Positions 1 to 64,000 of a DNA stretch of 64,000 nucleotides are shown here, piece by piece. Origin of the DNA: an uncultured Veillonellaceae bacterium (GTDB lineage Bacteria > Bacillota > Negativicutes > Selenomonadales > Selenomonadaceae). The notes under the pieces are model-generated. The model saw nothing but the letters and a program-made list of their open reading frames with translations, searched no databases and was not told where the DNA came from. Position 1 is the first letter of the stretch; each line of letters opens with the position of its first letter. The position numbers and the translations under genes were made by a program. The DNA lies in the NCBI GenBank assembly GCA_900314825.1, contig OMWS01000038.1, forward strand, positions 1,200 through 65,199. Reading direction: 5' to 3'.

Positions 1-989
1 CCGTCTGCGGCTACAACGACGCCAAGTACCGGTTCGGCGCGACGGCGACGCCCATCCGCAAGAATCCCCTGGACATCTACGGCATCTTCCGTTTCATCCA
101 GCCGCGGCTGTTCCCGAACCGTCGGGATTTCGAGCAGCGCTACCTGAAATTCTATTATGGACATGTGTCGGGCTCGAAGAACGAGGAAGAGCTGGCGGAG
201 AAGATCCAGCCGTATATCTTCCAGAGGACGATGGAAGAGATCGCGGACCAGCTGCCGGAGCAGATGGTCTACCAGGTCAACTGCTACTTCAACGACAAGC
301 AGCAGAAAGTCTGGAGGCAACTCTATGGCGAGCTGGATGACCTTCAAGAGAAGATCAAGGCGCTCTACGCGCGCTTCACGCAAGCGCAGCTTTTGAAGAA
401 CGCGGAATACCAGCGCCTCAAAGACGCTGTCGCCGCCCGCCAGACGTTCGCCCAAATGCAGGCAGACTCCGAGGAGCTTTTGATGAACTCCTCGCAGGCG
501 GCGAAGCGCTACGTCACCAACAGCAAGAGCTCGAAGGTGGAGGCGTGCATCGCCATCCTCCAGAAGATCGTGGGCTCCGGCGAGAAATGCGTCGTATTCT
601 CGAAGTTCGTCGGCATGCAGGACATCCTGCAGCGTGAAATTGGCAAGGAGATGCCAGATGTCAAAGTCTCGTGCATCACGGGCTCGGCATCCACGGACGC
701 GCGGGCGGCCATCCTGAAGGAGTATAATACGCAGGACGACCACCAGGTGCTCCTGCTCAGTGACGCTGGCGAGGCCGGCCTCAACCTCTCGACCACGAAA
801 TATATGATCGAGATGGATCTGGCGGATTCTGCGGCGAAGCAGACGCAGCGCCACGGGCGCATCCAGCGCGCGGACTCCGTCCACAACAAGGTCATCGTGT
901 ACCAGCTCATCGTCAAGGATTCCTATGACGATACCATCGCGCTGAAGAGTATCCAGAAAAAGCAGGGGTACTCGGAGCGCATCCTGTAA
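1..989 (+). CDS. SNF2-family helicase, C-terminal part (5' end outside window)
   Basis: Frame 3 is open from base 3. The translation ...FGATATPIRKNPLDIYGIFRFIQP (SNF2 TGTPIxN-like motif) runs into ORF 165..989, which has helicase-C motifs VLLLSDAGEAGLNL and QTQRHGRIQRADS. Confidence 0.8.
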   Translation, partial: VCGYNDAKYRFGATATPIRKNPLDIYGIFRFIQPRLFPNRRDFEQRYLKFYYGHVSGSKNEEELAEKIQPYIFQRTMEEIADQLPEQMVYQVNCYFNDKQQKVWRQLYGELDDLQEKIKALYARFTQAQLLKNAEYQRLKDAVAARQTFAQMQADSEELLMNSSQAAKRYVTNSKSSKVEACIAILQKIVGSGEKCVVFSKFVGMQDILQREIGKEMPDVKVSCITGSASTDARAAILKEYNTQDDHQVLLLSDAGEAGLNLSTTKYMIEMDLADSAAKQTQRHGRIQRADSVHNKVIVYQLIVKDSYDDTIALKSIQKKQGYSERIL

Positions 990-1007
990 ATTTTATACAA
1001 AAATTTT

Positions 1008-1038
1008 GGCCGACGCAGTGGTTGCGTCGGCCGTTTTG
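1008..1038 (+). terminator. rho-independent terminator
   Basis: GGCCGACGCA-gtggt-TGCGTCGGCC stem-loop followed by GTTTT, directly after the helicase stop. Confidence 0.6.
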
Positions 1039-1070
1039 CGTAATGTGGCGTTTGCAAAGGAGGCAGGAAA

Positions 1071-1571
1071 GTGAAACTCAGCGAAGCGCAGAAAGAGATC
1101 GAAGAAGCCTACGAAAAGGCCGGATGGTCGCTTTCATGGCAGTATTATGTCAATCCGAGGCAACAGCATTGCTTCTGGCACGGCGGAGAATACGCTGTTG
1201 CGAAGAAGCGTTACCGCGGCCATGACTGGACGGCCGTGTTCGGGGCTTTCGGCGATGTCATCGGCGAGCTCTTCGACAAGGATGGAGAGATGCTGGCGTC
1301 CGTGCGGGACAAGAACAATGCCGCAGCCCGCGACGAAATTGAGGACTACATCCATACGGACGTGCAGCTCAAGAAAGCACTGGAGAGCGGGCGGCTCGAG
1401 CTCGAAGACAACAACTGGGACGAGATGCTCATCGAGAAAGACGGAGAACCGGCGGACGGCGGTTTCGGCGCCGTCAGCGACGAGGACGACGTCATCAAGG
1501 ATGTCTGGGAACCAAAAGACATTGAGATGTATATTGACGAGAATTTCATGGAAGAGGAGGAGTCGGAATGA
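1071..1571 (+). CDS. hypothetical acidic protein
   Basis: GTG start 7 nt after AAGGAGG. 166-aa ORF whose stop overlaps the next start (ATGA). No motif recognised. Confidence 0.5.
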   Translation: MKLSEAQKEIEEAYEKAGWSLSWQYYVNPRQQHCFWHGGEYAVAKKRYRGHDWTAVFGAFGDVIGELFDKDGEMLASVRDKNNAAARDEIEDYIHTDVQLKKALESGRLELEDNNWDEMLIEKDGEPADGGFGAVSDEDDVIKDVWEPKDIEMYIDENFMEEEESE

Positions 1572-2170
1572 ACCCGATTGAACTGATGGACGAAGACGAG
1601 ATCATGGAGAGCATTGCAGCCGACGAGGACCGCGCGCTCGCCATTCAAAACGACGACGAAGCGGATGAGGTGCTGTCCCAGATCCTCTGGGCGAAGCGCA
1701 AGATTGAGGAGAACAACGAGCTCGTGAAGCGGAAGGCGGCCGAGCTGAAGCTCCTGCTGATGAACTACGAGGAACGCCTCAACGGCTCGCTCAAGCACTA
1801 CGCGGAAAACCGCTCGAAAGACCTCGAAGCATACGCCACGAAGAAGCTCGAGAACCAGAAGGGCTCTGTGAAGCTCTTCCACGGCACGGTTTCCATGCGC
1901 GAGGACGCAGGCCGCACGGAAGTGGACGACGAAGAGAGCCTCATCCGTTGGATGAAGCAGACCGGCCACGGCGACTGCGTCACGGTGAAGGAGTCCCTGT
2001 CGAAGACGGCGCTCAAGAAGGCGTTCAAGAAAGACCCGTCCGGCCGGTACTTCGTTGATGAGGACGGCAACATCATCCAGGGCGTCCATATCGCGAAAGA
2101 AGAAGGCTTGCAGCTCCGTATCACGGAAGCGAAACCGAAGAAAGCAGAGGTATTGAAGGGGGCAGCGTGA
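1568..2170 (+). CDS. Mu Gam-like host-nuclease inhibitor family protein (tentative)
   Basis: N-terminal coiled-coil region followed by KGSVKLFHGTVSMRE...EESLIRWMKQTGHGDCVTVKESLSKTALKKAFK. This layout is typical of the Gam-like family as I recall it. Confidence 0.5.
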   Translation: MNPIELMDEDEIMESIAADEDRALAIQNDDEADEVLSQILWAKRKIEENNELVKRKAAELKLLLMNYEERLNGSLKHYAENRSKDLEAYATKKLENQKGSVKLFHGTVSMREDAGRTEVDDEESLIRWMKQTGHGDCVTVKESLSKTALKKAFKKDPSGRYFVDEDGNIIQGVHIAKEEGLQLRITEAKPKKAEVLKGAA

Positions 2171-3387
2171 TGGCCTCAAGAGAATTTATTGAAAAGATCC
2201 AGCGCTGCGGCGTACGAGGACTCTGCCACTCTCTGGTGATGTTGGAGGAATCTCCGGCAGGTTCCGGGAACTGGGTCGGCCATTGTCCGAATCCGGATCA
2301 TGAGGACAGTACGCCGTCGTTCTGGGTGTACGAGAACAGGAATACGACGGGCATCGAGAGCTGGTGTTGCCAAGGGTGTCATGTCGGAGGAAAAGACATC
2401 GACAAGAAGGATGGCGTCACCGACCCGAACAACCCGAACTTCGGCTCTGACAACATTGCATTCGTGCGGTGGCTCACGTTCCATCGCGACAAGAAGCTGC
2501 TGAGCTTTCCAGAAGCGCTGAAGAAGGTTGCAGAGTTCTATGGCATACCGATGGAGAGCACGAAATTCTCCGGCATTTATCAGAAAAACCGGAGCAACAT
2601 GATGAAATGGGAGATGCAGGTGACACCGTTTGTGCGCCTGTACCTCCACACGCGCGGCCTCGACGATGGAGACATCCAGAAGTGGCATCTCGGCTTCGAC
2701 GGCGAGCGCATCACTATGCCGATCTTCAACAGCATTGGAGATGTCATCGGCTTCTCCAACCGGGCCTTCACGAAGGAGGCGGAAGAATCCGGTTCGAAAT
2801 ATTTCAATACGCCGGAACGTTGGAACGGCCGAGAGACAGGGTTTCACAAGGGCTCCGTCTTCTACGGCATCCAGCACATTGACCGTCGTGACAACCGTCT
2901 TTTCATTTTCGAAGGACAATTCGACGCCATTCTCGCATCGAAGTACGGCATCCCGAACGCCGTGGCCATCATGACCTGCCACATGACGAAGGAGCAGGCG
3001 GAATACATCGCCAAGCAGAAGCTCCTTCCTGTCGTGTGCTTCGACCCGGACGAGGCCGGCCGCATGGGCGCGCTCAAGACGATGGAGCGCCTTCAGGAGG
3101 CTGGCGTGACGGACAGCCGCGTGCTGTTCCTGCCGGATGACAGGGATATGGCAGACCTCGCTCGCGACCTGAAGGGAGGGCTCTTCGATGCTGTCATGCC
3201 GCGCGTCATGCCGTTCTACCAGTATCTGTTGGGAGAGATGGCGGACGAGATGGATTCTGTCATCCTCCAGAAGCGGAACGAAATCATGCCGCGCGTGGAA
3301 GAAATCCTCTCCGGCATCCGCGACAAGGGCGAGCAGGGGCGAGCCAAAGACTACTTCGAGCGCCGGATGCGGATGTGGTCGGCATGA
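2167..3387 (+). CDS. DNA primase (CHC2 zinc finger + Toprim)
   Basis: GHCPNPDHEDSTPSFWVY is a CHC2-type zinc-finger motif. LFIFEGQFDAILASKYGIPNAVA...CFDPDEAG is Toprim-like. Confidence 0.8.
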   Translation: MMASREFIEKIQRCGVRGLCHSLVMLEESPAGSGNWVGHCPNPDHEDSTPSFWVYENRNTTGIESWCCQGCHVGGKDIDKKDGVTDPNNPNFGSDNIAFVRWLTFHRDKKLLSFPEALKKVAEFYGIPMESTKFSGIYQKNRSNMMKWEMQVTPFVRLYLHTRGLDDGDIQKWHLGFDGERITMPIFNSIGDVIGFSNRAFTKEAEESGSKYFNTPERWNGRETGFHKGSVFYGIQHIDRRDNRLFIFEGQFDAILASKYGIPNAVAIMTCHMTKEQAEYIAKQKLLPVVCFDPDEAGRMGALKTMERLQEAGVTDSRVLFLPDDRDMADLARDLKGGLFDAVMPRVMPFYQYLLGEMADEMDSVILQKRNEIMPRVEEILSGIRDKGEQGRAKDYFERRMRMWSA

Positions 3388-3429
3388 AAAAATTTTTTGT
3401 AAAATCAGTGAACAACAGGGAGATGAACG

Positions 3430-3700
3430 TAATGTCACTGACCGGTGGCTGAAGCCACGGGCTTGTAAAAGTCCGCAGTAACTACCCTAAGTGCTTCGTG
3501 CACTACGTTATCAAAGAATACATAGGCACCGGCGGACGTGAGTCCGAATCCACCGCTCTGCGGCATGTCGTTAAAAGTCCTGCAAGGTAGGGACGGTGCG
3601 ACAAGCATATAAAACCTTTGGATAACATTGGGTACGGACACCTAACCCCTCTTCGGAGGGAGATGAATCCTGCTTTGATAGGACATTTTGAAGAAAGGAG
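3430..3700 (+). ncRNA. candidate IscB omegaRNA (boundaries approximate)
   Basis: About 300 nt of noncoding DNA lies directly 5' of iscB. It contains hairpin GTGGC-TGAA-GCCAC (3445-3458) and GNRA-capped helix GGGCTT-GTAA-AAGTCC (3459-3474) followed by GCAGTAA. The same architecture occurs upstream of the second iscB. Confidence 0.55.
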
Positions 3701-3708
3701 CCGTATTT

Positions 3709-4965
3709 GTGGTTTACGTCATTAGCAATACGGGACAACCCATCATGCCTACGGAGAACCATGCAAAAGTGCGGCTCCTGTTGAAATCTGGGAAGGCAAT
3801 GGTTGTCAGGAGAACACCATTCACGATTCGCTTGCTCGGTATTAGCAAGACTTACACACAATCGGTCACACTCGGTGTAGATGCCGGTTCGAAGTATGTT
3901 GGACTGTCCGCTACGACGGCAAAGAAGGAATTGCTTGCGGCTGAGCTTCGTCCGCGCAACGATGTCGTAAAGCTCATGTCAGATCGACGTGAATTACGCC
4001 GTTCGCGTAGAAGTCGTACGACACGTTACCGCGCGGCACGTTTCGACAATCGTATACACAGCAAGCACAATGGATGGCTGGCGCCATCTGTCGAAGTTAA
4101 AATCTGGAATCATATCCAGAGTGTCAAGCTTATATCTAGGTTACTCCCTCTCACGACGATCCGTGTTGAGACGACCGAATTTGATTTGCAGCGTCTGAAG
4201 GCTATGGAATCTGGGAGACCGCTACCTGTTAGCACGGACTATCAGTTTGGCGAGCAGTACGACGAGTACAACGTACGCCAGTACGTCCTACATCGCGACG
4301 GATACACCTGTCAATGCTGCGGGGCTCATGGAACAGCTGAGAAAAGCGTGAAGCTTCATGTGCATCACCTGGAGAGCAGGGAGACTGGCGGAAACGCCCC
4401 GGACAACCTTATCACGCTCTGCAAAGATTGTCACAAGGCGTATCACGCTGGAAAAATCCAGTTGCCGGTTCGTGGGCGCAGAAGACGTTCTACTCGCGAT
4501 GCTGCTTTTATGGGTATTATGCGAAAGACTCTGATGCAACGACTTCGTGAAATGTTCCTTAATATCGAAATTTGTGGTACATATGGCTACATTACGAAAT
4601 ACTGGCGCGAAAAGAAGAATATTGTCAAAACTCATATCAACGACGCTTTCGTGATAGCCAAGAACTTCGAAGCCGAGAGGCTTGAAAAATGCTTGCTGAT
4701 TGTCCCAAGGCGACAGCACAATCGCCAGATCCACAAATGCAAGATATACAAAGGCGGGATTCGCAAGCTGAACCAAACACCGAAGTACGTCTTTGGGTTT
4801 CAGCTTTTTGACAAAGTTTTGTTCAAAGGCAGAGAGGGTTACATCTTCGGACGAAGATCTTCTGGCAGATTTGTTATAAAAGATATCGAAGGAAAGCCGA
4901 TTGCAGAGCCTCGATGCTCTAAGCTCAGGCTTTTGGAAAAACGGGGCGCTTTTCTGATATCTTGA
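3709..4965 (+). CDS. iscB: IscB RNA-guided endonuclease (OMEGA, IS200/IS605-associated)
   Basis: PLMP-type motif GQPIMPT; RuvC-I GVDAGSKYVG; Arg-rich bridge RRELRRSRRSRTTRYR; RuvC-II RVETTEFD; HNH CQCCG...HVHHLESRETGGNAPDNLITLCKDCHKAYH; RuvC-III THINDAFVIA. GTG 3709 lies 8 nt after AAAGGAG (alternative TTG 3688). Confidence 0.85.
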   Translation: MVYVISNTGQPIMPTENHAKVRLLLKSGKAMVVRRTPFTIRLLGISKTYTQSVTLGVDAGSKYVGLSATTAKKELLAAELRPRNDVVKLMSDRRELRRSRRSRTTRYRAARFDNRIHSKHNGWLAPSVEVKIWNHIQSVKLISRLLPLTTIRVETTEFDLQRLKAMESGRPLPVSTDYQFGEQYDEYNVRQYVLHRDGYTCQCCGAHGTAEKSVKLHVHHLESRETGGNAPDNLITLCKDCHKAYHAGKIQLPVRGRRRRSTRDAAFMGIMRKTLMQRLREMFLNIEICGTYGYITKYWREKKNIVKTHINDAFVIAKNFEAERLEKCLLIVPRRQHNRQIHKCKIYKGGIRKLNQTPKYVFGFQLFDKVLFKGREGYIFGRRSSGRFVIKDIEGKPIAEPRCSKLRLLEKRGAFLIS

Positions 4966-5026
4966 TGTGTATTTTGATCAAATTATTTTTTGAAGCTTTT
5001 ATGGTTTATACAGAAAGGAGCGTAAT

Positions 5027-5356
5027 ATGGCGACTGTGAGCAGATGCGAAGCCTGCCGGTTGAAGCCTGTGTGCAAGTACACGGATGCGCTGTCGGACAC
5101 CAGAAAGAAGTATGACAGGGTATTCAACGTGGAGTGCATGTACTTCGACGTGGCGGCATCGCACCTCGATCTAAAAGAAGAGGAATCCGGTCTCCTCGTT
5201 TGCGAGAGATGCGGGAAGAAAACAGACAAGCTCGTGAAATGCGAGACGTGCCACAAGAGCGTCTGCTCCGACTGTGCCGAGTCGGAGTCGGAGCTCGATG
5301 TGGACACAAACAAGGCCAGACTGAAAACAGTCTGCCGTGACTGTTGGGAGAAGTGA
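5027..5356 (+). CDS. hypothetical Cys-rich (zinc-ribbon-like) protein
   Basis: RBS GAAAGGAG. CxxC pairs: CEACR, CERCGKK, CETCHKSVCSDC, CRDC. Confidence 0.5.
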   Translation: MATVSRCEACRLKPVCKYTDALSDTRKKYDRVFNVECMYFDVAASHLDLKEEESGLLVCERCGKKTDKLVKCETCHKSVCSDCAESESELDVDTNKARLKTVCRDCWEK

Positions 5357-5361
5357 TACAG

Positions 5362-5721
5362 ATGACGATTGATTTGTGCGAGAAGTTCAAGAACAACAAC
5401 ATCGACGGCATCGAGCACCACGAGCTCCTGGCGGCGCTGGAGGACAAGAGCGGAACCTTCGAGGTCCGCTCGAACGGCCTCGTCGCGCACAAGCCGAGCG
5501 AGAAGCGTTTCGTCCTCGAATGTGCGAAGGAATACTTCGAGCCGGAGAAGAGCTACTACAAGCTCAATCGGACGAGCCGCTGCCCCTATGTGCAACGCGC
5601 GCTCGGCGTTCAGGCAGACGTCCACGAGGATTGCAAGCAGTGCCTTGCTTCCTGCATCACGCGCAAGCTCCGCATGAAGCCGAAGAAGATCGTGATCCCG
5701 AAAGACTACTATCTAAAATAA
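5362..5721 (+). CDS. hypothetical protein
   Basis: ATG 7 nt after GGGAGAAG (alternative TTG 5344). No motif recognised. Confidence 0.45.
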   Translation: MTIDLCEKFKNNNIDGIEHHELLAALEDKSGTFEVRSNGLVAHKPSEKRFVLECAKEYFEPEKSYYKLNRTSRCPYVQRALGVQADVHEDCKQCLASCITRKLRMKPKKIVIPKDYYLK

Positions 5722-5738
5722 TACGGAGGAAAAACACT

Positions 5739-6005
5739 ATGATCAGCAAAACGAAAATCGTCGAACAGGTTGCACAGCAGGTCCCGGTCAACGAGGCCAC
5801 GGTCAAGCTCGTCGTCGATGCGTTCCTCGACACGATCGTGGACGATGTCAAGAAAGGCGATGATGTCCGCTTCATCGGCTTCGGCAAGTTCTACACGGCG
5901 CACCGCGCCGCCCGCATGGGCCGCAACCCGCAGACGGGCGAAAGCATGCAGATCAAAGAGAGCAACAAGCTCGCGTTCAAGACGAGCCTGACCCTTGATG
6001 ACTGA
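5739..6005 (+). CDS. HU-family DNA-binding protein
   Basis: MISKTKIVEQVAQQV...VRFIGFGKFYTAHRAARMGRNPQTGESMQIKESNKLAFKTS is the classic HU/IHF arm signature. ATG 5739 follows ACGGAGGA. The longer 5376 ORF is a frame artefact. Confidence 0.85.
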   Translation: MISKTKIVEQVAQQVPVNEATVKLVVDAFLDTIVDDVKKGDDVRFIGFGKFYTAHRAARMGRNPQTGESMQIKESNKLAFKTSLTLDD

Positions 6006-6672
6006 TTTCGCAGGCAAGACGAAAAAGCGGCTGAAGGAACTCGAAGCGAAGTACGGCGACGAGGAAGTGTTCGCCGTCCCGTACCAGCACACGCAGGACA
6101 TCCCGGACGGCTTCCAGAAGTTCAAAGGAAAGGCGCAGGACGCCATCCGCAAGTTGATGGCGCGCGGGAAGTTCCTCCTGCGGGCGGCAGTCGAAGAGGA
6201 CATGTCGTTCCAGCAGGTCATCCCGTACGTCCTTGTCTGCAATGACGATGCGTCGAAGTTCTTCGTGACGCTCCGAATCGCCGGGGAGAAGCGGCTCTTG
6301 GGCAGCCTCTCCCTCGGTATCGGTGGCCACCTGAACCCCTGCGACAAAGGCTTCATGTGCGATGGTTTCTCTACCTTCATGAACGGCATGCGCCGTGAGG
6401 AGGACGAGGAGACGAACATCAGCGAAGTCGCCATGGACGTCCACGAGCCGTATGGCACGGTGCGCGACCTCAAAAGCTCGACGCCAGACCACGTTGGCAT
6501 CGTCTATCTCCACTATGTCTACGATACGGCGAATCTCGACGTGCGAGAGAAGGACACGCTGGAGCCTTTGTGGATGACGAAGGAGGAGCTCGTCAAGAAT
6601 TACGAGAAATTCGAGTCCTGGGCGCAGCTCATCATCGAGGACATGGTCATCAAGAAAGACAAAGCAGCATAA
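5995..6672 (+). CDS. Nudix-like hydrolase (tentative)
   Basis: Degenerate Nudix-box-like stretch GFSTFMNGMRREEDEETNI preceded by LSLGIGGHLNPCD. Confidence 0.35.
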   Translation: MMTDFAGKTKKRLKELEAKYGDEEVFAVPYQHTQDIPDGFQKFKGKAQDAIRKLMARGKFLLRAAVEEDMSFQQVIPYVLVCNDDASKFFVTLRIAGEKRLLGSLSLGIGGHLNPCDKGFMCDGFSTFMNGMRREEDEETNISEVAMDVHEPYGTVRDLKSSTPDHVGIVYLHYVYDTANLDVREKDTLEPLWMTKEELVKNYEKFESWAQLIIEDMVIKKDKAA

Positions 6673-6722
6673 GGAAAAAGCGCATCCACTCTGGGTACGC
6701 TTTTCGTGCTCTTTAGAAAAAT

Positions 6723-6751
6723 TTGCATAAAAAATAATACTATGCTATAAT
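6723..6751 (+). promoter_or_regulatory. sigma70-type promoter with extended -10
   Basis: TTGCAT, 17-nt spacer ending in TGc, then TATAAT, located 20 nt upstream of the 6772 ORF. Confidence 0.6.
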
Positions 6752-6771
6752 TCGCCCGAAATTTAGCAAGG

Positions 6772-7851
6772 GTGGCGATGGCAGTGGCACGATACGCATC
6801 AGCGAATTACTATCTGCTCAACAGTTTTGATGACTATACGGACGGCATGACCTTCACGACGGCATCGAAAGACGAGTTCATCCGCATCGTACGGAAGAAC
6901 GGGCATGATATGGGCTCGCGGTACGACAAGTGGTGCGGGAGCATCATCCTTCAAATCTTGAACAACGACATGGAGCCCGCCGACCTCCTGCAGGAAGGGA
7001 AAGAAGGAAAAGATTACCTCGTTGCCGCTGGTGGAGGCGAATACGGCTTCTTCTCTTTTGAGCATGGGATGTTCAAGGGGATTTTCCCATCCAAGAACAG
7101 CATCTCCTTCGGCAAGATTTACTACAGCCATGAAGTGAACTTCACAGAGGTCATCGAGGAGAACGCGAAGACGACGAAGAGCAACCTCTGCAAGAAGATT
7201 GCAACGCTGCTTAATGTCAAGCTCTTTCCGATGCCGCTCTTGGAATTCCTGAGCGATGAGGAGAACCTGTATGATGACCTTCCTGATGAGATTTATAATT
7301 GCCAGCTGGAATCGAAAATCCAGATACCAGAGGAAGAGAAAGTTCCTCTGACAAGGGATTTTGCTAGGGAAAGGTTCCACTGCAACCACTTCGTCGAAAT
7401 CGACGGCACGGAATACGCATACAACAGCACCGACGAGATTTATGGAGACTGCTTCTTCAGCGATTCCGATACAGGATCGCCGTTGTATGGAGACATCGAC
7501 TATACCGCCATGACGCCTGTGTATACATGTTCTGCATATATCATTGGCAAGCGATATGAAAACGAGAGCAGTGCAGAGACGGAAGGCCGGGTCGTTTACG
7601 ATGTACAGCCGTCGTATGCCGAGCTTTGCAGGAACTTCCTCTTGCTGGAAAAGAAGGAGCAGGCGGATGGCTCGGGGGACACGAGGGCTCACGATGAGCC
7701 ATGGTACGAGGAAGCCGGACGTGTGCAACGCGAATGGAAGGCGTGGGAAACGCTTGGCAAGGACAGCATAAAGTCCATGATAGAGTCTTTTGGCTTCGAG
7801 GATAAGTTTGATACGGAGCATCCGAGGTTTGCACCATACACATGGATTTGA
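6772..7851 (+). CDS. hypothetical protein
   Basis: 359-aa ORF with a GTG start downstream of the promoter. No motif recognised. Confidence 0.5.
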   Translation: MAMAVARYASANYYLLNSFDDYTDGMTFTTASKDEFIRIVRKNGHDMGSRYDKWCGSIILQILNNDMEPADLLQEGKEGKDYLVAAGGGEYGFFSFEHGMFKGIFPSKNSISFGKIYYSHEVNFTEVIEENAKTTKSNLCKKIATLLNVKLFPMPLLEFLSDEENLYDDLPDEIYNCQLESKIQIPEEEKVPLTRDFARERFHCNHFVEIDGTEYAYNSTDEIYGDCFFSDSDTGSPLYGDIDYTAMTPVYTCSAYIIGKRYENESSAETEGRVVYDVQPSYAELCRNFLLLEKKEQADGSGDTRAHDEPWYEEAGRVQREWKAWETLGKDSIKSMIESFGFEDKFDTEHPRFAPYTWI

Positions 7852-7888
7852 TACACAAACGGGAGGCTTATGCCTCCCGTTTGTGTAT
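7851..7888. terminator. bidirectional terminator between convergent genes
   Basis: Perfect 17-bp stem ATACACAAACGGGAGGC-ttat-GCCTCCCGTTTGTGTAT between the 6772 ORF (+) and parB (-). Confidence 0.7.
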
Positions 7889-7891
7889 CGC

Positions 7892-8980
7892 TTATTCTTC
7901 TGGCTCTGCTGCCTCTGACTCGTCCGGGCGAAGGATGAACTCGTCATACTTCTTGACGAAGCTCTTGGCCTTCTTCTTCGGAATCAGGACGACGAACGGC
8001 TCATAGGCATCATGCTTGCCGGTCACAGTGACGTGGATGCTGCGGGCGGAGCGCTTGACGTGCCATTCGCCGCGCGGCGGCTCTTCTGCGGGCATCGTCT
8101 CGGATTCCAGAGTGCTATTGAAGACATCAACAGCTTCTTCCGGGCGCATGTAGCGCGGGAGCGCCTTGATGATCTCGTTCGTGAGGAGGTCTTTGACGCT
8201 CGCGAGCTGCTCCTGCGTCTCCTTCATGTACGTACCGAGCTTGGCCGCCATCGCCATGTTGATGGCATCACGCTCGAAGAGCTCGAACAATTCTGGGATG
8301 AGGTTGTAGATGGAATCCCAATAGTAGACGGTCGTGCGGTTCCGGTCGATCATCTTCGCCACGCGCGACAGGGAATCCTTTTCACGGCGTCGGCGGAGAA
8401 ATGCAAGTTTCTCGTGGATGGCGAACATCTTGTCCCTCTTCGGGAGCTCACCTCTCTGGGCGTAGTTCGTGTCGATGACGATCTGCCGCGCCGTATCATC
8501 GTCAATAGCTCCGTAAGCATAGACGATGGCAGGAATGGACGCGAAGCGGTCGTCTCCGGTCTTCTCGAAAAGGATGCGGTAGATTTCCGTACGGGTATTG
8601 CCCGCAAGAATCTGATAGTTGCCCGCCGCTTCGTCGAGCTCGCGCACGACGATCGGCTGCTGGAGTCCGGTGTTCACGATGCTGTCCGCCATCTGGATCT
8701 TCATGTCGTTGGAGGGCGGCGTGAATTTGTTCCAGGCGGCTGGTGTGGAGATCAGTAGTCCGATGGGGATGCGCTTGTATTCGCCTTTCTGGTCCGTCGT
8801 CTCCGAGAGGACGTCCTGGACTTCCTGGCTGGAAGCGTCGGCAATCTCCTGCTCGTCCTGCTTCAGTTGTTGCTTGATGGCGTCGAGGTTCTCGTTGACG
8901 TAAGTCGAAACGCCGACAGGTCCGACCTGGTCCGGAGTCATGTCCATGCGGACGGGCTTCATCTTGTCAAACATTCCCAT
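7892..8980 (-). CDS. parB: ParB-like partition/nuclease-domain protein
   Basis: ParB N-terminal domain signature: IPIGLLISTP...LQQPIVVRELD..YQILAGNTRTEIYR. ATG 8980 lies 9 nt after AGGAGG and overlaps the parA stop. Confidence 0.75.
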   Translation of the reverse strand: MGMFDKMKPVRMDMTPDQVGPVGVSTYVNENLDAIKQQLKQDEQEIADASSQEVQDVLSETTDQKGEYKRIPIGLLISTPAAWNKFTPPSNDMKIQMADSIVNTGLQQPIVVRELDEAAGNYQILAGNTRTEIYRILFEKTGDDRFASIPAIVYAYGAIDDDTARQIVIDTNYAQRGELPKRDKMFAIHEKLAFLRRRREKDSLSRVAKMIDRNRTTVYYWDSIYNLIPELFELFERDAINMAMAAKLGTYMKETQEQLASVKDLLTNEIIKALPRYMRPEEAVDVFNSTLESETMPAEEPPRGEWHVKRSARSIHVTVTGKHDAYEPFVVLIPKKKAKSFVKKYDEFILRPDESEAAEPEE

Positions 8981-9938
8981 TGAGCGTCGCCTCCTGCTTG
9001 ATGCGTTCCTCCATCTCGTTGACGAGGAGCTCGTACTTCTTGGCAATCTTCTTGTTCGAGTAAGCGGCCGTCACGGGCTCTGCGCGGTTCTCCGCGTTGA
9101 CAGCGTCCTGGCTGCGCGGAATAGTCGTCTTGAAGAGATGCTTGTCCCAGTTCTCCTTGAGGAACGGGAAGACCTCGTGGTAGCTCTTGTTGCGGTCATA
9201 CGTCATTGTGAGGAAGATGCCGAGGAGCTTCAAACTCGGATTGCTCTCGCGGCAGGTGATCATCAGCTGCATGGCGCTGTTGGCGCCGTAGGTCGAGTCC
9301 TTGGCGGGGACGACAGGGATAATGACGTAATCCGACGCGATGAAGATGGCGGCCACCTCGTTGCCAAGCGACGGGCGCGTGTCGATGAGGATGTAGTCGT
9401 AACGGTCGAGCTTCTTGATCTCGAGCACGATCTTCTTCATGATGGTCGTGCCTCGGATGCTGTCGTTGCACATGTACTTGAACGTGTTGTCGAGGCGGAT
9501 GTCCGCCACGATGATGTCGATTCGGGGAGACATCTCTGTTGGGTTGATATAATAGTCAACCGGCTTGTGGATGTCCTTCCCGTGCTCGTCCGTGTTCATC
9601 TTCATGCGGTCGAGGATGGCGTTGCCAATGTAGTTCTGGTGCATCTCCGACGGGTCGTAGCCGAAACGCGAAGAGAGGTTCCCTTGCGGGTCTGTGTCGA
9701 CGACGAGGACGCGGTTCCCGCGCTTGGCGAGGATGTCTGCAAAAGCGGCGATGCTCGTCGTCTTGCTCGTGCCGCCCTTGTTGGTGGCGATGCATATCGT
9801 GATTCCCTTGTGATCCATGAGTTCTTCCTTTCTCTCGTAAAGGGCGTCCACGGCAGTATCGAGGACGCGGGCTTTTGGTTTGCCAGATTTCATGGCGAGC
9901 TTGTCGAGCTTCGCCGCGCTGTGGAAGGAGAGGCTCAT
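8967..9938 (-). CDS. parA: ParA/Soj-type ATPase with N-terminal RHH-like segment
   Basis: Deviant Walker A ICIATNKGGTSKTT, then LVVDTDPQGNLS. The N-terminus MSLSFHSAAKLDKLAMKSGK..VLDTAVDALY looks ribbon-helix-helix. The start is uncertain (alternatives 10025 and 10052). Confidence 0.8.
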   Translation of the reverse strand: MSLSFHSAAKLDKLAMKSGKPKARVLDTAVDALYERKEELMDHKGITICIATNKGGTSKTTSIAAFADILAKRGNRVLVVDTDPQGNLSSRFGYDPSEMHQNYIGNAILDRMKMNTDEHGKDIHKPVDYYINPTEMSPRIDIIVADIRLDNTFKYMCNDSIRGTTIMKKIVLEIKKLDRYDYILIDTRPSLGNEVAAIFIASDYVIIPVVPAKDSTYGANSAMQLMITCRESNPSLKLLGIFLTMTYDRNKSYHEVFPFLKENWDKHLFKTTIPRSQDAVNAENRAEPVTAAYSNKKIAKKYELLVNEMEERIKQEATLNGNV

Positions 9939-10078
9939 CGAAAGCCTCTTCCTGTTCTTGACGGCCAAGATCCATCCCCTCCCGAAAGTGATGTTACTTG
10001 CACCACTTTTTCTTGATGATTCCATACTAGCATTAGTCAAAAAGACAGGCAATATGTTTTTAGAAAGGAGTGATTCCC

Positions 10079-10387
10079 ATGACGTTGGAAAAGATGTTCC
10101 GGATTACACACGAATACGGGTACGACGGTCGCATCGGCTTCGGCAAGGAGGTTGCCAATCTCCGCTGCTTCAAAAGCCCGAAAGGCTTCCGCACCATCCA
10201 TATGCCACGCCACCTGAAGCGCGTCATCCACTACAACACGAAGAAGCACGTCGACGGCATCGCCATCTTCTATTGGAATGCGATTACTGGCTTGTACGTC
10301 TCGCGCTACACGAGCGAGAAGAGCCTCCGCGAATTGTGCGAGCAGGCTATGGGCACGCCGAAGGAAGACCGCTACGCCGCTGCGTGA
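10079..10387 (+). CDS. hypothetical protein
   Basis: ATG 8 nt after AAAGGAG. 102 aa. Confidence 0.45.
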   Translation: MTLEKMFRITHEYGYDGRIGFGKEVANLRCFKSPKGFRTIHMPRHLKRVIHYNTKKHVDGIAIFYWNAITGLYVSRYTSEKSLRELCEQAMGTPKEDRYAAA

Positions 10388-10407
10388 GATGAAAGGAGAG
10401 ATTCATT

Positions 10408-10629
10408 ATGCTGATGTATTTTTCTTGCCCGCTCCTTGAAGACGGGACGCCCGATTTCGACAACGCCGTGCAGCATCCGGGGCTCAGCCCGGACATCCTC
10501 GAAGCAGACTGGCTCGACTGGGAAGGCACCGGCGAGATGATTGACGGAGGCGTGTACAGCAATGGAGAGGAAGTCCGCTTCGTCCTCATCCGCCAGATTG
10601 CGGAAGCTGCCATGGAGCCTGCCGCATAA
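10408..10629 (+). CDS. hypothetical protein
   Basis: ATG after GAAAGGAGAG. 73 aa. Confidence 0.4.
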   Translation: MLMYFSCPLLEDGTPDFDNAVQHPGLSPDILEADWLDWEGTGEMIDGGVYSNGEEVRFVLIRQIAEAAMEPAA

Positions 10630-10667
10630 TTATCTATTGATGTACGAAATAACTATCTTCAAAGATA

Positions 10668-10696
10668 TTTACAAAAAACATCAATCGTTGTAGAAT
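10668..10696 (+). promoter_or_regulatory. sigma70-type promoter
   Basis: TTTACA, 17 nt, TAGAAT. The palindrome TATCTT-ca-AAGATA lies just upstream. Confidence 0.45.
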
Positions 10697-10740
10697 AAGG
10701 CTATTAACAATCTTAGTCCGAAGAAGGGAGGAACAAAGAT

Positions 10741-11538
10741 TTGAGCTCAAAACATCAATCGAAAAAATACAAGCCGCTGAACTTGAAGAACTGCCGCCCG
10801 AAGAAAGACCGCATGGAACTGCTGTTCGAGAAGATCCGCCAACAGGAGGCGGATCGCAAGGGAACGCCCCTCATCGCAGAAGTTTCTCCGCAGGAGAAGC
10901 CGGTGCAGCAGATACCCGGCGAGCTCGACAAGAGAATCCAGGAGGAGCTCGAAAAGCCCGTACGGCAGTTCAGAGTCATCGAGACAGGAAAGGAAGAATC
11001 CATGAGCAGGAAACTGAAAGAGCTCGCATTCGCGGAAGAGCAGGAACACGAGGAGTGGTATATCAAGAACAACAGCACGCTCGCGCCGATGCTGGACTAC
11101 CAGACGGTCATCCAGTTGTTCACGGACATCGTCGAGAACATCGGCAAGCAGCACGTCTGCTGCAACAACAAGCTGTCCGACACCGACCGGAAGATCCAGG
11201 ACCTCCTGCATGAGATCCGCATGCCGAAGAGAAATGCCTACGAAGGATTCAAGCTCTACCAGATGCTCCACTACCTCGAGATCGAGCGGCAGGCGTACAA
11301 GGACGGCCTCGCCATCCTGACGCCGCTGGCAAACTTCGCCAACGCGAACAGGGAATTGCTCCAGAAGCTTCAGAACATCTGCCAGCGCCTCGCTGACCAG
11401 AAGGAGCTGAAGGAGAGCCGCATATATATGCCGAGGTCCAATTTGGATTTGCCCATCGGTGATGCCTTTCGTGCGTTGCCGAAGGAGGAGCAGGAGCGTA
11501 TCCGCCAGAACTATGAGAGCCGGCGCCGCGCCAGCTGA
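10741..11538 (+). CDS. hypothetical coiled-coil protein
   Basis: TTG start after GAAGGGAGGAAC. 265 aa, rich in E, K and Q. Confidence 0.45.
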   Translation: MSSKHQSKKYKPLNLKNCRPKKDRMELLFEKIRQQEADRKGTPLIAEVSPQEKPVQQIPGELDKRIQEELEKPVRQFRVIETGKEESMSRKLKELAFAEEQEHEEWYIKNNSTLAPMLDYQTVIQLFTDIVENIGKQHVCCNNKLSDTDRKIQDLLHEIRMPKRNAYEGFKLYQMLHYLEIERQAYKDGLAILTPLANFANANRELLQKLQNICQRLADQKELKESRIYMPRSNLDLPIGDAFRALPKEEQERIRQNYESRRRAS

Positions 11539-11602
11539 TATTTAAGTACCGTTTCGGTACTCAATTCGACAACTGAATACGGAAAGGAGCGATGAACGCG
11601 AA

Positions 11603-14600
11603 ATGTATGCACCGTTGCATTGCCACACGGCAATCGGATCTATCAAGGATTCCATCCTGAAGATCGACGACTTCGTGAAGAAGGCGAAGTCGCTCGGTCT
11701 CACGCATATCGCCATGACCGATCATGGTTCTATGGCGGCACTGGTGGAGTTCCACGAGAAGTGTATGGAGGAAGGCATCACCGGAATCATCGGCATGGAA
11801 GCCTATGTCGTGCCCGACAGGACGATCCGCCATAAGGAAACCAGATGGCATCTTGTCTTGCTTGCGAAGAACAAGGAGGGTGTGAAGAACCTCATCCGCA
11901 TCCACAACGATGCGCGACTCCACGGCATGTACTGCGACAAGGCCCGCACGGACTACTCCGTGCTGGAGAAATACGGGAAAGGCATCATCGCCCTTTCCGC
12001 CTGCGTCGGCGGCGAAATCCCGCAATGCATCCTCCATGGACTGGAGGAAGGCACCGAGCCGCAGGAGCAGAAGGCGTGGATGCTGAAAGCTGTTGAAGCC
12101 ATGAAGCGCTACCAGTCCTACTTCGATGACTTTTACCTTGAGATACAGCCAGGGCATTTCGATGCCCAACTCAGGGTAAACAACGTCATCGTGCAGATGG
12201 CGCAGATGTTCAACGTCCCGCTTGTCGCGACGAACGACGTCCACTACCTGAACGCAGAAGACTACCTCATGCACAACGTGCACGTGCAGTCCTTCCGCAA
12301 GGATGACGAGGAAGCCTTCGCATACCCGGACAAATGCTACTACCTCATGACGGAGCAGGAGCTCAACAGCTATTTCATCCGCACGAAGCGCGTGACGGAC
12401 GAGGTCGTAACCGAGGCCATCGCGAACACGAACAAGGTCGCCGCCCAGTGCGACGGCGAAGTGGAGTATGGCTTTAAGATGCCAGCATACCAGGACTTGC
12501 CGGAAGGCGAGACAGAGGACAGCTGGCTCGTGAAGCTCTGCCAGAAGGAGCTCAACCGCCGCCTGCCGATGTTGAAGAATCCGGCGGCTTACGAGGAACG
12601 TTTACTCTACGAGCTCGACGTCATCACGAAGCTCAATTTCTCGGGCTACTTCCTTATCGTGTATGACTTCCTGAACGCCGCTCGCCGTAAGGGTGTCTCC
12701 GTCGGGCCGGGGCGTGGTTCTGTTGGAGGCAGTCTCGTAGCATGGCTTTTGGATTTCTCCGTAGCCGATCCCATCAAACACCATCTGATGTTCGAGCGTT
12801 TCCTTAATCCGCACAGGAAAGGGGCGCCCGACGTGGATACCGATTTTTCGGATACTTTGGCGATGCGGAATTACATCATCCAGAAATATGGCAAGGAACA
12901 CTGCGCCCTTGTTGGAACATACGGCGTCCGCAAGGCGAAGGCCGCTATCAAGGCAGCGGGACGCCTGCTCGAAGTCGACCTCGACACCGTCAACAAGATC
13001 TGCAAGGCGGCGCCGTTCCGCGTGTATGGCGACGACGGCGAGGAAGTGAAAGACCCAACCATCGAGCAGATGCTGGATGCGAGCGCCAAGTTCCGCAGCT
13101 TCCAGATGGAATACCCGGAGCTCTTTTCAACAGCGGAAGACATGGAGTCGTTCCCCGTCCTCTACGGCATCCATGCCGCAGGTATCGTAATCACGCCAGA
13201 TAACATCCTGGAGAAAATGCCTGTTCGTTGGGACGAGAAGAAACAGGTTCTCGTGTCGCTCATTGACAAGAACTCGATCGAGAAAATCGCCTTGAAATAT
13301 GACTTCCTTAGCCTGAATACGCAGGCCATCGTGGATAAGACCATCAAGGATACCGGCGTGAAGCTCTACTGGAATGACGATGCGTTCTATGAAGATCAGA
13401 AAGTATGGGACAGCATCGGAACATCCAACACCATTGGCATGTTCCAGATCAGCTCCGCCCTCTACCGTCAGCGCATGCCGCGCCTGAAGCCGCGCAGCCT
13501 CGCGGACATGGCGGCGTGCATCGCGCTCGTGAGAGGCCCCTGCATCTCGTCCGGGACGGACCAGGACTACATGGACATCCTCGAAGGAAAGAAGCTCGTT
13601 GCTTCCATCGACCCGAAATACGACGAGGTCACGCGTTCCACGAACGGTATCTGTATCTATCAGGAGCAGCTGATGAAGATTGCTGTTGCGTATGGCATGA
13701 CGCAGGACGAGGCGGATCAGCTCCGCAAGGCCGTGTCGAAGAAGAAGCAGGACAAGATTTCCGCATTGAAGGACATCTTCTATAAGGACGCGGCAGCCTG
13801 CGGAACGAGTGCCGCCGCCATCGACAAGATCTGGGCCATCATCAAAGCAGCCGGCAAATACAGCTTCAACGCCAGCCATGCCATGTCTTATGGCATTCTT
13901 GTGTACACAAGCGCATGGCTGAAATATCACTATCCGCTACAGTTCATGGCAAACACGCTCACGAACGCTTACGAATCCGGAAAGGACGAGAAGAGGATAG
14001 AGGAGATGGTGCAGGATTGCCAGCGGCTCGGCATCCGGTTCCTTCCGATTGATGCAAGGAAATCAAAGTGGCGCTTTATGCCGGAAGACGGCAAGCTCCG
14101 CATCGGCCTGTGCGCGCTGAAGACCTTCGGCGAGCCCGCCATGCAGGAACTCGAAGAAGCGCGGGCTACATCGCCGGACGACATCTTTGAGGGAATCTAC
14201 AAATTCCTGACGACGAAGGGCTCGAAACTCGACAGAAAGAACGTGTCAGCGCTCATCTTTGTGGGTGCGTTCGACTATGATGACGAGGCGGACAAGGAGC
14301 AGCTACTTCAGAAGATGCTCAACGCGAAAGCCTCCACGAAGAGGGAGAAGCAGCTCGGCATGCCGTTCCCGGAAAAGTTCGTGCCCTGCACTGGCTGCGA
14401 GCTGCGCTTGAATGACGATCCTGCGGACATTGAACGGAAGCTCCTGCGCGTAAATTATCTCCACCGTCCAGGCGCGGAGCTCGACCCCATCGGGTTCAAC
14501 CAGAAAGCGAACGACGACCGGTTCTCTGGCGTCGTGCAGATTACGAGCGTACGTCACAAGACGGACAGGAACGGGCGCGAGATGGCGTTCGTCGACTTGG

Positions 14601-14752
14601 CGGCATCCGATTGCCACATCGACGGCATCATCTTCGGTTCGACGTACGCGAAGATCGACACGTCCAACGTCCGCAAGGGCAAGAATGTAAGGATTTTCGC
14701 AAAGAAGCAGAATGACGATGAGTGCATAATATTCAAGCTGGATGCAGCGTGA
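11603..14752 (+). CDS. dnaE: DNA polymerase III alpha-subunit-like replicase (PHP + polymerase core)
   Basis: N-terminal PHP motif YAPLHCHTAIGSIKDS...IAMTDHGSMAA; GPGRGSVGGSLVAWLL; PDVDTDF; length 1049 aa. Confidence 0.9.
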   Translation: MYAPLHCHTAIGSIKDSILKIDDFVKKAKSLGLTHIAMTDHGSMAALVEFHEKCMEEGITGIIGMEAYVVPDRTIRHKETRWHLVLLAKNKEGVKNLIRIHNDARLHGMYCDKARTDYSVLEKYGKGIIALSACVGGEIPQCILHGLEEGTEPQEQKAWMLKAVEAMKRYQSYFDDFYLEIQPGHFDAQLRVNNVIVQMAQMFNVPLVATNDVHYLNAEDYLMHNVHVQSFRKDDEEAFAYPDKCYYLMTEQELNSYFIRTKRVTDEVVTEAIANTNKVAAQCDGEVEYGFKMPAYQDLPEGETEDSWLVKLCQKELNRRLPMLKNPAAYEERLLYELDVITKLNFSGYFLIVYDFLNAARRKGVSVGPGRGSVGGSLVAWLLDFSVADPIKHHLMFERFLNPHRKGAPDVDTDFSDTLAMRNYIIQKYGKEHCALVGTYGVRKAKAAIKAAGRLLEVDLDTVNKICKAAPFRVYGDDGEEVKDPTIEQMLDASAKFRSFQMEYPELFSTAEDMESFPVLYGIHAAGIVITPDNILEKMPVRWDEKKQVLVSLIDKNSIEKIALKYDFLSLNTQAIVDKTIKDTGVKLYWNDDAFYEDQKVWDSIGTSNTIGMFQISSALYRQRMPRLKPRSLADMAACIALVRGPCISSGTDQDYMDILEGKKLVASIDPKYDEVTRSTNGICIYQEQLMKIAVAYGMTQDEADQLRKAVSKKKQDKISALKDIFYKDAAACGTSAAAIDKIWAIIKAAGKYSFNASHAMSYGILVYTSAWLKYHYPLQFMANTLTNAYESGKDEKRIEEMVQDCQRLGIRFLPIDARKSKWRFMPEDGKLRIGLCALKTFGEPAMQELEEARATSPDDIFEGIYKFLTTKGSKLDRKNVSALIFVGAFDYDDEADKEQLLQKMLNAKASTKREKQLGMPFPEKFVPCTGCELRLNDDPADIERKLLRVNYLHRPGAELDPIGFNQKANDDRFSGVVQITSVRHKTDRNGREMAFVDLAASDCHIDGIIFGSTYAKIDTSNVRKGKNVRIFAKKQNDDECIIFKLDAA

Positions 14753-14766
14753 AAGGAGGAAGGATT

Positions 14767-15138
14767 TTGAGCAACAGGACTGTCTGCAACGCAGAGATTT
14801 TCTGCGACGATGAATATTTTGGCGATATCAAACAGGCGCTGGATGACCTGAACATCTCCATCGAGAGCTATTCGTGGTCTGCAAAAAACGGCAGTGTCAG
14901 TTTCGAGGTCTACGACATCGGAACGGAAGACGTGAAAGAGCTTGTTAGCGGGCTTGGCGACAAGGCTGACGACTACAACTTCTATTTCGAGAGTTATGAC
15001 TACGGCGACAAGTGGCGCTATACGAAGGAGTTCGGAGAAGAGGGCGAAGAGACGTACTACAAGTCGGATGCCGTCCGCCATTTACGGAAGCTGGGGTACG
15101 CGCCCGCAGAAATCGAGAAGATTCTCGAAGCGTTCTGA
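14767..15138 (+). CDS. hypothetical protein
   Basis: TTG 14767 after AAAGGAGGAAGG. The upstream part of the 14722 ORF overlaps the dnaE end. Confidence 0.4.
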   Translation: MSNRTVCNAEIFCDDEYFGDIKQALDDLNISIESYSWSAKNGSVSFEVYDIGTEDVKELVSGLGDKADDYNFYFESYDYGDKWRYTKEFGEEGEETYYKSDAVRHLRKLGYAPAEIEKILEAF

Positions 15139-15147
15139 AAGGAGGAA

Positions 15148-16614
15148 ATGAATTTGTCAACAGCATACGACATCCTGATTGATGCGGCGAGGAACAGCCT
15201 GACGCTCGCCAGCAAGATTTTCGAGGGGAAGGAGCCGGAGAAGGATGAGGAGCGCCTGAAGCGCATCCGCACGCTCCGCCACGAGATCGACCTCTGCCTG
15301 GAGGAAGAGAAATTCCGCATGAGCGTATATGATTCGTACCAGGAGCGGTGCGACAAGGAACTGAAGCGCATCGACAAGGTCGTCAAGTACGCCAGCAAGT
15401 ACGCGGGTGGCGCGAAAGAGGAGCTCGAAGAGCTCCTCGATGACGACTTTCTGGAAGACCTCGTGGAAGCCGCCCGCAACTCCGTCTACGACCTGAAGCT
15501 GGAAGGCAGGGACTATGAAGGCGACTACTACGCGCCGTACAGCGTTTACCGCCAGCCGATGTCCCGCAGGACGCAGAACTGGCGCAACCTGATGAAAGAC
15601 GAGATTCTCTTGACAGCGAAGACGGCGCAGGAGAAGCTCGGCAAGGCCATCAACATGGTGGTCTCGCGCGTCAACTACGAGCCGGATGCCGTCCAGAGCG
15701 TCAAGAAAGAGCTCGGGGAGAACGTCCGCATCTACGGCATGTATGATTCGTCGTCTCTCCAGGAGTCGCGCGACGTGCGCAGCAGCATGGAGCGCTGCGC
15801 CCTCGGCTCTCCGGAGCACTACAAGGTGCAGAACAAGGCCTTCGACCTCATCTACACTCGCACTCTCACGGCGACCAGCTACTACAGCAACGAAGGCGCA
15901 CCGGCATCTGCCGAGTCTCCCGTCACAAAGGAGCTGAAGCGCCTGTGGCGCTACCTCGCGCCGGGCGGCGTGCTCCTGATGCTCGTGCCGAAGTTCTGCA
16001 TGCGCCAGAAGGAGCGCACGGTTGCGTCGAGTTTCTACGAGCTCTTGGGCAACAAGCGCGTGAAAACGATGTACGAGAACCTCGACATGCGACTGCTCGT
16101 TCTCCGCAAAGGCGTAATCATCGAGGAGACGGAGAAGGAAGCGACGTATCAGAAGCTGACGGAGATGAAGGAGAGCGAAGGCTCGCTCGCCGGTATCCTG
16201 GAACATGCTTTTGACAAAGCTCCTGCGTACGACCTCGGTCCTGTCCGCCTGTTCAAAGGAGAGGAGCAGGACAAGCTCATCCTCGAAATCGCACTCGAGA
16301 AGTCGACGCTGAAAGTCAGTATGGCGAAGACGACGCAGCACGCCATCGAGCCGCTCTTGCCTTTGAAGAAGGGGCAGATCGGTCAAATCATTGCGTCCGG
16401 CCGCCTGAATGGCATCATCGACGAGGGCGACGGCTACAAGCACATCATCAGCGGGCGTGTCGTCAAGGGCACGCGCCGTACGCACAAGGAAGATTATGAC
16501 GATCCGGAACACGCGAGAGAGGAAGACAAGATCATCCGTAACAATCTCGTGGAGATCAACGCGCTTGGAGGTGACGGCAAGATCCGCACCATCTCCATGG
16601 CTGTTTCCGGCTGA
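15148..16614 (+). CDS. hypothetical protein with degenerate methyltransferase-fold remnants
   Basis: FDLIYTRTL and LKRLWRYLAPGGVLLMLVP resemble class-I methyltransferase motif IV and post-motifs, but no GxGxG SAM loop is seen. It precedes the SNF2 helicase. Confidence 0.35.
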   Translation: MNLSTAYDILIDAARNSLTLASKIFEGKEPEKDEERLKRIRTLRHEIDLCLEEEKFRMSVYDSYQERCDKELKRIDKVVKYASKYAGGAKEELEELLDDDFLEDLVEAARNSVYDLKLEGRDYEGDYYAPYSVYRQPMSRRTQNWRNLMKDEILLTAKTAQEKLGKAINMVVSRVNYEPDAVQSVKKELGENVRIYGMYDSSSLQESRDVRSSMERCALGSPEHYKVQNKAFDLIYTRTLTATSYYSNEGAPASAESPVTKELKRLWRYLAPGGVLLMLVPKFCMRQKERTVASSFYELLGNKRVKTMYENLDMRLLVLRKGVIIEETEKEATYQKLTEMKESEGSLAGILEHAFDKAPAYDLGPVRLFKGEEQDKLILEIALEKSTLKVSMAKTTQHAIEPLLPLKKGQIGQIIASGRLNGIIDEGDGYKHIISGRVVKGTRRTHKEDYDDPEHAREEDKIIRNNLVEINALGGDGKIRTISMAVSG

Positions 16615-16637
16615 TATACGGAAGGAGAGATCATACT

Positions 16638-19600
16638 TTGCTCAGCTCAGCAATCATTGAAACCTACAAGAACAGCAAGGACATCAACGGGCATTATTCC
16701 GTGAACTATGATGTCTTCGCTACGGACCGCTATTCCGACCGCGTGCTGTTCATGTCCTTCATTGACGAGGCGAACCGCATGCAGAACCTCATCGCGTCGC
16801 ACAAGCATGGCGACCGCGTCATCATCCGCCTCAACAGCACGCGCTACGAGGTGAACGCGAAGAACTCGACCATCGAATCGCAGCGCATCGGCGACTACAC
16901 GCATGTGTTCCTCCGCTATAAGCAGGAGGACGAGGAGCGCCCGACGGATCAGACGTTCCTGCTTTTCGAGGACTTTACGAGCGACGACTTCGACGTGGTC
17001 GAGGATGCATCAAAAGTGCCGGAGAGCGTCGTCGAGCAAGTGCGCGAGTGCATCATGGAGCATACGGCTGTCCCGTTCGTTGCAGAATGGGCTCCGTATG
17101 TGGCGAAAGAGCTCCAGCGCCGCCATGCGTTCGAGTACGCGCGCATCGAGGACTATTCCGGCCACCGTGAGAAGTATGGCTTCAAAAGCCTCATTGTCTT
17201 CCACCTGCGGAATGAGGACGTGGAGTCCATCATGAGCTTCGGCCTCAGCCACAAGCGCATCTCTATCGACGGGTGCAACAAGGTGTCCGAGCGTTTCAAG
17301 CACGCTGCGAAGAACATCTCCGAGTACCAGCGAGAGTTCGGCCAGGATCTCGCGGAACATACCACCAAAGAGTTCCATCCCGCGTTCAACCCGAAGACGG
17401 AGGAGGTGAGCCAGCGCGTCAACGACTTCTTCGACATTTGCACGTATTATGTGCCGGATGTCCAGAAGTTCCGCGTGCAGAAGAACGTCATCGAGGCGGG
17501 CGTCCGCTGCCTGAAGAAAGGCAGGAACTTCATGCTCGCCGGCCAGACGGGCGTCGGCAAGACGCTCATGTCCATCGGCACGGTGTACGCATCCGCGTGG
17601 AGGGACGATTTCAGCTGCATCGTCATGGCGCCGAGCCATCTGGTTGCTCAGTGGGGCGACGAGATCCGCGAGAAAGTCCCCCTGTCCGAAGTCATGGTCG
17701 CCGACGACCTGGCCGGCTTCATGAAAGCGGAGCGGGAGCTGAAGAATCCCCTGCGTATGCGCAGCCTGTGGGTCGTCATGAGCTACAACACGGTAAAGGC
17801 GACGTACAGCGAGCATCCGGGCGTCGTATGGAGCGATGCGGCGAAGGGCTATGTCTGCCCGCACTGCGGCCGCCCGCTCGCGTTCCGCCATCTCTCCATG
17901 GATGACGGCGTGAACCAGGAGTACGCCATGATGAACGCCACGGCGGAAGATTTCCTCAAAGAACCGTCTGAGACGGAGGACAAGAAGACCCGCTATTGCA
18001 AGCAGGTGTTCGATGCCGACGGCAAGGTGGTGGACGGCTGCGGCGCGAAACTGTGGACGGCCAGCACGCGCGAGAACAGCAACGGCACATGCAACTCCGA
18101 GCTCTGGAACCACCCGGAGACGACGGAGGATGCGTGGGTGAAGATCAGCGGCCTCGGCTGGGTCCAGAAGGGCCGCATCCAGGAGCTCAAAGAGAGCATC
18201 GACTTCCGTATCGAGCACTACAACACGACGCGCCGCAACAGCATGCGTTACAAGGAGCTGAAGCGCTGGCAGAAGGCGCTCATCAACTACGAGGCGCGTG
18301 GCGTCGTCATGCAGTACCCGCACCGCTATTCGATTGCCAAATACATGCGCAAGCATCTGAACAAGGCTTTTGACTTCGCCATCTTCGACGAAGTCCACAA
18401 GCTCTCCGGCGATTCGCGCCAGGGCGAAGCATTCGGCCAGGTGACGAACGCGGTGAAGAAGAGCGTGTTCCTGACGGGCACCCTTTCCAACGGCTACGCA
18501 TCCGGATTGTTCTACATCCTCTTCAGGACACAGGCGGCGAAGATGCTGTCCGACGGCTTCCGCCATGACTCCGTCACGGAGTTCCAGGAGAAGTACGGTG
18601 TCAGCGAGACGACACAGGTCGTCAACGGCCGCTATGACCGCGAGCACCGCCGTCTCGTTGACATCCGCCGTCATAACAAGAAAAAGGAGATGCCTGGCAT
18701 CTCCCCGACAGTCGTCGCGGACTACCTCATGAACAACATGGTGTCAGTCACCAAACGCGACATCTCGAATCACCTGTGCGACTACAAGGAGATCCCGGTG
18801 GGCATCCGCATGGACAAAGAGATGGGTGATGCATACCACCGCATCATCCGGAACGTCACGACGTACATCTCCGTGCGCGGGCGTTACCGCAATGCTGGAA
18901 CGACGCGCTATATCAAGAACGCGCTCAACATCGCTGACATGTTCCTCGACCAGCCGTTCGGTTTGGATACCGGCGACTCCGCTGGCCTCAACGTCATCGA
19001 GCTCAGCCCGGACACCATCCGCCCGAAGGAGCAGAAGCTCATCGACCTCGCTCTTGAAAAGCAGGAAGCCGGGGAGAAGATGCTCGTGTACCTCAACTGG
19101 ACGCAGAAGACGGACATCGCGAACCGCCTCGCGCAGCTCCTCGACGACAACGGCATCTCTGCTGAAGTCATGGGAGCGAACGTGAAGCCGAACGAGCGTG
19201 CCGGCTGGCTCGCGCAGCAGGCGGCCGACGGCGTCGACGTCGTCATCATGAACCCCCGTCTGGTGGCAGAGGGCATGAACCTGCTCGAGTATACCAACAT
19301 CGTTTTCTATGAAGTGGGCAGTGAGCTGACGACGGTGCGACAAGCATCGCAGCGCTCGAACCGCATCAACCAGGAGAATCCCGTCACGGTCTATTTCTTT
19401 TACTACAAAGGGACTGTACAGGAAGATTCCCTCGGTCTCATCTCGCAGAAGCTCAAGGCTTCCAAGGCGATCGAGGGCGATTTCACGACGTCCGCGCTGC
19501 AGGACATGACGGAAGATACCGACATCCTGACAAAGCTCGTCAACAGCATCGTCAAAGACGAGCATATCTCCGTCAGCGAAGACAACTTCGAGAACAGCAG

Positions 19601-19730
19601 GGAGGAAGAGGAAGCCGATGCGACCGAGACGGATGTCTTCGTCGAAGAGGCGAGCGACCTCCACTTCGAACCGCTCCATTTCGCGTTCGCGGAGCCGGAG
19701 AATCCAAAGTACCTTTCCTTTTGCGCTTAA
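16638..19730 (+). CDS. SNF2/DEAD-like helicase with inserted zinc ribbon
   Basis: Motif I MLAGQTGVGKTL; motif II FAIFDEVHKL; motif III FLTGTLSNG; C-terminal helicase MNPRLVAEGMNL and TVRQASQRSNRINQ. CPHCGRPL...CGAKLW forms a zinc ribbon. Confidence 0.8.
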   Translation: MLSSAIIETYKNSKDINGHYSVNYDVFATDRYSDRVLFMSFIDEANRMQNLIASHKHGDRVIIRLNSTRYEVNAKNSTIESQRIGDYTHVFLRYKQEDEERPTDQTFLLFEDFTSDDFDVVEDASKVPESVVEQVRECIMEHTAVPFVAEWAPYVAKELQRRHAFEYARIEDYSGHREKYGFKSLIVFHLRNEDVESIMSFGLSHKRISIDGCNKVSERFKHAAKNISEYQREFGQDLAEHTTKEFHPAFNPKTEEVSQRVNDFFDICTYYVPDVQKFRVQKNVIEAGVRCLKKGRNFMLAGQTGVGKTLMSIGTVYASAWRDDFSCIVMAPSHLVAQWGDEIREKVPLSEVMVADDLAGFMKAERELKNPLRMRSLWVVMSYNTVKATYSEHPGVVWSDAAKGYVCPHCGRPLAFRHLSMDDGVNQEYAMMNATAEDFLKEPSETEDKKTRYCKQVFDADGKVVDGCGAKLWTASTRENSNGTCNSELWNHPETTEDAWVKISGLGWVQKGRIQELKESIDFRIEHYNTTRRNSMRYKELKRWQKALINYEARGVVMQYPHRYSIAKYMRKHLNKAFDFAIFDEVHKLSGDSRQGEAFGQVTNAVKKSVFLTGTLSNGYASGLFYILFRTQAAKMLSDGFRHDSVTEFQEKYGVSETTQVVNGRYDREHRRLVDIRRHNKKKEMPGISPTVVADYLMNNMVSVTKRDISNHLCDYKEIPVGIRMDKEMGDAYHRIIRNVTTYISVRGRYRNAGTTRYIKNALNIADMFLDQPFGLDTGDSAGLNVIELSPDTIRPKEQKLIDLALEKQEAGEKMLVYLNWTQKTDIANRLAQLLDDNGISAEVMGANVKPNERAGWLAQQAADGVDVVIMNPRLVAEGMNLLEYTNIVFYEVGSELTTVRQASQRSNRINQENPVTVYFFYYKGTVQEDSLGLISQKLKASKAIEGDFTTSALQDMTEDTDILTKLVNSIVKDEHISVSEDNFENSREEEEADATETDVFVEEASDLHFEPLHFAFAEPENPKYLSFCA

Positions 19731-19839
19731 GAAACACTGAATTTTTTGGGGGAAAATCCTTCCAGATGCACAAGTACCCGCATTGCGTTTCGTAATGATG
19801 GGGGCAGATGCTTGTGCATCTCAAAGGAGGTTTCGTCAA

Positions 19840-20127
19840 ATGTTGCATCTGAAACAGGTCACGCAGCCGTTTACTTGGGAAAGAGACCACATAACAGGAG
19901 ATTATATTAAGTATGGTGATTTTTACTACTGGGACGACGAGGACAACTTCGTCGTGTCCCTGAAGACATACAGGAAATTCAAAGAAATAAAGAAGCGCGA
20001 GGATTGGGATTACTCCCGCCTGCAGAACGCAGCCACGCAGTATGAATACGAGCAGGCCATCAAGGAGCAGACACGCGAGTTCCAGATGGAGACGCTCTTG
20101 GACCGCAAGGTGGAAGGAGAAGACTGA
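19840..20127 (+). CDS. hypothetical protein
   Basis: ATG 19840 after AAAGGAGG. 95 aa. Confidence 0.4.
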   Translation: MLHLKQVTQPFTWERDHITGDYIKYGDFYYWDDEDNFVVSLKTYRKFKEIKKREDWDYSRLQNAATQYEYEQAIKEQTREFQMETLLDRKVEGED

Positions 20128-22784
20128 TGGCGGACGAAGAGAAGAAGCAGGAATCCGGGGATACCAGCACGCATGAGGGCGAATGGTGGGTGCGCCAGAA
20201 TGATGGTGTCGTCGTTGAAGACTGCATCCCTGAAACGCAGGCAGCACTTGTCGACCTCGGTCATTGGTTTCATGACAGGGCAGGGCATTGCCTGGTCTGC
20301 ACGGCGGGCACGAACGGAAAGCACGCGGGCGGCGAACACAGCCATGCGGCCGGATGGAAGCTCGACGTCAACGACTGGTACGGCCCTGAAGGGCTCGGCG
20401 GCGAATATTTCGGCTACCCGCTCGATACGGCTGGCACGCAGTTCTTGGCAGAGTTCATTGATTATGGACACAGCCTTGGCTTGGGCATGGCTATCGAGGG
20501 CGATCATGTCGATGTCCAGGTCGACGGACGGGAGTGGACGACCGGCGAAGAGTTCGGCGGCTACAAGAACCCGAACGGCAACAAGACGAAGTTCTCGCCC
20601 AACGGCAAGTCGCCGTCTGCCGGCGGCCCGCACAGCAACGGCAACGCTTACCTGAACAACATCAAGGATCACGGCGGTATGCTCGAACTCATGCCGTCAG
20701 GGAAGACGTATGCCGAGTCCGTTTACCCAGACTATGTCTATGTCTCAGGCAACATCCCGTGCTCGCCCATCGAGAAGACGGTCGTCAACAAGACGGGCGC
20801 GCTCGACAAGAAAGACACCTACAGCGTGATGACGGATCGCACGATGCGGGACATCACCGGACTGGAAACCGAGCCGTTCACGGCCGGCAAGGCGATGGAG
20901 CAGGCGCAGCGCCAGTTCGATCCGACGAAATGCCAGCTGGAAGTGAAGGTCCCGAACGCCGGCAAGCCTTTGAATAATAATGACCCGTTTCCTGCGGATC
21001 TGAAAATCGAAGAGTTGGAGCGCCATCTCCCCCGCGTCAAGCAGTACAAGATGCCGTACGACAAGAATGTCGGTGCGACAAAGTCCATTGCGGCGGCGCT
21101 CCTGCATGTCTCCGACTATACGGAGAAGCGCCTCGTGCGCCTCGAAAACAACATGGCTACGCTCATGCGATACGTTTTCGCTATGGGATCTCGCGTTGCC
21201 ATAAACTGCGTCTATTGGGGAGGAACCGACCATCGTAGCAAATATTGTACGGTTCGCTGCCTGAAGGACAACCGTATCGAGGACGGCCAGGTGATGCAGA
21301 TCGACCAGTGCCTTTCGTGCTCCCGCTACGAACCCATCATCGGACAGACGTATGATCTGATGGGAGAAGTCGGTGCGAATCTCGCGAACATCGAAGACGA
21401 TATGCAGATGGGCTACATGAACATGGATGAGTATATCAACTTCCTCCGCGTGGAGAAGATGCACGACAAGAAGAAGGCGCAGACGCTCGCCTACATCAAC
21501 CAGAAGCAGCGCAACCCGAACGACGTGTCGTTCAAGGACCAGTGGGACAAGGGCATGGAGATGAGCTGGAAGCTCACCCCTGTCGAGAACCAGAAACCCC
21601 AGATCAATTGGAGGAAGGACATCAACAGCAAGGACGAGAGCCCGAAGAAGCTCGACTCCTACCAGTCCGGCCCGGGCCAATCGGGGAACGACCCCGGAAG
21701 CACGCTCGGGAAAGGCGCTGCGGCCTCCGCGATGGAGGAGCATCTCAAAGCCATGCAGGCTATCCTCGACACGAAGCCGAAGGAGACGAAGGACCCTCAG
21801 ACGGGCGAGACGAAGACGGAAGACCCGTATCCGACCGCCCGCCCCGCTATCGCGGAAGGATTCAAGAAGGGCGAGGCCGCCGCGAAATCCGCGCTCGAAG
21901 CCATGAAGAACAATGGTTACGAGCAGGCGCTTCAGAACGCTTGCTCTAACGCATCGTCGTTCGACCCCGTGCTCGCGTTCTCTATCGCATCCCTCGTGTC
22001 GGGCGGTGACATCCGTGGCGATGGCCTCTTCAAGCTTGGCGGCGAGAAGCCGGAAGACCAGACGAAGGCCGGCATCGACCACTACAACGAGCTGAAGAAG
22101 GACTACGGCAAGGGGAGCAACCCCATCGGCCCGGTGCAGGCGTGGAGCGGATGGAAGGACGGCCTCGACTCCATCAACAAAGACAACTCGACGTATGATG
22201 AAGCGTGGGCAAAGGCTGTTGGAGGAGACACGTTCTTCCCGGCGGTCGCAAAAGCGTACGAGACGATCGCCAAGTCCTGCACCAGCCTGTCACAAGCGAG
22301 CGCGAAGCCGACAACGGACGGCGCGCCGAGCATCGAGTTCCCGCTGAAGTCGGGAGACCTTGCAAAAGCGTACTTCGTTCAGGACTTCGGAGCGACGTCT
22401 GTAGGCGGCACTGTGGCTCTCGTGTCGGATGCCGTTTGCATCGAGCTGAAGGAGAGTGTTCCCGTCTACGCCCCAATAGAGGGTTCGTATTCCAACGTTG
22501 CATACGATGATACGTATGGCAACTATACGGTCGTCAAGGCAAGCAACGGGCGCACGTACCTCATCGGCGGCCTCGATACGTGGGACACGCTCAATGGAGA
22601 TGTCATTCACGCGAAGAACCAGATTGGCACGACGACGAACCGCCTCGTGCTGAAGGTGATGGACAACGGTCAGGCCGTCGACCCGAAGGTCGTCTGGCCG
22701 TCCCTCTCCGGCAAGTGCACCACGGAGAAGTCGATCGGCGAACAGATTGCGGACGAGAACAGCATCAGGGCGAACAACGATTGA
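20127..22784 (+). CDS. large virion/lysis-associated protein with an LAS-type peptidase motif and a His-less LytM-like C-terminus (tentative)
   Basis: N-terminus: HSHAAGWKLDVND (HxxGxxxD) and GDHVDVQV resemble M15/VanY-type LAS motifs. C-terminus: VYAPIEGSY..YGNYTVVKASNGRTYLIGGL..GDVIHAKNQIGTT...LVLKVMDNGQAVDP has M23 topology but lacks the metal-binding histidines. Confidence 0.4.
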   Translation: MADEEKKQESGDTSTHEGEWWVRQNDGVVVEDCIPETQAALVDLGHWFHDRAGHCLVCTAGTNGKHAGGEHSHAAGWKLDVNDWYGPEGLGGEYFGYPLDTAGTQFLAEFIDYGHSLGLGMAIEGDHVDVQVDGREWTTGEEFGGYKNPNGNKTKFSPNGKSPSAGGPHSNGNAYLNNIKDHGGMLELMPSGKTYAESVYPDYVYVSGNIPCSPIEKTVVNKTGALDKKDTYSVMTDRTMRDITGLETEPFTAGKAMEQAQRQFDPTKCQLEVKVPNAGKPLNNNDPFPADLKIEELERHLPRVKQYKMPYDKNVGATKSIAAALLHVSDYTEKRLVRLENNMATLMRYVFAMGSRVAINCVYWGGTDHRSKYCTVRCLKDNRIEDGQVMQIDQCLSCSRYEPIIGQTYDLMGEVGANLANIEDDMQMGYMNMDEYINFLRVEKMHDKKKAQTLAYINQKQRNPNDVSFKDQWDKGMEMSWKLTPVENQKPQINWRKDINSKDESPKKLDSYQSGPGQSGNDPGSTLGKGAAASAMEEHLKAMQAILDTKPKETKDPQTGETKTEDPYPTARPAIAEGFKKGEAAAKSALEAMKNNGYEQALQNACSNASSFDPVLAFSIASLVSGGDIRGDGLFKLGGEKPEDQTKAGIDHYNELKKDYGKGSNPIGPVQAWSGWKDGLDSINKDNSTYDEAWAKAVGGDTFFPAVAKAYETIAKSCTSLSQASAKPTTDGAPSIEFPLKSGDLAKAYFVQDFGATSVGGTVALVSDAVCIELKESVPVYAPIEGSYSNVAYDDTYGNYTVVKASNGRTYLIGGLDTWDTLNGDVIHAKNQIGTTTNRLVLKVMDNGQAVDPKVVWPSLSGKCTTEKSIGEQIADENSIRANND

Positions 22785-22791
22785 CCAGAAT

Positions 22792-22822
22792 CACTCCTCC
22801 ATTTGGAGGAGTGAGATTTTTT
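22792..22822 (+). terminator. rho-independent terminator
   Basis: CACTCCTCC-attt-GGAGGAGTG followed by AGATTTTTT. Confidence 0.75.
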
Positions 22823-22893
22823 GTGCCGAGAGCTTCCCGGTTCGGTAATATGCACTTAGATATATCCTATGTTGCAACAAGGAGAAGATACAA

Positions 22894-23355
22894 ATGAGCG
22901 ACTTTTTGAAGTTTTTCAAGGGAGACGTGACGGCCGGCAAGCAGGACGGCGTCGACATCTCCTCCGGCGATCTCCAGAACCCCGTTGCCTTCGACCTCAA
23001 CCTGACGGCGGAGCAGACGGGTTATGCTAAGCTCGCAGTCCGCTGCGACAACGGCTTCGCTGCCGACGGCGACGTGGAGATCGAGGTCAAGTACAAGACA
23101 GTCGACAACAGCGACGCTGCAAAAGCGATGGTCGGCCGCTACATGCTCGCTGTTGATGAAGGCTATGACGACCAGACGGTGTCTGGCGCGACCTTCACGA
23201 ACCGCATCTCCATCTCGGGCCTCGAGGACTCGAACAAGCTGTTCTGGCTCCGCTGCACGTCGTCGAAGGATGAGGCGCCGTCCGTGGACAAGAACTGCGT
23301 CCTGCATGCGGAAGCGATGATCAAACTGAAGACGGACGCATCGGCGAACTCGTAA
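22894..23355 (+). CDS. hypothetical (possible virion) protein
   Basis: 153-aa ORF directly upstream of the tail-fibre gene. No motif recognised. Confidence 0.4.
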   Translation: MSDFLKFFKGDVTAGKQDGVDISSGDLQNPVAFDLNLTAEQTGYAKLAVRCDNGFAADGDVEIEVKYKTVDNSDAAKAMVGRYMLAVDEGYDDQTVSGATFTNRISISGLEDSNKLFWLRCTSSKDEAPSVDKNCVLHAEAMIKLKTDASANS

Positions 23356-23368
23356 GGGAGGGACCGGA

Positions 23369-24742
23369 ATGTCCGAAGAGAAGTATATCGTCCTCGATGC
23401 GGACATCCTCCGCAAGACGACAAAGAAGGATGAGGCGCAGTCCGGCATCATGCGCTCCACCGGGGCACATGAAACACCGGACTTCGTGCTGGAGCGCCGG
23501 ACGTACAAGGAGGCGCAAGCCGAAGCAGGCATCCAGAGGGAGACGGTAGGGCGTGTCGAGACGGATGCCGACATCCGCCGCATCACGTATACCGGTGTAT
23601 CCTACAAGACGGACCCTTCAGTCAAGGTCACGTCCGACCTGGCGAAGACCATCAACAGCAACCTGCCTCATCTCGCGACGACGGAATACGTCGAGGACCA
23701 GATCAAGAAGAGTCTCTCAGACTCGAAGGAGATGCAAGAAGTCCTTGCGAGCATCAAGGATACGATGGCTGACGACAACGTCGATCGCATCCTCAGCGCC
23801 ATGGGCAAGTACCTCCCGCTTTCGGGCGGCACGGTACGCGGCGACCTCGAGGTGCTCGGCATGGTCAGGGGCAAGGTGGCGAGCGCGGACAAGGCGACGT
23901 TCACGGAGTACGCGAACCGCGCAGACCGTGCGAACCTCGCCGACACCGCAACTGTCGCGACGACGGCGCAGGAGTGCGCTGGTAATGCCTTGACAGCCGA
24001 CAAGGCATCGTACGCTTCGCGGGCGGCCGTGTCGGACAGCTGTACAGGCAACGCTGCAACAGCGACCATCGCAGAGACGGCGAAGTCCGTCGAGTCCGTC
24101 CCGTGGAGCTCCGTCCAGGACGCGCCGAAGAAATATCCGGCGAACGGCGGCGACGCGGACACTGCGAAGATTGCGGAAAGCGTCGACTGGAGGGGCGTCA
24201 GGAACGCTCCGGACTTCCTTACGGAGGTCAAGTGGTCGGACATCCGAGGCGTACCTCCGACGGCGGAAGCCACGACGATCGCATGGGAGAATGTCACGGG
24301 ACGCCCGACGGCCATGCGTGCCGACGGTGGCGTCGCGGACAAGGCCAAGTCCGTCGACTGGGCGGATGTCCAGAACAAACCCGCAGAACGCATCATCACA
24401 TGGGATGACGTCACGCAGAAGCCGTCCATCTACCTGAAGGCAGACAAGATCGACTGGAACCTCGACGTCATCAACAAGCCGAAATATTTCCCGACGAAGT
24501 CCGTGACGTGGGAACAGGTGACGGGGAAGCCCGACCTGTTCCCGAACCAGCCGGTCAGCTACAAGGACCTCCTGAACGTGCCGGACAAGTTTCCGACGAC
24601 ATGGGAGCAGATTGCAGGGAAGCCGGTGGACCTCGTGCACGCCAGCGACAAGATCGCGATGGCGGCGCATGCCGACAAGGCGGACCTCGCAGTCAGCGTC
24701 CCGACGACGGACCTCGGAGGGAACATCTGGATCGAGTTCTGA
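23369..24742 (+). CDS. phage tail fibre protein with W-x2-(V/I)-x2-(K/R)P repeats
   Basis: Recurring VPWSSVQDAP, VDWRGVRNAP, VKWSDIRGVP, IAWENVTGRP, VDWADVQNKP, ITWDDVTQKP, IDWNLDVINKP, VTWEQVTGKP, TTWEQIAGKP. This resembles the phage tail-fibre repeat. Confidence 0.7.
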   Translation: MSEEKYIVLDADILRKTTKKDEAQSGIMRSTGAHETPDFVLERRTYKEAQAEAGIQRETVGRVETDADIRRITYTGVSYKTDPSVKVTSDLAKTINSNLPHLATTEYVEDQIKKSLSDSKEMQEVLASIKDTMADDNVDRILSAMGKYLPLSGGTVRGDLEVLGMVRGKVASADKATFTEYANRADRANLADTATVATTAQECAGNALTADKASYASRAAVSDSCTGNAATATIAETAKSVESVPWSSVQDAPKKYPANGGDADTAKIAESVDWRGVRNAPDFLTEVKWSDIRGVPPTAEATTIAWENVTGRPTAMRADGGVADKAKSVDWADVQNKPAERIITWDDVTQKPSIYLKADKIDWNLDVINKPKYFPTKSVTWEQVTGKPDLFPNQPVSYKDLLNVPDKFPTTWEQIAGKPVDLVHASDKIAMAAHADKADLAVSVPTTDLGGNIWIEF

Positions 24743-24898
24743 TTCAATTCTTAAGTTTTACATTTGGTGCGATTCTATTTACTTTTTGCCATAGAAGTGC
24801 TACACTTGAAGCGTGGTAAACAGGAACCAGCCTCGTAGCGATCCCGGAAGCAGACGAAGCTGTGCCAGTGAACAATCTACGCATAGTGAGGAGGACTC

Positions 24899-25327
24899 AT
24901 GAACAAGAAGAAATCGCCGAAGCTCTGCTTCGCCGCGCCAGAATACTTTTCCTTGGATTTTGAACACGATCGCTACAAGATGCTGGAGACACCGACACTG
25001 CAAAAACTCTGCCTGCCCCCAGAGGGGAGCCTCCGCGAGCTGGAAGAGAGCGCCTGCATCCTGCCGGAATGCATGCACGCATTCCTCAGGGACAGGGACA
25101 GTCTCCTCGAGCTCTACGGCATGGGCATCGAGGGCAACAGCGAGCTGCACCAGCTGATGTATGTTCTCTCCGCTGACATGTTGCGGTACATCCCTGTCAG
25201 CGTGACTGTCGTCTTCAAGTGGGACGAGACATCCCGCACGGTGAAAGAAGCCACCGGCAAGATGACGATCGTGCGGGAGATTCCTGTGGCGAGTATCCGT
25301 CGCTGTCAGGAGAGGCAGATCGCCTGA
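24899..25327 (+). CDS. hypothetical protein
   Basis: RBS GTGAGGAGG. 142 aa. Confidence 0.4.
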   Translation: MNKKKSPKLCFAAPEYFSLDFEHDRYKMLETPTLQKLCLPPEGSLRELEESACILPECMHAFLRDRDSLLELYGMGIEGNSELHQLMYVLSADMLRYIPVSVTVVFKWDETSRTVKEATGKMTIVREIPVASIRRCQERQIA

Positions 25328-25351
25328 GAAAATCTTTTATTGGGGTTTTGT

Positions 25352-25380
25352 GAGCCGTCCGTTGCGGGCGGCTCTTTTTG
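25352..25380 (+). terminator. rho-independent terminator
   Basis: GAGCCGTCCG-ttg-CGGGCGGCTC followed by TTTTT. Confidence 0.65.
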
Positions 25381-25519
25381 ATTGCGAAATTCTGGACTAT
25401 CGTATTTCGTCTGTGAATAAGAGCGCTTTGCCACCGTAACTCCAATGGAGAGGAACTGGCGTAGCAGGGATTTTCTGATTCGCGTCGAACTGAATAAATA
25501 GTCAACGACGAAGGGACGG

Positions 25520-25786
25520 ATGGCGATGTCGCAGCAAGAAAACCTTCACGGATGGCTGCAAGATGCGTATGACAGGCTGGAGGAAAGGCTGATGCCGACG
25601 ATCCCGTTGACGGCTTGGAAGCCGGGGGATTTGGATCCGCCTTGGTTCAATATGCATACCGGCGAATTCTATGGGGACATCTATCAGGAATACTGCGAAA
25701 AGAACGGCGAAGACTGGAGGACATCCCCTATGAATTTTGCCATAAAAGCTCGTCATTTTATTGGTGGACCATCAGGAAGAAAATAA
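25520..25786 (+). CDS. hypothetical protein
   Basis: ATG after GAAGGGACGG. 88 aa. Confidence 0.35.
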   Translation: MAMSQQENLHGWLQDAYDRLEERLMPTIPLTAWKPGDLDPPWFNMHTGEFYGDIYQEYCEKNGEDWRTSPMNFAIKARHFIGGPSGRK

Positions 25787-25891
25787 TGGAGATGCACAGA
25801 AAACAGATACGAACGAGGATTTGCTGGATGCCGTGCAGGGATGAGAGACTTCCAGTAGAATATGACCGCGCGGGGAAAGGAAGGAAAAGAG

Positions 25892-26161
25892 ATGGACAAG
25901 GAAACGTTTGAAAAGCAGGTCGACGAGCTTACGCTCGCGCTATTGTACCTCAACCGATTCAAAGAGCGAGGAGATTCCTACTGGCGCTCGTGGAAGGGAT
26001 ATGACTTTGATTCCCTCAGCAGTCTGACAGATCAAGGGATGCTCTATGATGGCAGCCATCGGAGCAAGTCGGTCGCATTGACGAACGAGGGGATGCAGAA
26101 AGCCAAAGAGCTTTTGAAGCAGTTGCACATGGAAGATCCGTGGAGAGACAGCGAAGACTGA
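25892..26161 (+). CDS. small hypothetical protein (resembles the DUF6429-type family from memory)
   Basis: MDKETFEKQVDELTLALLYLNRF...WKGYDFDSLSSLTDQGML..SKSVALTNEGM. ATG 25892 follows AAAGGAAGGAAAAG. Confidence 0.35.
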   Translation: MDKETFEKQVDELTLALLYLNRFKERGDSYWRSWKGYDFDSLSSLTDQGMLYDGSHRSKSVALTNEGMQKAKELLKQLHMEDPWRDSED

Positions 26162-26189
26162 TTTTTTTTGTTTGACGGGAGGAGCATGT

Positions 26190-26417
26190 ATGGGAGACGT
26201 CAAGTACGAAATTATGCAGGAAATCGGTGTCCTGTCCGAGAATTCAAAAGGCTGGCGCAAGGAGCTCAATCTGGTCTCTTGGAATGGGAAGCCGCCGAAG
26301 TTCGATTTGCGCGATTGGGCGCCAGACCACGAGAAGATGGGGAAGGGAACGACGCTCACGAATGATGAGCTCAAGAAGCTCTACGAGATTTTGGCAGAGA
26401 TGCACGAATCAAGATAG
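26190..26417 (+). CDS. YdbC-like (PC4-type ssDNA-binding fold) protein
   Basis: VKYEIMQEIGVLSENSKGWRKELNLVSWNGKPPKFDLRDWAPDHEKMGKGTTLT matches my recollection of the Bacillus YdbC family closely. ATG follows GGGAGGAG. Confidence 0.6.
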   Translation: MGDVKYEIMQEIGVLSENSKGWRKELNLVSWNGKPPKFDLRDWAPDHEKMGKGTTLTNDELKKLYEILAEMHESR

Positions 26418-26439
26418 TGTTTGGCGAATCTATGCTTTC

Positions 26440-26664
26440 GGATATACGGGGGGTCAATTACCCACCACCTAGCGGCTTCGCCGCTTGAGGTGGGGGCTTG
26501 CAAGAGCCCGGAGTAATTGAGCAGAGACAACGACACAGCAGGAGCATCTGCACCGCCTTGGGTGATGACAAGCCTCTTGCGCCGGGGGTGGCTGTGCCGA
26601 GTCTATGGCACCACAACTCTGTGCCGTCAAGGCACGGAGGCTTATCGCAAAAGGAGTTTTCCTA
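26440..26664 (+). ncRNA. candidate IscB omegaRNA, second locus (boundaries approximate)
   Basis: Noncoding region 5' of iscB-2. It has a nested hairpin CCACCT-AGCGGC-ttc-GCCGCT-tg-AGGTGG (26465-26493), then GGGCTT-GCAA-GAGCCC (26494-26509) followed by GGAGTAA. This is collinear with 3445-3482. Confidence 0.55.
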
Positions 26665-28134
26665 ATGTATGTTGTCTATGTCCTGAACCAGAGCGGCAAG
26701 CCGCTCATGCCGACCAGAAGGTTCGGCCATGTCCGCAGGCTCCTGAAGTCCGGGATGGCGAAGGCCGTTTCCACAAAGCCTTTCATCATCCGCTTGCAGT
26801 ATATATCAAGCGACACAAAACAGCCGCTTCATGGGGCAACCGACCCTGGGCGCACGAACATCGGCGAAGCCGTCATCAATGACAAGGGCGAAGTTGTGTA
26901 TGCGGCGCATGTTGCCAGCAGGAACAAAGAAATCCCGAAACTCATGGAAAACCGTGCCAGTCACCGCAGTGCTTCCCGCAGGGGCGAACGCCTCCGCCGC
27001 AAGCGCCGGGCTGAAAAGAACGGCACGACAACCGAGTTTCCGAACGGAAGAAAGCTCCCCGGCTACGAGGATGGTGTCCTGCCGCTGAAGGACATCATCA
27101 ACACTGAGGCAAAGTTCAACAACCGCAGGCGGCCTGCTGGCTGGCTCACGCCGACAGCGCGGCAGTGCGTGCAGACGCATCTGAGCATGGTGCGCCGCAT
27201 CTGCAAGTTTCTGCCCGTCACGGACTGGACGCTGGAGTACAATCGTTTCGCCTTCATGCAGCTGGAGGATGGGACAGTCCGTGGCTGGGACTTCCAGAAT
27301 GGACGCCTGAAGGGCTACGCAAGCAAGGAAGACTATGTCTGTGCCTTGCAGGATGGCAGGTGCGCCCTGTGCGGCGAGCCCATCGAGGACTACCACCACA
27401 TTCTGCCGAAACACAAGGGTGGCTCCGATACGCCGGAGAACCTTGTCGGCCTCTGCGCCTCCTGCCATGCGGCTGTGCATGCAAGAAAGAAAAGTCTCTC
27501 GCAGATTGGCAGGGCAAAGAAATATGCTGGCACGTCCATCGTCAACACAGCCATGCCCTTCATCTGGGACGGGCTTGTCCGCATGTTCGGCGAAGACGCC
27601 CATATCTGTGAGGGCCAGGATACTGCGGATGCCCGCAAGGCCCTCAATGTCCCGAAGGAACACTTTACCGATGCAGTCTGCATCGCTGGCCTCGGCTCTG
27701 GAATCATGCCGCGCTACGATGATGCACAGCCGTTCGAGCTCCGCCAGTTCCGCAACCACGACAGAGCCCTCATCAAGGCGCAGACAGAACGGACGTATCG
27801 GCTGGATGGAAAAATCGTTGCTAGGAACCGCAAGCCCCGTTTTGAGCAGAAAGGGCCAGCTTTGTCTGATTGGTTCGACTCCGTTGCCAAGGAAAAGGGA
27901 GAGAAAGAGGCCATGCGCCTTCTCTCGAAGCTCGAAGTCTCAAAAAGTCAGCGGCGGTACAACAATCTGGAGCGGCATCTTCCAGGCTCCGTATTCCTGT
28001 ACAAGGGGAAGCGCTACGTAATGCAGGGCCAGCGGACGAACGGAAACTATCTCATCCCCGTCGGTCATGCAGACTGGAACCTTCCAAGGAAACAGTGCAC
28101 ATTTGTTGGCTTCCAGTCTCTGGCCTATATCTAG
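26665..28134 (+). CDS. iscB: IscB RNA-guided endonuclease (second, divergent copy)
   Basis: MYVVYVLNQSGKPLMPT (PLMP); RuvC-I GATDPGRTNIG; Arg-rich HRSASRRGERLRRKRR; RuvC-II WTLEYNRFA; HNH CALCGEPIEDYHHILPKHKGGSDTPENLVGLCASCHAAVH; RuvC-III EHFTDAVCIA. ATG 26665 follows AAAGGAG; the 26605 extension reads into the RNA region. Confidence 0.85.
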   Translation: MYVVYVLNQSGKPLMPTRRFGHVRRLLKSGMAKAVSTKPFIIRLQYISSDTKQPLHGATDPGRTNIGEAVINDKGEVVYAAHVASRNKEIPKLMENRASHRSASRRGERLRRKRRAEKNGTTTEFPNGRKLPGYEDGVLPLKDIINTEAKFNNRRRPAGWLTPTARQCVQTHLSMVRRICKFLPVTDWTLEYNRFAFMQLEDGTVRGWDFQNGRLKGYASKEDYVCALQDGRCALCGEPIEDYHHILPKHKGGSDTPENLVGLCASCHAAVHARKKSLSQIGRAKKYAGTSIVNTAMPFIWDGLVRMFGEDAHICEGQDTADARKALNVPKEHFTDAVCIAGLGSGIMPRYDDAQPFELRQFRNHDRALIKAQTERTYRLDGKIVARNRKPRFEQKGPALSDWFDSVAKEKGEKEAMRLLSKLEVSKSQRRYNNLERHLPGSVFLYKGKRYVMQGQRTNGNYLIPVGHADWNLPRKQCTFVGFQSLAYI

Positions 28135-28144
28135 AAAGGAGGTG

Positions 28145-28202
28145 CGGGCATTCCTCCCCGCCCTAGCGCCTGCGGCGCTTGAGGACGGGGTATCCTGCCC
28201 GC
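28145..28202 (+). repeat. extended stem-loop 3' of iscB-2 (candidate IS200/IS605-type end hairpin)
   Basis: GCGGGCA...CCCCGcCCT-AGCGCC-tgc-GGCGCT-tg-AGGaCGGGG...TGCCCGC. The inner architecture CCT-AGCGnC-nnC-GnCGCT-TG-AGG is the same as the hairpin at 26465-26493. Confidence 0.45.
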
Positions 28203-28217
28203 AATTCAGATGAAATC

Positions 28218-28610
28218 ATGATGATGCTATTGCTCAAAGCGACGTTCGACTCGGGAAGCATGGCATGCCAAATGGTGCCGGATGTCATCCGCGTCGAAGA
28301 CGGGACGGACGAGAGGGAGCAATATTGCAAGATATTGGATTGCAGCCATGTAGACATCAAGCAGGAGAAAATTGACGGAAAAGAGTTTTGCGTTCTTTCG
28401 GATGCGTACGGCCATGAAGCAGGGAAATTTCCATCGTACCTTTGCGAAAGTGAAAACTGCGTCTGCTTTGGGAATGTGCTCTTTGGCCGCATTGGGGACA
28501 AAGGGAAAGAAACCAGCATTCAGAAAGGAGATATTCCTGTCCTCACGAAGCACCTGTACAAGAACGTCCAAAAGCTGAACGTTATGCAGGCGGTGAGCGA
28601 GAGGCCGTAG
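28218..28610 (+). CDS. hypothetical protein
   Basis: 130-aa ORF starting at MMMLLLK. No RBS seen and the start is uncertain. Confidence 0.35.
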   Translation: MMMLLLKATFDSGSMACQMVPDVIRVEDGTDEREQYCKILDCSHVDIKQEKIDGKEFCVLSDAYGHEAGKFPSYLCESENCVCFGNVLFGRIGDKGKETSIQKGDIPVLTKHLYKNVQKLNVMQAVSERP

Positions 28611-28658
28611 TGGAGGTCTCTTTTTTCTTGCCTTATTGATACGTTCCAAGTAAAATAA

Positions 28659-29609
28659 ATGTGGAGGCGAGGCACGTTGGATCCTAGGCAAATGGCAGAA
28701 CAAATTGTGAGCGCTCTTGACGCCCGTCACTATGATCCAATGAACGATGTTCTGTTCAAGTTCATCTTCGGAAAAGTCGAACGCAAGGACATCACGATTG
28801 ATTTTTTGAATTCTGTGTTGGAACCCTCACTGGGGCACAAGGTCAAAGACCTTCGATTTATCTCGACGGAGATGATTCCGCAGAGCGAAGAGGAGAAGCT
28901 TTCGCGCTTGGATGTTGCCTGCGAGCTCGATACGGGGGAGTTCATCGATGTCGAAGTGCAGGTCATAAATTACAACAACATGCAACGCAGGACGTTGTAT
29001 TATTGGTCGGGGCTTTATCTTTCGCGCCTTGCGAAAGGGCAGAACTATCGGAGCTTGCGTCCTGTCATCACAATCAATATCCTCGCGTTCAGGCTCTTGC
29101 CGCAAGAAGAACCGCATGCTGAATACGGCGTGTACAATCCGAAGACGGGAGACCGGCTGACAGGTGATTTGGAAATTCATTTCTTGGAAATCCCAAAATT
29201 CATCAACAAGCCCGTAAGAGAAATGACGAAGATGGAACGTTGGATGGCGTATTTCTCCGGCAAGCTTGATGCAAAAGGAAAGGAGGAGCTTGCGATGAGC
29301 GAAGCAGCAATCAACAGCGCTTATGATGCGACGATGGCGTTCTTTCAGACACCAGAGGACCGCTTGAAATATCTCAATCGGCAGATGGCCATTATGGACT
29401 ACAATTCGGGGGTGGAAAGTGCCGAAGAACGCGGCGAGAAGCGTGGCGAGAGGCGTGGCGAGAGGCGTGGCGAGGAAAAGCTTGGGAAATTAATTGGAAG
29501 GTTGCGCGAAGCTGGGCGTGTAGAGGATGCTTTCGAAGCGGCTGCGAATCCTGAACGGCGTCGCGAGCTATATGAAGAATTTGGTTTTAATAATGGAGAA
29601 ACCGAGTAA
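28659..29609 (+). CDS. Rpn-family recombination-promoting nuclease / PD-(D/E)XK putative transposase
   Basis: DPMNDVLFKFIFG...RLDVACELDTGEFIDVEVQV...YYWSGLY...ITINILAF...LEIHFLEIPKF is the typical Rpn/YhgA-like core. The start is uncertain (alternative ATG 28692). Confidence 0.7.
   Translation: MWRRGTLDPRQMAEQIVSALDARHYDPMNDVLFKFIFGKVERKDITIDFLNSVLEPSLGHKVKDLRFISTEMIPQSEEEKLSRLDVACELDTGEFIDVEVQVINYNNMQRRTLYYWSGLYLSRLAKGQNYRSLRPVITINILAFRLLPQEEPHAEYGVYNPKTGDRLTGDLEIHFLEIPKFINKPVREMTKMERWMAYFSGKLDAKGKEELAMSEAAINSAYDATMAFFQTPEDRLKYLNRQMAIMDYNSGVESAEERGEKRGERRGERRGEEKLGKLIGRLREAGRVEDAFEAAANPERRRELYEEFGFNNGETE
29433..29474 (+). repeat. 12-nt in-frame tandem repeat inside rpn
   Basis: GGCGAGARGCGT x3 plus a partial unit, encoding GEKR-GERR-GERR-GE. 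Confidence 0.8.
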
Positions 29610-29628
29610 CTCCCTCCAACCATCAGAT

Positions 29629-29765
29629 GAGGAGCTTGCGATGAGCGAAGCAGCAATCAACAGCGCTTGCGATGCAACATTTTTATTTTTTTAGTTGCCA
29701 TAAGAGCGATTGAGATATCTTGACCATGGCCATCATGGATTGCGATTCAGTTTTGGTGAAGGAAG
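29629..29765 (+). pseudogene. degraded partial second copy of the rpn 3' region
   Basis: The 40 nt at 29629-29668 are identical to 29283-29322. Weaker similarity continues (CCATAAGAGCGATTGAGATATCT..ATGGCCATCATGGAT versus 29345-29400). No intact reading frame. Confidence 0.6.
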
Positions 29766-29812
29766 CGCGCATCGACTCTTTCCTTTTGTCGATGCGCGCT
29801 TGTCTTGCTTTA
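29764..29812 (+). terminator. strong stem-loop, probable terminator
   Basis: 13-bp stem AGCGCGCATCGAC-(11 nt)-GTCGATGCGCGCT followed by TGTCTTGCTTT. Confidence 0.55.
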
Positions 29813-29959
29813 TCAGAATCGCCGTAATACCCCTGGCTTCAGCCATGGGGATATAAGGCGATGCCTTGAGCTGGCTCGATGCCAGCGAAAGGCATAATTT
29901 CTCTCCTAGTTTTCATGTATGTTTGGTATAATATTCGTATCGAAAGAAAGTGATTTGAA

Positions 29960-31066
29960 ATGGCAAATACGCGAGGATACAAGTTTCGCATCTACCCAAA
30001 CAAGACGCAACAGATGCTGATAAACCGTACGCTCGGATGCTGCCGTTTTCTCTATAATCACTTCCTGGCACTGCGGCGTGACGAGTGGAAAGCAAACCGC
30101 CGCGGAATTTACTACAAGGAATCCGCTCGTCTGATGACGGAGATGAAACGTCGCGAGGAAACGAGCTGGCTTCGCGAAGTCGATTCCATGGCGCTGCAGG
30201 AATCTCTACGAAATCTCGATAATGCATTTTTGAGATTTTTCCAAAAGATTGCCCGCTATCCGCGCTTCAAGTCAAAGCATCGCCATGCGCAGAGCTATCG
30301 CACGCGGAACCAATCAAATGGTATTCGTCTTGTTGATGGAAAGCTCAAACTCCCGAAAATCGGGTTTGTCCGCATTCGCCTGTCCCGCACGTTCGATGGT
30401 AAGATCACCAATGCTACAGTATCCCGTACGGCATCCGGCAAGTATTTCGTCTCGCTGTGCGTCGAGGAAAATGTCTCGTTCGCGCCGTGCGGCACGGGCA
30501 AGGTCGGCATTGATGTCGGTCTCAAGGAGTTCTACTCCGACAGCAATGGCAATACCGTAGAAAACCCGCGCCTGATTCGCTGCTTCCAGAGGAAGCTACG
30601 TCGCGAGCAGCGTCGTCTTTCGCGCAAGATGCCGCATTCTCGCAACCGCGACAAGCAACGCATCCGTATTGCCAAAGTTCATGAGCGCATCAAGAACATC
30701 CGTCGGGATTTCCAGCAGAAGCTCACGACACAGCTGATCAACGAAAACCAAGTGATCGCTGTAGAGCACCTGAAAATCTCTGGCATGCTCAAGAATCGCA
30801 AGCTCGCGAAGGCGATTTCCGATGCCAGTTGGTACGAGTTCTTCCGGGAGCTTGGATACAAGGCAGTTTGGCGGGGCGCGCAAGTTTTGAAGGTAGATAC
30901 GTTCTATCCGTCCAGTCAGACTTGCGGAAACTGCGGCTACAAGAACCCGCTTGTGAAGAACCTGTCGGTTCGCGAATGGACGTGTCCGGAATGCGGCACG
31001 CACCACAATCGAGACATCAACGCCGCGAAGAACATCCTGGCGAAAGCACTTGAGCAAGTAGCCTGA
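29960..31066 (+). CDS. tnpB: TnpB RNA-guided endonuclease (IS605 OrfB family)
   Basis: [17 protein letters not shown]; RuvC D in GIDVGLKEF; E in [12 protein letters not shown]; zinc finger CGNCGYKN...[18 protein letters not shown]. Confidence 0.9.
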
Positions 31067-31201
31067 CCAATACACAGAACATACCGTGGGACACACGGAA
31101 ATCTACGCTCGGGAAGATTGCATAAGACGAGAGAAGCCAAGGCTTAAGCGCAGCGGTCGTCGAACCGAGAATCCCCCGGCTTTAGCCGTGGGGAGTGTCA
31201 A
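31000..31201 (+). ncRNA. candidate TnpB omegaRNA/reRNA scaffold (5' boundary unknown)
   Basis: In characterised TnpB systems the guide RNA scaffold overlaps the tnpB 3' end and runs to the RE boundary. Here that region contains the RE hairpin and ends at ...GAGTGTCAA. The guide would be the next 16-20 nt, GTCCATCGAAAAAGTGAAAG. Confidence 0.45.
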
Positions 31202-31214
31202 GTCCATCGAAAAA

Positions 31215-31667
31215 GTGAAAGCATATTTTGAAAGTATCGGCGAAGCGGAACGCATCCTGACGTTCGATGAATCAACGGCGACGGTACAGCTTGCAGCCGA
31301 AGCGCTCGGCGTGACGCCGGGGCATATCGCGAAAACACTATCGTTCCTCGTGGACGGGAAGCCGCTGCTCATTGTGCTCGCCGGTGACGCCCGCATGGAC
31401 AACCACAAATTCAAAGAAGCGTTCCAGAAGAAGGGACGCATGATTCCTGCATCTGATGTGGAAGCGCTCGTCGGCCATGCGCCTGGTGGCGTTTGTCCGT
31501 TCTGTGTGAAGGAGGACGTTCCGGTGTATCTCGACATCTCTCTTCAGGAATACGAGACAGTGTATCCAGCTGCCGGCGATGACCATAGCGCCGTTCGCAT
31601 GACGCCGAAAGAGCTTTGTGTGTTTGCCCATGCCGTAGGATGGGTAGATATCCACAAGGAAGTATAA
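31215..31667 (+). CDS. YbaK/EbsC-family (aminoacyl-tRNA editing domain) protein; native start apparently disrupted by the IS
   Basis: IEKVKAYFESIGEAERILTFDESTATVQLAAEALGV...GGVCPF... is typical of the YbaK/ProX family. The ORF-track start 31086 lies inside the IS right end. GTG 31215 is the first start candidate outside the IS. Confidence 0.6.
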   Translation: MKAYFESIGEAERILTFDESTATVQLAAEALGVTPGHIAKTLSFLVDGKPLLIVLAGDARMDNHKFKEAFQKKGRMIPASDVEALVGHAPGGVCPFCVKEDVPVYLDISLQEYETVYPAAGDDHSAVRMTPKELCVFAHAVGWVDIHKEV

Positions 31668-31692
31668 AGGCACTTGTTAGAGTAGAATGCTT

Positions 31693-32202
31693 TCATTGTG
31701 AGATGGTCTTCTGTTTTTTTGATAACGACAATATCTTCAACAAAAGCTTATTGGGGCTTTTAAAAAAAATATTTTCCAAATCGCTCTCTGCACTGTTGGG
31801 TATACGATTGATTACGTTTCCGTCTCCGTGAGCCAATCCGTTTCGGATGGTTACGAGATTTAGCCCATTGATTGTGATATTGGTAAAGTTTTTGCACAAG
31901 TCGATAAATTGATCAACGTCATCACCAAGGAATTCGGTGAATTTTTCTATTGACATGCATTTTCTCATACCATCGCTTGAATTTATGAAAATAGCAAAAA
32001 ACTTTATGTTGCCAAGAGAAAAATAATGCTTTCCTATCAGTATATCGTTTATTAATTTGTATCGTTGCGACCGGCATTCCATAGATGAAAGATCATCTGA
32101 AAATTTATCTTGAAATGGCACAATGAACTGTGCAGAGAATTCTTGCTCCAGTGTTGTGAACAGATGCATCAGTATGTATTTTGAAATATTGTTTTTTACC
32201 AT
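31693..32202 (-). CDS. hypothetical protein with HEPN-like Rx4H motif, in an AT-rich islet
   Basis: 169 aa in a markedly AT-rich stretch (by eye, GC not computed). TIRNGLAHGDGN fits the Rx4-6H motif of HEPN/Abi-type RNases. Nothing else was recognised. Confidence 0.35.
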   Translation of the reverse strand: MVKNNISKYILMHLFTTLEQEFSAQFIVPFQDKFSDDLSSMECRSQRYKLINDILIGKHYFSLGNIKFFAIFINSSDGMRKCMSIEKFTEFLGDDVDQFIDLCKNFTNITINGLNLVTIRNGLAHGDGNVINRIPNSAESDLENIFFKSPNKLLLKILSLSKKQKTISQ

Positions 32203-32358
32203 CTGGAGTAATTTTTGTGAAGTAAGAAGGGAAATCCACTATCTACGGCGAATGGATAAATGCGAGTAATTAGACGCAAATCAAGGATTCTGGCGGGTGC
32301 AGAAAACCCATGGTTTTTCTGCAGTCGGAAGATTTTTCTTACGAGCGGAGGAAATCGT

Positions 32359-32985
32359 GTGAACACATATATAAAACGATGGCTTTGTCTGGCTGCCGCA
32401 GGCGCGGCCATCTATCTTGCGCCGATGACGGCAGCTTCCGCAAGCGGCGGGGCTATAGACGAGACAAATCTCACCTTGGAAGAAGCTATCGGCATGGCGC
32501 TTCAGTCGAACCGTGCCATTGAGCAAGCGGCGGACGACCGGGAGGCGGCGAAGTGGGAACTTTCCGAGGCGCGCCGGAATTTCGGCCCCAAGTTCACTTG
32601 GCAGATGTCGGGGATGCGTATTGGCGGGCGTTCCTACGACAGCGCCCGCCAAAACCATGATCTCTACGGTACGCCGCCCTACGACAGCGAATTTACCAAC
32701 CAATTCCAGGCAAGCCTGCCCGTATATAGCGGCGGGAAACTGGAGAACCGGAAAAAGGCCGCCGAAGCCGGGCTTTACGGCGCAGACCTCACGGCGGAGA
32801 ACACGGCAGAGACCGTGGCCTATCGGACAAAAGCGGCTTATTACCGCGTTATCCAGTGCCAAAATCTCATTACCGCACATGAGGAAGCCGTTCGCAATTT
32901 GGAGGAACACTTAAATGTCGTGCGTACCCAATACGAAATCGGCACGGCGGCGCAGTCGGCGATACGGAAGATTTTTGGACAGTGA
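32359..32985 (+). pseudogene. TolC-family outer-membrane factor, N-terminal half only
   Basis: GTG after GGAGGAAA. Signal peptide KRWLCLAAAGAAIYLAPMTAASA, then TolC-like LTLEEAIGMALQSNRAIEQAADDREAAKWELSEARR...TAENTAETVAYRTKAAYYRVIQ...TQYEIGTA. It ends after about 208 aa; full-length proteins are about 420-450 aa. Confidence 0.55.
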
Positions 32986-33004
32986 TTTTTGAGGAGGCTT
33001 CAAT

Positions 33005-33241
33005 ATGGCAAACATCAACAAAAACGAACTGACGAAAGAGCAAATCGAAAAGGCGATGGCCTGCGAGACCGCTGGGGAACTGATGGCGGCGGCAAAGGTC
33101 GAGGGCATCAATCTGACGAAGGACGAGGCCGAGGCGTACATGGCGGAGCTTGCCGATTTCGAGCTGGACGAGGCGACGCTTACACAGGCGGCGGGCGGCG
33201 GTTTTTCGCAATGGTCGGGTTGTCTCACTGTTCGCAAATAA
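33005..33241 (+). CDS. RiPP precursor A1 (Nif11-like leader, GG site); core GFSQWSGCLTVRK
   Basis: Leader MANINKNELTKEQIEKAMACETAGELMAAAKVEGINLTKDEAEAYMAELADFELDEATLTQAAGG. RBS GAGGAGG. Confidence 0.85.
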   Translation: MANINKNELTKEQIEKAMACETAGELMAAAKVEGINLTKDEAEAYMAELADFELDEATLTQAAGGGFSQWSGCLTVRK

Positions 33242-33289
33242 GAACAGATACTGCTATCACATTGGATATTTCAAAGGGAGGTTTTCAAA

Positions 33290-33544
33290 ATGGCAAACAT
33301 CAACAAGAACGAACTGACGAAGGAGCAGATCGAAAAGGCGATGGCGTGCGAGACCGCCGAGGAGCTGATGGCGGCGGCGAAAGCCGAGGGCATCGACCTG
33401 ACGCGGGACGAGGCGGAGGCATACATGGCGGAGCTTGCCGACTTTGAGCTGGACGATAAGACGTTGCAACAGGCGGCGGGGGGCATGAGCTACAGCGACT
33501 TTTTTGGGAAAGGCTGCCCTAACCTGAAGCTTAAAGGTTTCTAA
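33290..33544 (+). CDS. RiPP precursor A2; core MSYSDFFGKGCPNLKLKGF
   Basis: Near-identical leader ending QQAAGG. RBS GGGAGG. Confidence 0.85.
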   Translation: MANINKNELTKEQIEKAMACETAEELMAAAKAEGIDLTRDEAEAYMAELADFELDDKTLQQAAGGMSYSDFFGKGCPNLKLKGF

Positions 33545-33562
33545 AAAACGGAGGTTTTCAAC

Positions 33563-33799
33563 ATGGCAAACATCAACGAAAACGAACTCACGAAAGAGCA
33601 GATCGCAAAGGCAATGGCCTGCGAGACCGCTGGGGAACTGATGGCGGCGGCAAAGGTCGAGGGCATCAATCTGACGAAGGACGAGGCCGAGGCGTATATG
33701 GCGGAACTTGCCGACTTCGAGCTGGATGAGGCGACGATGAAACAGGTGGCCGGAGGTTATTGCCATCGTACCTCGCCGTGCGGCAAGGTATTTTCCTAA
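33563..33799 (+). CDS. RiPP precursor A3; core YCHRTSPCGKVFS
   Basis: Near-identical leader ending KQVAGG. RBS ACGGAGG. Confidence 0.85.
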   Translation: MANINENELTKEQIAKAMACETAGELMAAAKVEGINLTKDEAEAYMAELADFELDEATMKQVAGGYCHRTSPCGKVFS

Positions 33800-33819
33800 A
33801 CAAAACGGAGGTTTTCAAA

Positions 33820-34137
33820 ATGGCAAAGATAAACGAGAACGAACTGACAAAAGAACAAATCGAAAAGGCTATGGCTTGCGAAACCGCCGAGGAGCTGATG
33901 GCGCTGGCAAAGGCAGAGGGCGTCGAGCTCACGAAGGATGAGGCCGAGGCGTACATGGCGGAGCTGGCCGACTTCGAGCTGGACGAGGGGTCACTGAAAC
34001 AGGCGGCGGGCGGTACGCCCCCCGGAATAACCCTGATCTGCAAGAAACGAGATTTTCTGGAATGCGGCGGGCGGTACGCCCCCGGAATAATGCCCGGTAA
34101 GACCGCCTGCGGAGACAAGGGCAAAAGCAAATGGTAA
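33820..34137 (+). CDS. RiPP precursor A4; long, apparently chimeric core TPPGITLICKKRDFLECGGRYAPGIMPGKTACGDKGKSKW
   Basis: Leader MAKINENELTKEQIEKAMACETAEELMALAKAEGVELTKDEAEAYMAELADFELDEGSLKQAAGG. ATG 33820 follows ACGGAGG. See the finding on the internal duplication. Confidence 0.8.
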   Translation: MAKINENELTKEQIEKAMACETAEELMALAKAEGVELTKDEAEAYMAELADFELDEGSLKQAAGGTPPGITLICKKRDFLECGGRYAPGIMPGKTACGDKGKSKW

Positions 34138-34176
34138 AAAGCATCATCAGCGATATCGAAACAGGAGAGCCGACGC

Positions 34177-35709
34177 ATGAGAAAAAGCATCTACGAGATA
34201 ATTCTGCCCTTGGTAGGGGAGGATGACAGGGAAATCGAGGGTAAAGCCCTGCTGGTGAACGGGCTGTATTCTTCTTTTGACGTAGTAGCAAAGGAAGAAG
34301 CGGAAAAATTCGCGGCGGGGGATTTTGCCGCCCTTCCCCTTGCCCTGCGGGAGCGGCTGCTCCTCCGGGGGCATCTCACCCGCAGGAGCGAGGCGGAGGA
34401 AATCGCCGACATGAAGCTCATGGGCCGTGTCTATCGCATGATTCCGGCCCGTGCAGGTCTGGGAGTTGTCATCATGCCCACCTACGACTGCAATTTCCGC
34501 TGCCCCTACTGCTTCGAGCAGCACAGGCTGAAAAAGGGGCAGGAGTGGCTCTCAAGCACCATGAGCCACGAGATGATCGAGGCGGTATTTGCCGCCATAG
34601 AGAATTACAAAGCCAGGGGGTACGCCCTTGGGGGCTGTACCCTCTACGGCGGCGAGCCTTTCCTGGCCGAAAACATCGATGTCCTGCGGGAAATTGCCGG
34701 GCACGCCCAAAAGCTCGGCCTCGCCCTGGACGCCGTCACCAATGGCTACGACCTTGAAGCCTATCTGGATTTTCTGGAGGAGTACGGCTGCAAGCAGCTT
34801 CAGGTGACGGTGGACGGCGTGGGGGAGATCAATGACCGTCGGCGCATCCATAAGGAGGGCCTGCCCACCTATGACCGCATACTGGGCAATGTGGAGCTTG
34901 CCCTGCAGCGGGGCATATCCATCAGCCTGCGGGTGAACGTGGGACGCGAAAATATCTCCGGCATGGGGGCGCTTATCGAAGACCTGCGGGAGCGGGGCTT
35001 CATAGACAAGGAGAAGAAGCGTGCAGTATTTTCCTATTACTTCAAGGCCACCAGCGATGACCGCCATCCCGAAAATAACATCACCGAGCAGGACATCATT
35101 GATGAGCTGAGGAAAAACGGCTTCACAGCCATGGAAGCCATCGGGCTGCAGAGCCAGTACAGCTTGCCGGAGGGGGCACTCAGGCAGATTTTTGCCAAGA
35201 AAGCGCTGCCCCAGCCCTCCCCTGCATACTGCGGCTCGGAGGGTGGGATGCTGGTCATCGACCCCTTCGGCAAGCTCTATCCTTGCTGGGATGTGGTGGC
35301 TACGGAGGGCACTGCCGTGGGCTTCACCGACCTGCAGTCGGGGCGTTTCCTGATGGGGCTCACAAAGGCGAAGTGGCGCACCCGCACTTCGGATCTCCTG
35401 CCCGCCTGTGAGACCTGCCCCTATGTGTTCATTTGCCGGGGCGGCTGCGCTTCCCGCGCCTTTGCCAGCCACGGGAGCTATTTCCGGGAATACTGCGGCG
35501 AGGCCAAGGAAATCTTCGCCTTTGTGGCTTCCCGGGTGGCGGGGGAGACCTGGGCGAAGAACCACGAGAGCGAGCTTTCCCTCTCTCTGGCTGGCCCTCT
35601 CTCCCGCCTGACGGAGGCGGAGCGCAGGACGCTTACAGAGTCCCGCAGCCAGAAGGAAATCTTTGATTGCCTCAAGGCGGCGGGACTTTGGGAGGAAAGC
35701 AGGAAATAA
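34177..35709 (+). CDS. radical SAM/SPASM peptide maturase (rSAM-1)
   Basis: MPTYDCNFRCPYCFE (CxxxCxxC), YGGEPF, and SPASM cysteines CGSEGGMLVIDPFGKLYPCWD...CETCPYVFICRGGCASRA. Paralog of the protein at 60229. Confidence 0.9.
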   Translation: MRKSIYEIILPLVGEDDREIEGKALLVNGLYSSFDVVAKEEAEKFAAGDFAALPLALRERLLLRGHLTRRSEAEEIADMKLMGRVYRMIPARAGLGVVIMPTYDCNFRCPYCFEQHRLKKGQEWLSSTMSHEMIEAVFAAIENYKARGYALGGCTLYGGEPFLAENIDVLREIAGHAQKLGLALDAVTNGYDLEAYLDFLEEYGCKQLQVTVDGVGEINDRRRIHKEGLPTYDRILGNVELALQRGISISLRVNVGRENISGMGALIEDLRERGFIDKEKKRAVFSYYFKATSDDRHPENNITEQDIIDELRKNGFTAMEAIGLQSQYSLPEGALRQIFAKKALPQPSPAYCGSEGGMLVIDPFGKLYPCWDVVATEGTAVGFTDLQSGRFLMGLTKAKWRTRTSDLLPACETCPYVFICRGGCASRAFASHGSYFREYCGEAKEIFAFVASRVAGETWAKNHESELSLSLAGPLSRLTEAERRTLTESRSQKEIFDCLKAAGLWEESRK

Positions 35710-35896
35710 AAGCTCCGGTGACAGTTCCGTAACGGGAGGTTTCCTGCTCGCCCGGTCAAGTGCTTTGCAAAATGCGGGCCGCAGGGAAGAAAAAAGCCGA
35801 CGGCTGACGGCATCACAAGGCGGAATTTGCGCCGTAAGACATAAATGCCGCCTTTGAAGCATAAATCATATTATTGAGCAAAGGGAGAAAATTACA

Positions 35897-36166
35897 ATGA
35901 ACACCAATGGCAAAGAAATCTCTAAGGAAATTATCGCCAAGGCAGTGGAGTGTGAAACCCCCGAAGAGCTGATGGAGCTGGCGGAAAGCGAGGGCATCGA
36001 ACTGACGAAGGATGAGGCCGAGGCGTACATCTCGGAGCTGGCGGACGCGGAGCTCACCGACGCGGAGCTGCAGCAGGTGGCGGGCGGCGATGATGAATGC
36101 AAAGGCTACTGGAAAGGATGCTATGGTCATTGCCCCCAGGTTAAACAGACGGGCGGCATATTTTAA
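35897..36166 (+). CDS. RiPP precursor B1; core DDECKGYWKGCYGHCPQVKQTGGIF
   Basis: Leader ...AVECETPEELMELAESEGIELTKDEAEAYISELADAELTDAELQQVAGG. Confidence 0.8.
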   Translation: MNTNGKEISKEIIAKAVECETPEELMELAESEGIELTKDEAEAYISELADAELTDAELQQVAGGDDECKGYWKGCYGHCPQVKQTGGIF

Positions 36167-36185
36167 CAATAATGAGGTGTTTACA

Positions 36186-36419
36186 ATGGCAAACATTAAC
36201 ATGAACGAACTCACCAAAGAGCAAATCGAAAAGGCAATGGGCTGTGAGACAGCCGAGGAACTGATGGCGGTGGCGAAGGCCGAGGGAATCGAGCTGACAA
36301 AGGAGGAGGCCGAGGCGTATCTGGCGGAGCTTTCCGACTTCGAGAATAATGCGGCGGGCGGCGGAAGGCATAGACCCCATCTTTGCCCTGGCAAAAAATC
36401 GAAAAATTCCTATTTATGA
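36186..36419 (+). CDS. RiPP precursor B2; core GRHRPHLCPGKKSKNSYL
   Basis: Leader MANINMNELTKEQIEKAMGCETAEELMAVAKAEGIELTKEEAEAYLAELSDFENNAAGG. Confidence 0.8.
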   Translation: MANINMNELTKEQIEKAMGCETAEELMAVAKAEGIELTKEEAEAYLAELSDFENNAAGGGRHRPHLCPGKKSKNSYL

Positions 36420-36460
36420 TGTCATATTCGTTACAGAGCAGAAAAGGAGAGGATTTTACA

Positions 36461-36705
36461 ATGGCAAACATTAACATGAACGAACTCACCAAAGAGCAAA
36501 TCGAAAAGGCAATGGGCTGCGAGACAGCCGAGGAACTGATGGCGGGGGAATCGAGCTGACAAAGGAGGAGGCCGAGGCGTATCTGGCGGAGCTTTCCGAC
36601 TTTGAGCTGGACGAGGCCACACTGAGGAATGCGGCGGGGGGCGAAGGCTGTTACACCCAAACGTGCACCTGCAGGTTTGAGGGCAAAAAGTTCCACATAG
36701 GCTGA
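36461..36705 (+). pseudogene. RiPP precursor B3, frameshifted by a 13-nt deletion in the leader
   Basis: Identical to B2 up to ...GAACTGATGGCGG, then lacks TGGCGAAGGCCGA. This creates a stop at 36557-36559. The -1 frame continues IELTKEEAEAYLAELSDFELDEATLRNAAGG-EGCYTQTCTCRFEGKKFHIG. Confidence 0.75.
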
Positions 36706-36751
36706 TAATCGTAGCCGATGGAGAAGTACGCTTTTGGGGGATAGATAGCTT

Positions 36752-38605
36752 ATGAAGGTACAGGAACTTCCGGCCAAGGCGTTTCTTGCCCACCTGCGCC
36801 GTCATCCGCTCCCCGAGATCATGGACGAGGCATGCGATGCCGCCTTGTCTGCCGTTCTCGGGGAATATGGCGGCACCATTACTCACGGGGCGGGACTTGA
36901 GGTGCGCCTGGGGGAGGATGCGCGGTATGTTGATTTTATCATGTCCATCGACCATGATGATATTCCCCATGTTGAGGCGCTTTGGTATGAGATTGACTAT
37001 GGGGAATTCAAAAAAGCCCACGAGACGGGAACAAAGATCATGCCCTGCCTGTTTGCCAATACCGATTTCGGCAAGGACAGCAAGGAGAAATGGGATGAAT
37101 TCCTGCCGGTTTTTTTAGGCGAGGAGCGGGCTAGACGCCTGCGCCCCGCCTTTGATCGGGTGCTGGAGCATCTGCCGGAGGGGGCGTACCCCAAGCAGGT
37201 GGGCACCATGACGAGCCGGGGGGAGCTCCACATCATGCGCCTGGTGATTATATTCCCGGACTGGGATTCCATTCCCGAGGGACTTGTCGCCATTGGCTGG
37301 CAGGGGAACCCCGCAGGTCTCTGTGCTGCGTTCGAGCCATGGAGACAGACAGAACGTATCGCCGTCAATATCGACTTAGGCGAGAAGGGGGTACTGCCGA
37401 AAATCGGCATCGAGGTCTTTTCTCGCTGGCGGCATCCGCTGCTTGTGGATAAAGCCATCGCCCGTCTCGCGGATGCCGGGCTGTGCCTGCCGTCAAAAGC
37501 GGAGGCGCTTCGCCGCTGGATTCGGATTCGACCCGACGGCGACCCGTTTATCCAGACGCTGATTGCTTATTTCAAGCTGAACTACAAGGACGGTAAAATC
37601 ACCGAGGCGAAAGCGTATTTGGAGCAATCGCCCTACGTCCACCATCACTATTTTGATGCCTATGAGCGTCCCGTCTATGTGGAAATTATGGTGGCGAACC
37701 GGGAAAATACTCTTCCCATAGGCACGGCAATGAAGTGGCTCTACGAGTGCGCGGAAAACCGCATAGGCGAAGTGCGTTTTACGGGGGACGTTACGCGATA
37801 CGAACACCTTGACCGGCTGCTTAAGGAATGTAAACAAGAGAGCGACAACGAAGCAGGAAAAATCCGCGCCGTAGTGGAAATTACCAAGAGAGTATCGCCG
37901 ACGTGGCTTGAGAAGATAATCGCCGAGGGTGCGAAGGGCTTTATCGTTGATATCAACGGCGAAGCAGCAGCCGATGAATCGGCTCTTTGGACGCTGAAAA
38001 CCCTTCGTAACAAAGGAGGCAAAAATGTGCGGGCAAGATGGTTCATGCACTGCGGCAATGCCGAAAAACTGCCTCGGGTGATACGTCTTGCGGAAAAATC
38101 AGTCGTCGGGGAACTGATTATAACCGGCATGAAACCGGCGAAAAACAAAGAAATACCGACCCGCGAACAAATGCTTCAAGCGGCGGAGACGATAAAAAAG
38201 TGGCGAGAGAATCATCAAAAAACCGACGGCAACACGGAAAACAATGCCGTGCCGACGGCTTCCCCGGATGGCATGGCGCTGACGGTCGATAGCTGTTTCT
38301 CCCCGCTCCGCGCAATTTTAGCGGGCAAAGACCCGAAGAAAAACGGCAATCGCGGCATCGAGCGGGGCTGCACGGCGGGAAGGGATCATTTTTGCGTCCT
38401 GCCGTCGGGAAAAGTTACGCCCTGCCTGCATCTTGACTGCGCGGAGGACTGCGGCAGTCTTGCCGCATATTGGGACGAATCGCCCACGCTGAAAAAACTG
38501 CGCGACAATGATAACCGCGCCGAAAGTTGCAAGGCTTGCGCCTACAGGCGGCGTTGCTTGCCATGCCCTGCAATATCGGCATGTCCCGTCGGCGCGGAAG
38601 AATAA
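36752..38605 (+). CDS. fusion protein: uncharacterised five-hairpin domain (P-family) + radical-SAM-like barrel lacking CxxxCxxC + SPASM-like Cys cluster
   Basis: The N-terminal ~300 aa are collinear with the 56064, 58003 and 59127 proteins. The middle reads RPVYVEIMVANRENTL...EVRFTGD where rSAMs have CxxxCxxC...GGEP. The C-terminus is GCTAGRDHFCVLPSGKVTPCLHL...CKACAYRRRCLPC. Confidence 0.7.
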   Translation: MKVQELPAKAFLAHLRRHPLPEIMDEACDAALSAVLGEYGGTITHGAGLEVRLGEDARYVDFIMSIDHDDIPHVEALWYEIDYGEFKKAHETGTKIMPCLFANTDFGKDSKEKWDEFLPVFLGEERARRLRPAFDRVLEHLPEGAYPKQVGTMTSRGELHIMRLVIIFPDWDSIPEGLVAIGWQGNPAGLCAAFEPWRQTERIAVNIDLGEKGVLPKIGIEVFSRWRHPLLVDKAIARLADAGLCLPSKAEALRRWIRIRPDGDPFIQTLIAYFKLNYKDGKITEAKAYLEQSPYVHHHYFDAYERPVYVEIMVANRENTLPIGTAMKWLYECAENRIGEVRFTGDVTRYEHLDRLLKECKQESDNEAGKIRAVVEITKRVSPTWLEKIIAEGAKGFIVDINGEAAADESALWTLKTLRNKGGKNVRARWFMHCGNAEKLPRVIRLAEKSVVGELIITGMKPAKNKEIPTREQMLQAAETIKKWRENHQKTDGNTENNAVPTASPDGMALTVDSCFSPLRAILAGKDPKKNGNRGIERGCTAGRDHFCVLPSGKVTPCLHLDCAEDCGSLAAYWDESPTLKKLRDNDNRAESCKACAYRRRCLPCPAISACPVGAEE

Positions 38606-38625
38606 TGAAAAAGGAGAGAATTTTC

Positions 38626-38961
38626 ATGGCAAAAGAATTTACTCAGACAACCTCCGAAAGGCCGGGCGGCTGGACCGTCTGGCAGGTGACGGGGCGAATT
38701 GATGTGGCAACCTCCGATGATACCTATGCCAAGGGCGAGGAAATCGTGAAGGCCAAGGAGAAAATCGCCCTTGATATGTCGGAGCTGGAGTATTTCTCAA
38801 GCGCGGGGCTTCGCGTTATTTTGCGCCTCAACAAATTGGCCAAGAAATCCGGGCATGAGTTCACCGTCTGCGGGGCAAACGGCATGGTGAAGTCCGTTTT
38901 GGAAGACAGCGGCATGGACGTACTCTTAAAGGCGAAAGAATCGTTGGATGAGCTGTCGTGA
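38626..38961 (+). CDS. STAS-domain anti-sigma-factor antagonist (RsbV/SpoIIAA-like)
   Basis: ALDMSELEYFSSAGLRVILRLNKLAKKSGHEFTVCGANGMVKSVLEDSGM. ATG follows AAAGGAGAG. Confidence 0.8.
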   Translation: MAKEFTQTTSERPGGWTVWQVTGRIDVATSDDTYAKGEEIVKAKEKIALDMSELEYFSSAGLRVILRLNKLAKKSGHEFTVCGANGMVKSVLEDSGMDVLLKAKESLDELS

Positions 38962-38975
38962 CGTGAGGAGAAAAC

Positions 38976-39434
38976 ATGGAGCATTCCGATAATGCCGCAA
39001 ACATAAGAATTCCGGTCGGCGAGGACTGGCGGCGCTATGACGCTGAATTGGAATTTTACGAACGCATCAAGGAGGATATTCTCCAAGATGCCGAAGAGGC
39101 GGGAATGTCCCCGAAGCAGGAGTTTAAGCTGGAGCTTGGCATTGAGGAAATTGCCGTCAATATCATCAGCTACGCTTACAAAGATCCCGGCTATATGTTT
39201 ATCCGAACGAAGTCCGACGGCCGGCATTTTCGCCTTGAATTCGTCGATCACGGGGTGCCTTTCGACCCTCTGGTCCAAGCCATGAAACATGGGGAGATTC
39301 CCACCGACGACCAGGACGAAGGAGGCTACGGCATTTTCCTCGTGAAAAAGAATTTTTCTTCCGTTCTATATCGGCATGAGGAAATGTTCGGCAAAACGGC
39401 GAACCACCTCATAATGGAATTGCCCCTGTCATAA
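38976..39434 (+). CDS. anti-sigma regulatory Ser/Thr kinase (RsbW/SpoIIAB-like HATPase)
   Basis: LGIEEIAVNIISYAY...RLEFVDHGVPFDP...GGYGIFLVKK. Confidence 0.75.
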   Translation: MEHSDNAANIRIPVGEDWRRYDAELEFYERIKEDILQDAEEAGMSPKQEFKLELGIEEIAVNIISYAYKDPGYMFIRTKSDGRHFRLEFVDHGVPFDPLVQAMKHGEIPTDDQDEGGYGIFLVKKNFSSVLYRHEEMFGKTANHLIMELPLS

Positions 39435-39471
39435 AAGTTTCTGCGGGCAAACGGAAGGATTAAGGATTATC

Positions 39472-41661
39472 ATGGATAAATCGGCAAAGGGTTGGGGATT
39501 ACAAAATTTTTTTAAGAAAAGAAGATACGGCATAAGGAAACAAGTGCAACGGCTCATCTTCATCTGCAGTATCGTGGCTTTCTTCACGGTGAGCGTCATT
39601 GCCTTGGCCGGAATGTTTACGGCACGGCAAAACTCCATAACGGACGGCAACCAAATGGGCGAACTCGCCGCCGGGATTGCCGCCGACAAATTGAAAAATG
39701 CAGAAGAGCGGCGTCTTGCGCTCTTGACTCGCGAACAGACCAAGGAAATTCACTTGCAACTTCAGCGAATCGAAGATCGCGTGATGCTTTTGTCCGGCTG
39801 GGTGAGTTATATACTGGACAATCCCCATGAGTATTCGCCGCAACCTATTTCTTTCCCCCGGGCGGAAAATGTCGGCACAATTACGGCACAACTTGAACTT
39901 GCCCCCGATGCCGATTATGGCAAGCTGAAGGATTCCATAGAACTTGCCGCCAACGCCCAGACGTTAATGGTTCGTTTGTCGGACATCACCGGCGAGGGAA
40001 CGGTTGTCGCCCTCGGCTCCGAGGAAGGATTTTACTTTTCCGCCGACGATGAATCGGACAAGCATCTTACGGCCGACGGTCGGCCGATACTTTATGACGC
40101 AAGAACCAGACCTTGGTACAAAACGGCCAAAGCGGCGGGGACGTTGGTGTTTACCGGCGTGTACAACGATATGTACAGCGGCAAATTGCGCTTAGGTTGC
40201 GCCATGCCCTACTACAAAAACGGCGAATTCGGCGGGGTGGCGGATATTGCCTTCTACTTGGAAGAAATTGGTGAAGCTGTTTTACATTCCGAAACCGACA
40301 CTTGCTTCGTCGTTGACGACAGCGGGCGGCTGCTTTTCCTTAAGGACGATACCGGCATCTTTTCCGATATTACAATCGGGCAAACAAATATGCTCGATTT
40401 CGACAATAACGAATTAACCGACATTGTAAAGGCGATGATTGCCAAAGAGGACGGCATAAAATCCGTTTCCATTGACGGCAAGGACTACATCATCGCTTTT
40501 TCGCCCATTCCCGAAGTCGGCTGGAGTTTTGCCGCCGCCCTTGATGCTGCGGAAATTGTCAATACCCAAGAAACGGCGCGGCAGGAAGTTTTGGCCATCG
40601 CCAAAAAAAATGTTGACGATATGGACACTTTTATATCGCGCTTAATCGTTTTAATGATTATCGCGATTGTCATTTCCGTGTGGGCGCTTCGTAAAATCGG
40701 CTATGGCTTGGGCGGTCGCTTTGCCGAGCCGATTTTGGAACTGTCGGACGGCGTTCGCGAAATTGCCAGCGGCAACCTTGACAAGAAGCTTGATATAACA
40801 ACGGGCGACGAGATAGAGTATTTGGCGGTCTGCTTCAACGCCATGACGGACGAGCTGAAAGCATATATCGACAATTTGTCGCGGGTGACGGCGGAAAAGG
40901 AACGGGCGGCCGCCGAAATTTCCGTTGCCCACAACATTCAGGTGGGGGCGTTGCCGCAGGATTTTTTGACGGATCGCAAAGAATTTGAAATCTATGCGAC
41001 CATGGATGCCGCCAAGGGAGTGGGCGGTGATTTTTACGACTTTTACATGACGGACGAAAATCATCTCGCGGTGACCATCGCCGATGTGTCGGGCAAAGGC
41101 GTACCGGCGGCTCTCTACATGATGCGCGCCAAAACGACGCTTAAAAATCTTGTGACAATGGCAAATAATCCCGACGACTTTGCCGCCGTTATGACGCTGG
41201 CAAACCAAGAGCTGTGCCGGGAGAACGAGACGATGATGTTTGTCACGGTCTTTTTCGCCCAGCTTGATTTGACAACCGGCGAGCTTATCTACGTAAATGC
41301 CGGACACAATCCACCGGTTTTAAGTGAAAACGGCAACTTCCGCTATCTGACCCAAAAGAAGAAGCACATGATGCTCGGCGTGAACGAGGATGCTATGTAC
41401 GAGGCGCACCGCCTTACCATCTCCCCCGGCGATATGCTCTTTCTCTACACGGACGGCGTGACGGAGGCTATGGACAGCGACAAGAACCTTTATTCGGAGG
41501 ATCGGCTGGAAAAAACAATAAACAACGTGGGCGTCAGCCTTTCCGTGCAGGAAATCCTCGCCAATGTGCGAAAGGATATAGATGCTCACGCAAATGGTGC
41601 GGAGCAATCTGACGACATCACCATGCTGGGCGTGAAATTTTTTGGTAAAACAAATGTTTAA
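39472..41661 (+). CDS. membrane sensor PP2C phosphatase (Cache-like + HAMP + SpoIIE/RsbU domain)
   Basis: N-terminal TM segment; ~300-aa extracytoplasmic region; second TM segment; HAMP (AEPILELSDGVREIASGNLDKKLD..GDEIEYLAVCFNAMT); PP2C GGDFYDFYM...ADVSGKGVPAALYM...DDITMLGVKF. Confidence 0.8.
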   Translation: MDKSAKGWGLQNFFKKRRYGIRKQVQRLIFICSIVAFFTVSVIALAGMFTARQNSITDGNQMGELAAGIAADKLKNAEERRLALLTREQTKEIHLQLQRIEDRVMLLSGWVSYILDNPHEYSPQPISFPRAENVGTITAQLELAPDADYGKLKDSIELAANAQTLMVRLSDITGEGTVVALGSEEGFYFSADDESDKHLTADGRPILYDARTRPWYKTAKAAGTLVFTGVYNDMYSGKLRLGCAMPYYKNGEFGGVADIAFYLEEIGEAVLHSETDTCFVVDDSGRLLFLKDDTGIFSDITIGQTNMLDFDNNELTDIVKAMIAKEDGIKSVSIDGKDYIIAFSPIPEVGWSFAAALDAAEIVNTQETARQEVLAIAKKNVDDMDTFISRLIVLMIIAIVISVWALRKIGYGLGGRFAEPILELSDGVREIASGNLDKKLDITTGDEIEYLAVCFNAMTDELKAYIDNLSRVTAEKERAAAEISVAHNIQVGALPQDFLTDRKEFEIYATMDAAKGVGGDFYDFYMTDENHLAVTIADVSGKGVPAALYMMRAKTTLKNLVTMANNPDDFAAVMTLANQELCRENETMMFVTVFFAQLDLTTGELIYVNAGHNPPVLSENGNFRYLTQKKKHMMLGVNEDAMYEAHRLTISPGDMLFLYTDGVTEAMDSDKNLYSEDRLEKTINNVGVSLSVQEILANVRKDIDAHANGAEQSDDITMLGVKFFGKTNV

Positions 41662-41675
41662 GGAGTGCTGTAGCA

Positions 41676-42515
41676 ATGAAATTGAACATCAAAAAGAAAC
41701 TGATTGCGGCTTCCCTTGCCGGTATGACAGCGTTTGGCGCGGGAGCATACGCTTCTCACGCTGATGCCGCCAAAGCAGATCGCGAATGCATAGCGCAAGT
41801 CGCGCTTCTGCAATCTTTGGCGCAGGGCTATTTCGGCGGCACGATTACCGCCGGGGAACTTCGCACCATGGGCGATACGGGCATCGGCACCTTTGAGGGC
41901 TTGAACGGCGAGATGATTGTTTTGGACGGCAAGGTGTATCAGGCGTTTGGCGACGGGCGTGTGGCAGTTTGCCCCGACAATACGATTATCCCTTTTGCCA
42001 ACGTGACGTTTTTCGACAAGGATATTGCCGTCAAGCTAAACAACATCAAGGACAAAGCGGCCTTGGAAGCGGCGCTGAATGCGGCTGTCCAAGAACACGG
42101 GGTCAACAGCTTTTACATGGTGAAACTGCCCGCCGAATTTTCCTCCATCCTGTTCCGCAGTGAATACGGCAGTCACGAGCCTTATCCTACTTTGGTGGAC
42201 GCGCTGAAGGAAAAGCAAACGGAATTTACCGAGAAAAATATCAAAGGAACTTTGGTGGGGCTGTACTGCCCGAACTATATGGGAGAACTAAACTCCGTCG
42301 GCTGGCACTTTCACTTCATCTCGGAGGACAAAAAGAAAGGCGGGCATATTTTGGAGCTTTCCCTGAAAGACGGCACGGCATATCTCGACCAAACGGACAA
42401 ATTCACCGTGATGCTGCATGATGAAAAAAAATTCCATGAACTAAACCTTGCCAAGGATATGCGAGCCGACATAAGAAGCGCGGAGCAGGATACCAAAGGA
42501 AAGCTCGCAAAGTGA
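41676..42515 (+). CDS. budA: alpha-acetolactate decarboxylase with N-terminal signal peptide
   Basis: LLQSLAQGYFGGTITAGELRTMGDTGIGTFEGLNGEMIVLDGKVYQ...GWHFHFISEDKKKGGHILE, preceded by MKLNIKKKLIAASLAGMTAFGAGAYASHADA. Confidence 0.8.
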   Translation: MKLNIKKKLIAASLAGMTAFGAGAYASHADAAKADRECIAQVALLQSLAQGYFGGTITAGELRTMGDTGIGTFEGLNGEMIVLDGKVYQAFGDGRVAVCPDNTIIPFANVTFFDKDIAVKLNNIKDKAALEAALNAAVQEHGVNSFYMVKLPAEFSSILFRSEYGSHEPYPTLVDALKEKQTEFTEKNIKGTLVGLYCPNYMGELNSVGWHFHFISEDKKKGGHILELSLKDGTAYLDQTDKFTVMLHDEKKFHELNLAKDMRADIRSAEQDTKGKLAK

Positions 42516-42528
42516 AACAATCGGGGAA

Positions 42529-44013
42529 ATGATGACGATGAAAAAGAATTTTCCCATTTCCGTTTCCCGTCGCGATTTTGTGAAACTCACGGGACTTGCG
42601 GCGGTGGGATTGGTTATGGACAACGGCAATTTGCCGAAAGCTGAGGCAAAGACATCTGATATGGCATACGGGGAGAAGAAACTCCCCGTACTCTATGATG
42701 TCGATGTTTGCGTGGTAGGCGGTGGGCCGTCCGGCACTGCGGCAGCCGTGAACGCGGCAAAAAAAGGCGCAAAAACCGTTTTGGTAGAGCGCGGGGTTGC
42801 CTTAGGTGGACTGGCGATTTTGGGTTGCGTCTATCCGTTTATGGATACCCATGCGCCGGACAGCGATACGCCTTATGTGGCTGAGGTGAAAGCACGTTTA
42901 AGAAAGCATGGGATTGAGCCGTATGACGGTGTGACGCAGCAAACGTGGCATAATCCCGAAACGCTTGCCCTTATCTATGATGAAATGTGCGCCGAGGCAA
43001 ATGTGGAAATTCTCTATCAAACCGTCTTGGTGGACACGATAAAGACATAAGGAAAAATCACGGCGGCTGTCGTGCAGACCATCGCCGGCCTCTGCGCCAT
43101 AAAAGCCAAGACATTTGTGGACGCTACAGGGGATGCCTATCTTGCCCGCTCGGCAGGCGCTCATTATGAGTGCGGTTACGAAAAGACGGGGAACAATCAG
43201 CCGTTGTCCTTCCGCTTTGAAATGGGCGGCATTGACATAGACAGGCTTTATCGGCACGTTGCCATAGAGCTTAACGAGGACTGGTGCAAGTCCAAGCCGC
43301 CTTATTTTGAAATTGCCGAAGCCATGCACAGAAAACAGCGCTACAAGTTGGAAGAACTTATGGCGCAGGGTGTGGCAAGCGGGGAACTGACGCAGGAAGA
43401 AGCGGAATACATGCAGGGCTATACCATCATCGGCAAAAATGGTGTCATGAGCATGAACTGCCCGGAAATACCCGTGCGCTTTTCCGCCACAGACCCTGTT
43501 TCCTACAGCAAGGCCGTCACCTTCGGGCGGAGAATGATGCACAATATCGCCGATTATTTGGTGCGTCATTTGCCGGGATTTGAAAACGCCTTTATCAGCC
43601 GCGAGGCCGCCATGCTGGGAGCCAGAGAGTCATGGCGCATCAAGGGCAAGTATTATTTGGTGGAGGACGACTATCACAATCAAAGCCGTTTTTCCGATGC
43701 CGTTTGCCGCACGGCATGGTTCATTGATGCACACGGCGAAAAAGTATCGGAGAAACTTCCCAAGGGCGGTTTCTATGAAATTCCCTATCGTTCCTTGGTA
43801 ACGGACGAGATTAAAAATCTTATCGTGGCAGGACGCTCTATAAGCGCCAGCTTTATCCTACAAGCATCCATGCGCATCCAGCCGACGTGCATGAGCATCG
43901 GCGAAGCGGCGGGCATTGCGGCGGCATGGGGCATAGCGCATAACATAAATCCCAACGACATAAAGTGGGAGAAATTGCCGCAAAATGAGCGAAGCTATGT
44001 AAGCGCGGGGTAA
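42529..44013 (+). pseudogene. Tat-signal FAD-dependent oxidoreductase interrupted by an in-frame TAA
   Basis: SRRDFVKLTGLAAVG (twin-arginine) and DVCVVGGGPSGTAAA (GxGxxG). TAA at 43048-43050. The same frame resumes ...GKITAAVVQTIAGLCAIKAKTFVDATGDAYLA. Confidence 0.7.
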
Positions 44014-44038
44014 ATTTCGGCAAGCAAGGATACGATAT

Positions 44039-44277
44039 ATTGTGGTTGGTTTGGTTTCCCCGGTCTTTCGGGAGGCTGCTGAAAAAGTCCCCTGTGTCCA
44101 TTCTTGCGAGACACAACAATTTTACACCACAAGATATTCACTTATAATCTGAGTTATCGGTCAATATCTTGTATGTATTTTCCTGAAAAAACTTCAGAAA
44201 ATGTAGTGTCCACTGTACAAGGGGTTTTTCAGCAGCTTCTCTTTCGGGAGGGGATGTCAAACCAACCACAAAACAAT
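44039..44277. mobile_element. MITE-like element with ~60-bp imperfect terminal inverted repeats
   Basis: Left arm: ATTGTGGTTGGTTTGG...GCTGCTGAAAAAGTCCCCTGTGTCCA. Right arm: TGTCCACTGTACAAGGGGTTTTTCAGCAGC...CAAACCAACCACAAAACAAT. No ORF inside. Confidence 0.5.
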
Positions 44278-44299
44278 TGCCGTTTACTGTAAATTGTTT

Positions 44300-44399
44300 G
44301 GGTCAATCACAAAACCTGTGGGATTCGAATAGCTTAGACGAATAATTCATGTTGTCAAAAAAGAGGACATCCGCTAAGATGTGGAAATGCATCTAGCCT
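44300..44399 (+). repeat. 100-bp direct repeat, copy 1
   Basis: Identical over 100/100 nt to 62217-62316. The flanking bases differ on both sides. Confidence 0.95.
44352..44380 (+). promoter_or_regulatory. sigma70-like promoter inside the direct repeat
   Basis: TTGTCA, 17 nt, TAAGAT. It faces the export operon. The same motif recurs at 62269-62297. Confidence 0.5.
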
Positions 44400-44593
44400 G
44401 AGCAATTATGCAGGATTTTTATAGATTTTGAGCGAAATATAAGACAAAGTAATAGATATTATGCGATTTTAGGTCAGGTTCAACTCAATAGTTCAAGCAC
44501 AAACAGGGTTCCAATAGTGGGGAATAAAGCGTGCCCTCTTCCCCACATGTACTCGGGTGGTGTATGACATTTGGGAAATGTGAGGGAGACTGT

Positions 44594-45754
44594 ATGAAAA
44601 AATATTTTTTCGTGGGATTGGGGCTGGTGCTGGCTTTGACACTGCTGGTGGTTGCTTATGGCGCTTATCTGAATGAAAGGGGAGAAAGCCAGATTGCCCT
44701 GCGCATGGAGGAACGGCAAGCGGAGCTGATTGGTGAGAAAGCCGCAAGGAGAGCGTTTCATCCTCTGGTGAAGTTCTCTGCCGTCAATCTTTATACTGCC
44801 AGCATAGCGGATGCTGTGGCACTTACTGAGGGGCGGATTGTGGAGGCTTATGCTTCTGTCAACAGCTATGTTCACAAGGGTGATCTGCTTTTCAGGCTGG
44901 AAAATGATAACATCGCCCTTTCCATCCAGGAGGCTGAGGCGAGCATCATGAGCGCCAATGCTGAACTGGCCCGTGCCACCAACAATTATGACCGCTATAG
45001 CAAACTGCTGGAGTTTGATGCTGCCTCCAGCCAGCAGTTCGATGAAGCCAAGGCTGCCTATGTGGCGGCCCAGGCAAATTTGCAGGCGGCGGTAGCTAAG
45101 CGGGACATGCTGCTGGTAAATGAATCACGCTGCGAGGTCCGTGCACCTATCGATGGGACAGTGCGCATTATTTACCGACAGCCTGGAACCTACGTACCCA
45201 GTGGCACATCTCTGGCGCTTGTGGGGGATTATAACGAGCTTTATTTTTCCCATCAGGTCAGTGATGACAAGGCCCAAAGGTTGCAAGTGGGACAGGAGGC
45301 AGAGTTTATCTTCCCCGGCAGAGAGTTCAAGAATCTGGATGGGGCTCACGGAGACATGGGAACAGAGCAGGTCTTTCATGGTGTGCTGACGGAGATTGCC
45401 CCGCCCTTGGAGGTGCCGGGCGCAGCCCGCACCCTGCTCTGGCGGATAGATAATCCCTTGGGACTACTGACGCCCCAGACTTACGGCACGGCCTATTTGA
45501 AGCTGGTTCGGGGGGCAGAGGCTCTTTGTGTGCCCCTCTCCGCCCTTACGGACAAGACCAGGCAGACTGTTTTTGTCTACCGGGATGGAAAGCTTGAGCG
45601 CAGAGATGTTGTCACCGGCAGGGATGATGGGGATTATGTCGAGATACTTGGCGGGCTGGAGCCTGGGGAGATTGTCATTGTTTTTGGCACAGAGAATTTG
45701 CAGGATGGGCTAAAGGCAGAAGTAAAGCTGAGGGGTGAGCAGGATGTCAGATAA
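44594..45754 (+). CDS. HlyD/membrane-fusion family periplasmic adaptor
   Basis: N-terminal TM segment MKKYFFVGLGLVLALTLLVVAYG; lipoyl-like GDLLFRLEN; coiled-coil region; beta-barrel region CEVRAPIDGTV. ATG follows GAGGGAG. Confidence 0.75.
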   Translation: MKKYFFVGLGLVLALTLLVVAYGAYLNERGESQIALRMEERQAELIGEKAARRAFHPLVKFSAVNLYTASIADAVALTEGRIVEAYASVNSYVHKGDLLFRLENDNIALSIQEAEASIMSANAELARATNNYDRYSKLLEFDAASSQQFDEAKAAYVAAQANLQAAVAKRDMLLVNESRCEVRAPIDGTVRIIYRQPGTYVPSGTSLALVGDYNELYFSHQVSDDKAQRLQVGQEAEFIFPGREFKNLDGAHGDMGTEQVFHGVLTEIAPPLEVPGAARTLLWRIDNPLGLLTPQTYGTAYLKLVRGAEALCVPLSALTDKTRQTVFVYRDGKLERRDVVTGRDDGDYVEILGGLEPGEIVIVFGTENLQDGLKAEVKLRGEQDVR

Positions 45755-46721
45755 AGAAAAAAATCAGGCAGCAGGCAGTTTCTTCAGCCAGGCAGCCCTG
45801 GACAAGCTGCGTTCCCCGGAGAAACTGGACACCATGGTGCATATTACGGGGCCTATGGGCTGGATGGGGCTGGCCGCCGTCTGCATACTCTGCTTCTCCA
45901 TCGTCCTCTGGTCCATCTACGGTTCCTTTACAGAAAAGGCCGAGGGCATGGGGCTTATCATGGATGTCTCCGGGGTCAGGAGCGTTTCCCATGCTGCCTC
46001 AGGCCGCATTACGGACATTTATGTGAAAACCGGCAGCCATGTGCATGAGGGCCAGCTTATAGCCCATATGGAACAGCCGGAGCAGTCGGCGGATACCCGC
46101 ATGGCCCAGTACGGCACAGAACTGGCGGCCAACGACAGGGATGTGCAGTCCCGGGTCTACCAGTATGATGCCAAACGGCAGCAGCAGACAGCCAACGAGG
46201 ACATCTACTGCGAATATGACGGTATTGTGGACGAAGTCATGGCCTCTGAGGGTCAGATTCTTTCAGCAGGGGCTCCTATCTGTACGGTACGCCTGACCGA
46301 GGAGAGCAAAGACCTTTCAGGAATTTTCTATATTCCTGTGGACAAGGGCAAGCGGGTGGTGCCGGGCATGACTATCCAGCTGGCTCCCAATGGGGTGGAC
46401 GTGAGCCAGACCGGCAGCCTCCTGGGGGTAGTGGAGAGCGTCTCCCAGTATCCCATTTCCTCCGCCGGCATCGAAAAGGGCCTGGGCAATGCCCAGCTGG
46501 CCCAGTATGTGCTATCCAAAGACGGCGGGGCAGCGGTGGAGGTGAAATTCAGCCTGGTGAAGGATGCCTCCTCGGAATCCGGCTATCTATGGACTTCCGT
46601 GGTGGGTAAACATACGCCCATCACCCCGGGCAGCTACTGCACTGGGGCCGTAGTCATCGAGCGGAAGATGCCCATCGAGAAGGTATTTTACAAGATCAGC
46701 CAGTGGCTAAGGAGCAGGTAG
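45744..46721 (+). CDS. NHLM/Nif11-type bacteriocin secretion protein (HlyD-like)
   Basis: FFSQAALDKLRSPEKLDTMVHIT, a TM segment, then GRITDIYVKTGSHVHEGQLIA. It sits directly before the two ABC genes, the order recalled for the TIGR03794/96/97 trio. Confidence 0.7.
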   Translation: MSDKEKNQAAGSFFSQAALDKLRSPEKLDTMVHITGPMGWMGLAAVCILCFSIVLWSIYGSFTEKAEGMGLIMDVSGVRSVSHAASGRITDIYVKTGSHVHEGQLIAHMEQPEQSADTRMAQYGTELAANDRDVQSRVYQYDAKRQQQTANEDIYCEYDGIVDEVMASEGQILSAGAPICTVRLTEESKDLSGIFYIPVDKGKRVVPGMTIQLAPNGVDVSQTGSLLGVVESVSQYPISSAGIEKGLGNAQLAQYVLSKDGGAAVEVKFSLVKDASSESGYLWTSVVGKHTPITPGSYCTGAVVIERKMPIEKVFYKISQWLRSR

Positions 46722-46722
46722 C

Positions 46723-48948
46723 ATGGGGATAAAAGCATGGGAGACTTTGAAAAATAAATACTTTCCCCAGGGCCGCCGAGCCAAGACCCCCACAGTGCTC
46801 CAGATGGAGGCGGTGGAGTGCGGTGCGGCATCGCTTGCCATGGTGCTGGCCTATTACGGCAAATGGCTGCCTCTGGAGCGCTTGCGCCAGGAGTGCGGGG
46901 TTACCCGGGACGGCAGCAATGCCGCCAATATATTGAAGGCAGCCCGCAGGCTGGGCTGTGAGGCCAAGGGTAAGGCAGGAAGGGCCAAAGGCCTTCTGAA
47001 GCAGGATTTTCCCCTGATTCTTTTCTGGGAGTTCAACCATTTTGTGGTCATGGAAGGCTTCAAGGGAGAGACTGTTTTTTTGAACGACCCAGCTATGGGC
47101 AAGCGAAGTGTGCCCTGGCAGGATTTTATTTCCTCATACACTGGGGTGTATCTGCAGATTGCCCCCGGCCCTGATTTCAAGCGGGAGGGACACCCTTACA
47201 GCATTGCCAAGGCTGTGGCCTCAAAGCTCATGCAGGACAAGTGGGCGATGCTCTTTCTGTTGATTCTTGGCCTCTGCATGGTGTTGCCGGGACTGGCGGA
47301 ACCTGCCTTTAACCAGATTTTCATTGACGATATTTTTTCCATGAAGCATCCGGACTGGACCCAGTACCTGCTGCTGGCCATGGGCGGGGCGATTCTTCTG
47401 AACGGCATCATGACTGCCATGCGGGCCTCTGTCCTGCTGGGCTGGCAGAAGAAGCTGACCCTGGCGGATTCCTCCGCCTTCTTCTGGCATGTCCTGCGGC
47501 TGCCCATCACTTTTTTTCAGCAGCGGTTTGCCGGGGAGATTGCCTCCCGCATCCAGTTCAACGAGAGCAACGCAGATGTGCTCTCCGACCAGGCGGCAAC
47601 CTCCCTGCTGGACTGCCTGATTGCCATTTTCTACCTGTTGCTCCTGCTCTCCTACAGCGTGCCTCTTACCTTGATCGGCGTTTCTATCAGCGCCGTGAAT
47701 GTCTTTGTCTTTTTCTATATGCGGCGCAATATGACAGACATCATGATGCACATGCAGCAGGAAAAGGGCAAGGAGTACGGCACCCTCATGTCGGGACTGA
47801 TGATGATTGAGAGCATCAAGGCCAGCGGCACAGAGGGGGACTTCTTTGCCAAATGGGCAGGCTATCAGGCCAAAGGCCTCATGGCCATGCAGAAAATGCA
47901 GTTCTGGTCCCTGAAGGTGAAGCTGCTGCCCACTCTGCTGTCGGGGCTTACCAGCGCCATGGTCATGGCCGTGGGGGGCTTCTCTGTTATGGAAGGGGTC
48001 ATGACTGCCGGTATGTATATGGCGGTTTCCAATCTACTGCCCAAGTTTCAGGAACCTATGAACAAGCTGCTGGCTTTCGGCAATACGCTGCAAACCACAG
48101 AAATGCAGATGCGTCGCCTGGATGATGTGTGGCGCTATGGGATTGACAGGCTGAACTATCCTGAAAAGCCGGTCCCCATGGAAGAAGGGAGCCTACGTCT
48201 GACAGGACAGCTGGAGCTGAAGGACTTGAGCTTTGGCTACAATCCTCTGGAACCGCCCCTGCTGGAGCATTTTGACCTTACCCTGGCCCCCGGGCAGTGG
48301 GCGGCGGTGGTGGGTTCTTCCGGCAGCGGCAAGTCCACCCTGGCCAAGGTGGTGGCAGGGCTCTATGAGGAATGGTCAGGAGAGGTGCTGCTGGATGGCA
48401 AAAGGCGGCGGGAGTTTCCCAGGGAGGCCATCGTCGGCTCCATGGCCATCGTAGACCAGGACGTGTTTCAGATAACGGGAACTGTGGCAGAGAATATTTC
48501 CTTTTTCGACAAGTCTCTGCCCAAGGAGGACATCATGAGAGCAGCCCAGGATGCATGCATACATGAGGACATCCTGAAGCTGAACGGGGGCTATGAGGCC
48601 CAGGTGGCCGAGGGAGGGCTGAACTTCTCCGGCGGCCAGCGGCAGAGGATGGAAATCGCCCGGGCCCTGGCGGGGAATCCCTCCCTGTTGATTCTGGACG
48701 AGGCCACCAGTGCCATCGACCCATTGACGGAGCAGGTCATTCTGAAGAATATCCGCCGCAGAGGCTGCGCCTGCCTGCTGGTGGCCCACCGCCTTTCCAC
48801 CATTCGGGAGGCTGATGAGATCATCGTGCTGGAGTATGGCAAAATCGTGCAGCGGGGCACTCACCGGGAGCTTATAGCAGAGGATGGTCCTTACCGCCGT
48901 CTGGTGGAAGAGCGTGAGGCAGAGGAAGATACAGAGTCTCTGGACTAA
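46723..48948 (+). CDS. peptidase-C39-domain ABC transporter (PCAT; leader-cleaving exporter)
   Basis: C39 active-site region TVLQMEAVECGAASLAMVLAYYG; six-TM ABC core; Walker A GSSGSGKST; signature FSGGQRQR; Walker B LLILDEATSAID. Confidence 0.9.
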   Translation: MGIKAWETLKNKYFPQGRRAKTPTVLQMEAVECGAASLAMVLAYYGKWLPLERLRQECGVTRDGSNAANILKAARRLGCEAKGKAGRAKGLLKQDFPLILFWEFNHFVVMEGFKGETVFLNDPAMGKRSVPWQDFISSYTGVYLQIAPGPDFKREGHPYSIAKAVASKLMQDKWAMLFLLILGLCMVLPGLAEPAFNQIFIDDIFSMKHPDWTQYLLLAMGGAILLNGIMTAMRASVLLGWQKKLTLADSSAFFWHVLRLPITFFQQRFAGEIASRIQFNESNADVLSDQAATSLLDCLIAIFYLLLLLSYSVPLTLIGVSISAVNVFVFFYMRRNMTDIMMHMQQEKGKEYGTLMSGLMMIESIKASGTEGDFFAKWAGYQAKGLMAMQKMQFWSLKVKLLPTLLSGLTSAMVMAVGGFSVMEGVMTAGMYMAVSNLLPKFQEPMNKLLAFGNTLQTTEMQMRRLDDVWRYGIDRLNYPEKPVPMEEGSLRLTGQLELKDLSFGYNPLEPPLLEHFDLTLAPGQWAAVVGSSGSGKSTLAKVVAGLYEEWSGEVLLDGKRRREFPREAIVGSMAIVDQDVFQITGTVAENISFFDKSLPKEDIMRAAQDACIHEDILKLNGGYEAQVAEGGLNFSGGQRQRMEIARALAGNPSLLILDEATSAIDPLTEQVILKNIRRRGCACLLVAHRLSTIREADEIIVLEYGKIVQRGTHRELIAEDGPYRRLVEEREAEEDTESLD

Positions 48949-48978
48949 CCAAAGAGCCTTGAGGAGTTGAGGGTATAG

Positions 48979-51687
48979 ATGAAACTTTTAGCAGGTCAGC
49001 GCACGAAGCTCATGGAGGCGGGCAGGGCTCTTCTGGTGAAGCAGGGCAGGGTAGAGGCTTATGCCCTGATGGAGGAGGGGGGCCACCGTCTCTTCCTGAT
49101 GGAGCTGGAGCCGGGGGAAGCGGCGTTCCATTCTGCTGATGAATTCGGGGACATTACCATAGAGGTGTATGCCCTGGAGGATGCAGCGTTGGAGGAGCTG
49201 TCCCTGGCGGAAGAGCAGGCAGGGACATTAGTGCCCCTGATGCGTCACTGGTTCCAGGAGCTTATCTGCCTGCCCTGGCTGCGCCTGATGGCCGACCGGG
49301 GAGATGAATTCCTGAGAGCCTGGGTGGATGGCTCGGTACTGAGGCAGGCGGGGCAGCAGACAGAAAATCTGCTGGAGGAGTTTGAAGAAAACCAGGGTAT
49401 TTTTGCCATGCTGGCAGGGGTTCGCTTTGCTGCCCAGGATGAAAGGCTGGCTCGCCGCCTGATGGCCCGCAGGAGACATAAGCGCCGCTTGCTGGACGAG
49501 ACCGTGGCCAATCTCTTGGGGGAGGACTGGGTCTCGGTGTCCGGCAGTGGCCAGGGCAGCGCCAAACTGGAAGAGGCCGTCTTTCTGGTGCGGGCCGTGG
49601 CCCATCATCTGGGCATGCCCGAGGAAGACATTGCCCTGAACAAGGAGACGGTAGAAAAGCTGGATGCTTTGGGGGTGCTGCGCCGTCTGGTGGCCAAGGG
49701 CGGCATGGAGATGCGCCTGATAAAGCTGGAAAAGGGTTGGGAAGGCTGGGATTGCGGGGCCATGCTGGGGTATTTCGGCGAGAAGAAACAGCTGGCAGCC
49801 CTGCTGCCCGAATCACCTTCCAGCTACAAGCTGGTGACCAGGGAAAATATGGAGGGTGTGACCCTAACCTCCGAAATGGCCCATAGTGTTTCAGGAGATG
49901 CTTTCCTGGTCTATCCGGGACTGCCGGACAGAAAAATGGGACGGCTGGACTTCCTGCGCTTTATGGCGCGCCATACTTGGCAGACGGACTGGAAGGCCGT
50001 CCTTCTGGCAGGGCTCTTTATGGGGCTTATCCCCCTGCTCACGCCCATAGTCACGGAGACCATGTTCCAGGACCTCATTCCCATCCTGGACCGCAAGGGG
50101 CTGGCCACGGTGACCCAGGTGGTGCTGGTGGCGGGCTTTACCACAGCGGCGCTAACTACAGTGCGCGCCCTGGCTGTGTTGCGCCTGACAGCTATGGGGA
50201 ATCTGCGGGGGCAGGCGGCCCTTTTCGGGCGGCTATTGAAGCTGCCGCCGGGCTTTTTCCGCCGCTTCCAGTCGGGAGAGCTGGCGGAGAGAATGCAGGG
50301 ACTGGACAGGTCTGTCATGCTTCTTACCAGCGAGTCCGTGGGAGCGCTGCTCTCCTTTGCCTGTTCCTTCTGGAGCCTGGGGCTGATGTGCTATTACAGC
50401 ATGAAGCTTACGGGGATGGCCCTTTTGGTCTGGCTGGTCTACCTGGCCATTTCAATTTTCCTGCTCTACCGGCTGACCAGGGCCCAGCGGGATATGACCA
50501 CGGCCAGCAACAAGACCTCCGGCATTCTGGCCCAAATCTTCGCAGGCCTGGCCAAGTTCCGCACCAAGGGTTCAGAGGAACAGGCCTACCACCTCTGGGG
50601 ACAGCAGTTTGCCATTGAATTGGGCCATAATATCCGGGCGCGCCGCCTGAAGAATATCAGCACGGTCATAGCGGCCATGCAGCCCATGCTGCTGACACTT
50701 ATCCTTTACTATAATGGCCTGCTGGAGCTTGCCACTTCCCAGAGTGGCGGCGGGACTGCTGCCGAGGCACTGGGTCTAGGTGCCAAGCCCATGACGGCAG
50801 CCACCTTCATCGCCTTTCAGTCTGCTTTCACCGCTTTCAACACTTCTTTGGTGGCTATTATGCCCATTTTGGAAGGCATGTCTGTCATCAAGCCCTACTT
50901 GGATAATCTCCTGCCCATCTTGGAGGAGATGCCTGAGACCTCCGAGGAGAGGCAGGAAGCCGGCGTGCTTTCCGGGGCCATCGAGGTGAGGAATCTTACT
51001 TTCGGCTACGTGCCGGAGAGCAGGGTGCTGGATGATGTGAGTTTTCGCATCGCTGCAGGAGAGCAGGTGGCCATTGTGGGAAAATCCGGCTGCGGCAAGT
51101 CCACCCTGATTCGCCTGCTGCTGGGCTTTGAGATGCCCCGGCAGGGAGCCGTCTACTATGACGGCCAGGACCTTTCGGAGCTTTCCCTGCCCTCGGTGCG
51201 CTCCCAGATGGGAGTGGTGCTGCAGAATGGGCAGCTCATGAGCGGCGACATCCTGCACAACATTATCGGCACTAATAACCTTACTCTGGATGATGCCTGG
51301 GAGGCGGCAGAGGCGGCAGGCATTGCCGAAGATATCCGCCAGATGCCCATGCAGATGAACACCATCGTCAGCGAAGGCAGCACCAATATTTCCGGTGGGC
51401 AGCGCCAGCGCATCTTGATTGCCAGGGCCCTGGCATTGAAGCCTTCCATCATCGTCTGCGACGAGGCCACCAGCGCTTTGGATAACCGCACCCAGGCCAT
51501 TGTGACCAAGAGCCTGGACAAGCTCCATGCCACCCGCATCATCGTGGCTCACCGTCTGTCCACCATCCGTCATGCAGACAGGATTATCGTGCTGGACAAA
51601 GGCCGCATTGCCGAAACCGGCAGTTTCCAGGAACTGGTGGATAAGGGCGGACTCTTTGCCTCTTTCGTGAAGCGGCAGGTGGCCTGA
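48979..51687 (+). CDS. second ABC transporter of the NHLM-type export system (long N-terminal domain, no C39 Cys motif seen)
   Basis: ~330-aa N-terminal extension; TM domain; Walker A GKSGCGKST; ISGGQRQR; IIVCDEATSALD. Confidence 0.85.
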   Translation: MKLLAGQRTKLMEAGRALLVKQGRVEAYALMEEGGHRLFLMELEPGEAAFHSADEFGDITIEVYALEDAALEELSLAEEQAGTLVPLMRHWFQELICLPWLRLMADRGDEFLRAWVDGSVLRQAGQQTENLLEEFEENQGIFAMLAGVRFAAQDERLARRLMARRRHKRRLLDETVANLLGEDWVSVSGSGQGSAKLEEAVFLVRAVAHHLGMPEEDIALNKETVEKLDALGVLRRLVAKGGMEMRLIKLEKGWEGWDCGAMLGYFGEKKQLAALLPESPSSYKLVTRENMEGVTLTSEMAHSVSGDAFLVYPGLPDRKMGRLDFLRFMARHTWQTDWKAVLLAGLFMGLIPLLTPIVTETMFQDLIPILDRKGLATVTQVVLVAGFTTAALTTVRALAVLRLTAMGNLRGQAALFGRLLKLPPGFFRRFQSGELAERMQGLDRSVMLLTSESVGALLSFACSFWSLGLMCYYSMKLTGMALLVWLVYLAISIFLLYRLTRAQRDMTTASNKTSGILAQIFAGLAKFRTKGSEEQAYHLWGQQFAIELGHNIRARRLKNISTVIAAMQPMLLTLILYYNGLLELATSQSGGGTAAEALGLGAKPMTAATFIAFQSAFTAFNTSLVAIMPILEGMSVIKPYLDNLLPILEEMPETSEERQEAGVLSGAIEVRNLTFGYVPESRVLDDVSFRIAAGEQVAIVGKSGCGKSTLIRLLLGFEMPRQGAVYYDGQDLSELSLPSVRSQMGVVLQNGQLMSGDILHNIIGTNNLTLDDAWEAAEAAGIAEDIRQMPMQMNTIVSEGSTNISGGQRQRILIARALALKPSIIVCDEATSALDNRTQAIVTKSLDKLHATRIIVAHRLSTIRHADRIIVLDKGRIAETGSFQELVDKGGLFASFVKRQVA

Positions 51688-51708
51688 GAATAGGAAGGAA
51701 CAGCTGCA

Positions 51709-52203
51709 ATGACTGATTTTGCAAATATCTACAGCAAGTATTACAAGCGAATATATAACTACCTTTACGGCCAGTTCCTTCACCGCGAGATCGCCGAGGA
51801 TGTGGCTGGCAGTGTGTTTCTGGCGGCCATGGAAAATCTTGAGTGTCACGGGCCGGCAGAGGGGAAGGAAGCTCCCTGGCTCTTTGCCATGGCCCGGAAT
51901 ATGGCGGTGAATTACCGCCTGCAGGCCCGATGCCGCCACGAGGTCAGCGCCTGGGAGTTGCCGGAGAGGCCGGACAAGGACAGCGTACAGGAGCAGGGAA
52001 CCCTGGAGAGCCCTTCCTCCCTCCGTACTTGCCGTATTCTCGAAAAACTGACGGCAGAGGAGCGGGAGCTTCTCTCCCTGCGCTACGGCCTCTGCCTGAC
52101 TAATGAGGAAATCGGGCGGCTCCTGGGGACAAGCCCCAACGCCGTAAGTCACAAGTTCAGCCGTTTGCTGGCCAAATGCCGCCGGATTGACGAGAAAAAA
52201 TAA
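51709..52203 (+). CDS. ECF-type sigma-70 family factor
   Basis: 164 aa. Region-2-like YKRIYNYLYGQFLHREIAEDVAGSVFLAA and region-4 HTH LSLRYGLCLTNEEIGRLLGTSPNAVSHKFSRL. Confidence 0.75.
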   Translation: MTDFANIYSKYYKRIYNYLYGQFLHREIAEDVAGSVFLAAMENLECHGPAEGKEAPWLFAMARNMAVNYRLQARCRHEVSAWELPERPDKDSVQEQGTLESPSSLRTCRILEKLTAEERELLSLRYGLCLTNEEIGRLLGTSPNAVSHKFSRLLAKCRRIDEKK

Positions 52204-52214
52204 AAAATTTTCAG

Positions 52215-52307
52215 GGAGTGGCATTTTTGAAGTGCCTATCTTGTCTATATAAGCAAGAGACCAATTATCAGGGCGTGGCAAAGGGCGGTTCTAAGCAGTA
52301 TAGTTAA
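52215..52307 (+). promoter_or_regulatory. conserved control region (GGAGTGnC..AGTGC, ATCTTGTCTATATAA, truncated copy of the C2 5' end)
   Basis: The 15-mer 52238-52252 is identical to 54278-54292. 52255-52285 is similar to 54430-54460, including a GTG GCx AAG GGx start (MAKGG...) that here stops after 10 codons. Confidence 0.5.
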
Positions 52308-52355
52308 TACGCCCAAGTTATGCTATATGTTTAAAATCCAAAGGAGGACAACAAA

Positions 52356-52604
52356 ATGAATGAGAACGTAAAGAAATTTTTGGAAGAAGCTGAAAAGAAC
52401 GAGAAATTGAAGGCGAAGCTTGCCGCACTGACCGACAAGGAGACTGCCGCAGAGAAGGCTGCCGCCATTGCGAAGGAGTACGGCTTTGACTTGAAGCCGG
52501 AGGATTTCCAGCCCAAGGGAGATGTGGACCTGTCCGATGAAGAGCTGACACGGGTCGCGGGTGGGTTTTATATGGCAATGGCTAATATTACACCGATATC
52601 TTAG
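52356..52604 (+). CDS. RiPP precursor C1 (Nif11-like leader); Cys-free core FYMAMANITPIS
   Basis: MNENVKKFLEEAEKNEKLKAKLAALTDKETAAEKAAAIAKEYGFDLKPEDF...DLSDEELTRVAGG. RBS AAAGGAGG. Confidence 0.8.
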   Translation: MNENVKKFLEEAEKNEKLKAKLAALTDKETAAEKAAAIAKEYGFDLKPEDFQPKGDVDLSDEELTRVAGGFYMAMANITPIS

Positions 52605-52724
52605 GCTGTACCTGCAAAATCATTGGAGAAAGACGTACTTAAAAAACGAATCACCTGGTTAGAAGATCGGGCGCGCTGCCAATTGTGGTGGCGTGCCTTA
52701 ACAATACCTCCCAGGGAGGGAAAA

Positions 52725-54179
52725 ATGTACTACAAATTAAAGAACAAATACAACCTGCGGGGGTGGGAAAAGCTGCCTTACGCCATCGTGGATACCGAGG
52801 CGCATAGGGCATCTTTCGTGGACAAAGGGACCTTCGCTGCGCTGGATTTGTGCAATGGGCGGATTGACCTTGCGCTCCCCCTTGTCCCGCAAAGCATCCG
52901 GGACAGCGTCAAGAAGCTGGAGGCACAGGGTATCGTTGCGCCCTGTGCCCCCGGCGAAGGCATCGCAGAGCGGCAGAAGTACCGCCGTTACCCCAATCGT
53001 TTTATGCAGTCTGCCCACTGGTCAATCACGGGACGATGCAACTGCAAGTGCCGGCACTGTTATCTCTCGGCGGCGGAGGGGCGTTACGGCGAGCTGTCCC
53101 ATGAGGACATTATGAAGATTGTGGGGGGCCTCGGCGAGAGCGGTGTGCTTTCTTGCTCCATCACCGGCGGCGAGGCATTGGTGCGGCCGGACTTCTGGGA
53201 GATCATCGATGGGCTGACGGCGCGGGGGATTGGCATTACCCAGATCTATTCCAATGGTCTCCTCGTAAACAATCGCCTGCTGGACGGCTTCGAGGAGCGG
53301 GGCCTGCACCCTGAGTTTAACATGAGCTTTGACGGCGTGGGGTATCATGACTGGCTGCGGGGGCTCAATGGGGCAGAGAAGGCTGTTCGCCGTGCCTTCG
53401 AGCTGTGCCGTGACCGGGGCTTTCCCACCGGCGCAGAAATGTGCCTGTGGAAAGAAAATGCCCACAGCCTGAGGGAAAGTGTCAACTATCTGGCCTCCGT
53501 GGGTTGCCGGGGTCTCAAGGTCAATCCCGTAGCCGATACGGGGGCATGGCACGAAGGCGGCTATGCCGAAAAACACGGCCTTGCCATGGCGGAGACCTTC
53601 GCTGTCTATTTGGGCTATCTCGACGACTTCTACCGCGATTTGCCGGAGATGGAGGTGCATCTGGGCGGTTTCTTCCTCGCGGACGGGCGGAAGCCGGATG
53701 TGTTCCATCTGCCTGTCATCCATGTATGCAAAGAGCCAGAGAAGGTGTGCCTGTGCTCTCATGCGCGTACAACTATGTATATTTCAGCTGAGGGACGGGC
53801 CTTGACCTGCATGCCCCTTTCCAACATGGACGAGTTCCAGCAAAGGTATCCCAAGATTCAGGAAATCGGTGTCCGGGAATGCCTGAAGGATTCTGCCTAT
53901 ATGGAACTGCTCGACACCTGCGCCACCGCAGTTTTGGAGCATAACGAAAAATGCAGGGATTGCGTCTACCGCCGTCTGTGCCTTGGTGGCTGCCGTGCGG
54001 CGGGCATCATGGTGCACCCCGGAGATATCCTTGCTCCCGACGAATCAAGCTGTGCAATCTTTTGCGGCGGCTGGCTGCAAAAGATTGAGAAAAAGGTAAA
54101 GGCATTGCGCTTCACAGCGGAGTGCGCGGAGCGGAAGCAGCTGCGGGAGCTTGGCCGGGAAGACGAGCTGGCCTGGTGA
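52725..54179 (+). CDS. radical SAM/SPASM peptide maturase (rSAM-2)
   Basis: ITGRCNCKCRHCY (CxxxCxxC), ITGGEALV, and SPASM CSHARTTMYISAEGRALTCMP...CRDCVYRRLCLGGCRAAG. ATG 52725 follows GGGAGGG. Confidence 0.9.
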   Translation: MYYKLKNKYNLRGWEKLPYAIVDTEAHRASFVDKGTFAALDLCNGRIDLALPLVPQSIRDSVKKLEAQGIVAPCAPGEGIAERQKYRRYPNRFMQSAHWSITGRCNCKCRHCYLSAAEGRYGELSHEDIMKIVGGLGESGVLSCSITGGEALVRPDFWEIIDGLTARGIGITQIYSNGLLVNNRLLDGFEERGLHPEFNMSFDGVGYHDWLRGLNGAEKAVRRAFELCRDRGFPTGAEMCLWKENAHSLRESVNYLASVGCRGLKVNPVADTGAWHEGGYAEKHGLAMAETFAVYLGYLDDFYRDLPEMEVHLGGFFLADGRKPDVFHLPVIHVCKEPEKVCLCSHARTTMYISAEGRALTCMPLSNMDEFQQRYPKIQEIGVRECLKDSAYMELLDTCATAVLEHNEKCRDCVYRRLCLGGCRAAGIMVHPGDILAPDESSCAIFCGGWLQKIEKKVKALRFTAECAERKQLRELGREDELAW

Positions 54180-54277
54180 GCAGTAACGGGAAAGATGTTT
54201 TCAATCATCTCGATTACATGAATAAGGGGATGGGTGGGGGAATGCCGCGTGATGTAAGCGACACTTTCGAGGCAGCA

Positions 54278-54292
54278 ATCTTGTCTATATAA
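54278..54292 (+). promoter_or_regulatory. second copy of the ATCTTGTCTATATAA motif
   Basis: Identical 15-mer, with about 20 nt of partially conserved sequence upstream (11/20 matches to 52218-52237). Confidence 0.45.
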
Positions 54293-54470
54293 CGAGTACA
54301 AGATGTCCCTCACTTCCATAAGTGGGGGCGGCAAATTACTAACAGGCGGCGAGTTAATATCTCCCGCCTCGTTGAAAGGCCAAGAGGAAGTTTTGCCTAC
54401 GGCAAAACTGGAACAATGGCCTTATAAGTAAGAGATCAATTATTAAGGCGTGGCGAAGGGAGGGGAGGTT

Positions 54471-54692
54471 GTGGACGAATATGAAGTCGAAATGGACAGG
54501 ATCTTTCGGGAAACTGACTTCGCCGCCGAAAATCACGACCTGAAGGAGCGGCTGTGGCAAAGGCTGCAGGAAAAGGCAACCCGGCGTCAGCAGGAGCCTT
54601 TGAAAAACATTGATGAGGACAGGGAGCTTTCGGATGAGGAGCTGACCCGCCTGGCGGCGGCAGGAAGTATTTTCACCGTGAAAAAAACTTAG
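54471..54692 (+). CDS. RiPP precursor C2 (different leader type); Cys-free C-terminus ...RLAAAG-SIFTVKKT
   Basis: RELSDEELTRLAAAG parallels DLSDEELTRVAGG of C1. GTG 54471 follows GGGAGGGGAGG (alternative GTG 54450). It lies directly upstream of rSAM-3. Confidence 0.6.
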   Translation: MDEYEVEMDRIFRETDFAAENHDLKERLWQRLQEKATRRQQEPLKNIDEDRELSDEELTRLAAAGSIFTVKKT

Positions 54693-54735
54693 TTGCATGT
54701 ACCCAGGGGAACATGTTAGGAGGGTATCCGAATAT

Positions 54736-56046
54736 ATGCTGAAATATTCCCGCTATAACCACATGGTAAAAATACCCGACGAGGATGCCTATGCACTGTT
54801 GAATTTCCGAACGGGGGCTTTTGCACGTTTGAGTCCCTTGCAGAAAGATTTGTTTGAGGTTGCTGCCGATTTAGATGAAAATAGCAGTAAGGTCAAGAAC
54901 TTTCGGCGGGGGGGCTTCCTGGTATCTTATGATGAGTTGCGGCACATGCGTACCCAGGCATATATGGCCAGTGGTTGGGGGCGTGTGCTGGGGTTGACTA
55001 TTTGTCCGACTATGGCTTGCAATTTTGCCTGTCCCTATTGCTTCGAGGAACAGCGGGGCGGCCGCATGAGCAAGGAAACGGAAGATGCCGTGGTAAAGTT
55101 CGCCGATCGTTTTCTGGTGCGTCTGCCTTGTCAGGACATTGGTGTTTCATGGTTCGGCGGCGAGCCGCTTCTTTGCCCGGACATCATCGAGAGCCTGTCC
55201 GAAAAGCTCATGGCACTGGCAGACAAAAGAAATTGCGGGTACCACGCGCGGCTGATCACCAACGGATGGTTCCTGACGCCGGAGATTGTCGCCATGCTGG
55301 AACGAGTGAATGTGATTGAGATGCAGATTACTCTGGACGGGCCGACACCGGAAACCAATGACCATCTGCGACGAGAAAAAAACGGCGGCTCCAGTTTTGC
55401 ACGTATCATGGAGAACTTGGAGAATCTGCATACAAAAAAGATCAAAGTGATGCTTCGTTGCAATTTGCATCGGGAAAACGCCGAGCATTTTGGGGCGTTG
55501 AAGGAGAAGGTGAACCTACTCGCCAAGAAAGCAGGGTTTCCCGTCCGTGTTTATTCGGCTATGATGGATGGATATGCAGGCATGTCCCACGAGATGCAGG
55601 AGGCATCCTTTAATACGAGTGAATTTCGCCGGATGGTTGAGGGCTGGGAAGATTTGCCCGCCCATGTCGATACCGATGCTTACTACCCCTACACCGTCTG
55701 CATGGCCCAGAATTTGACCGGGATCGGCATAGATGAGAACGGCGATCTGTATAAATGCTGGGAAGCGATAGGCAGGGGTGCAAAGGCTTTCGGGAATGTA
55801 CGCGATTTTGACATTCTTCAGGAGCCGGATGGAAATCCGGGCGCATGGGACGAGTATTTCGAGACTCTTTTCCCCGAAAACGACAAGGACTGCATGGAGT
55901 GCAAGGTTTTCCCGATTTGCAAGGGCGGCTGCCCCCACAAACGGCTGACGGGCAGGCGTACCTGCTTGCCCGTAAAAGCGGATCCCGATGGCTACGTTCT
56001 CCATCGTTATCGCATTTGGCAGGAAAAACGACAAAACAGACCATAG
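54736..56046 (+). CDS. radical SAM/SPASM peptide maturase (rSAM-3)
   Basis: CPTMACNFACPYCFE, WFGGEPLL, and SPASM CMAQNLTGIGIDENGDLYKCWE...CMECKVFPICKGGCPHK. N-terminus MLKYSRYNHMV. Confidence 0.9.
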   Translation: MLKYSRYNHMVKIPDEDAYALLNFRTGAFARLSPLQKDLFEVAADLDENSSKVKNFRRGGFLVSYDELRHMRTQAYMASGWGRVLGLTICPTMACNFACPYCFEEQRGGRMSKETEDAVVKFADRFLVRLPCQDIGVSWFGGEPLLCPDIIESLSEKLMALADKRNCGYHARLITNGWFLTPEIVAMLERVNVIEMQITLDGPTPETNDHLRREKNGGSSFARIMENLENLHTKKIKVMLRCNLHRENAEHFGALKEKVNLLAKKAGFPVRVYSAMMDGYAGMSHEMQEASFNTSEFRRMVEGWEDLPAHVDTDAYYPYTVCMAQNLTGIGIDENGDLYKCWEAIGRGAKAFGNVRDFDILQEPDGNPGAWDEYFETLFPENDKDCMECKVFPICKGGCPHKRLTGRRTCLPVKADPDGYVLHRYRIWQEKRQNRP

Positions 56047-56063
56047 ATGAAAGGGGCAGATGT

Positions 56064-57125
56064 ATGCGAGACGATTGCGGTATCTTAGGAGAGACGAGGC
56101 TTTCCCGCAATTTTCAAAGGTTGATGAGACGGGCGGCAGCGAATGGTCGAGACGAAGCACTTTTCGGTCAAAAGTACATTGCAGCAGCAAACGAGGTTGT
56201 CAAAAAAAGCTCCTTGCGCCACATGCCACGGACGAGTTTCTGCCTGGAGTTTCCTCTGACGGGCAAACCCTACATGGATATTTTCGTGAACCTCCAGTGC
56301 GGAAAAATGGAAGCTCCGGTAAAGTTTGAAGTCGGTGATGGTTTCGGGCTGGCATTTTTCGTCAATGCTTGCGCCGCGGATGAAACCCTGAAGGATTACC
56401 AGTTGTACTTTACCTTCGATCTCTCCGCTGACAGGCACATACCCAACGTCTATTTGTTGCCGCCCAACAGGAAAGGAAATATCTCGTATGTTCTCGCCAT
56501 GATGGATAAGTTGAATGCTCTTGAACGGAAAGAACAAACGGCAACGGTTCTGGGGAAAGTACCCTCGGGGTGGCAAATTTACTATGCCGGTTTCATGCAC
56601 ACAAGAACGGACGCCCCCCTGCGCCTGGGGTTTGTAGCCAATCCTGAATGTGTACGCGGGTACGCAAGGGACAGTTCCTTGCTGGCCCGGGATTTTAACG
56701 TCTTTTATCCCGGGGGGCTTACGGAGGTTCTTCAGGAACAGCTTTCTTTGCTGGCCGATGCGATCGAGGCGGGGGCGGAAATGGAGATACAGCTTGACCT
56801 GCTTCCCAATGGCAGCTTCGGCGACAATATCGCTGTTTCGCCTTCCCTTGGATTCAATTATGCCGATGTGCGGCGAGCCGATGAGACCATGGCCGGTGAC
56901 AGGGTAACGAGGATTATGGAGCTTTTTTCCCGTTGGGGTGTGTCAGACGATCGCTGGCGTCTCATGGGACAGGCTTGCTACGGAGTGGAGCGCATTGCCC
57001 AGGATGGGGACAATCGACGCCTGGTGGCGGATGTGGTGCAGCTAAGTGCTATCAAGGTGCGCTTTAACAGAAACGGCGCATCTCTCGCCAAGGGCTATCT
57101 TATCGCCACGTCGTGGGATTTATGA
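56064..57125 (+). CDS. P-family protein 1 (uncharacterised; five beta-hairpin units)
   Basis: FCLEFPLTGKPYMDIFVNL / LYFTFDLSADRHIPNVYLLPP / IYYAGFMHTRTDAPLRLGFV / EMEIQLDLLPNGSFGDNIAVS / LSAIKVRFNRNGASLAKGYLIA. ATG follows AAAGGGG. Confidence 0.75.
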   Translation: MRDDCGILGETRLSRNFQRLMRRAAANGRDEALFGQKYIAAANEVVKKSSLRHMPRTSFCLEFPLTGKPYMDIFVNLQCGKMEAPVKFEVGDGFGLAFFVNACAADETLKDYQLYFTFDLSADRHIPNVYLLPPNRKGNISYVLAMMDKLNALERKEQTATVLGKVPSGWQIYYAGFMHTRTDAPLRLGFVANPECVRGYARDSSLLARDFNVFYPGGLTEVLQEQLSLLADAIEAGAEMEIQLDLLPNGSFGDNIAVSPSLGFNYADVRRADETMAGDRVTRIMELFSRWGVSDDRWRLMGQACYGVERIAQDGDNRRLVADVVQLSAIKVRFNRNGASLAKGYLIATSWDL

Positions 57126-57180
57126 TTTCGGTTTTACCAGTCTGGCCGACAATTTGTAACGGAACAGGCTGTAAAATAAA

Positions 57181-57230
57181 TGGGACATCGCAAACCATTT
57201 TTGGAAATGTCCCAACCATATTATTTTATT
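57181..57230 (+). terminator. stem-loop with T-rich tail (possible internal terminator or attenuator)
   Basis: TGGGACAT-(18 nt)-ATGTCCCA followed by ACCATATTATTTTATT. Confidence 0.35.
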
Positions 57231-57253
57231 GTGTCCTAAAAGGAGGATGACAA

Positions 57254-57481
57254 ATGGATAACCAGTTCGATCCCCGTAAATTCTCGAAGGAGCAGCTTCA
57301 ACAGGCTGTGGCCTGCGAGACGCCGGAGGAACTCTTGGATCTTGCCAAGAAAAACGGCATAGAGATGACGCCGGAGCAAGCAAAGAAGTACCTCGCTGAG
57401 ATGGAGAACCTTGAGCTTGACCTCTCCGACGACCAGATGGAAGCGGTTGCCGGTGGTAGTTGCGCTTGGTTCTATCCCTGA
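57254..57481 (+). CDS. RiPP precursor D1; core SCAWFYP
   Basis: ...KEQLQQAVACETPEELLDLAKKNGIEMTPEQAKKYLAEMENLELDLSDDQMEAVAGG. RBS AAAGGAGG. Confidence 0.8.
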   Translation: MDNQFDPRKFSKEQLQQAVACETPEELLDLAKKNGIEMTPEQAKKYLAEMENLELDLSDDQMEAVAGGSCAWFYP

Positions 57482-57514
57482 TAGGAAAATGAAAAAAGAG
57501 AGGAGAAACATGAT

Positions 57515-57793
57515 ATGGCAAACAAATTTGATTGGAAATCTCTTTCAGATGAGCAGCGGCGGGAGCTTTTGAAGAAAGCCGCTGCTTGCGAAACGCCGGA
57601 AGAGCTCATGGCTCTCGCCAAGGAGCAGGGGTTGGAAATGACGGAGGAACAGGCAAAAAATAAACTTGAGGAACTGGAAAACCTTGAGATCGATCTCTCC
57701 GATGAGCAGCTCAAAGCTGCGGCCGGCGGTTTTAGCTGTCACAATGGCCAGGGGCTGTGCCTGTCCGATTCGGGTGAATGGTTTGGTTGCTGA
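57515..57793 (+). CDS. RiPP precursor D2; core FSCHNGQGLCLSDSGEWFGC
   Basis: ...LLKKAAACETPEELMALAKEQGLEMTEEQAKNKLEELENLEIDLSDEQLKAAAGG. Confidence 0.8.
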   Translation: MANKFDWKSLSDEQRRELLKKAAACETPEELMALAKEQGLEMTEEQAKNKLEELENLEIDLSDEQLKAAAGGFSCHNGQGLCLSDSGEWFGC

Positions 57794-57891
57794 CGTTTTC
57801 CGATAATGGTATAGCGCCTCGATCTGGGTCGTCTTTGTTGCTTTGGATGATTGCTGACACCGACGGCTGCGGTCTTGGCAGTTGCATCGTT

Positions 57892-57931
57892 TTGCGGAGT
57901 GCTTTTGCAGTGCTCCGCAAGACTTGTCTAT
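57892..57931 (+). promoter_or_regulatory. stem-loop plus third copy of CTTGTCTAT
   Basis: TTGCGGAG-TGCttttGCAgtg-CTCCGCAA contains GGAGTGC-TTTT-GCAGTGC (compare 52214-52236), followed by CTTGTCTAT at 57923-57931, 72 nt before the P2 start. Confidence 0.4.
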
Positions 57932-58002
57932 TGCTATGAAATGGAATTGCGTAGTACAAGCCGTTGCTTCGCATGGAAATTTATGGCAGAGGGGGCTATC
58001 GA

Positions 58003-59103
58003 ATGGGCAACATTTTATCCTTGCCGGATATCGTGCAGGATTTTCGCCGCATTTATCAAAAAGCGGCGGCAGAGGGGCGCGAGGCAAGGCTTTTTGGGGA
58101 GGAAACTCTTGAAAAAGCATGCGCTGTCCTGCGGTGCGGTGCCATAAAAGATGCAAGGGAGGCGGCGGGCTTCTACTTCGAGTTTCCCCTGTCGGGCACG
58201 CCCTGCATGGATCTGTTGCTTCAATATACCTGTGACGCATTTCCTTCCCCCGTTAAATTCGCGGAAGGGGATGGCTTTGGCTTGCAGAACTTTTTCGATG
58301 ACTGCGCCGGCGATGAAGGCCTTATGGGGTATGGATGTGGCTTCTCCTTCGATCTTTCCCGTGAGACCTCCGTTGACAACATTGGACTTCCCGGCATTTA
58401 TCTTGTACCGCCCCCCTCGCGTGCTAATGTAGATTATGTTCCTTTGATGCTGAAACGGCTTGGAAAAGCGGATTGTATTCCCCAGGTAATGGGTGCTTTT
58501 GCTGCTGCGCCGCCGAGATGGCGTCCTTATTATGCGGGGTGCATGGCAGGGCGGGTCGGCGGGCCGGTGAGGCTTGGCTTTTTCCTGCCGAGGGAAAGTC
58601 AGGCGTATTATTCCACACATCCCCTCGGATTGGCTGAGGAAATCGAGCTATACGGAGGACATAACCTTTTGTCGGAAGAAAAGGACAAGTTTTCCTATCT
58701 CATCCAAAACGGCGGTGTGTGGGATTTGCAGTTTGACCTTTGTCCCGATGGTACCTTTGCTGATGCATTGGGCGTTACGCTTGACATGGGAGTTGGCGGT
58801 GCCGATCCACGTAACTCCGAGGAATTCATGATGAAAGGCAAGGCCGGGCAAATCATGAGGTGTCTGGAAAGCTGGGGGCTGGCAGATTCCCGATGGCACG
58901 AGATGGGCAGAGCCTGTTACGGTGTCCTTCGCATGGTGCGTGAAAACGGGCGGTGGCGTGCCGTAGGTGATACGGTGCGGCTGAATACTGTCAAGGTGCG
59001 CTTCAGGGAAGGGCGGGCCTATCTTGCCAAGGGTTACCTTTTTGCGCAATCATACTGTATTTCGAAGAATATGAATAATTCGTCAGAGCCTGAGTTGAAA
59101 TAG
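58003..59103 (+). CDS. P-family protein 2
   Basis: FYFEFPLSGTPCMDLLLQY / CGFSFDLSRE..LPGIYLVPP / PYYAGCMAGRVGGPVRLGFFL / VWDLQFDLCPDGTFADALGVT / LNTVKVRFREGRAYLAKGYLFA. Confidence 0.75.
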   Translation: MGNILSLPDIVQDFRRIYQKAAAEGREARLFGEETLEKACAVLRCGAIKDAREAAGFYFEFPLSGTPCMDLLLQYTCDAFPSPVKFAEGDGFGLQNFFDDCAGDEGLMGYGCGFSFDLSRETSVDNIGLPGIYLVPPPSRANVDYVPLMLKRLGKADCIPQVMGAFAAAPPRWRPYYAGCMAGRVGGPVRLGFFLPRESQAYYSTHPLGLAEEIELYGGHNLLSEEKDKFSYLIQNGGVWDLQFDLCPDGTFADALGVTLDMGVGGADPRNSEEFMMKGKAGQIMRCLESWGLADSRWHEMGRACYGVLRMVRENGRWRAVGDTVRLNTVKVRFREGRAYLAKGYLFAQSYCISKNMNNSSEPELK

Positions 59104-59126
59104 AGTTTGTAGAAGGCGGTGGTCAA

Positions 59127-60152
59127 ATGTTACCGGCGGAGACAGTATTTGACGCTCTCATGGATCGTGCGGCAAATGAAGTAACGATGAAATCGGTGTT
59201 CGGGTCACTGGGTGAACAGAGGGCCTTGCTTCACGAAAAACTTTGCGGTCATGGGTTCAGCCAGATTTTTTTGGAAATCCCCCTCGACGGGGAGGCTGGA
59301 TTTGACCTGCACATCATCCATGATGCCGAAGATATTCGGCGTGGCACTTATGAAGAAAATTTGTATGGTAATCGCGGTTCACTCTTTGCCTGGTATGCTG
59401 GCGAACCTTCGTGCGGCGATGGGCTGGATGTGGTGTATGATCTGCGGGAAGATAAAGAGGCTTCTCCAATGGTCTATCTCAAGATGTCAGATGATACGCC
59501 GGATTTCGATGGTTTTTTCCGTGAGACGGGAGATGAGGGGGCAGGCAGAAGGTTTCATGCGCTGACAAAGTCTCTTCCCTCCGGCTGGCATCCTTGGTAC
59601 ACGGGGGTGCATATGAAGCGGAAAGGGAAACCGTTGCGCATTGGAAGCGGCCTGACTGATTTTGCAAAGAGGCGTTACGCAGGCAATCCGCGCTTTTTGG
59701 CCGATGACTTGAAAGCCTTGGGGTTTACTGCCTGGCTTTCCCCCATGATGATAGACAAGCTCCGTGAGTTGTTTGCTTTTCCGTGGCCGGTGGATGTCCA
59801 ACTTGATTTGCTGGATGACGGTTCCGTGGGGGATGTACTGGGGATCAGTCTTTGCACGGGAAACATGGGGCGGGATGCGCTGCGTGCTTCCCTTGAGCAT
59901 GGAGACTTGCAGGAGCTTATGTTGCTCTTGGAGAGTTACGGCGTTTCGGATGCCAGGTGGAAAAAACTGGGAAATACTGTATTCCAAGTTTTGGCTCTGC
60001 TTCATTCCGATGATGGGAATAAATGCCGATATATACTCTCGGGAAATCTCGGCTTTGTTAAAGTGCGATTCCAAGGGACAGGTGCATTGGCTCTGGATGC
60101 CAAAGTATACCTTAACCTGAGGGCAGTTAGATTCGGTAAGGATGATGGTTGA
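59127..60152 (+). CDS. P-family protein 3
   Basis: IFLEIPLDGEAGFDLHIIH / LDVVYDLREDKEASPMVYLKM / PWYTGVHMKRKGKPLRIGSG / PVDVQLDLLDDGSVGDVLGIS / LGFVKVRFQGTGALALDAKVYLNL. Confidence 0.75.
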   Translation: MLPAETVFDALMDRAANEVTMKSVFGSLGEQRALLHEKLCGHGFSQIFLEIPLDGEAGFDLHIIHDAEDIRRGTYEENLYGNRGSLFAWYAGEPSCGDGLDVVYDLREDKEASPMVYLKMSDDTPDFDGFFRETGDEGAGRRFHALTKSLPSGWHPWYTGVHMKRKGKPLRIGSGLTDFAKRRYAGNPRFLADDLKALGFTAWLSPMMIDKLRELFAFPWPVDVQLDLLDDGSVGDVLGISLCTGNMGRDALRASLEHGDLQELMLLLESYGVSDARWKKLGNTVFQVLALLHSDDGNKCRYILSGNLGFVKVRFQGTGALALDAKVYLNLRAVRFGKDDG

Positions 60153-60228
60153 ATGCCGCACGGGGAGTATCGCAAAAAAACGAACAGTCCTGGGGAGAAT
60201 TTTGGCGCGAGAAACAGGGAGAAAACAA

Positions 60229-61773
60229 ATGAGACTCAGCAATTATGAGATGATTCTGCCTCTGATTGGTGCGGACGAAAAGGAAATCGATGACAGGGCA
60301 CTTTTGGTGAATGGCCTTTACGGCGCATTTGACATCGTGCCGAAGCGTTGCGCGGATTTTCTTATAAAGGGAAAGTTTTCGCAGGTGGATTCTTCCCTAT
60401 GGGAGCAGCTGGCAAGACGTGGTCATATCACAACCAAATCACTGGAGGAAGAAATTGCGGATCTGGAGCTTCTGGCACATATTGACCGGCGGATCATACA
60501 GAAGAGCCGCATTGATCTTATCATCATGCCGACCTATGATTGCAATTTCCGTTGCCCCTATTGTTTCGAGCGAAAGCGTTTGGCAAGGGGCGAAACGTGG
60601 CTTGCAAAGGTCATGAGCCATGAAATGATTCAGGCGATCTTTGCTGCTTTGGATGATTACCGATCCAGAGGCTACGGCCTTGGCAACTGCACGCTATACG
60701 GTGGTGAACCGCTCATGAAGGAAAATCTTGCTACCGTGAGGGAAATCGCCGAAAACTGCGCCCAGCGGGAAATGAAGATAGAGGTTCTGACCAACGGTTA
60801 TGATTTGGCTTCATTCATTCCCATCATCAAGGAATTTCCCTTCGTGTTCGTACAGGTTCCTCTTGACGGTGTCGGAAAGACAAATGACAGGCTTCGACGG
60901 CACAAAGAGGGCAAAGATACCTACGAACGGATATTGAACAATGTGGATATGGCCTTGGAACATGGCATTGGCGTAAATATGCGCATCAACATTTCCAAGG
61001 AAAATCTTTCCAGCATAGATGAATTGACTGATGACCTGAAGCGTCGCGGTTTCCTGGCAAAAGAGAATGAACGCCGCATGGGGCAGAACCAGCGGGGGGA
61101 ATTTGTCCACTATTTCAAGGCAACGGTAACACCTGACAGAAATTCCTTCCTCGGCGAGGGAGGCGTCGCCAGGGAACTGCTGGAAAGCGGTCGCAGTGCT
61201 GAGTATGTCATGGAGCATTCTTGTCTTTATGGTATAGTGGCGCGGTATATCCGCAAGCTGTTTCAAAAAGATACCTATGTGGATTTTTCCACTGCCATTT
61301 GTAACGCAGAACGCGGCGCGCTTTTGGTTGACCCTTACGGGCTGCTCTTCCCGTGCTGGGAATCAGTTGGTGATGATGATATGGCGGTTGGCCGCGTGGA
61401 TGAGACGCAAGGGCGCGTTTTGTGGAACTTTGCCAAAGCAAAGTGGCGACTCAGAACCTCGGACAGGATACCTGCCTGCCGTATTTGTCCGTATAATTTC
61501 TTTTGCAAAGGCGGCTGCGCCGCACGAGCCAAAGATGTCTATGGCGACTATTTCCGCGAGTATTGCGGCGATCACAAGCAAGCATTTGCCTTTGCAGCCT
61601 CGCATATAGCAGGGAAAATGTGGCAAGAGCGAGGCGAGGCGGAGCTGTCATTGTCTTTGGCAGAGCCGCTGGCGCACTTGACAAGGAAGGAACGGTATAT
61701 GATTATGAATTCCAAGAGTATTCCCGATGTCTTTGCCATCGTAAAAAAGGCAGGCCTTTTACCACAGATATAG
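60229..61773 (+). CDS. radical SAM/SPASM peptide maturase (rSAM-4; paralog of rSAM-1)
   Basis: MPTYDCNFRCPYCFE, YGGEPLM, CNAERGALLVDPYGLLFPCWE...CRICPYNFFCKGGCAARA. Collinear with the 34177 protein over the full length, including the C-terminal ...ELSLSLA.PL..LT..ER tail. Confidence 0.9.
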   Translation: MRLSNYEMILPLIGADEKEIDDRALLVNGLYGAFDIVPKRCADFLIKGKFSQVDSSLWEQLARRGHITTKSLEEEIADLELLAHIDRRIIQKSRIDLIIMPTYDCNFRCPYCFERKRLARGETWLAKVMSHEMIQAIFAALDDYRSRGYGLGNCTLYGGEPLMKENLATVREIAENCAQREMKIEVLTNGYDLASFIPIIKEFPFVFVQVPLDGVGKTNDRLRRHKEGKDTYERILNNVDMALEHGIGVNMRINISKENLSSIDELTDDLKRRGFLAKENERRMGQNQRGEFVHYFKATVTPDRNSFLGEGGVARELLESGRSAEYVMEHSCLYGIVARYIRKLFQKDTYVDFSTAICNAERGALLVDPYGLLFPCWESVGDDDMAVGRVDETQGRVLWNFAKAKWRLRTSDRIPACRICPYNFFCKGGCAARAKDVYGDYFREYCGDHKQAFAFAASHIAGKMWQERGEAELSLSLAEPLAHLTRKERYMIMNSKSIPDVFAIVKKAGLLPQI

Positions 61774-61774
61774 T

Positions 61775-61828
61775 AAATGACAATAATATATATGTCATTT
61801 GCCATATACAATGTCTCAACTCTATCAT
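61775..61828 (+). promoter_or_regulatory. palindrome overlapping a candidate promoter for precursor E1
   Basis: AAATGACA-(10 nt)-TGTCATTT at 61775-61800. TTGCCA (61799-61804), 18 nt, TATCAT (61823-61828). Confidence 0.35.
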
Positions 61829-61849
61829 TTTTAATGGGAGGTATTTAGC

Positions 61850-62086
61850 ATGGGAAACATCGACAAAAGCAAACTCACCGAGGCGCAGATACAGAAAGCA
61901 ATGGCATGCAGCAGCGTTGAGGAACTGATGAAAGTGGCCAAGGAAGAGGGCTATGAGCTTACCGAGGACGAGGCCAAAGCGTATTTTGCAGAGATGGAGG
62001 ACTTTGAACTGGACGGTGACAAGTTGAAAGATGTGGCGGGCGGCGGTTTTGCGGGTAGCCAGTGCTATGCCAAAACTGGCTGCTGA
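61850..62086 (+). CDS. RiPP precursor E1; core GFAGSQCYAKTGC
   Basis: MGNIDKSKLTEAQIQKAMACSSVEELMKVAKEEGYELTEDEAKAYFAEMEDFELDGDKLKDVAGG. Confidence 0.8.
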   Translation: MGNIDKSKLTEAQIQKAMACSSVEELMKVAKEEGYELTEDEAKAYFAEMEDFELDGDKLKDVAGGGFAGSQCYAKTGC

Positions 62087-62131
62087 TAAGGACGCGTAGA
62101 AGACAAGGGAAGCTGGATGATGTGAAGCTAA

Positions 62132-62187
62132 GATTCCGGCCAGAGGGCAGCCAACAGTTGCAAACTTTTGGCCGGAATCATTTTCAT
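62132..62187 (+). terminator. stem-loop after the last precursor gene
   Basis: 11-bp stem GATTCCGGCCA-(26 nt)-TGGCCGGAATC followed by ATTTTCAT. The loop is large and the T tract weak. Confidence 0.4.
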
Positions 62188-62216
62188 GAGAGTTCCTCTA
62201 TGTGACCACAAAAAAA

Positions 62217-62316
62217 GGGTCAATCACAAAACCTGTGGGATTCGAATAGCTTAGACGAATAATTCATGTTGTCAAAAAAGAGGACATCCGCTAAGATGTG
62301 GAAATGCATCTAGCCT
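62217..62316 (+). repeat. 100-bp direct repeat, copy 2
   Basis: Identical to 44300-44399. Confidence 0.95.
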
Positions 62317-62333
62317 TTTAGGAGACTTTTGCA

Positions 62334-62622
62334 ATGAAAAAATTTTTCTCTTGTTACCCTTGGCTTGAATTTGGGTGCCAAAGAATATGATTTGCTTTTT
62401 ATTATTCAAAACAAGGCTGCTTGGGAAAGATTTATTTCGGGAAATATAAAATTCGGGACGGAAGTTTCCGCGCAGGCAAGCGACGGAGTGAACGGCGACA
62501 CTTTTGCCGATGCGACGATTGTGGCGAACGGTGTTTGAGTTTATCAACTGGACAAAAAAGGCTTGGCGGTTGAATTTTCGTTGAAGGGCGCGAGGATTTC
62601 GCCGTTCCGAACGCTTAATTAA
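62334..62622 (+). pseudogene. remnant of a SYLF/Ysc84-like domain gene (frameshift near the start, in-frame TGA)
   Basis: ATG 62334 after TAGGAGAC runs into an A6T5 tract and stops after 19 codons. The +1 frame reads ...LGAKEYDLLFIIQNKAAWERFISGNIKFGTEVSAQASDGVNGDTFADATIVANGV*VYQLDKKGLAVEFSLKGARISP. Only the C-terminal part of the domain is present. Confidence 0.4.
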
Positions 62623-62918
62623 AGTGAGGGCCGCCGCGTTGACGGATATTTTCAAAAAACTTTACGAGAACAATTATCCCATCGAAAAGATACGATTGGT
62701 AGACGAATATGATGCGGATGACGAAAAATCTATGCGCGATAATAATTCTTCGTGCTTTAATGGGGCGGCGACTGGGAAGACCGCAAAGACTATCAGCATT
62801 TTGAAATTCCAACGTCGTTGGTGGATATTTTGTATCCCGACAACAAATAATAAGCGGGACGATTTACGGCGAAAATGTGAAGAAGAATTAGGTACTACAA
62901 TAGAGAGGTATTATAACG

Positions 62919-63707
62919 ATGAGAAAAATAGAGCGGTTCTTGGCGACCTTGTGCTTGGCGGCGGTTATGCTCTTGCCGGTGGGCATTGCCTCTGCGGGAC
63001 ATTTGGAAGATATATTGGCGAGGGGGACAATCCGCATTGGTACGACGGGCGACTACATCCCCATGTCGTACCTCAATCCCCAAACGGGAGAGTATGAGGG
63101 AATTGATGCGGAGCTGTCAAAACTCATCGCCGCTTCCTTGGGCGTGAAAATCGAATATGTGCCGACCACCTGGCCGACCCTCACCGCCGATACACTTGCC
63201 GGAAAATTCGACATTGCCCTTTGCGGCATATCGCGCAATTATGCCCGGGCAAAGACGATGGCCATGTCCGATGCCTACGGCGAAGGAATTTTCGGCAAAA
63301 CAATCCTTTGCCGCAAGACCGATGCCAAAAAGTTCAAAACCATAAGCGACTTGAACCGCCCCGAAGTCCGCATTATGATAAACCCCGGCGGCACCAACGA
63401 GAAATTCGCCCGCGCCAATCTGACAAAGGCAAAGCTCATTGTGCATAATGAAAATGCCGATATTCCAAGGCAGATTGCCGAGGGCAAGGCTGACATCATG
63501 ATTACGGAAACGGTGGAGGCGGCTCAATACATAAGAAAGGACTCTCGCCTTGCCGCGCCGCTCATAAACGCCCCCTTTACCCGCCATTCCTGCGGCATTT
63601 TGATGGAAAAAGGTGATCAGGAATGGCTGAACTACATCAACTTCGTCCTGGCGGAACTCCGCATGGACGGCACGATGGCACAACTTGAGACGAAATATCT
63701 GAAATAA
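62919..63707 (+). CDS. periplasmic solute-binding protein, family 3 (amino-acid ABC type)
   Basis: Signal peptide MRKIERFLATLCLAAVMLLPVGIASA, then GTIRIGTTGDYIPMSYLN..GEYEGIDAELSKLIAASLGVKIEYVPTTW...DIALCGIS. Confidence 0.75.
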   Translation: MRKIERFLATLCLAAVMLLPVGIASAGHLEDILARGTIRIGTTGDYIPMSYLNPQTGEYEGIDAELSKLIAASLGVKIEYVPTTWPTLTADTLAGKFDIALCGISRNYARAKTMAMSDAYGEGIFGKTILCRKTDAKKFKTISDLNRPEVRIMINPGGTNEKFARANLTKAKLIVHNENADIPRQIAEGKADIMITETVEAAQYIRKDSRLAAPLINAPFTRHSCGILMEKGDQEWLNYINFVLAELRMDGTMAQLETKYLK

Positions 63708-63774
63708 CATAAGCCGGATGAAAACCAATGGAGCCGTTTTTTCGTGAATATAAAGTGTAAGGAACTGGGCAAAA

Positions 63775-63902
63775 ATAATCATTGCATAATGCGCAGGATA
63801 AATTCGCCACAGCGAGGCGAAGGAGCGAGACGTAGTGGTGCTACGTCGAGCGACGACAACGAAGCTGTGGCGAATTTAGACAAGCAGAATGCATTGATTA
63901 TT
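63775..63902. repeat. ~128-bp compound palindromic element
   Basis: Outer arms AATAATCATTGCATAATGCG / CAGAATGCATTGATTATT. Middle arms AAATTCGCCACAGC (63800-63813) / GCTGTGGCGAATTT (63864-63877). Inner arms GACGTAG-tggtg-CTACGTC. Confidence 0.6.
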
Positions 63903-63930
63903 TGCGCACAGTTCCTAAGGGAGCGTTTAT

Positions 63931-64000
63931 TATGAAACACAAAAAAATTTGCGCCGCGTTGATGGCGGCGATGATCGGGATCGGCACCATGGCGGCATCT
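63931..64000 (+). CDS. start of a secreted/lipoprotein-like gene (3' end outside window)
   Basis: ATG after AAGGGAG. MKHKKICAALMAAMIGIGTMAAS is signal-peptide-like. Confidence 0.45.

Follow-up and report, generated by a model that had tools for sequence, protein, structure and literature searches.

What do three related proteins, P1, P2, and P3, contribute to a cluster that encodes small peptide precursors and radical SAM (rSAM) maturases? Their ORFs lie on the plus strand of the window, i.e., the whole 64,000-nucleotide stretch of DNA that was analyzed, as do all other window genes described below. The answer was sought in gene context, predicted structure, residue conservation, and related loci.

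Genes and neighborhood of the P proteins

P1 (56064..57125; 353 aa, from the ORF list) and P2 (58003..59103; 366 aa) belong to the alpha clade of the family, and P3 (59127..60152; 341 aa) was placed by the tree in the beta clade, whose genes are habitually paired with alpha-clade genes. Identities of 36% over 351 residues between P1 and P2 (E 2e-78) and of 28% between P2 and P3 (E 1e-20), together with family profile matches of P1 (E 7e-89) and P3 (E 6e-94), establish the three as true paralogs, as a preliminary description of this DNA had claimed. A ribosome-binding site (AAAGGGG) precedes the P1 ATG, and GAGGGGG precedes the P2 ATG at 58003; the mechanically called P2 ORF opens further out, with a TTG at 57964. 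P1 begins 17 nt after the end of a radical SAM/SPASM peptide maturase gene (54697..56046), P2 and P3 are separated by 23 nt, and the 3′ end of P3 overlaps by 11 nt a further radical SAM/SPASM maturase gene (60142..61773; NCBIfam CefB-like, 8e-36, with a SPASM domain). The upstream maturase also carries a SPASM domain and matches rSAM_Clo7bot (3e-60) and rSAM_vs_C_rich (1.5e-55) of NCBIfam, but all its matches fall below the equivalog cut-offs, which makes it a class member of no named family.

Two precursors with Nif11-type leaders (TIGR03798, leader_Nif11) are encoded between P1 and P2: precursor A (57254..57481; E 1.2e-7), with a leader ending in AVAGG and the core SCAWFYP, and precursor B (57515..57793; E 3.6e-7), with a leader ending in AAAGG and the core FSCHNGQGLCLSDSGEWFGC. 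Another Nif11-type precursor (61850..62086; TIGR03798, E 1.6e-7; leader ending DVAGG, core GFAGSQCYAKTGC) follows the downstream maturase. The P-containing operon is headed by an ECF-type sigma factor gene (51709..52203; TIGR02937, 7.5e-21). Between that gene and P1 lie, besides the upstream maturase, a precursor with the core FYMAMANITPIS (52356-52604), an rSAM/SPASM-like gene (52623-54179), and another small ORF that resembles a precursor (54450-54692; LAAAG followed by SIFTVKKT). Export and cleavage genes (44531..51687; Pfam ABC_tran, ABC_membrane, HlyD) encode two HlyD-type adaptors and two ABC transporters, one with a C39 peptidase domain (46723-48948; Peptidase_C39, 8.5e-31) and the other at 48979-51687. 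Elsewhere in the window, an rSAM/SPASM maturase gene (34177-35709) interrupts an array of Nif11-leader precursors (33005..36559), six or seven in number, whose leaders are near-identical and whose cores are unrelated, and a trio of partner-switching regulators identified by Pfam (STAS antagonist, HATPase_c_2 kinase, and dCache-HAMP-SpoIIE phosphatase) occupies 38527..41661. Every core peptide of the cluster does contain an aromatic residue, as had been pointed out, but this carries little weight because most peptides of 8 to 40 residues contain one.

Predicted fold of P2

The AlphaFold2 model of P2 (mean pLDDT 91.6, pTM 0.90) shows five beta-hairpins with helices between them. They correspond one-to-one to the five strand-turn-strand signatures previously read from the sequence: FYFEF..MDLLLQY (DSSP strands 55-62 and 70-76), CGFSFDLS..GIYLV (111-117 and 131-135), YYAGC..VRLGFF (174-180 and 189-194), WDLQFDL..ADALGVT (239-246 and 252-260), and VKVRF..LAKGYLFA (317-335 and 338-352). 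In a Foldseek search of the PDB with this model, a check that had been suggested beforehand, ranks 1 to 41 were all PT-barrel (ABBA) prenyltransferases from several distinct families, and no other fold had a probability above 0.1. The matches include the indole prenyltransferases CymD (6os5; best, E 4e-6), DMATS1 (8db1), MpnD (4yl7; TM 0.53), TleC (4yzl), and FgaPT2 (3i4x), as well as AmbP1 (5z45; E 1e-4), FamD1 (5ynv; 4e-4), FunA, and CdpNPT. The likeness does not go beyond the fold (TM 0.43-0.53, rmsd 7-10 Å). The PT-barrel has been described as exclusive to prenyltransferases (PMC3227686).

It is very improbable that the fold call is an artefact, with AlphaFold2 producing a plausible alpha/beta repeat that Foldseek matched on repeat geometry alone. 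TM-scores near the 0.5 boundary, large rmsd values, and a model alignment of 38 sequences only would fit such an artefact. However, pLDDT is at least 90 in 309 of the 366 residues, all five models agree (90.6-91.6), the top matches run uninterrupted through several prenyltransferase families, and a separate model of a very distant homolog (see below) again shows five hairpins and matches FgaPT2. The P family therefore very likely consists of soluble PT-barrel (ABBA-fold) proteins, as had been guessed from the hairpin pattern. The closest structural matches are the indole prenyltransferases of bacteria and fungi together with AmbP1/FamD1, rather than the cyanobactin F-type enzymes that had been mentioned; of the latter, LimF (8je4) and DciF (9lwv) match far more weakly (E about 0.03, TM 0.35-0.42).

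An orphan sequence family with a conserved charged set

The P family matched nothing in Pfam, NCBIfam, or the PDB sequences, prenyltransferase profiles included, and its profile did not significantly match NphB by hhalign (E 0.61; NphB sequence checked against 1zb6). P1, P2, and P3 are therefore members of a sequence-orphan branch of the fold that had no name before. It counts ~290 representatives, most of them in anaerobes of the rumen and gut, and has two to five copies per locus. The proteins look soluble and, like ABBA enzymes, lack a conserved (N/D)DxxD motif. Among 103 diverse members, E60, D70, D117, R184, R190, D295, R297, K331, K343, and Y345 are 97-100% conserved; R/K333 (90%), D245 (88%), and Y177 (79%) are less so. 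Most of the conserved residues fall on predicted barrel strands. The ten near-invariant residues are retained in every paralog of every locus, P1 and P3 included, so that no copy looks degenerate. ABBA enzymes bind diphosphate by basic residues and tyrosines, to which NphB adds Asp-bound Mg2+ (PMC7973389). A full "tyrosine shield" was not evident among the 103 members, Y345 being the only invariant tyrosine, and the five conserved carboxylates exceed the number in typical ABBA enzymes.

A distant homolog fused to an rSAM-like module

The gene at 36752..38605 encodes a 617-aa fusion protein in which residues about 1-295 are a distant homolog of PT-barrel type; the rest comprises a half-barrel that is radical-SAM-like but has no CxxxCxxC, and a Cys-rich SPASM domain (E 5.5e-4). 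Its N terminus had been said to share the hairpins of the P proteins, which proved correct by sensitive methods only: BLASTP and a narrow profile gave no match to the P family, whereas the 103-sequence profile did (E 6.5e-5), as did hhalign between the two families (97% probability, E 1.1e-10, 201 columns). The AlphaFold2 model of the fusion itself (pLDDT 81.6) places five hairpins in residues 47-293, and Foldseek matched its C-terminal half to PqqE (1.7e-10) and SuiB, and the model also to FgaPT2 (1.9e-4). The N-terminal half is thus almost certainly a distant homolog of the P family. Pseudo-rSAM/SPASM proteins (TIGR04150, TIGR04347) likewise have an rSAM-like half-barrel without CxxxCxxC ahead of a Cys-rich SPASM domain and are also found in GG-leader peptide systems; the match of the fusion to TIGR04150 is marginal (E 0.07). 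We know of no described pseudo-rSAM protein with an N-terminal PT-barrel domain.

Related loci and an isoprenoid gene

Neighborhood comparison, proposed earlier as a check, placed the P family overwhelmingly in RiPP contexts: of 14 distinct loci, about 12 have Nif11/GG precursors, rSAM maturases, and C39 transporters next to it. One lineage (L002-4, L009) carries an alpha/beta P pair with neither precursor nor rSAM gene nearby. One conserved operon starts with an rSAM gene and two P genes, continues with precursors A and B, and ends with two more P genes. In L006, L007, L008, L019, and L031, orthologous cores of precursor A (RDCGWYYD/KDCGWYYD) occupy the same operon position, and a core near-identical to core B, FSCHNGQGLCLTDADEWF, lies directly upstream of a P2/P3-type pair. 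An ECF-type sigma factor also heads the operon in L020, and the STAS/HATPase_c_2/SpoIIE trio also adjoins P clusters in L001, L005, L007, and L020.

A type-1 isopentenyl-diphosphate (IPP) isomerase gene, scoring above the NCBIfam equivalog cut-offs, flanks the P cluster in three related locus types (L006, L007, and L022-24), in three different positions or orientations; in L007 it has the last P gene on one side and the SpoIIE regulator of the cluster on the other. These loci are not fully independent, because the isomerases share 80-83% mutual identity and may come from related organisms. To our knowledge, DMAPP is the only known product of IPP isomerase, and the recurrence of the isomerase beside P clusters supports prenyl chemistry independently of the fold evidence. 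Neither IPP isomerase nor any other isoprenoid gene was found within the window.

Proposed function and alternatives

The predicted aromatic-prenyltransferase-like fold makes prenylation of small secreted peptides the most likely role of P1, P2, and P3, and on balance we favor a role as peptide prenyltransferases for the Nif11-leader precursors of the cluster, which are cleaved after GG. Provided that the P proteins are catalysts at all, we infer the following donor, acceptor, and order of steps. Once the precursors, notably those with cores A and B, are made, Cys-containing cores would be cross-linked by the flanking radical-SAM/SPASM enzymes. Each barrel would bind a prenyl diphosphate, probably DMAPP, at a candidate site formed by R184, R190, R297, K331, R/K333, K343, and Y345, where D70, D117, and D245 may hold Mg2+. 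The barrel would ionize the donor in its lumen and prenylate the side chain of a Trp, Tyr, His, or Cys residue, with E60 as candidate base or acceptor anchor, and the C39-peptidase transporter would then cleave after GG and export the product. The alpha and beta paralogs, usually side by side, may differ in site or peptide specificity or may work as a pair. Against prenylation, it would be unusual for prenyltransferases to be present as three to five paralogs where there are only two cores, both very short. The likeness to known prenyltransferases in fold alone and the P pair of L002-4 and L009, which has no precursor nearby, also count against it.

The abundance of paralogs hints at something other than simple decoration, and it would suit PT-barrel enzymes with another chemistry, acting on a different anionic or diphosphate donor or cyclizing or cross-linking the peptide with no prenyl transfer. 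The remoteness of the family from known prenyltransferases, as far as sequence methods can gauge, points the same way, as do its carboxylate-rich conserved set (E60, D70, D117, D245, D295), the single invariant tyrosine, and the lack of isoprenoid genes in the window. We nevertheless consider this unlikely, since the structurally characterized PT-barrel proteins matched by Foldseek are all prenyltransferases (cf. PMC3227686) and an IPP isomerase gene borders the clusters of three locus types. Less likely still are non-catalytic rSAM partners, in which the barrel would take the role of an RRE domain, binding the leader or core and offering it to the neighboring rSAM enzyme. The close spacing of P1 and P3 to rSAM genes, repeated as abutting or overlapping genes in L012-L016, L019, and L022, and the fusion of a distant homolog to an rSAM-like/SPASM module would be in keeping with such a role. 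Yet ten near-invariant charged or Tyr residues across phyla look catalytic or ligand binding, unlike a peptide-docking surface; P pairs occur with no rSAM gene in reach (L002-4, L017/18); and the IPP isomerase association would be left unexplained.

Comparison with known prenyltransferases

If the P proteins are prenyltransferases, their best structural counterparts are the DMATS/CymD indole enzymes (E 4e-6 to 1e-3), which are likewise soluble barrels of five alpha-beta-beta-alpha repeats, carry basic residues and Tyr on their strands, and have bacterial members of similar size (340-370 aa). Nevertheless, no sequence relationship or Pfam Trp_DMAT match was detected, their four-tyrosine shield is not obviously conserved in the P family, and their substrates are free Trp or small indoles rather than leader-bearing peptides, the proposed P substrates. 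NphB/CloQ-type enzymes, including AmbP1 and FamD1, share the fold and also use small aromatic molecules. In NphB, D62 holds Mg2+ on the diphosphate (PMC7973389). Judged from the sequence pattern of NphB, this residue appears to lie on strand 2 of hairpin 1, which by strand order would correspond to the place of the family-invariant D70 in P2. Cyanobactin F-type enzymes (PagF, LimF, DciF; TIGR04445, IPR031037) resemble the proposed P enzymes in being Mg2+-dependent ABBA-fold proteins that attach prenyl groups to the side chains of ribosomally made peptides. However, the P family matches no NCBIfam or Pfam model for them, and they modify peptides whose leader has already been removed, in the cyanobacterial PatA/PatG protease pathways, in contrast to the rSAM maturases, C39 transporter, and strict anaerobes of the P setting. 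ComQ/PalQ of Bacillus and Paenibacillus pheromones prenylate Trp in very short secreted Firmicutes peptides (PMC10853753) and offer a possible functional analogy to core A (7-8 residues with a conserved Trp), although their all-helical isoprenoid-synthase fold with a FARM motif is unrelated.

The nearest precedent is MppC of Moorena producens, a leader-dependent lanthipeptide alpha-beta-beta-alpha prenyltransferase whose RiPP cluster encodes a Nif11-type leader precursor (PMC12715784). Unlike the P family, MppC is single-copy, falls by sequence into the family of cyanobactin prenyltransferases, and is partnered by a LanM lanthionine synthetase rather than by radical-SAM enzymes. The pairing of rSAM enzymes with a prenyltransferase-like family had been put forward as a new RiPP logic; with ABBA prenylation of a Nif11-leader RiPP thus precedented, it is less unprecedented than claimed. 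If they are prenyltransferases, the P proteins would form a new branch of a known enzyme type, in a cluster of the rumen bacterium Selenomonas ruminantium.

P1, P2, and P3 are paralogs encoded within a large RiPP locus

The plus-strand ORFs of P1 (56064-57125; 353 aa), P2 (58003-59103; 366 aa), and P3 (59127-60152; 341 aa) lie in the same direction, with 17 nt between the end of the radical-SAM (rSAM) gene starting at 54697 and the start of P1, 23 nt separating P2 from P3, and an 11-nt overlap of P3 with the next rSAM gene (60142). Good ribosome-binding sites precede the start codons of P1 and P2. P1 and P2 share 36% identity (E, 2e-78) and P2 and P3 share 28% (E, 1e-20), values far above chance; the paralogy proposed in the preliminary description is thus real. 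P2 matches a Selenomonas ruminantium metagenome-assembled genome (MAG) at 100% identity.

The surrounding region is a large ribosomal peptide (RiPP) locus with many precursors. Both small ORFs between P1 and P2 (57254-57481 and 57515-57793, plus strand) encode Nif11-type leader peptides with GG ends, followed by the cores SCAWFYP (precursor A) and FSCHNGQGLCLSDSGEWFGC (precursor B). Further precursor genes start at 52356, 54450, and 61850, and an array of six or seven Nif11-type members occupies positions 33005-36559. Four rSAM/SPASM maturase genes (starting at 34177, 52623, 54697, and 60142), one C39-peptidase ABC transporter, a second ABC transporter, two HlyD adaptors, and an ECF sigma factor complete the inventory. 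Members of the tandem array at 33005-36559 have almost identical leaders (MANINKNELTKEQIEKAMACETA...) and unrelated cores, and the array looks like a diversifying precursor cassette; a truncated precursor copy (∼36461-36559) lies just upstream of the 36752 gene.

S. ruminantium MAG RUG12626 (L005) is 97.7 to 99.5% identical to the 52- to 62-kb part of the window over the alignable stretches. It carries an extra precursor (L005 3678-3965; core GECGIISAMGRHWRKCGCVAAGIGQ) that is absent from this part of the window, and a stand-alone 344-aa homolog of the N-terminal domain of the 36752 protein (L005 14200-15234) right behind the 61850-type precursor, followed by STAS, kinase, and SpoIIE genes. 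These differences are due to variation between strains or to a join made in the assembly. Three genes of mobile-element type (26605-31066) precede the peptide locus; they encode an IscB-like RRXRR + HNH protein with a PLMP-type N terminus (26605-28134), a PD-(D/E)XK family transposase (28659-29609), and a TnpB protein (OrfB_IS605 + Cas12f-like TNB; 29960-31066). A FAD_oxidored-family gene (42529-44013) is interrupted by one in-frame TAA (43048-43050), which rules out a selenocysteine codon; it is probably a pseudogene or the result of a sequencing error.

The predicted structure of P2 is a PT-barrel

The PT-barrel, or ABBA fold, is built from five alpha-alpha-beta-beta repeats that form a ten-stranded antiparallel barrel with helices around it and the active center in the lumen, and is described in the literature as occurring only in secondary-metabolism prenyltransferases (PMC3227686). 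An AlphaFold2 model of P2, built from a 38-sequence alignment (mean pLDDT, 91.6; pTM, 0.90; range over five models, 90.6 to 91.6), displays this architecture, with ten main strands arranged in five helix-separated hairpins (55-62/70-76, 111-117/131-135, 174-180/189-194, 239-246/252-260, and 317-335/338-352). The five strand-turn-strand signatures on which the assignment had originally been ventured correspond precisely to these hairpins. Foldseek comparison of the model with the PDB lent further weight to that assignment: ranks 1 to 41 were exclusively PT-barrel prenyltransferases, among them CymD (E, 4.3e-6), DMATS1, AmbP1, 6-DMATS, FamD1, MpnD (TM, 0.53), TleC, FunA, FgaPT2, and CdpNPT, and the earliest match outside the prenyltransferases had a probability of 0.08. 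TM scores of 0.43 to 0.53 and rmsd values of 7 to 10 Å indicate that the fold is shared and that the relationship is not close. P1 to P3 look soluble, as is usual for this superfamily, and lack any hydrophobic stretch of at least 12 residues. The (N/D)DxxD motif, a mark of membrane and trans-prenyltransferases, is absent from P1 and P2 and occurs once, at a nonconserved position, in P3.

Sequence searches were silent on this kinship. No Pfam or NCBIfam model matched P1 to P3 at an E value of ≤1, and no Pfam model, PTase_Orf2 and Trp_DMAT included, matched any of the 103 aligned members of the P family (P1 to P3 and their homologs) at this threshold. Searches of PDB sequences by phmmer and by hmmsearch with the family profile returned only chance TonB matches (E, about 0.2), and hhalign of the profile against the NphB sequence (1zb6; 307/307 residues) was not significant (E, 0.61). 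The family itself is sizeable: 40 relatives, none of them annotated, were found among 5.8 billion proteins, and a profile search run exhaustively over 1.84 billion cluster representatives yielded 292, nearly all stand-alone proteins of 320 to 380 aa. Membership in the PT-barrel superfamily is therefore a matter of fold and general properties, not of sequence homology, and the models point to the P family as a PT-barrel branch missed by Pfam and NCBIfam and visible only through structure prediction.

The likeness to cyanobactin F-type enzymes suggested in the preliminary description did not hold at the level of sequence, nearest structure, or pathway type. The NCBIfam model for these enzymes (TIGR04445/IPR031037) is among those without a match at an E value of ≤1. 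LimF and DciF appeared at Foldseek ranks 43 to 48 (E, about 0.03; TM, 0.25 to 0.42), far below the indole prenyltransferases and AmbP1/FamD1. Moreover, the cyanobactin route relies on the PatA/PatG protease-macrocyclase, whereas the window cluster has rSAM/SPASM maturases, GG-type leaders, and a C39-peptidase ABC transporter; the ORFs of the 32- to 64-kb region, part of which were scanned individually, included none of visible PatA/G type.

Conserved residues lie mostly on predicted barrel strands

Conservation was assessed on the 103-sequence family alignment (mean identity, 22%). Eleven positions (P2 numbering) are near-invariant, i.e., E60 (99%), P62 (97%), D70 (98%), D117 (99%), R184 (99%), R190 (97%), D295 (99%), R297 (99%), K331 (99%), K343 (99%), and Y345 (100%), with lesser conservation of R/K333 (90%), D245 (88%), Y177 (79%), and Q243 (74%). 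Most conserved residues map to predicted barrel strands of the P2 model, and the i/i+2 spacing of Q243-x-D245, K331-x-R333, and K343-x-Y345 places the members of each pair on the same face of a strand. Every P paralog in all loci examined retains the whole set, so no copy looks degenerate. In ABBA enzymes, the diphosphate is neutralized by basic residues and hydrogen bonded by tyrosines, and in NphB Asp62 additionally binds Mg2+ (PMC7973389). Judged from the alignment, the six conserved basic residues, the Tyr, and several carboxylates of the P family would fit a putative diphosphate site of this type.

The 36752 protein joins a P-like domain to a pseudo-rSAM module

The N terminus of the 617-aa protein encoded at 36752-38605 had been thought to share the P1 to P3 signatures, and broad profiles bear this out. 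Narrower comparisons failed, i.e., BLASTP, a 38-sequence profile (E, 0.27), and an hhalign comparison (E, 0.073). The 103-sequence family profile detected the protein at an E value of 6.5e-5, and profile-profile alignment paired its residues 72-293 with positions 107-349 of P2 at 97% probability (E, 1.1e-10), spanning the motifs R..R, D-L-x-x-x-G, RW, K-x-N, and A-K-x-Y-L. In the AlphaFold2 model (pLDDT, 81.6), residues 47-293 contain five hairpins; beyond them, strands alternate with helices up to a Cys-rich C-terminal region. Foldseek matched the C-terminal half to PqqE (E, 1.7e-10) and SuiB (E, 7e-10), and FgaPT2 was also matched by the model (E, 1.9e-4). The CxxxCxxC motif, which binds the SAM-cleaving [4Fe-4S] cluster, is absent from the whole protein, and the SPASM-region cysteines are present; the C-terminal half thus combines a pseudo-rSAM and a SPASM domain. 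The fusion has over 200 relatives, all unannotated, in Selenomonas, Schwartzia, and Acidaminococcaceae. The fusion argues for barrel and rSAM-type modules sharing substrates.

P-family genes reside mostly in RiPP clusters

Narrow-alignment scans recovered P-family genes at 7 loci in genomes and 12 in metagenomes, mostly short, so that the census covers about 14 distinct loci. RiPP hallmarks were found at about 12 of the 14, which places the family in RiPP settings rather than mostly elsewhere. There are two P copies at L001, L002-4, L009, and L014-18, three in the window and at L022-24, four at L006, L007, L019, and L020, and five at L008. In the family tree, P1- and P2-like sequences form an alpha clade and P3-like sequences a beta clade; members of the two clades are usually neighbors on the genome. 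A common operon, found in MAGs labeled Clostridiales, Lachnospiraceae, and Eggerthellaceae, runs two transporters-rSAM-P-P-precursor A-precursor B-P-P, with precursors ending in ..GG|RDCGWYYD (A) and ..GG|FSCHNGQGLCLTDADEWF (B); the window cassette corresponds to this operon minus one P gene. At L013-L016, a P gene is accompanied by an adjoining rSAM gene and a small precursor. At L012 (434-17106), a single P gene shares a large cluster with three YcaO genes, four rSAM genes, a C39 transporter, and a long Nif11-like precursor, which indicates that the barrel family has also been recruited into YcaO-type pathways.

A single context among the about 14 distinct loci is unlike a RiPP cluster, namely that of L002-L004 and L009, where no precursor or rSAM maturase gene lies near the alpha/beta pair. 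In these Succiniclasticum-type contigs (∼9500-12100), the pair comes immediately after an ArsR-type (HTH_5) regulator and is followed by a DUF1847 gene.

A partner-switching set (STAS antagonist, HATPase_c_2 kinase, and dCache-HAMP-SpoIIE phosphatase) adjoins the P-family cluster in the window (38527-41661) and recurs at L001 (2701-5959), L005 (15292-20508), L007 (112-924 and 12482-14311), and L020 (12367-15376). It was thus seen near P clusters in Selenomonadaceae and in a Lachnospiraceae MAG, often together with an ECF sigma factor. This arrangement suggests that P clusters are controlled by a signal from outside the cell, which may be their own peptide.

An isopentenyl-diphosphate isomerase gene adjoins some P clusters

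A type-1 isopentenyl-diphosphate (IPP) isomerase, whose only known role is the conversion of IPP to DMAPP, is encoded next to P clusters in three arrangements, with scores above the NCBIfam equivalog cutoffs. At L006, the gene (12180-12800) begins 113 nt past the last P gene, and its product scores 155.7 bits with NF002995 (cutoff, 127) and 117.9 bits with TIGR02150 (cutoff, 105.8). An ortholog at L007 (11638-12222, minus strand) lies on the opposite strand, flanked by the last P gene and by the gene for the SpoIIE phosphatase, part of the conserved regulatory set of the cluster. The third isomerase gene marks the upstream edge of L022-24 (L022 646-1164, minus strand), where architecture and cores differ from those of L006/L007. 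The three enzymes are 80 to 83% identical to one another, so their hosts may be related. No IPP isomerase or other isoprenoid gene was found in the 64-kb window. The linkage offers independent, if indirect, support for prenyl chemistry, the hosts possibly being related.

P1 to P3 as candidate peptide prenyltransferases

The ABBA/PT-barrel reading of these proteins draws support from both the fold (Foldseek ranks 1 to 41) and the genomic context (about 12 of 14 loci), and we infer from it a function of P1 to P3 as prenyltransferases. Probably, though with real room for doubt, they form a new PT-barrel branch of peptide prenyltransferases that act on leader-bearing precursors. The rSAM enzymes would probably cross-link these first, P1 to P3 would prenylate them with the leader still attached, and GG cleavage and export would follow. 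The nearest precedent for such action on Nif11 precursors is MppC, an ABBA enzyme whose lanthipeptide substrate has to carry its Nif11 leader (PMC12715784). In the literature covered, most subscription journals lying outside it, neither the P family nor a RiPP pathway combining rSAM and ABBA enzymes was found described.

Other accounts of the same data appear weaker. P1 to P3 might be PT-barrel enzymes with a different chemistry, a doubtful option that has to be set against the isomerase linkage. Their being noncatalytic partners of rSAM enzymes, serving as an RRE-like scaffold, finds its main support in the 36752 fusion; it is improbable, set beside a full complement of conserved residues in every paralog. 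A spurious fold call is very improbable given the uniform Foldseek ranking, and we place both this and the scaffold role low. A bolder and rather unlikely proposal is that of a new PT-barrel-based functional class, in which alpha/beta barrel pairs would act with, or as subunits of, rSAM/SPASM enzymes to produce multiply modified, very short Cys/Trp/Tyr signaling pheromones (e.g., from the SCAWFYP and RDCGWYYD cores). These would be read by the co-conserved dCache-SpoIIE/STAS/anti-sigma switch and the ECF sigma factor; the barrel chemistry would be multisite prenylation of rSAM-cross-linked peptides or a nonprenyl reaction, and the 36752 fusion would be the "Rosetta stone" for the partnership of barrels and rSAM/SPASM enzymes.

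The PT-barrel enzyme fold and peptide prenylation are already known; the P sequence family, its multicopy alpha/beta organization, the pairing and fusion with rSAM proteins, and the rumen-anaerobe home are new. Peptide prenyltransferases are wanted tools for late-stage peptide lipidation, and about 290 diverse family members in sets of 2 to 5 paralogs, every set adjoining its own short, defined candidate substrates, would put many new specificities on offer. P1 to P3 are a solid, readily testable lead to novel enzymes that lipidate peptides and to a new RiPP subtype, rather than a new kind of biology. Until now, the PT-barrel has been associated with the secondary metabolism of actinomycetes, fungi, and cyanobacteria. 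If the P proteins are active, the fold would extend to strict anaerobes of the rumen and gut (Selenomonadaceae, Acidaminococcaceae, Lachnospiraceae, and Eggerthellaceae) and would be joined to radical-SAM RiPP pathways, and the window cluster predicts a new type of short, rSAM-cross-linked, prenylated peptide from an abundant rumen organism.
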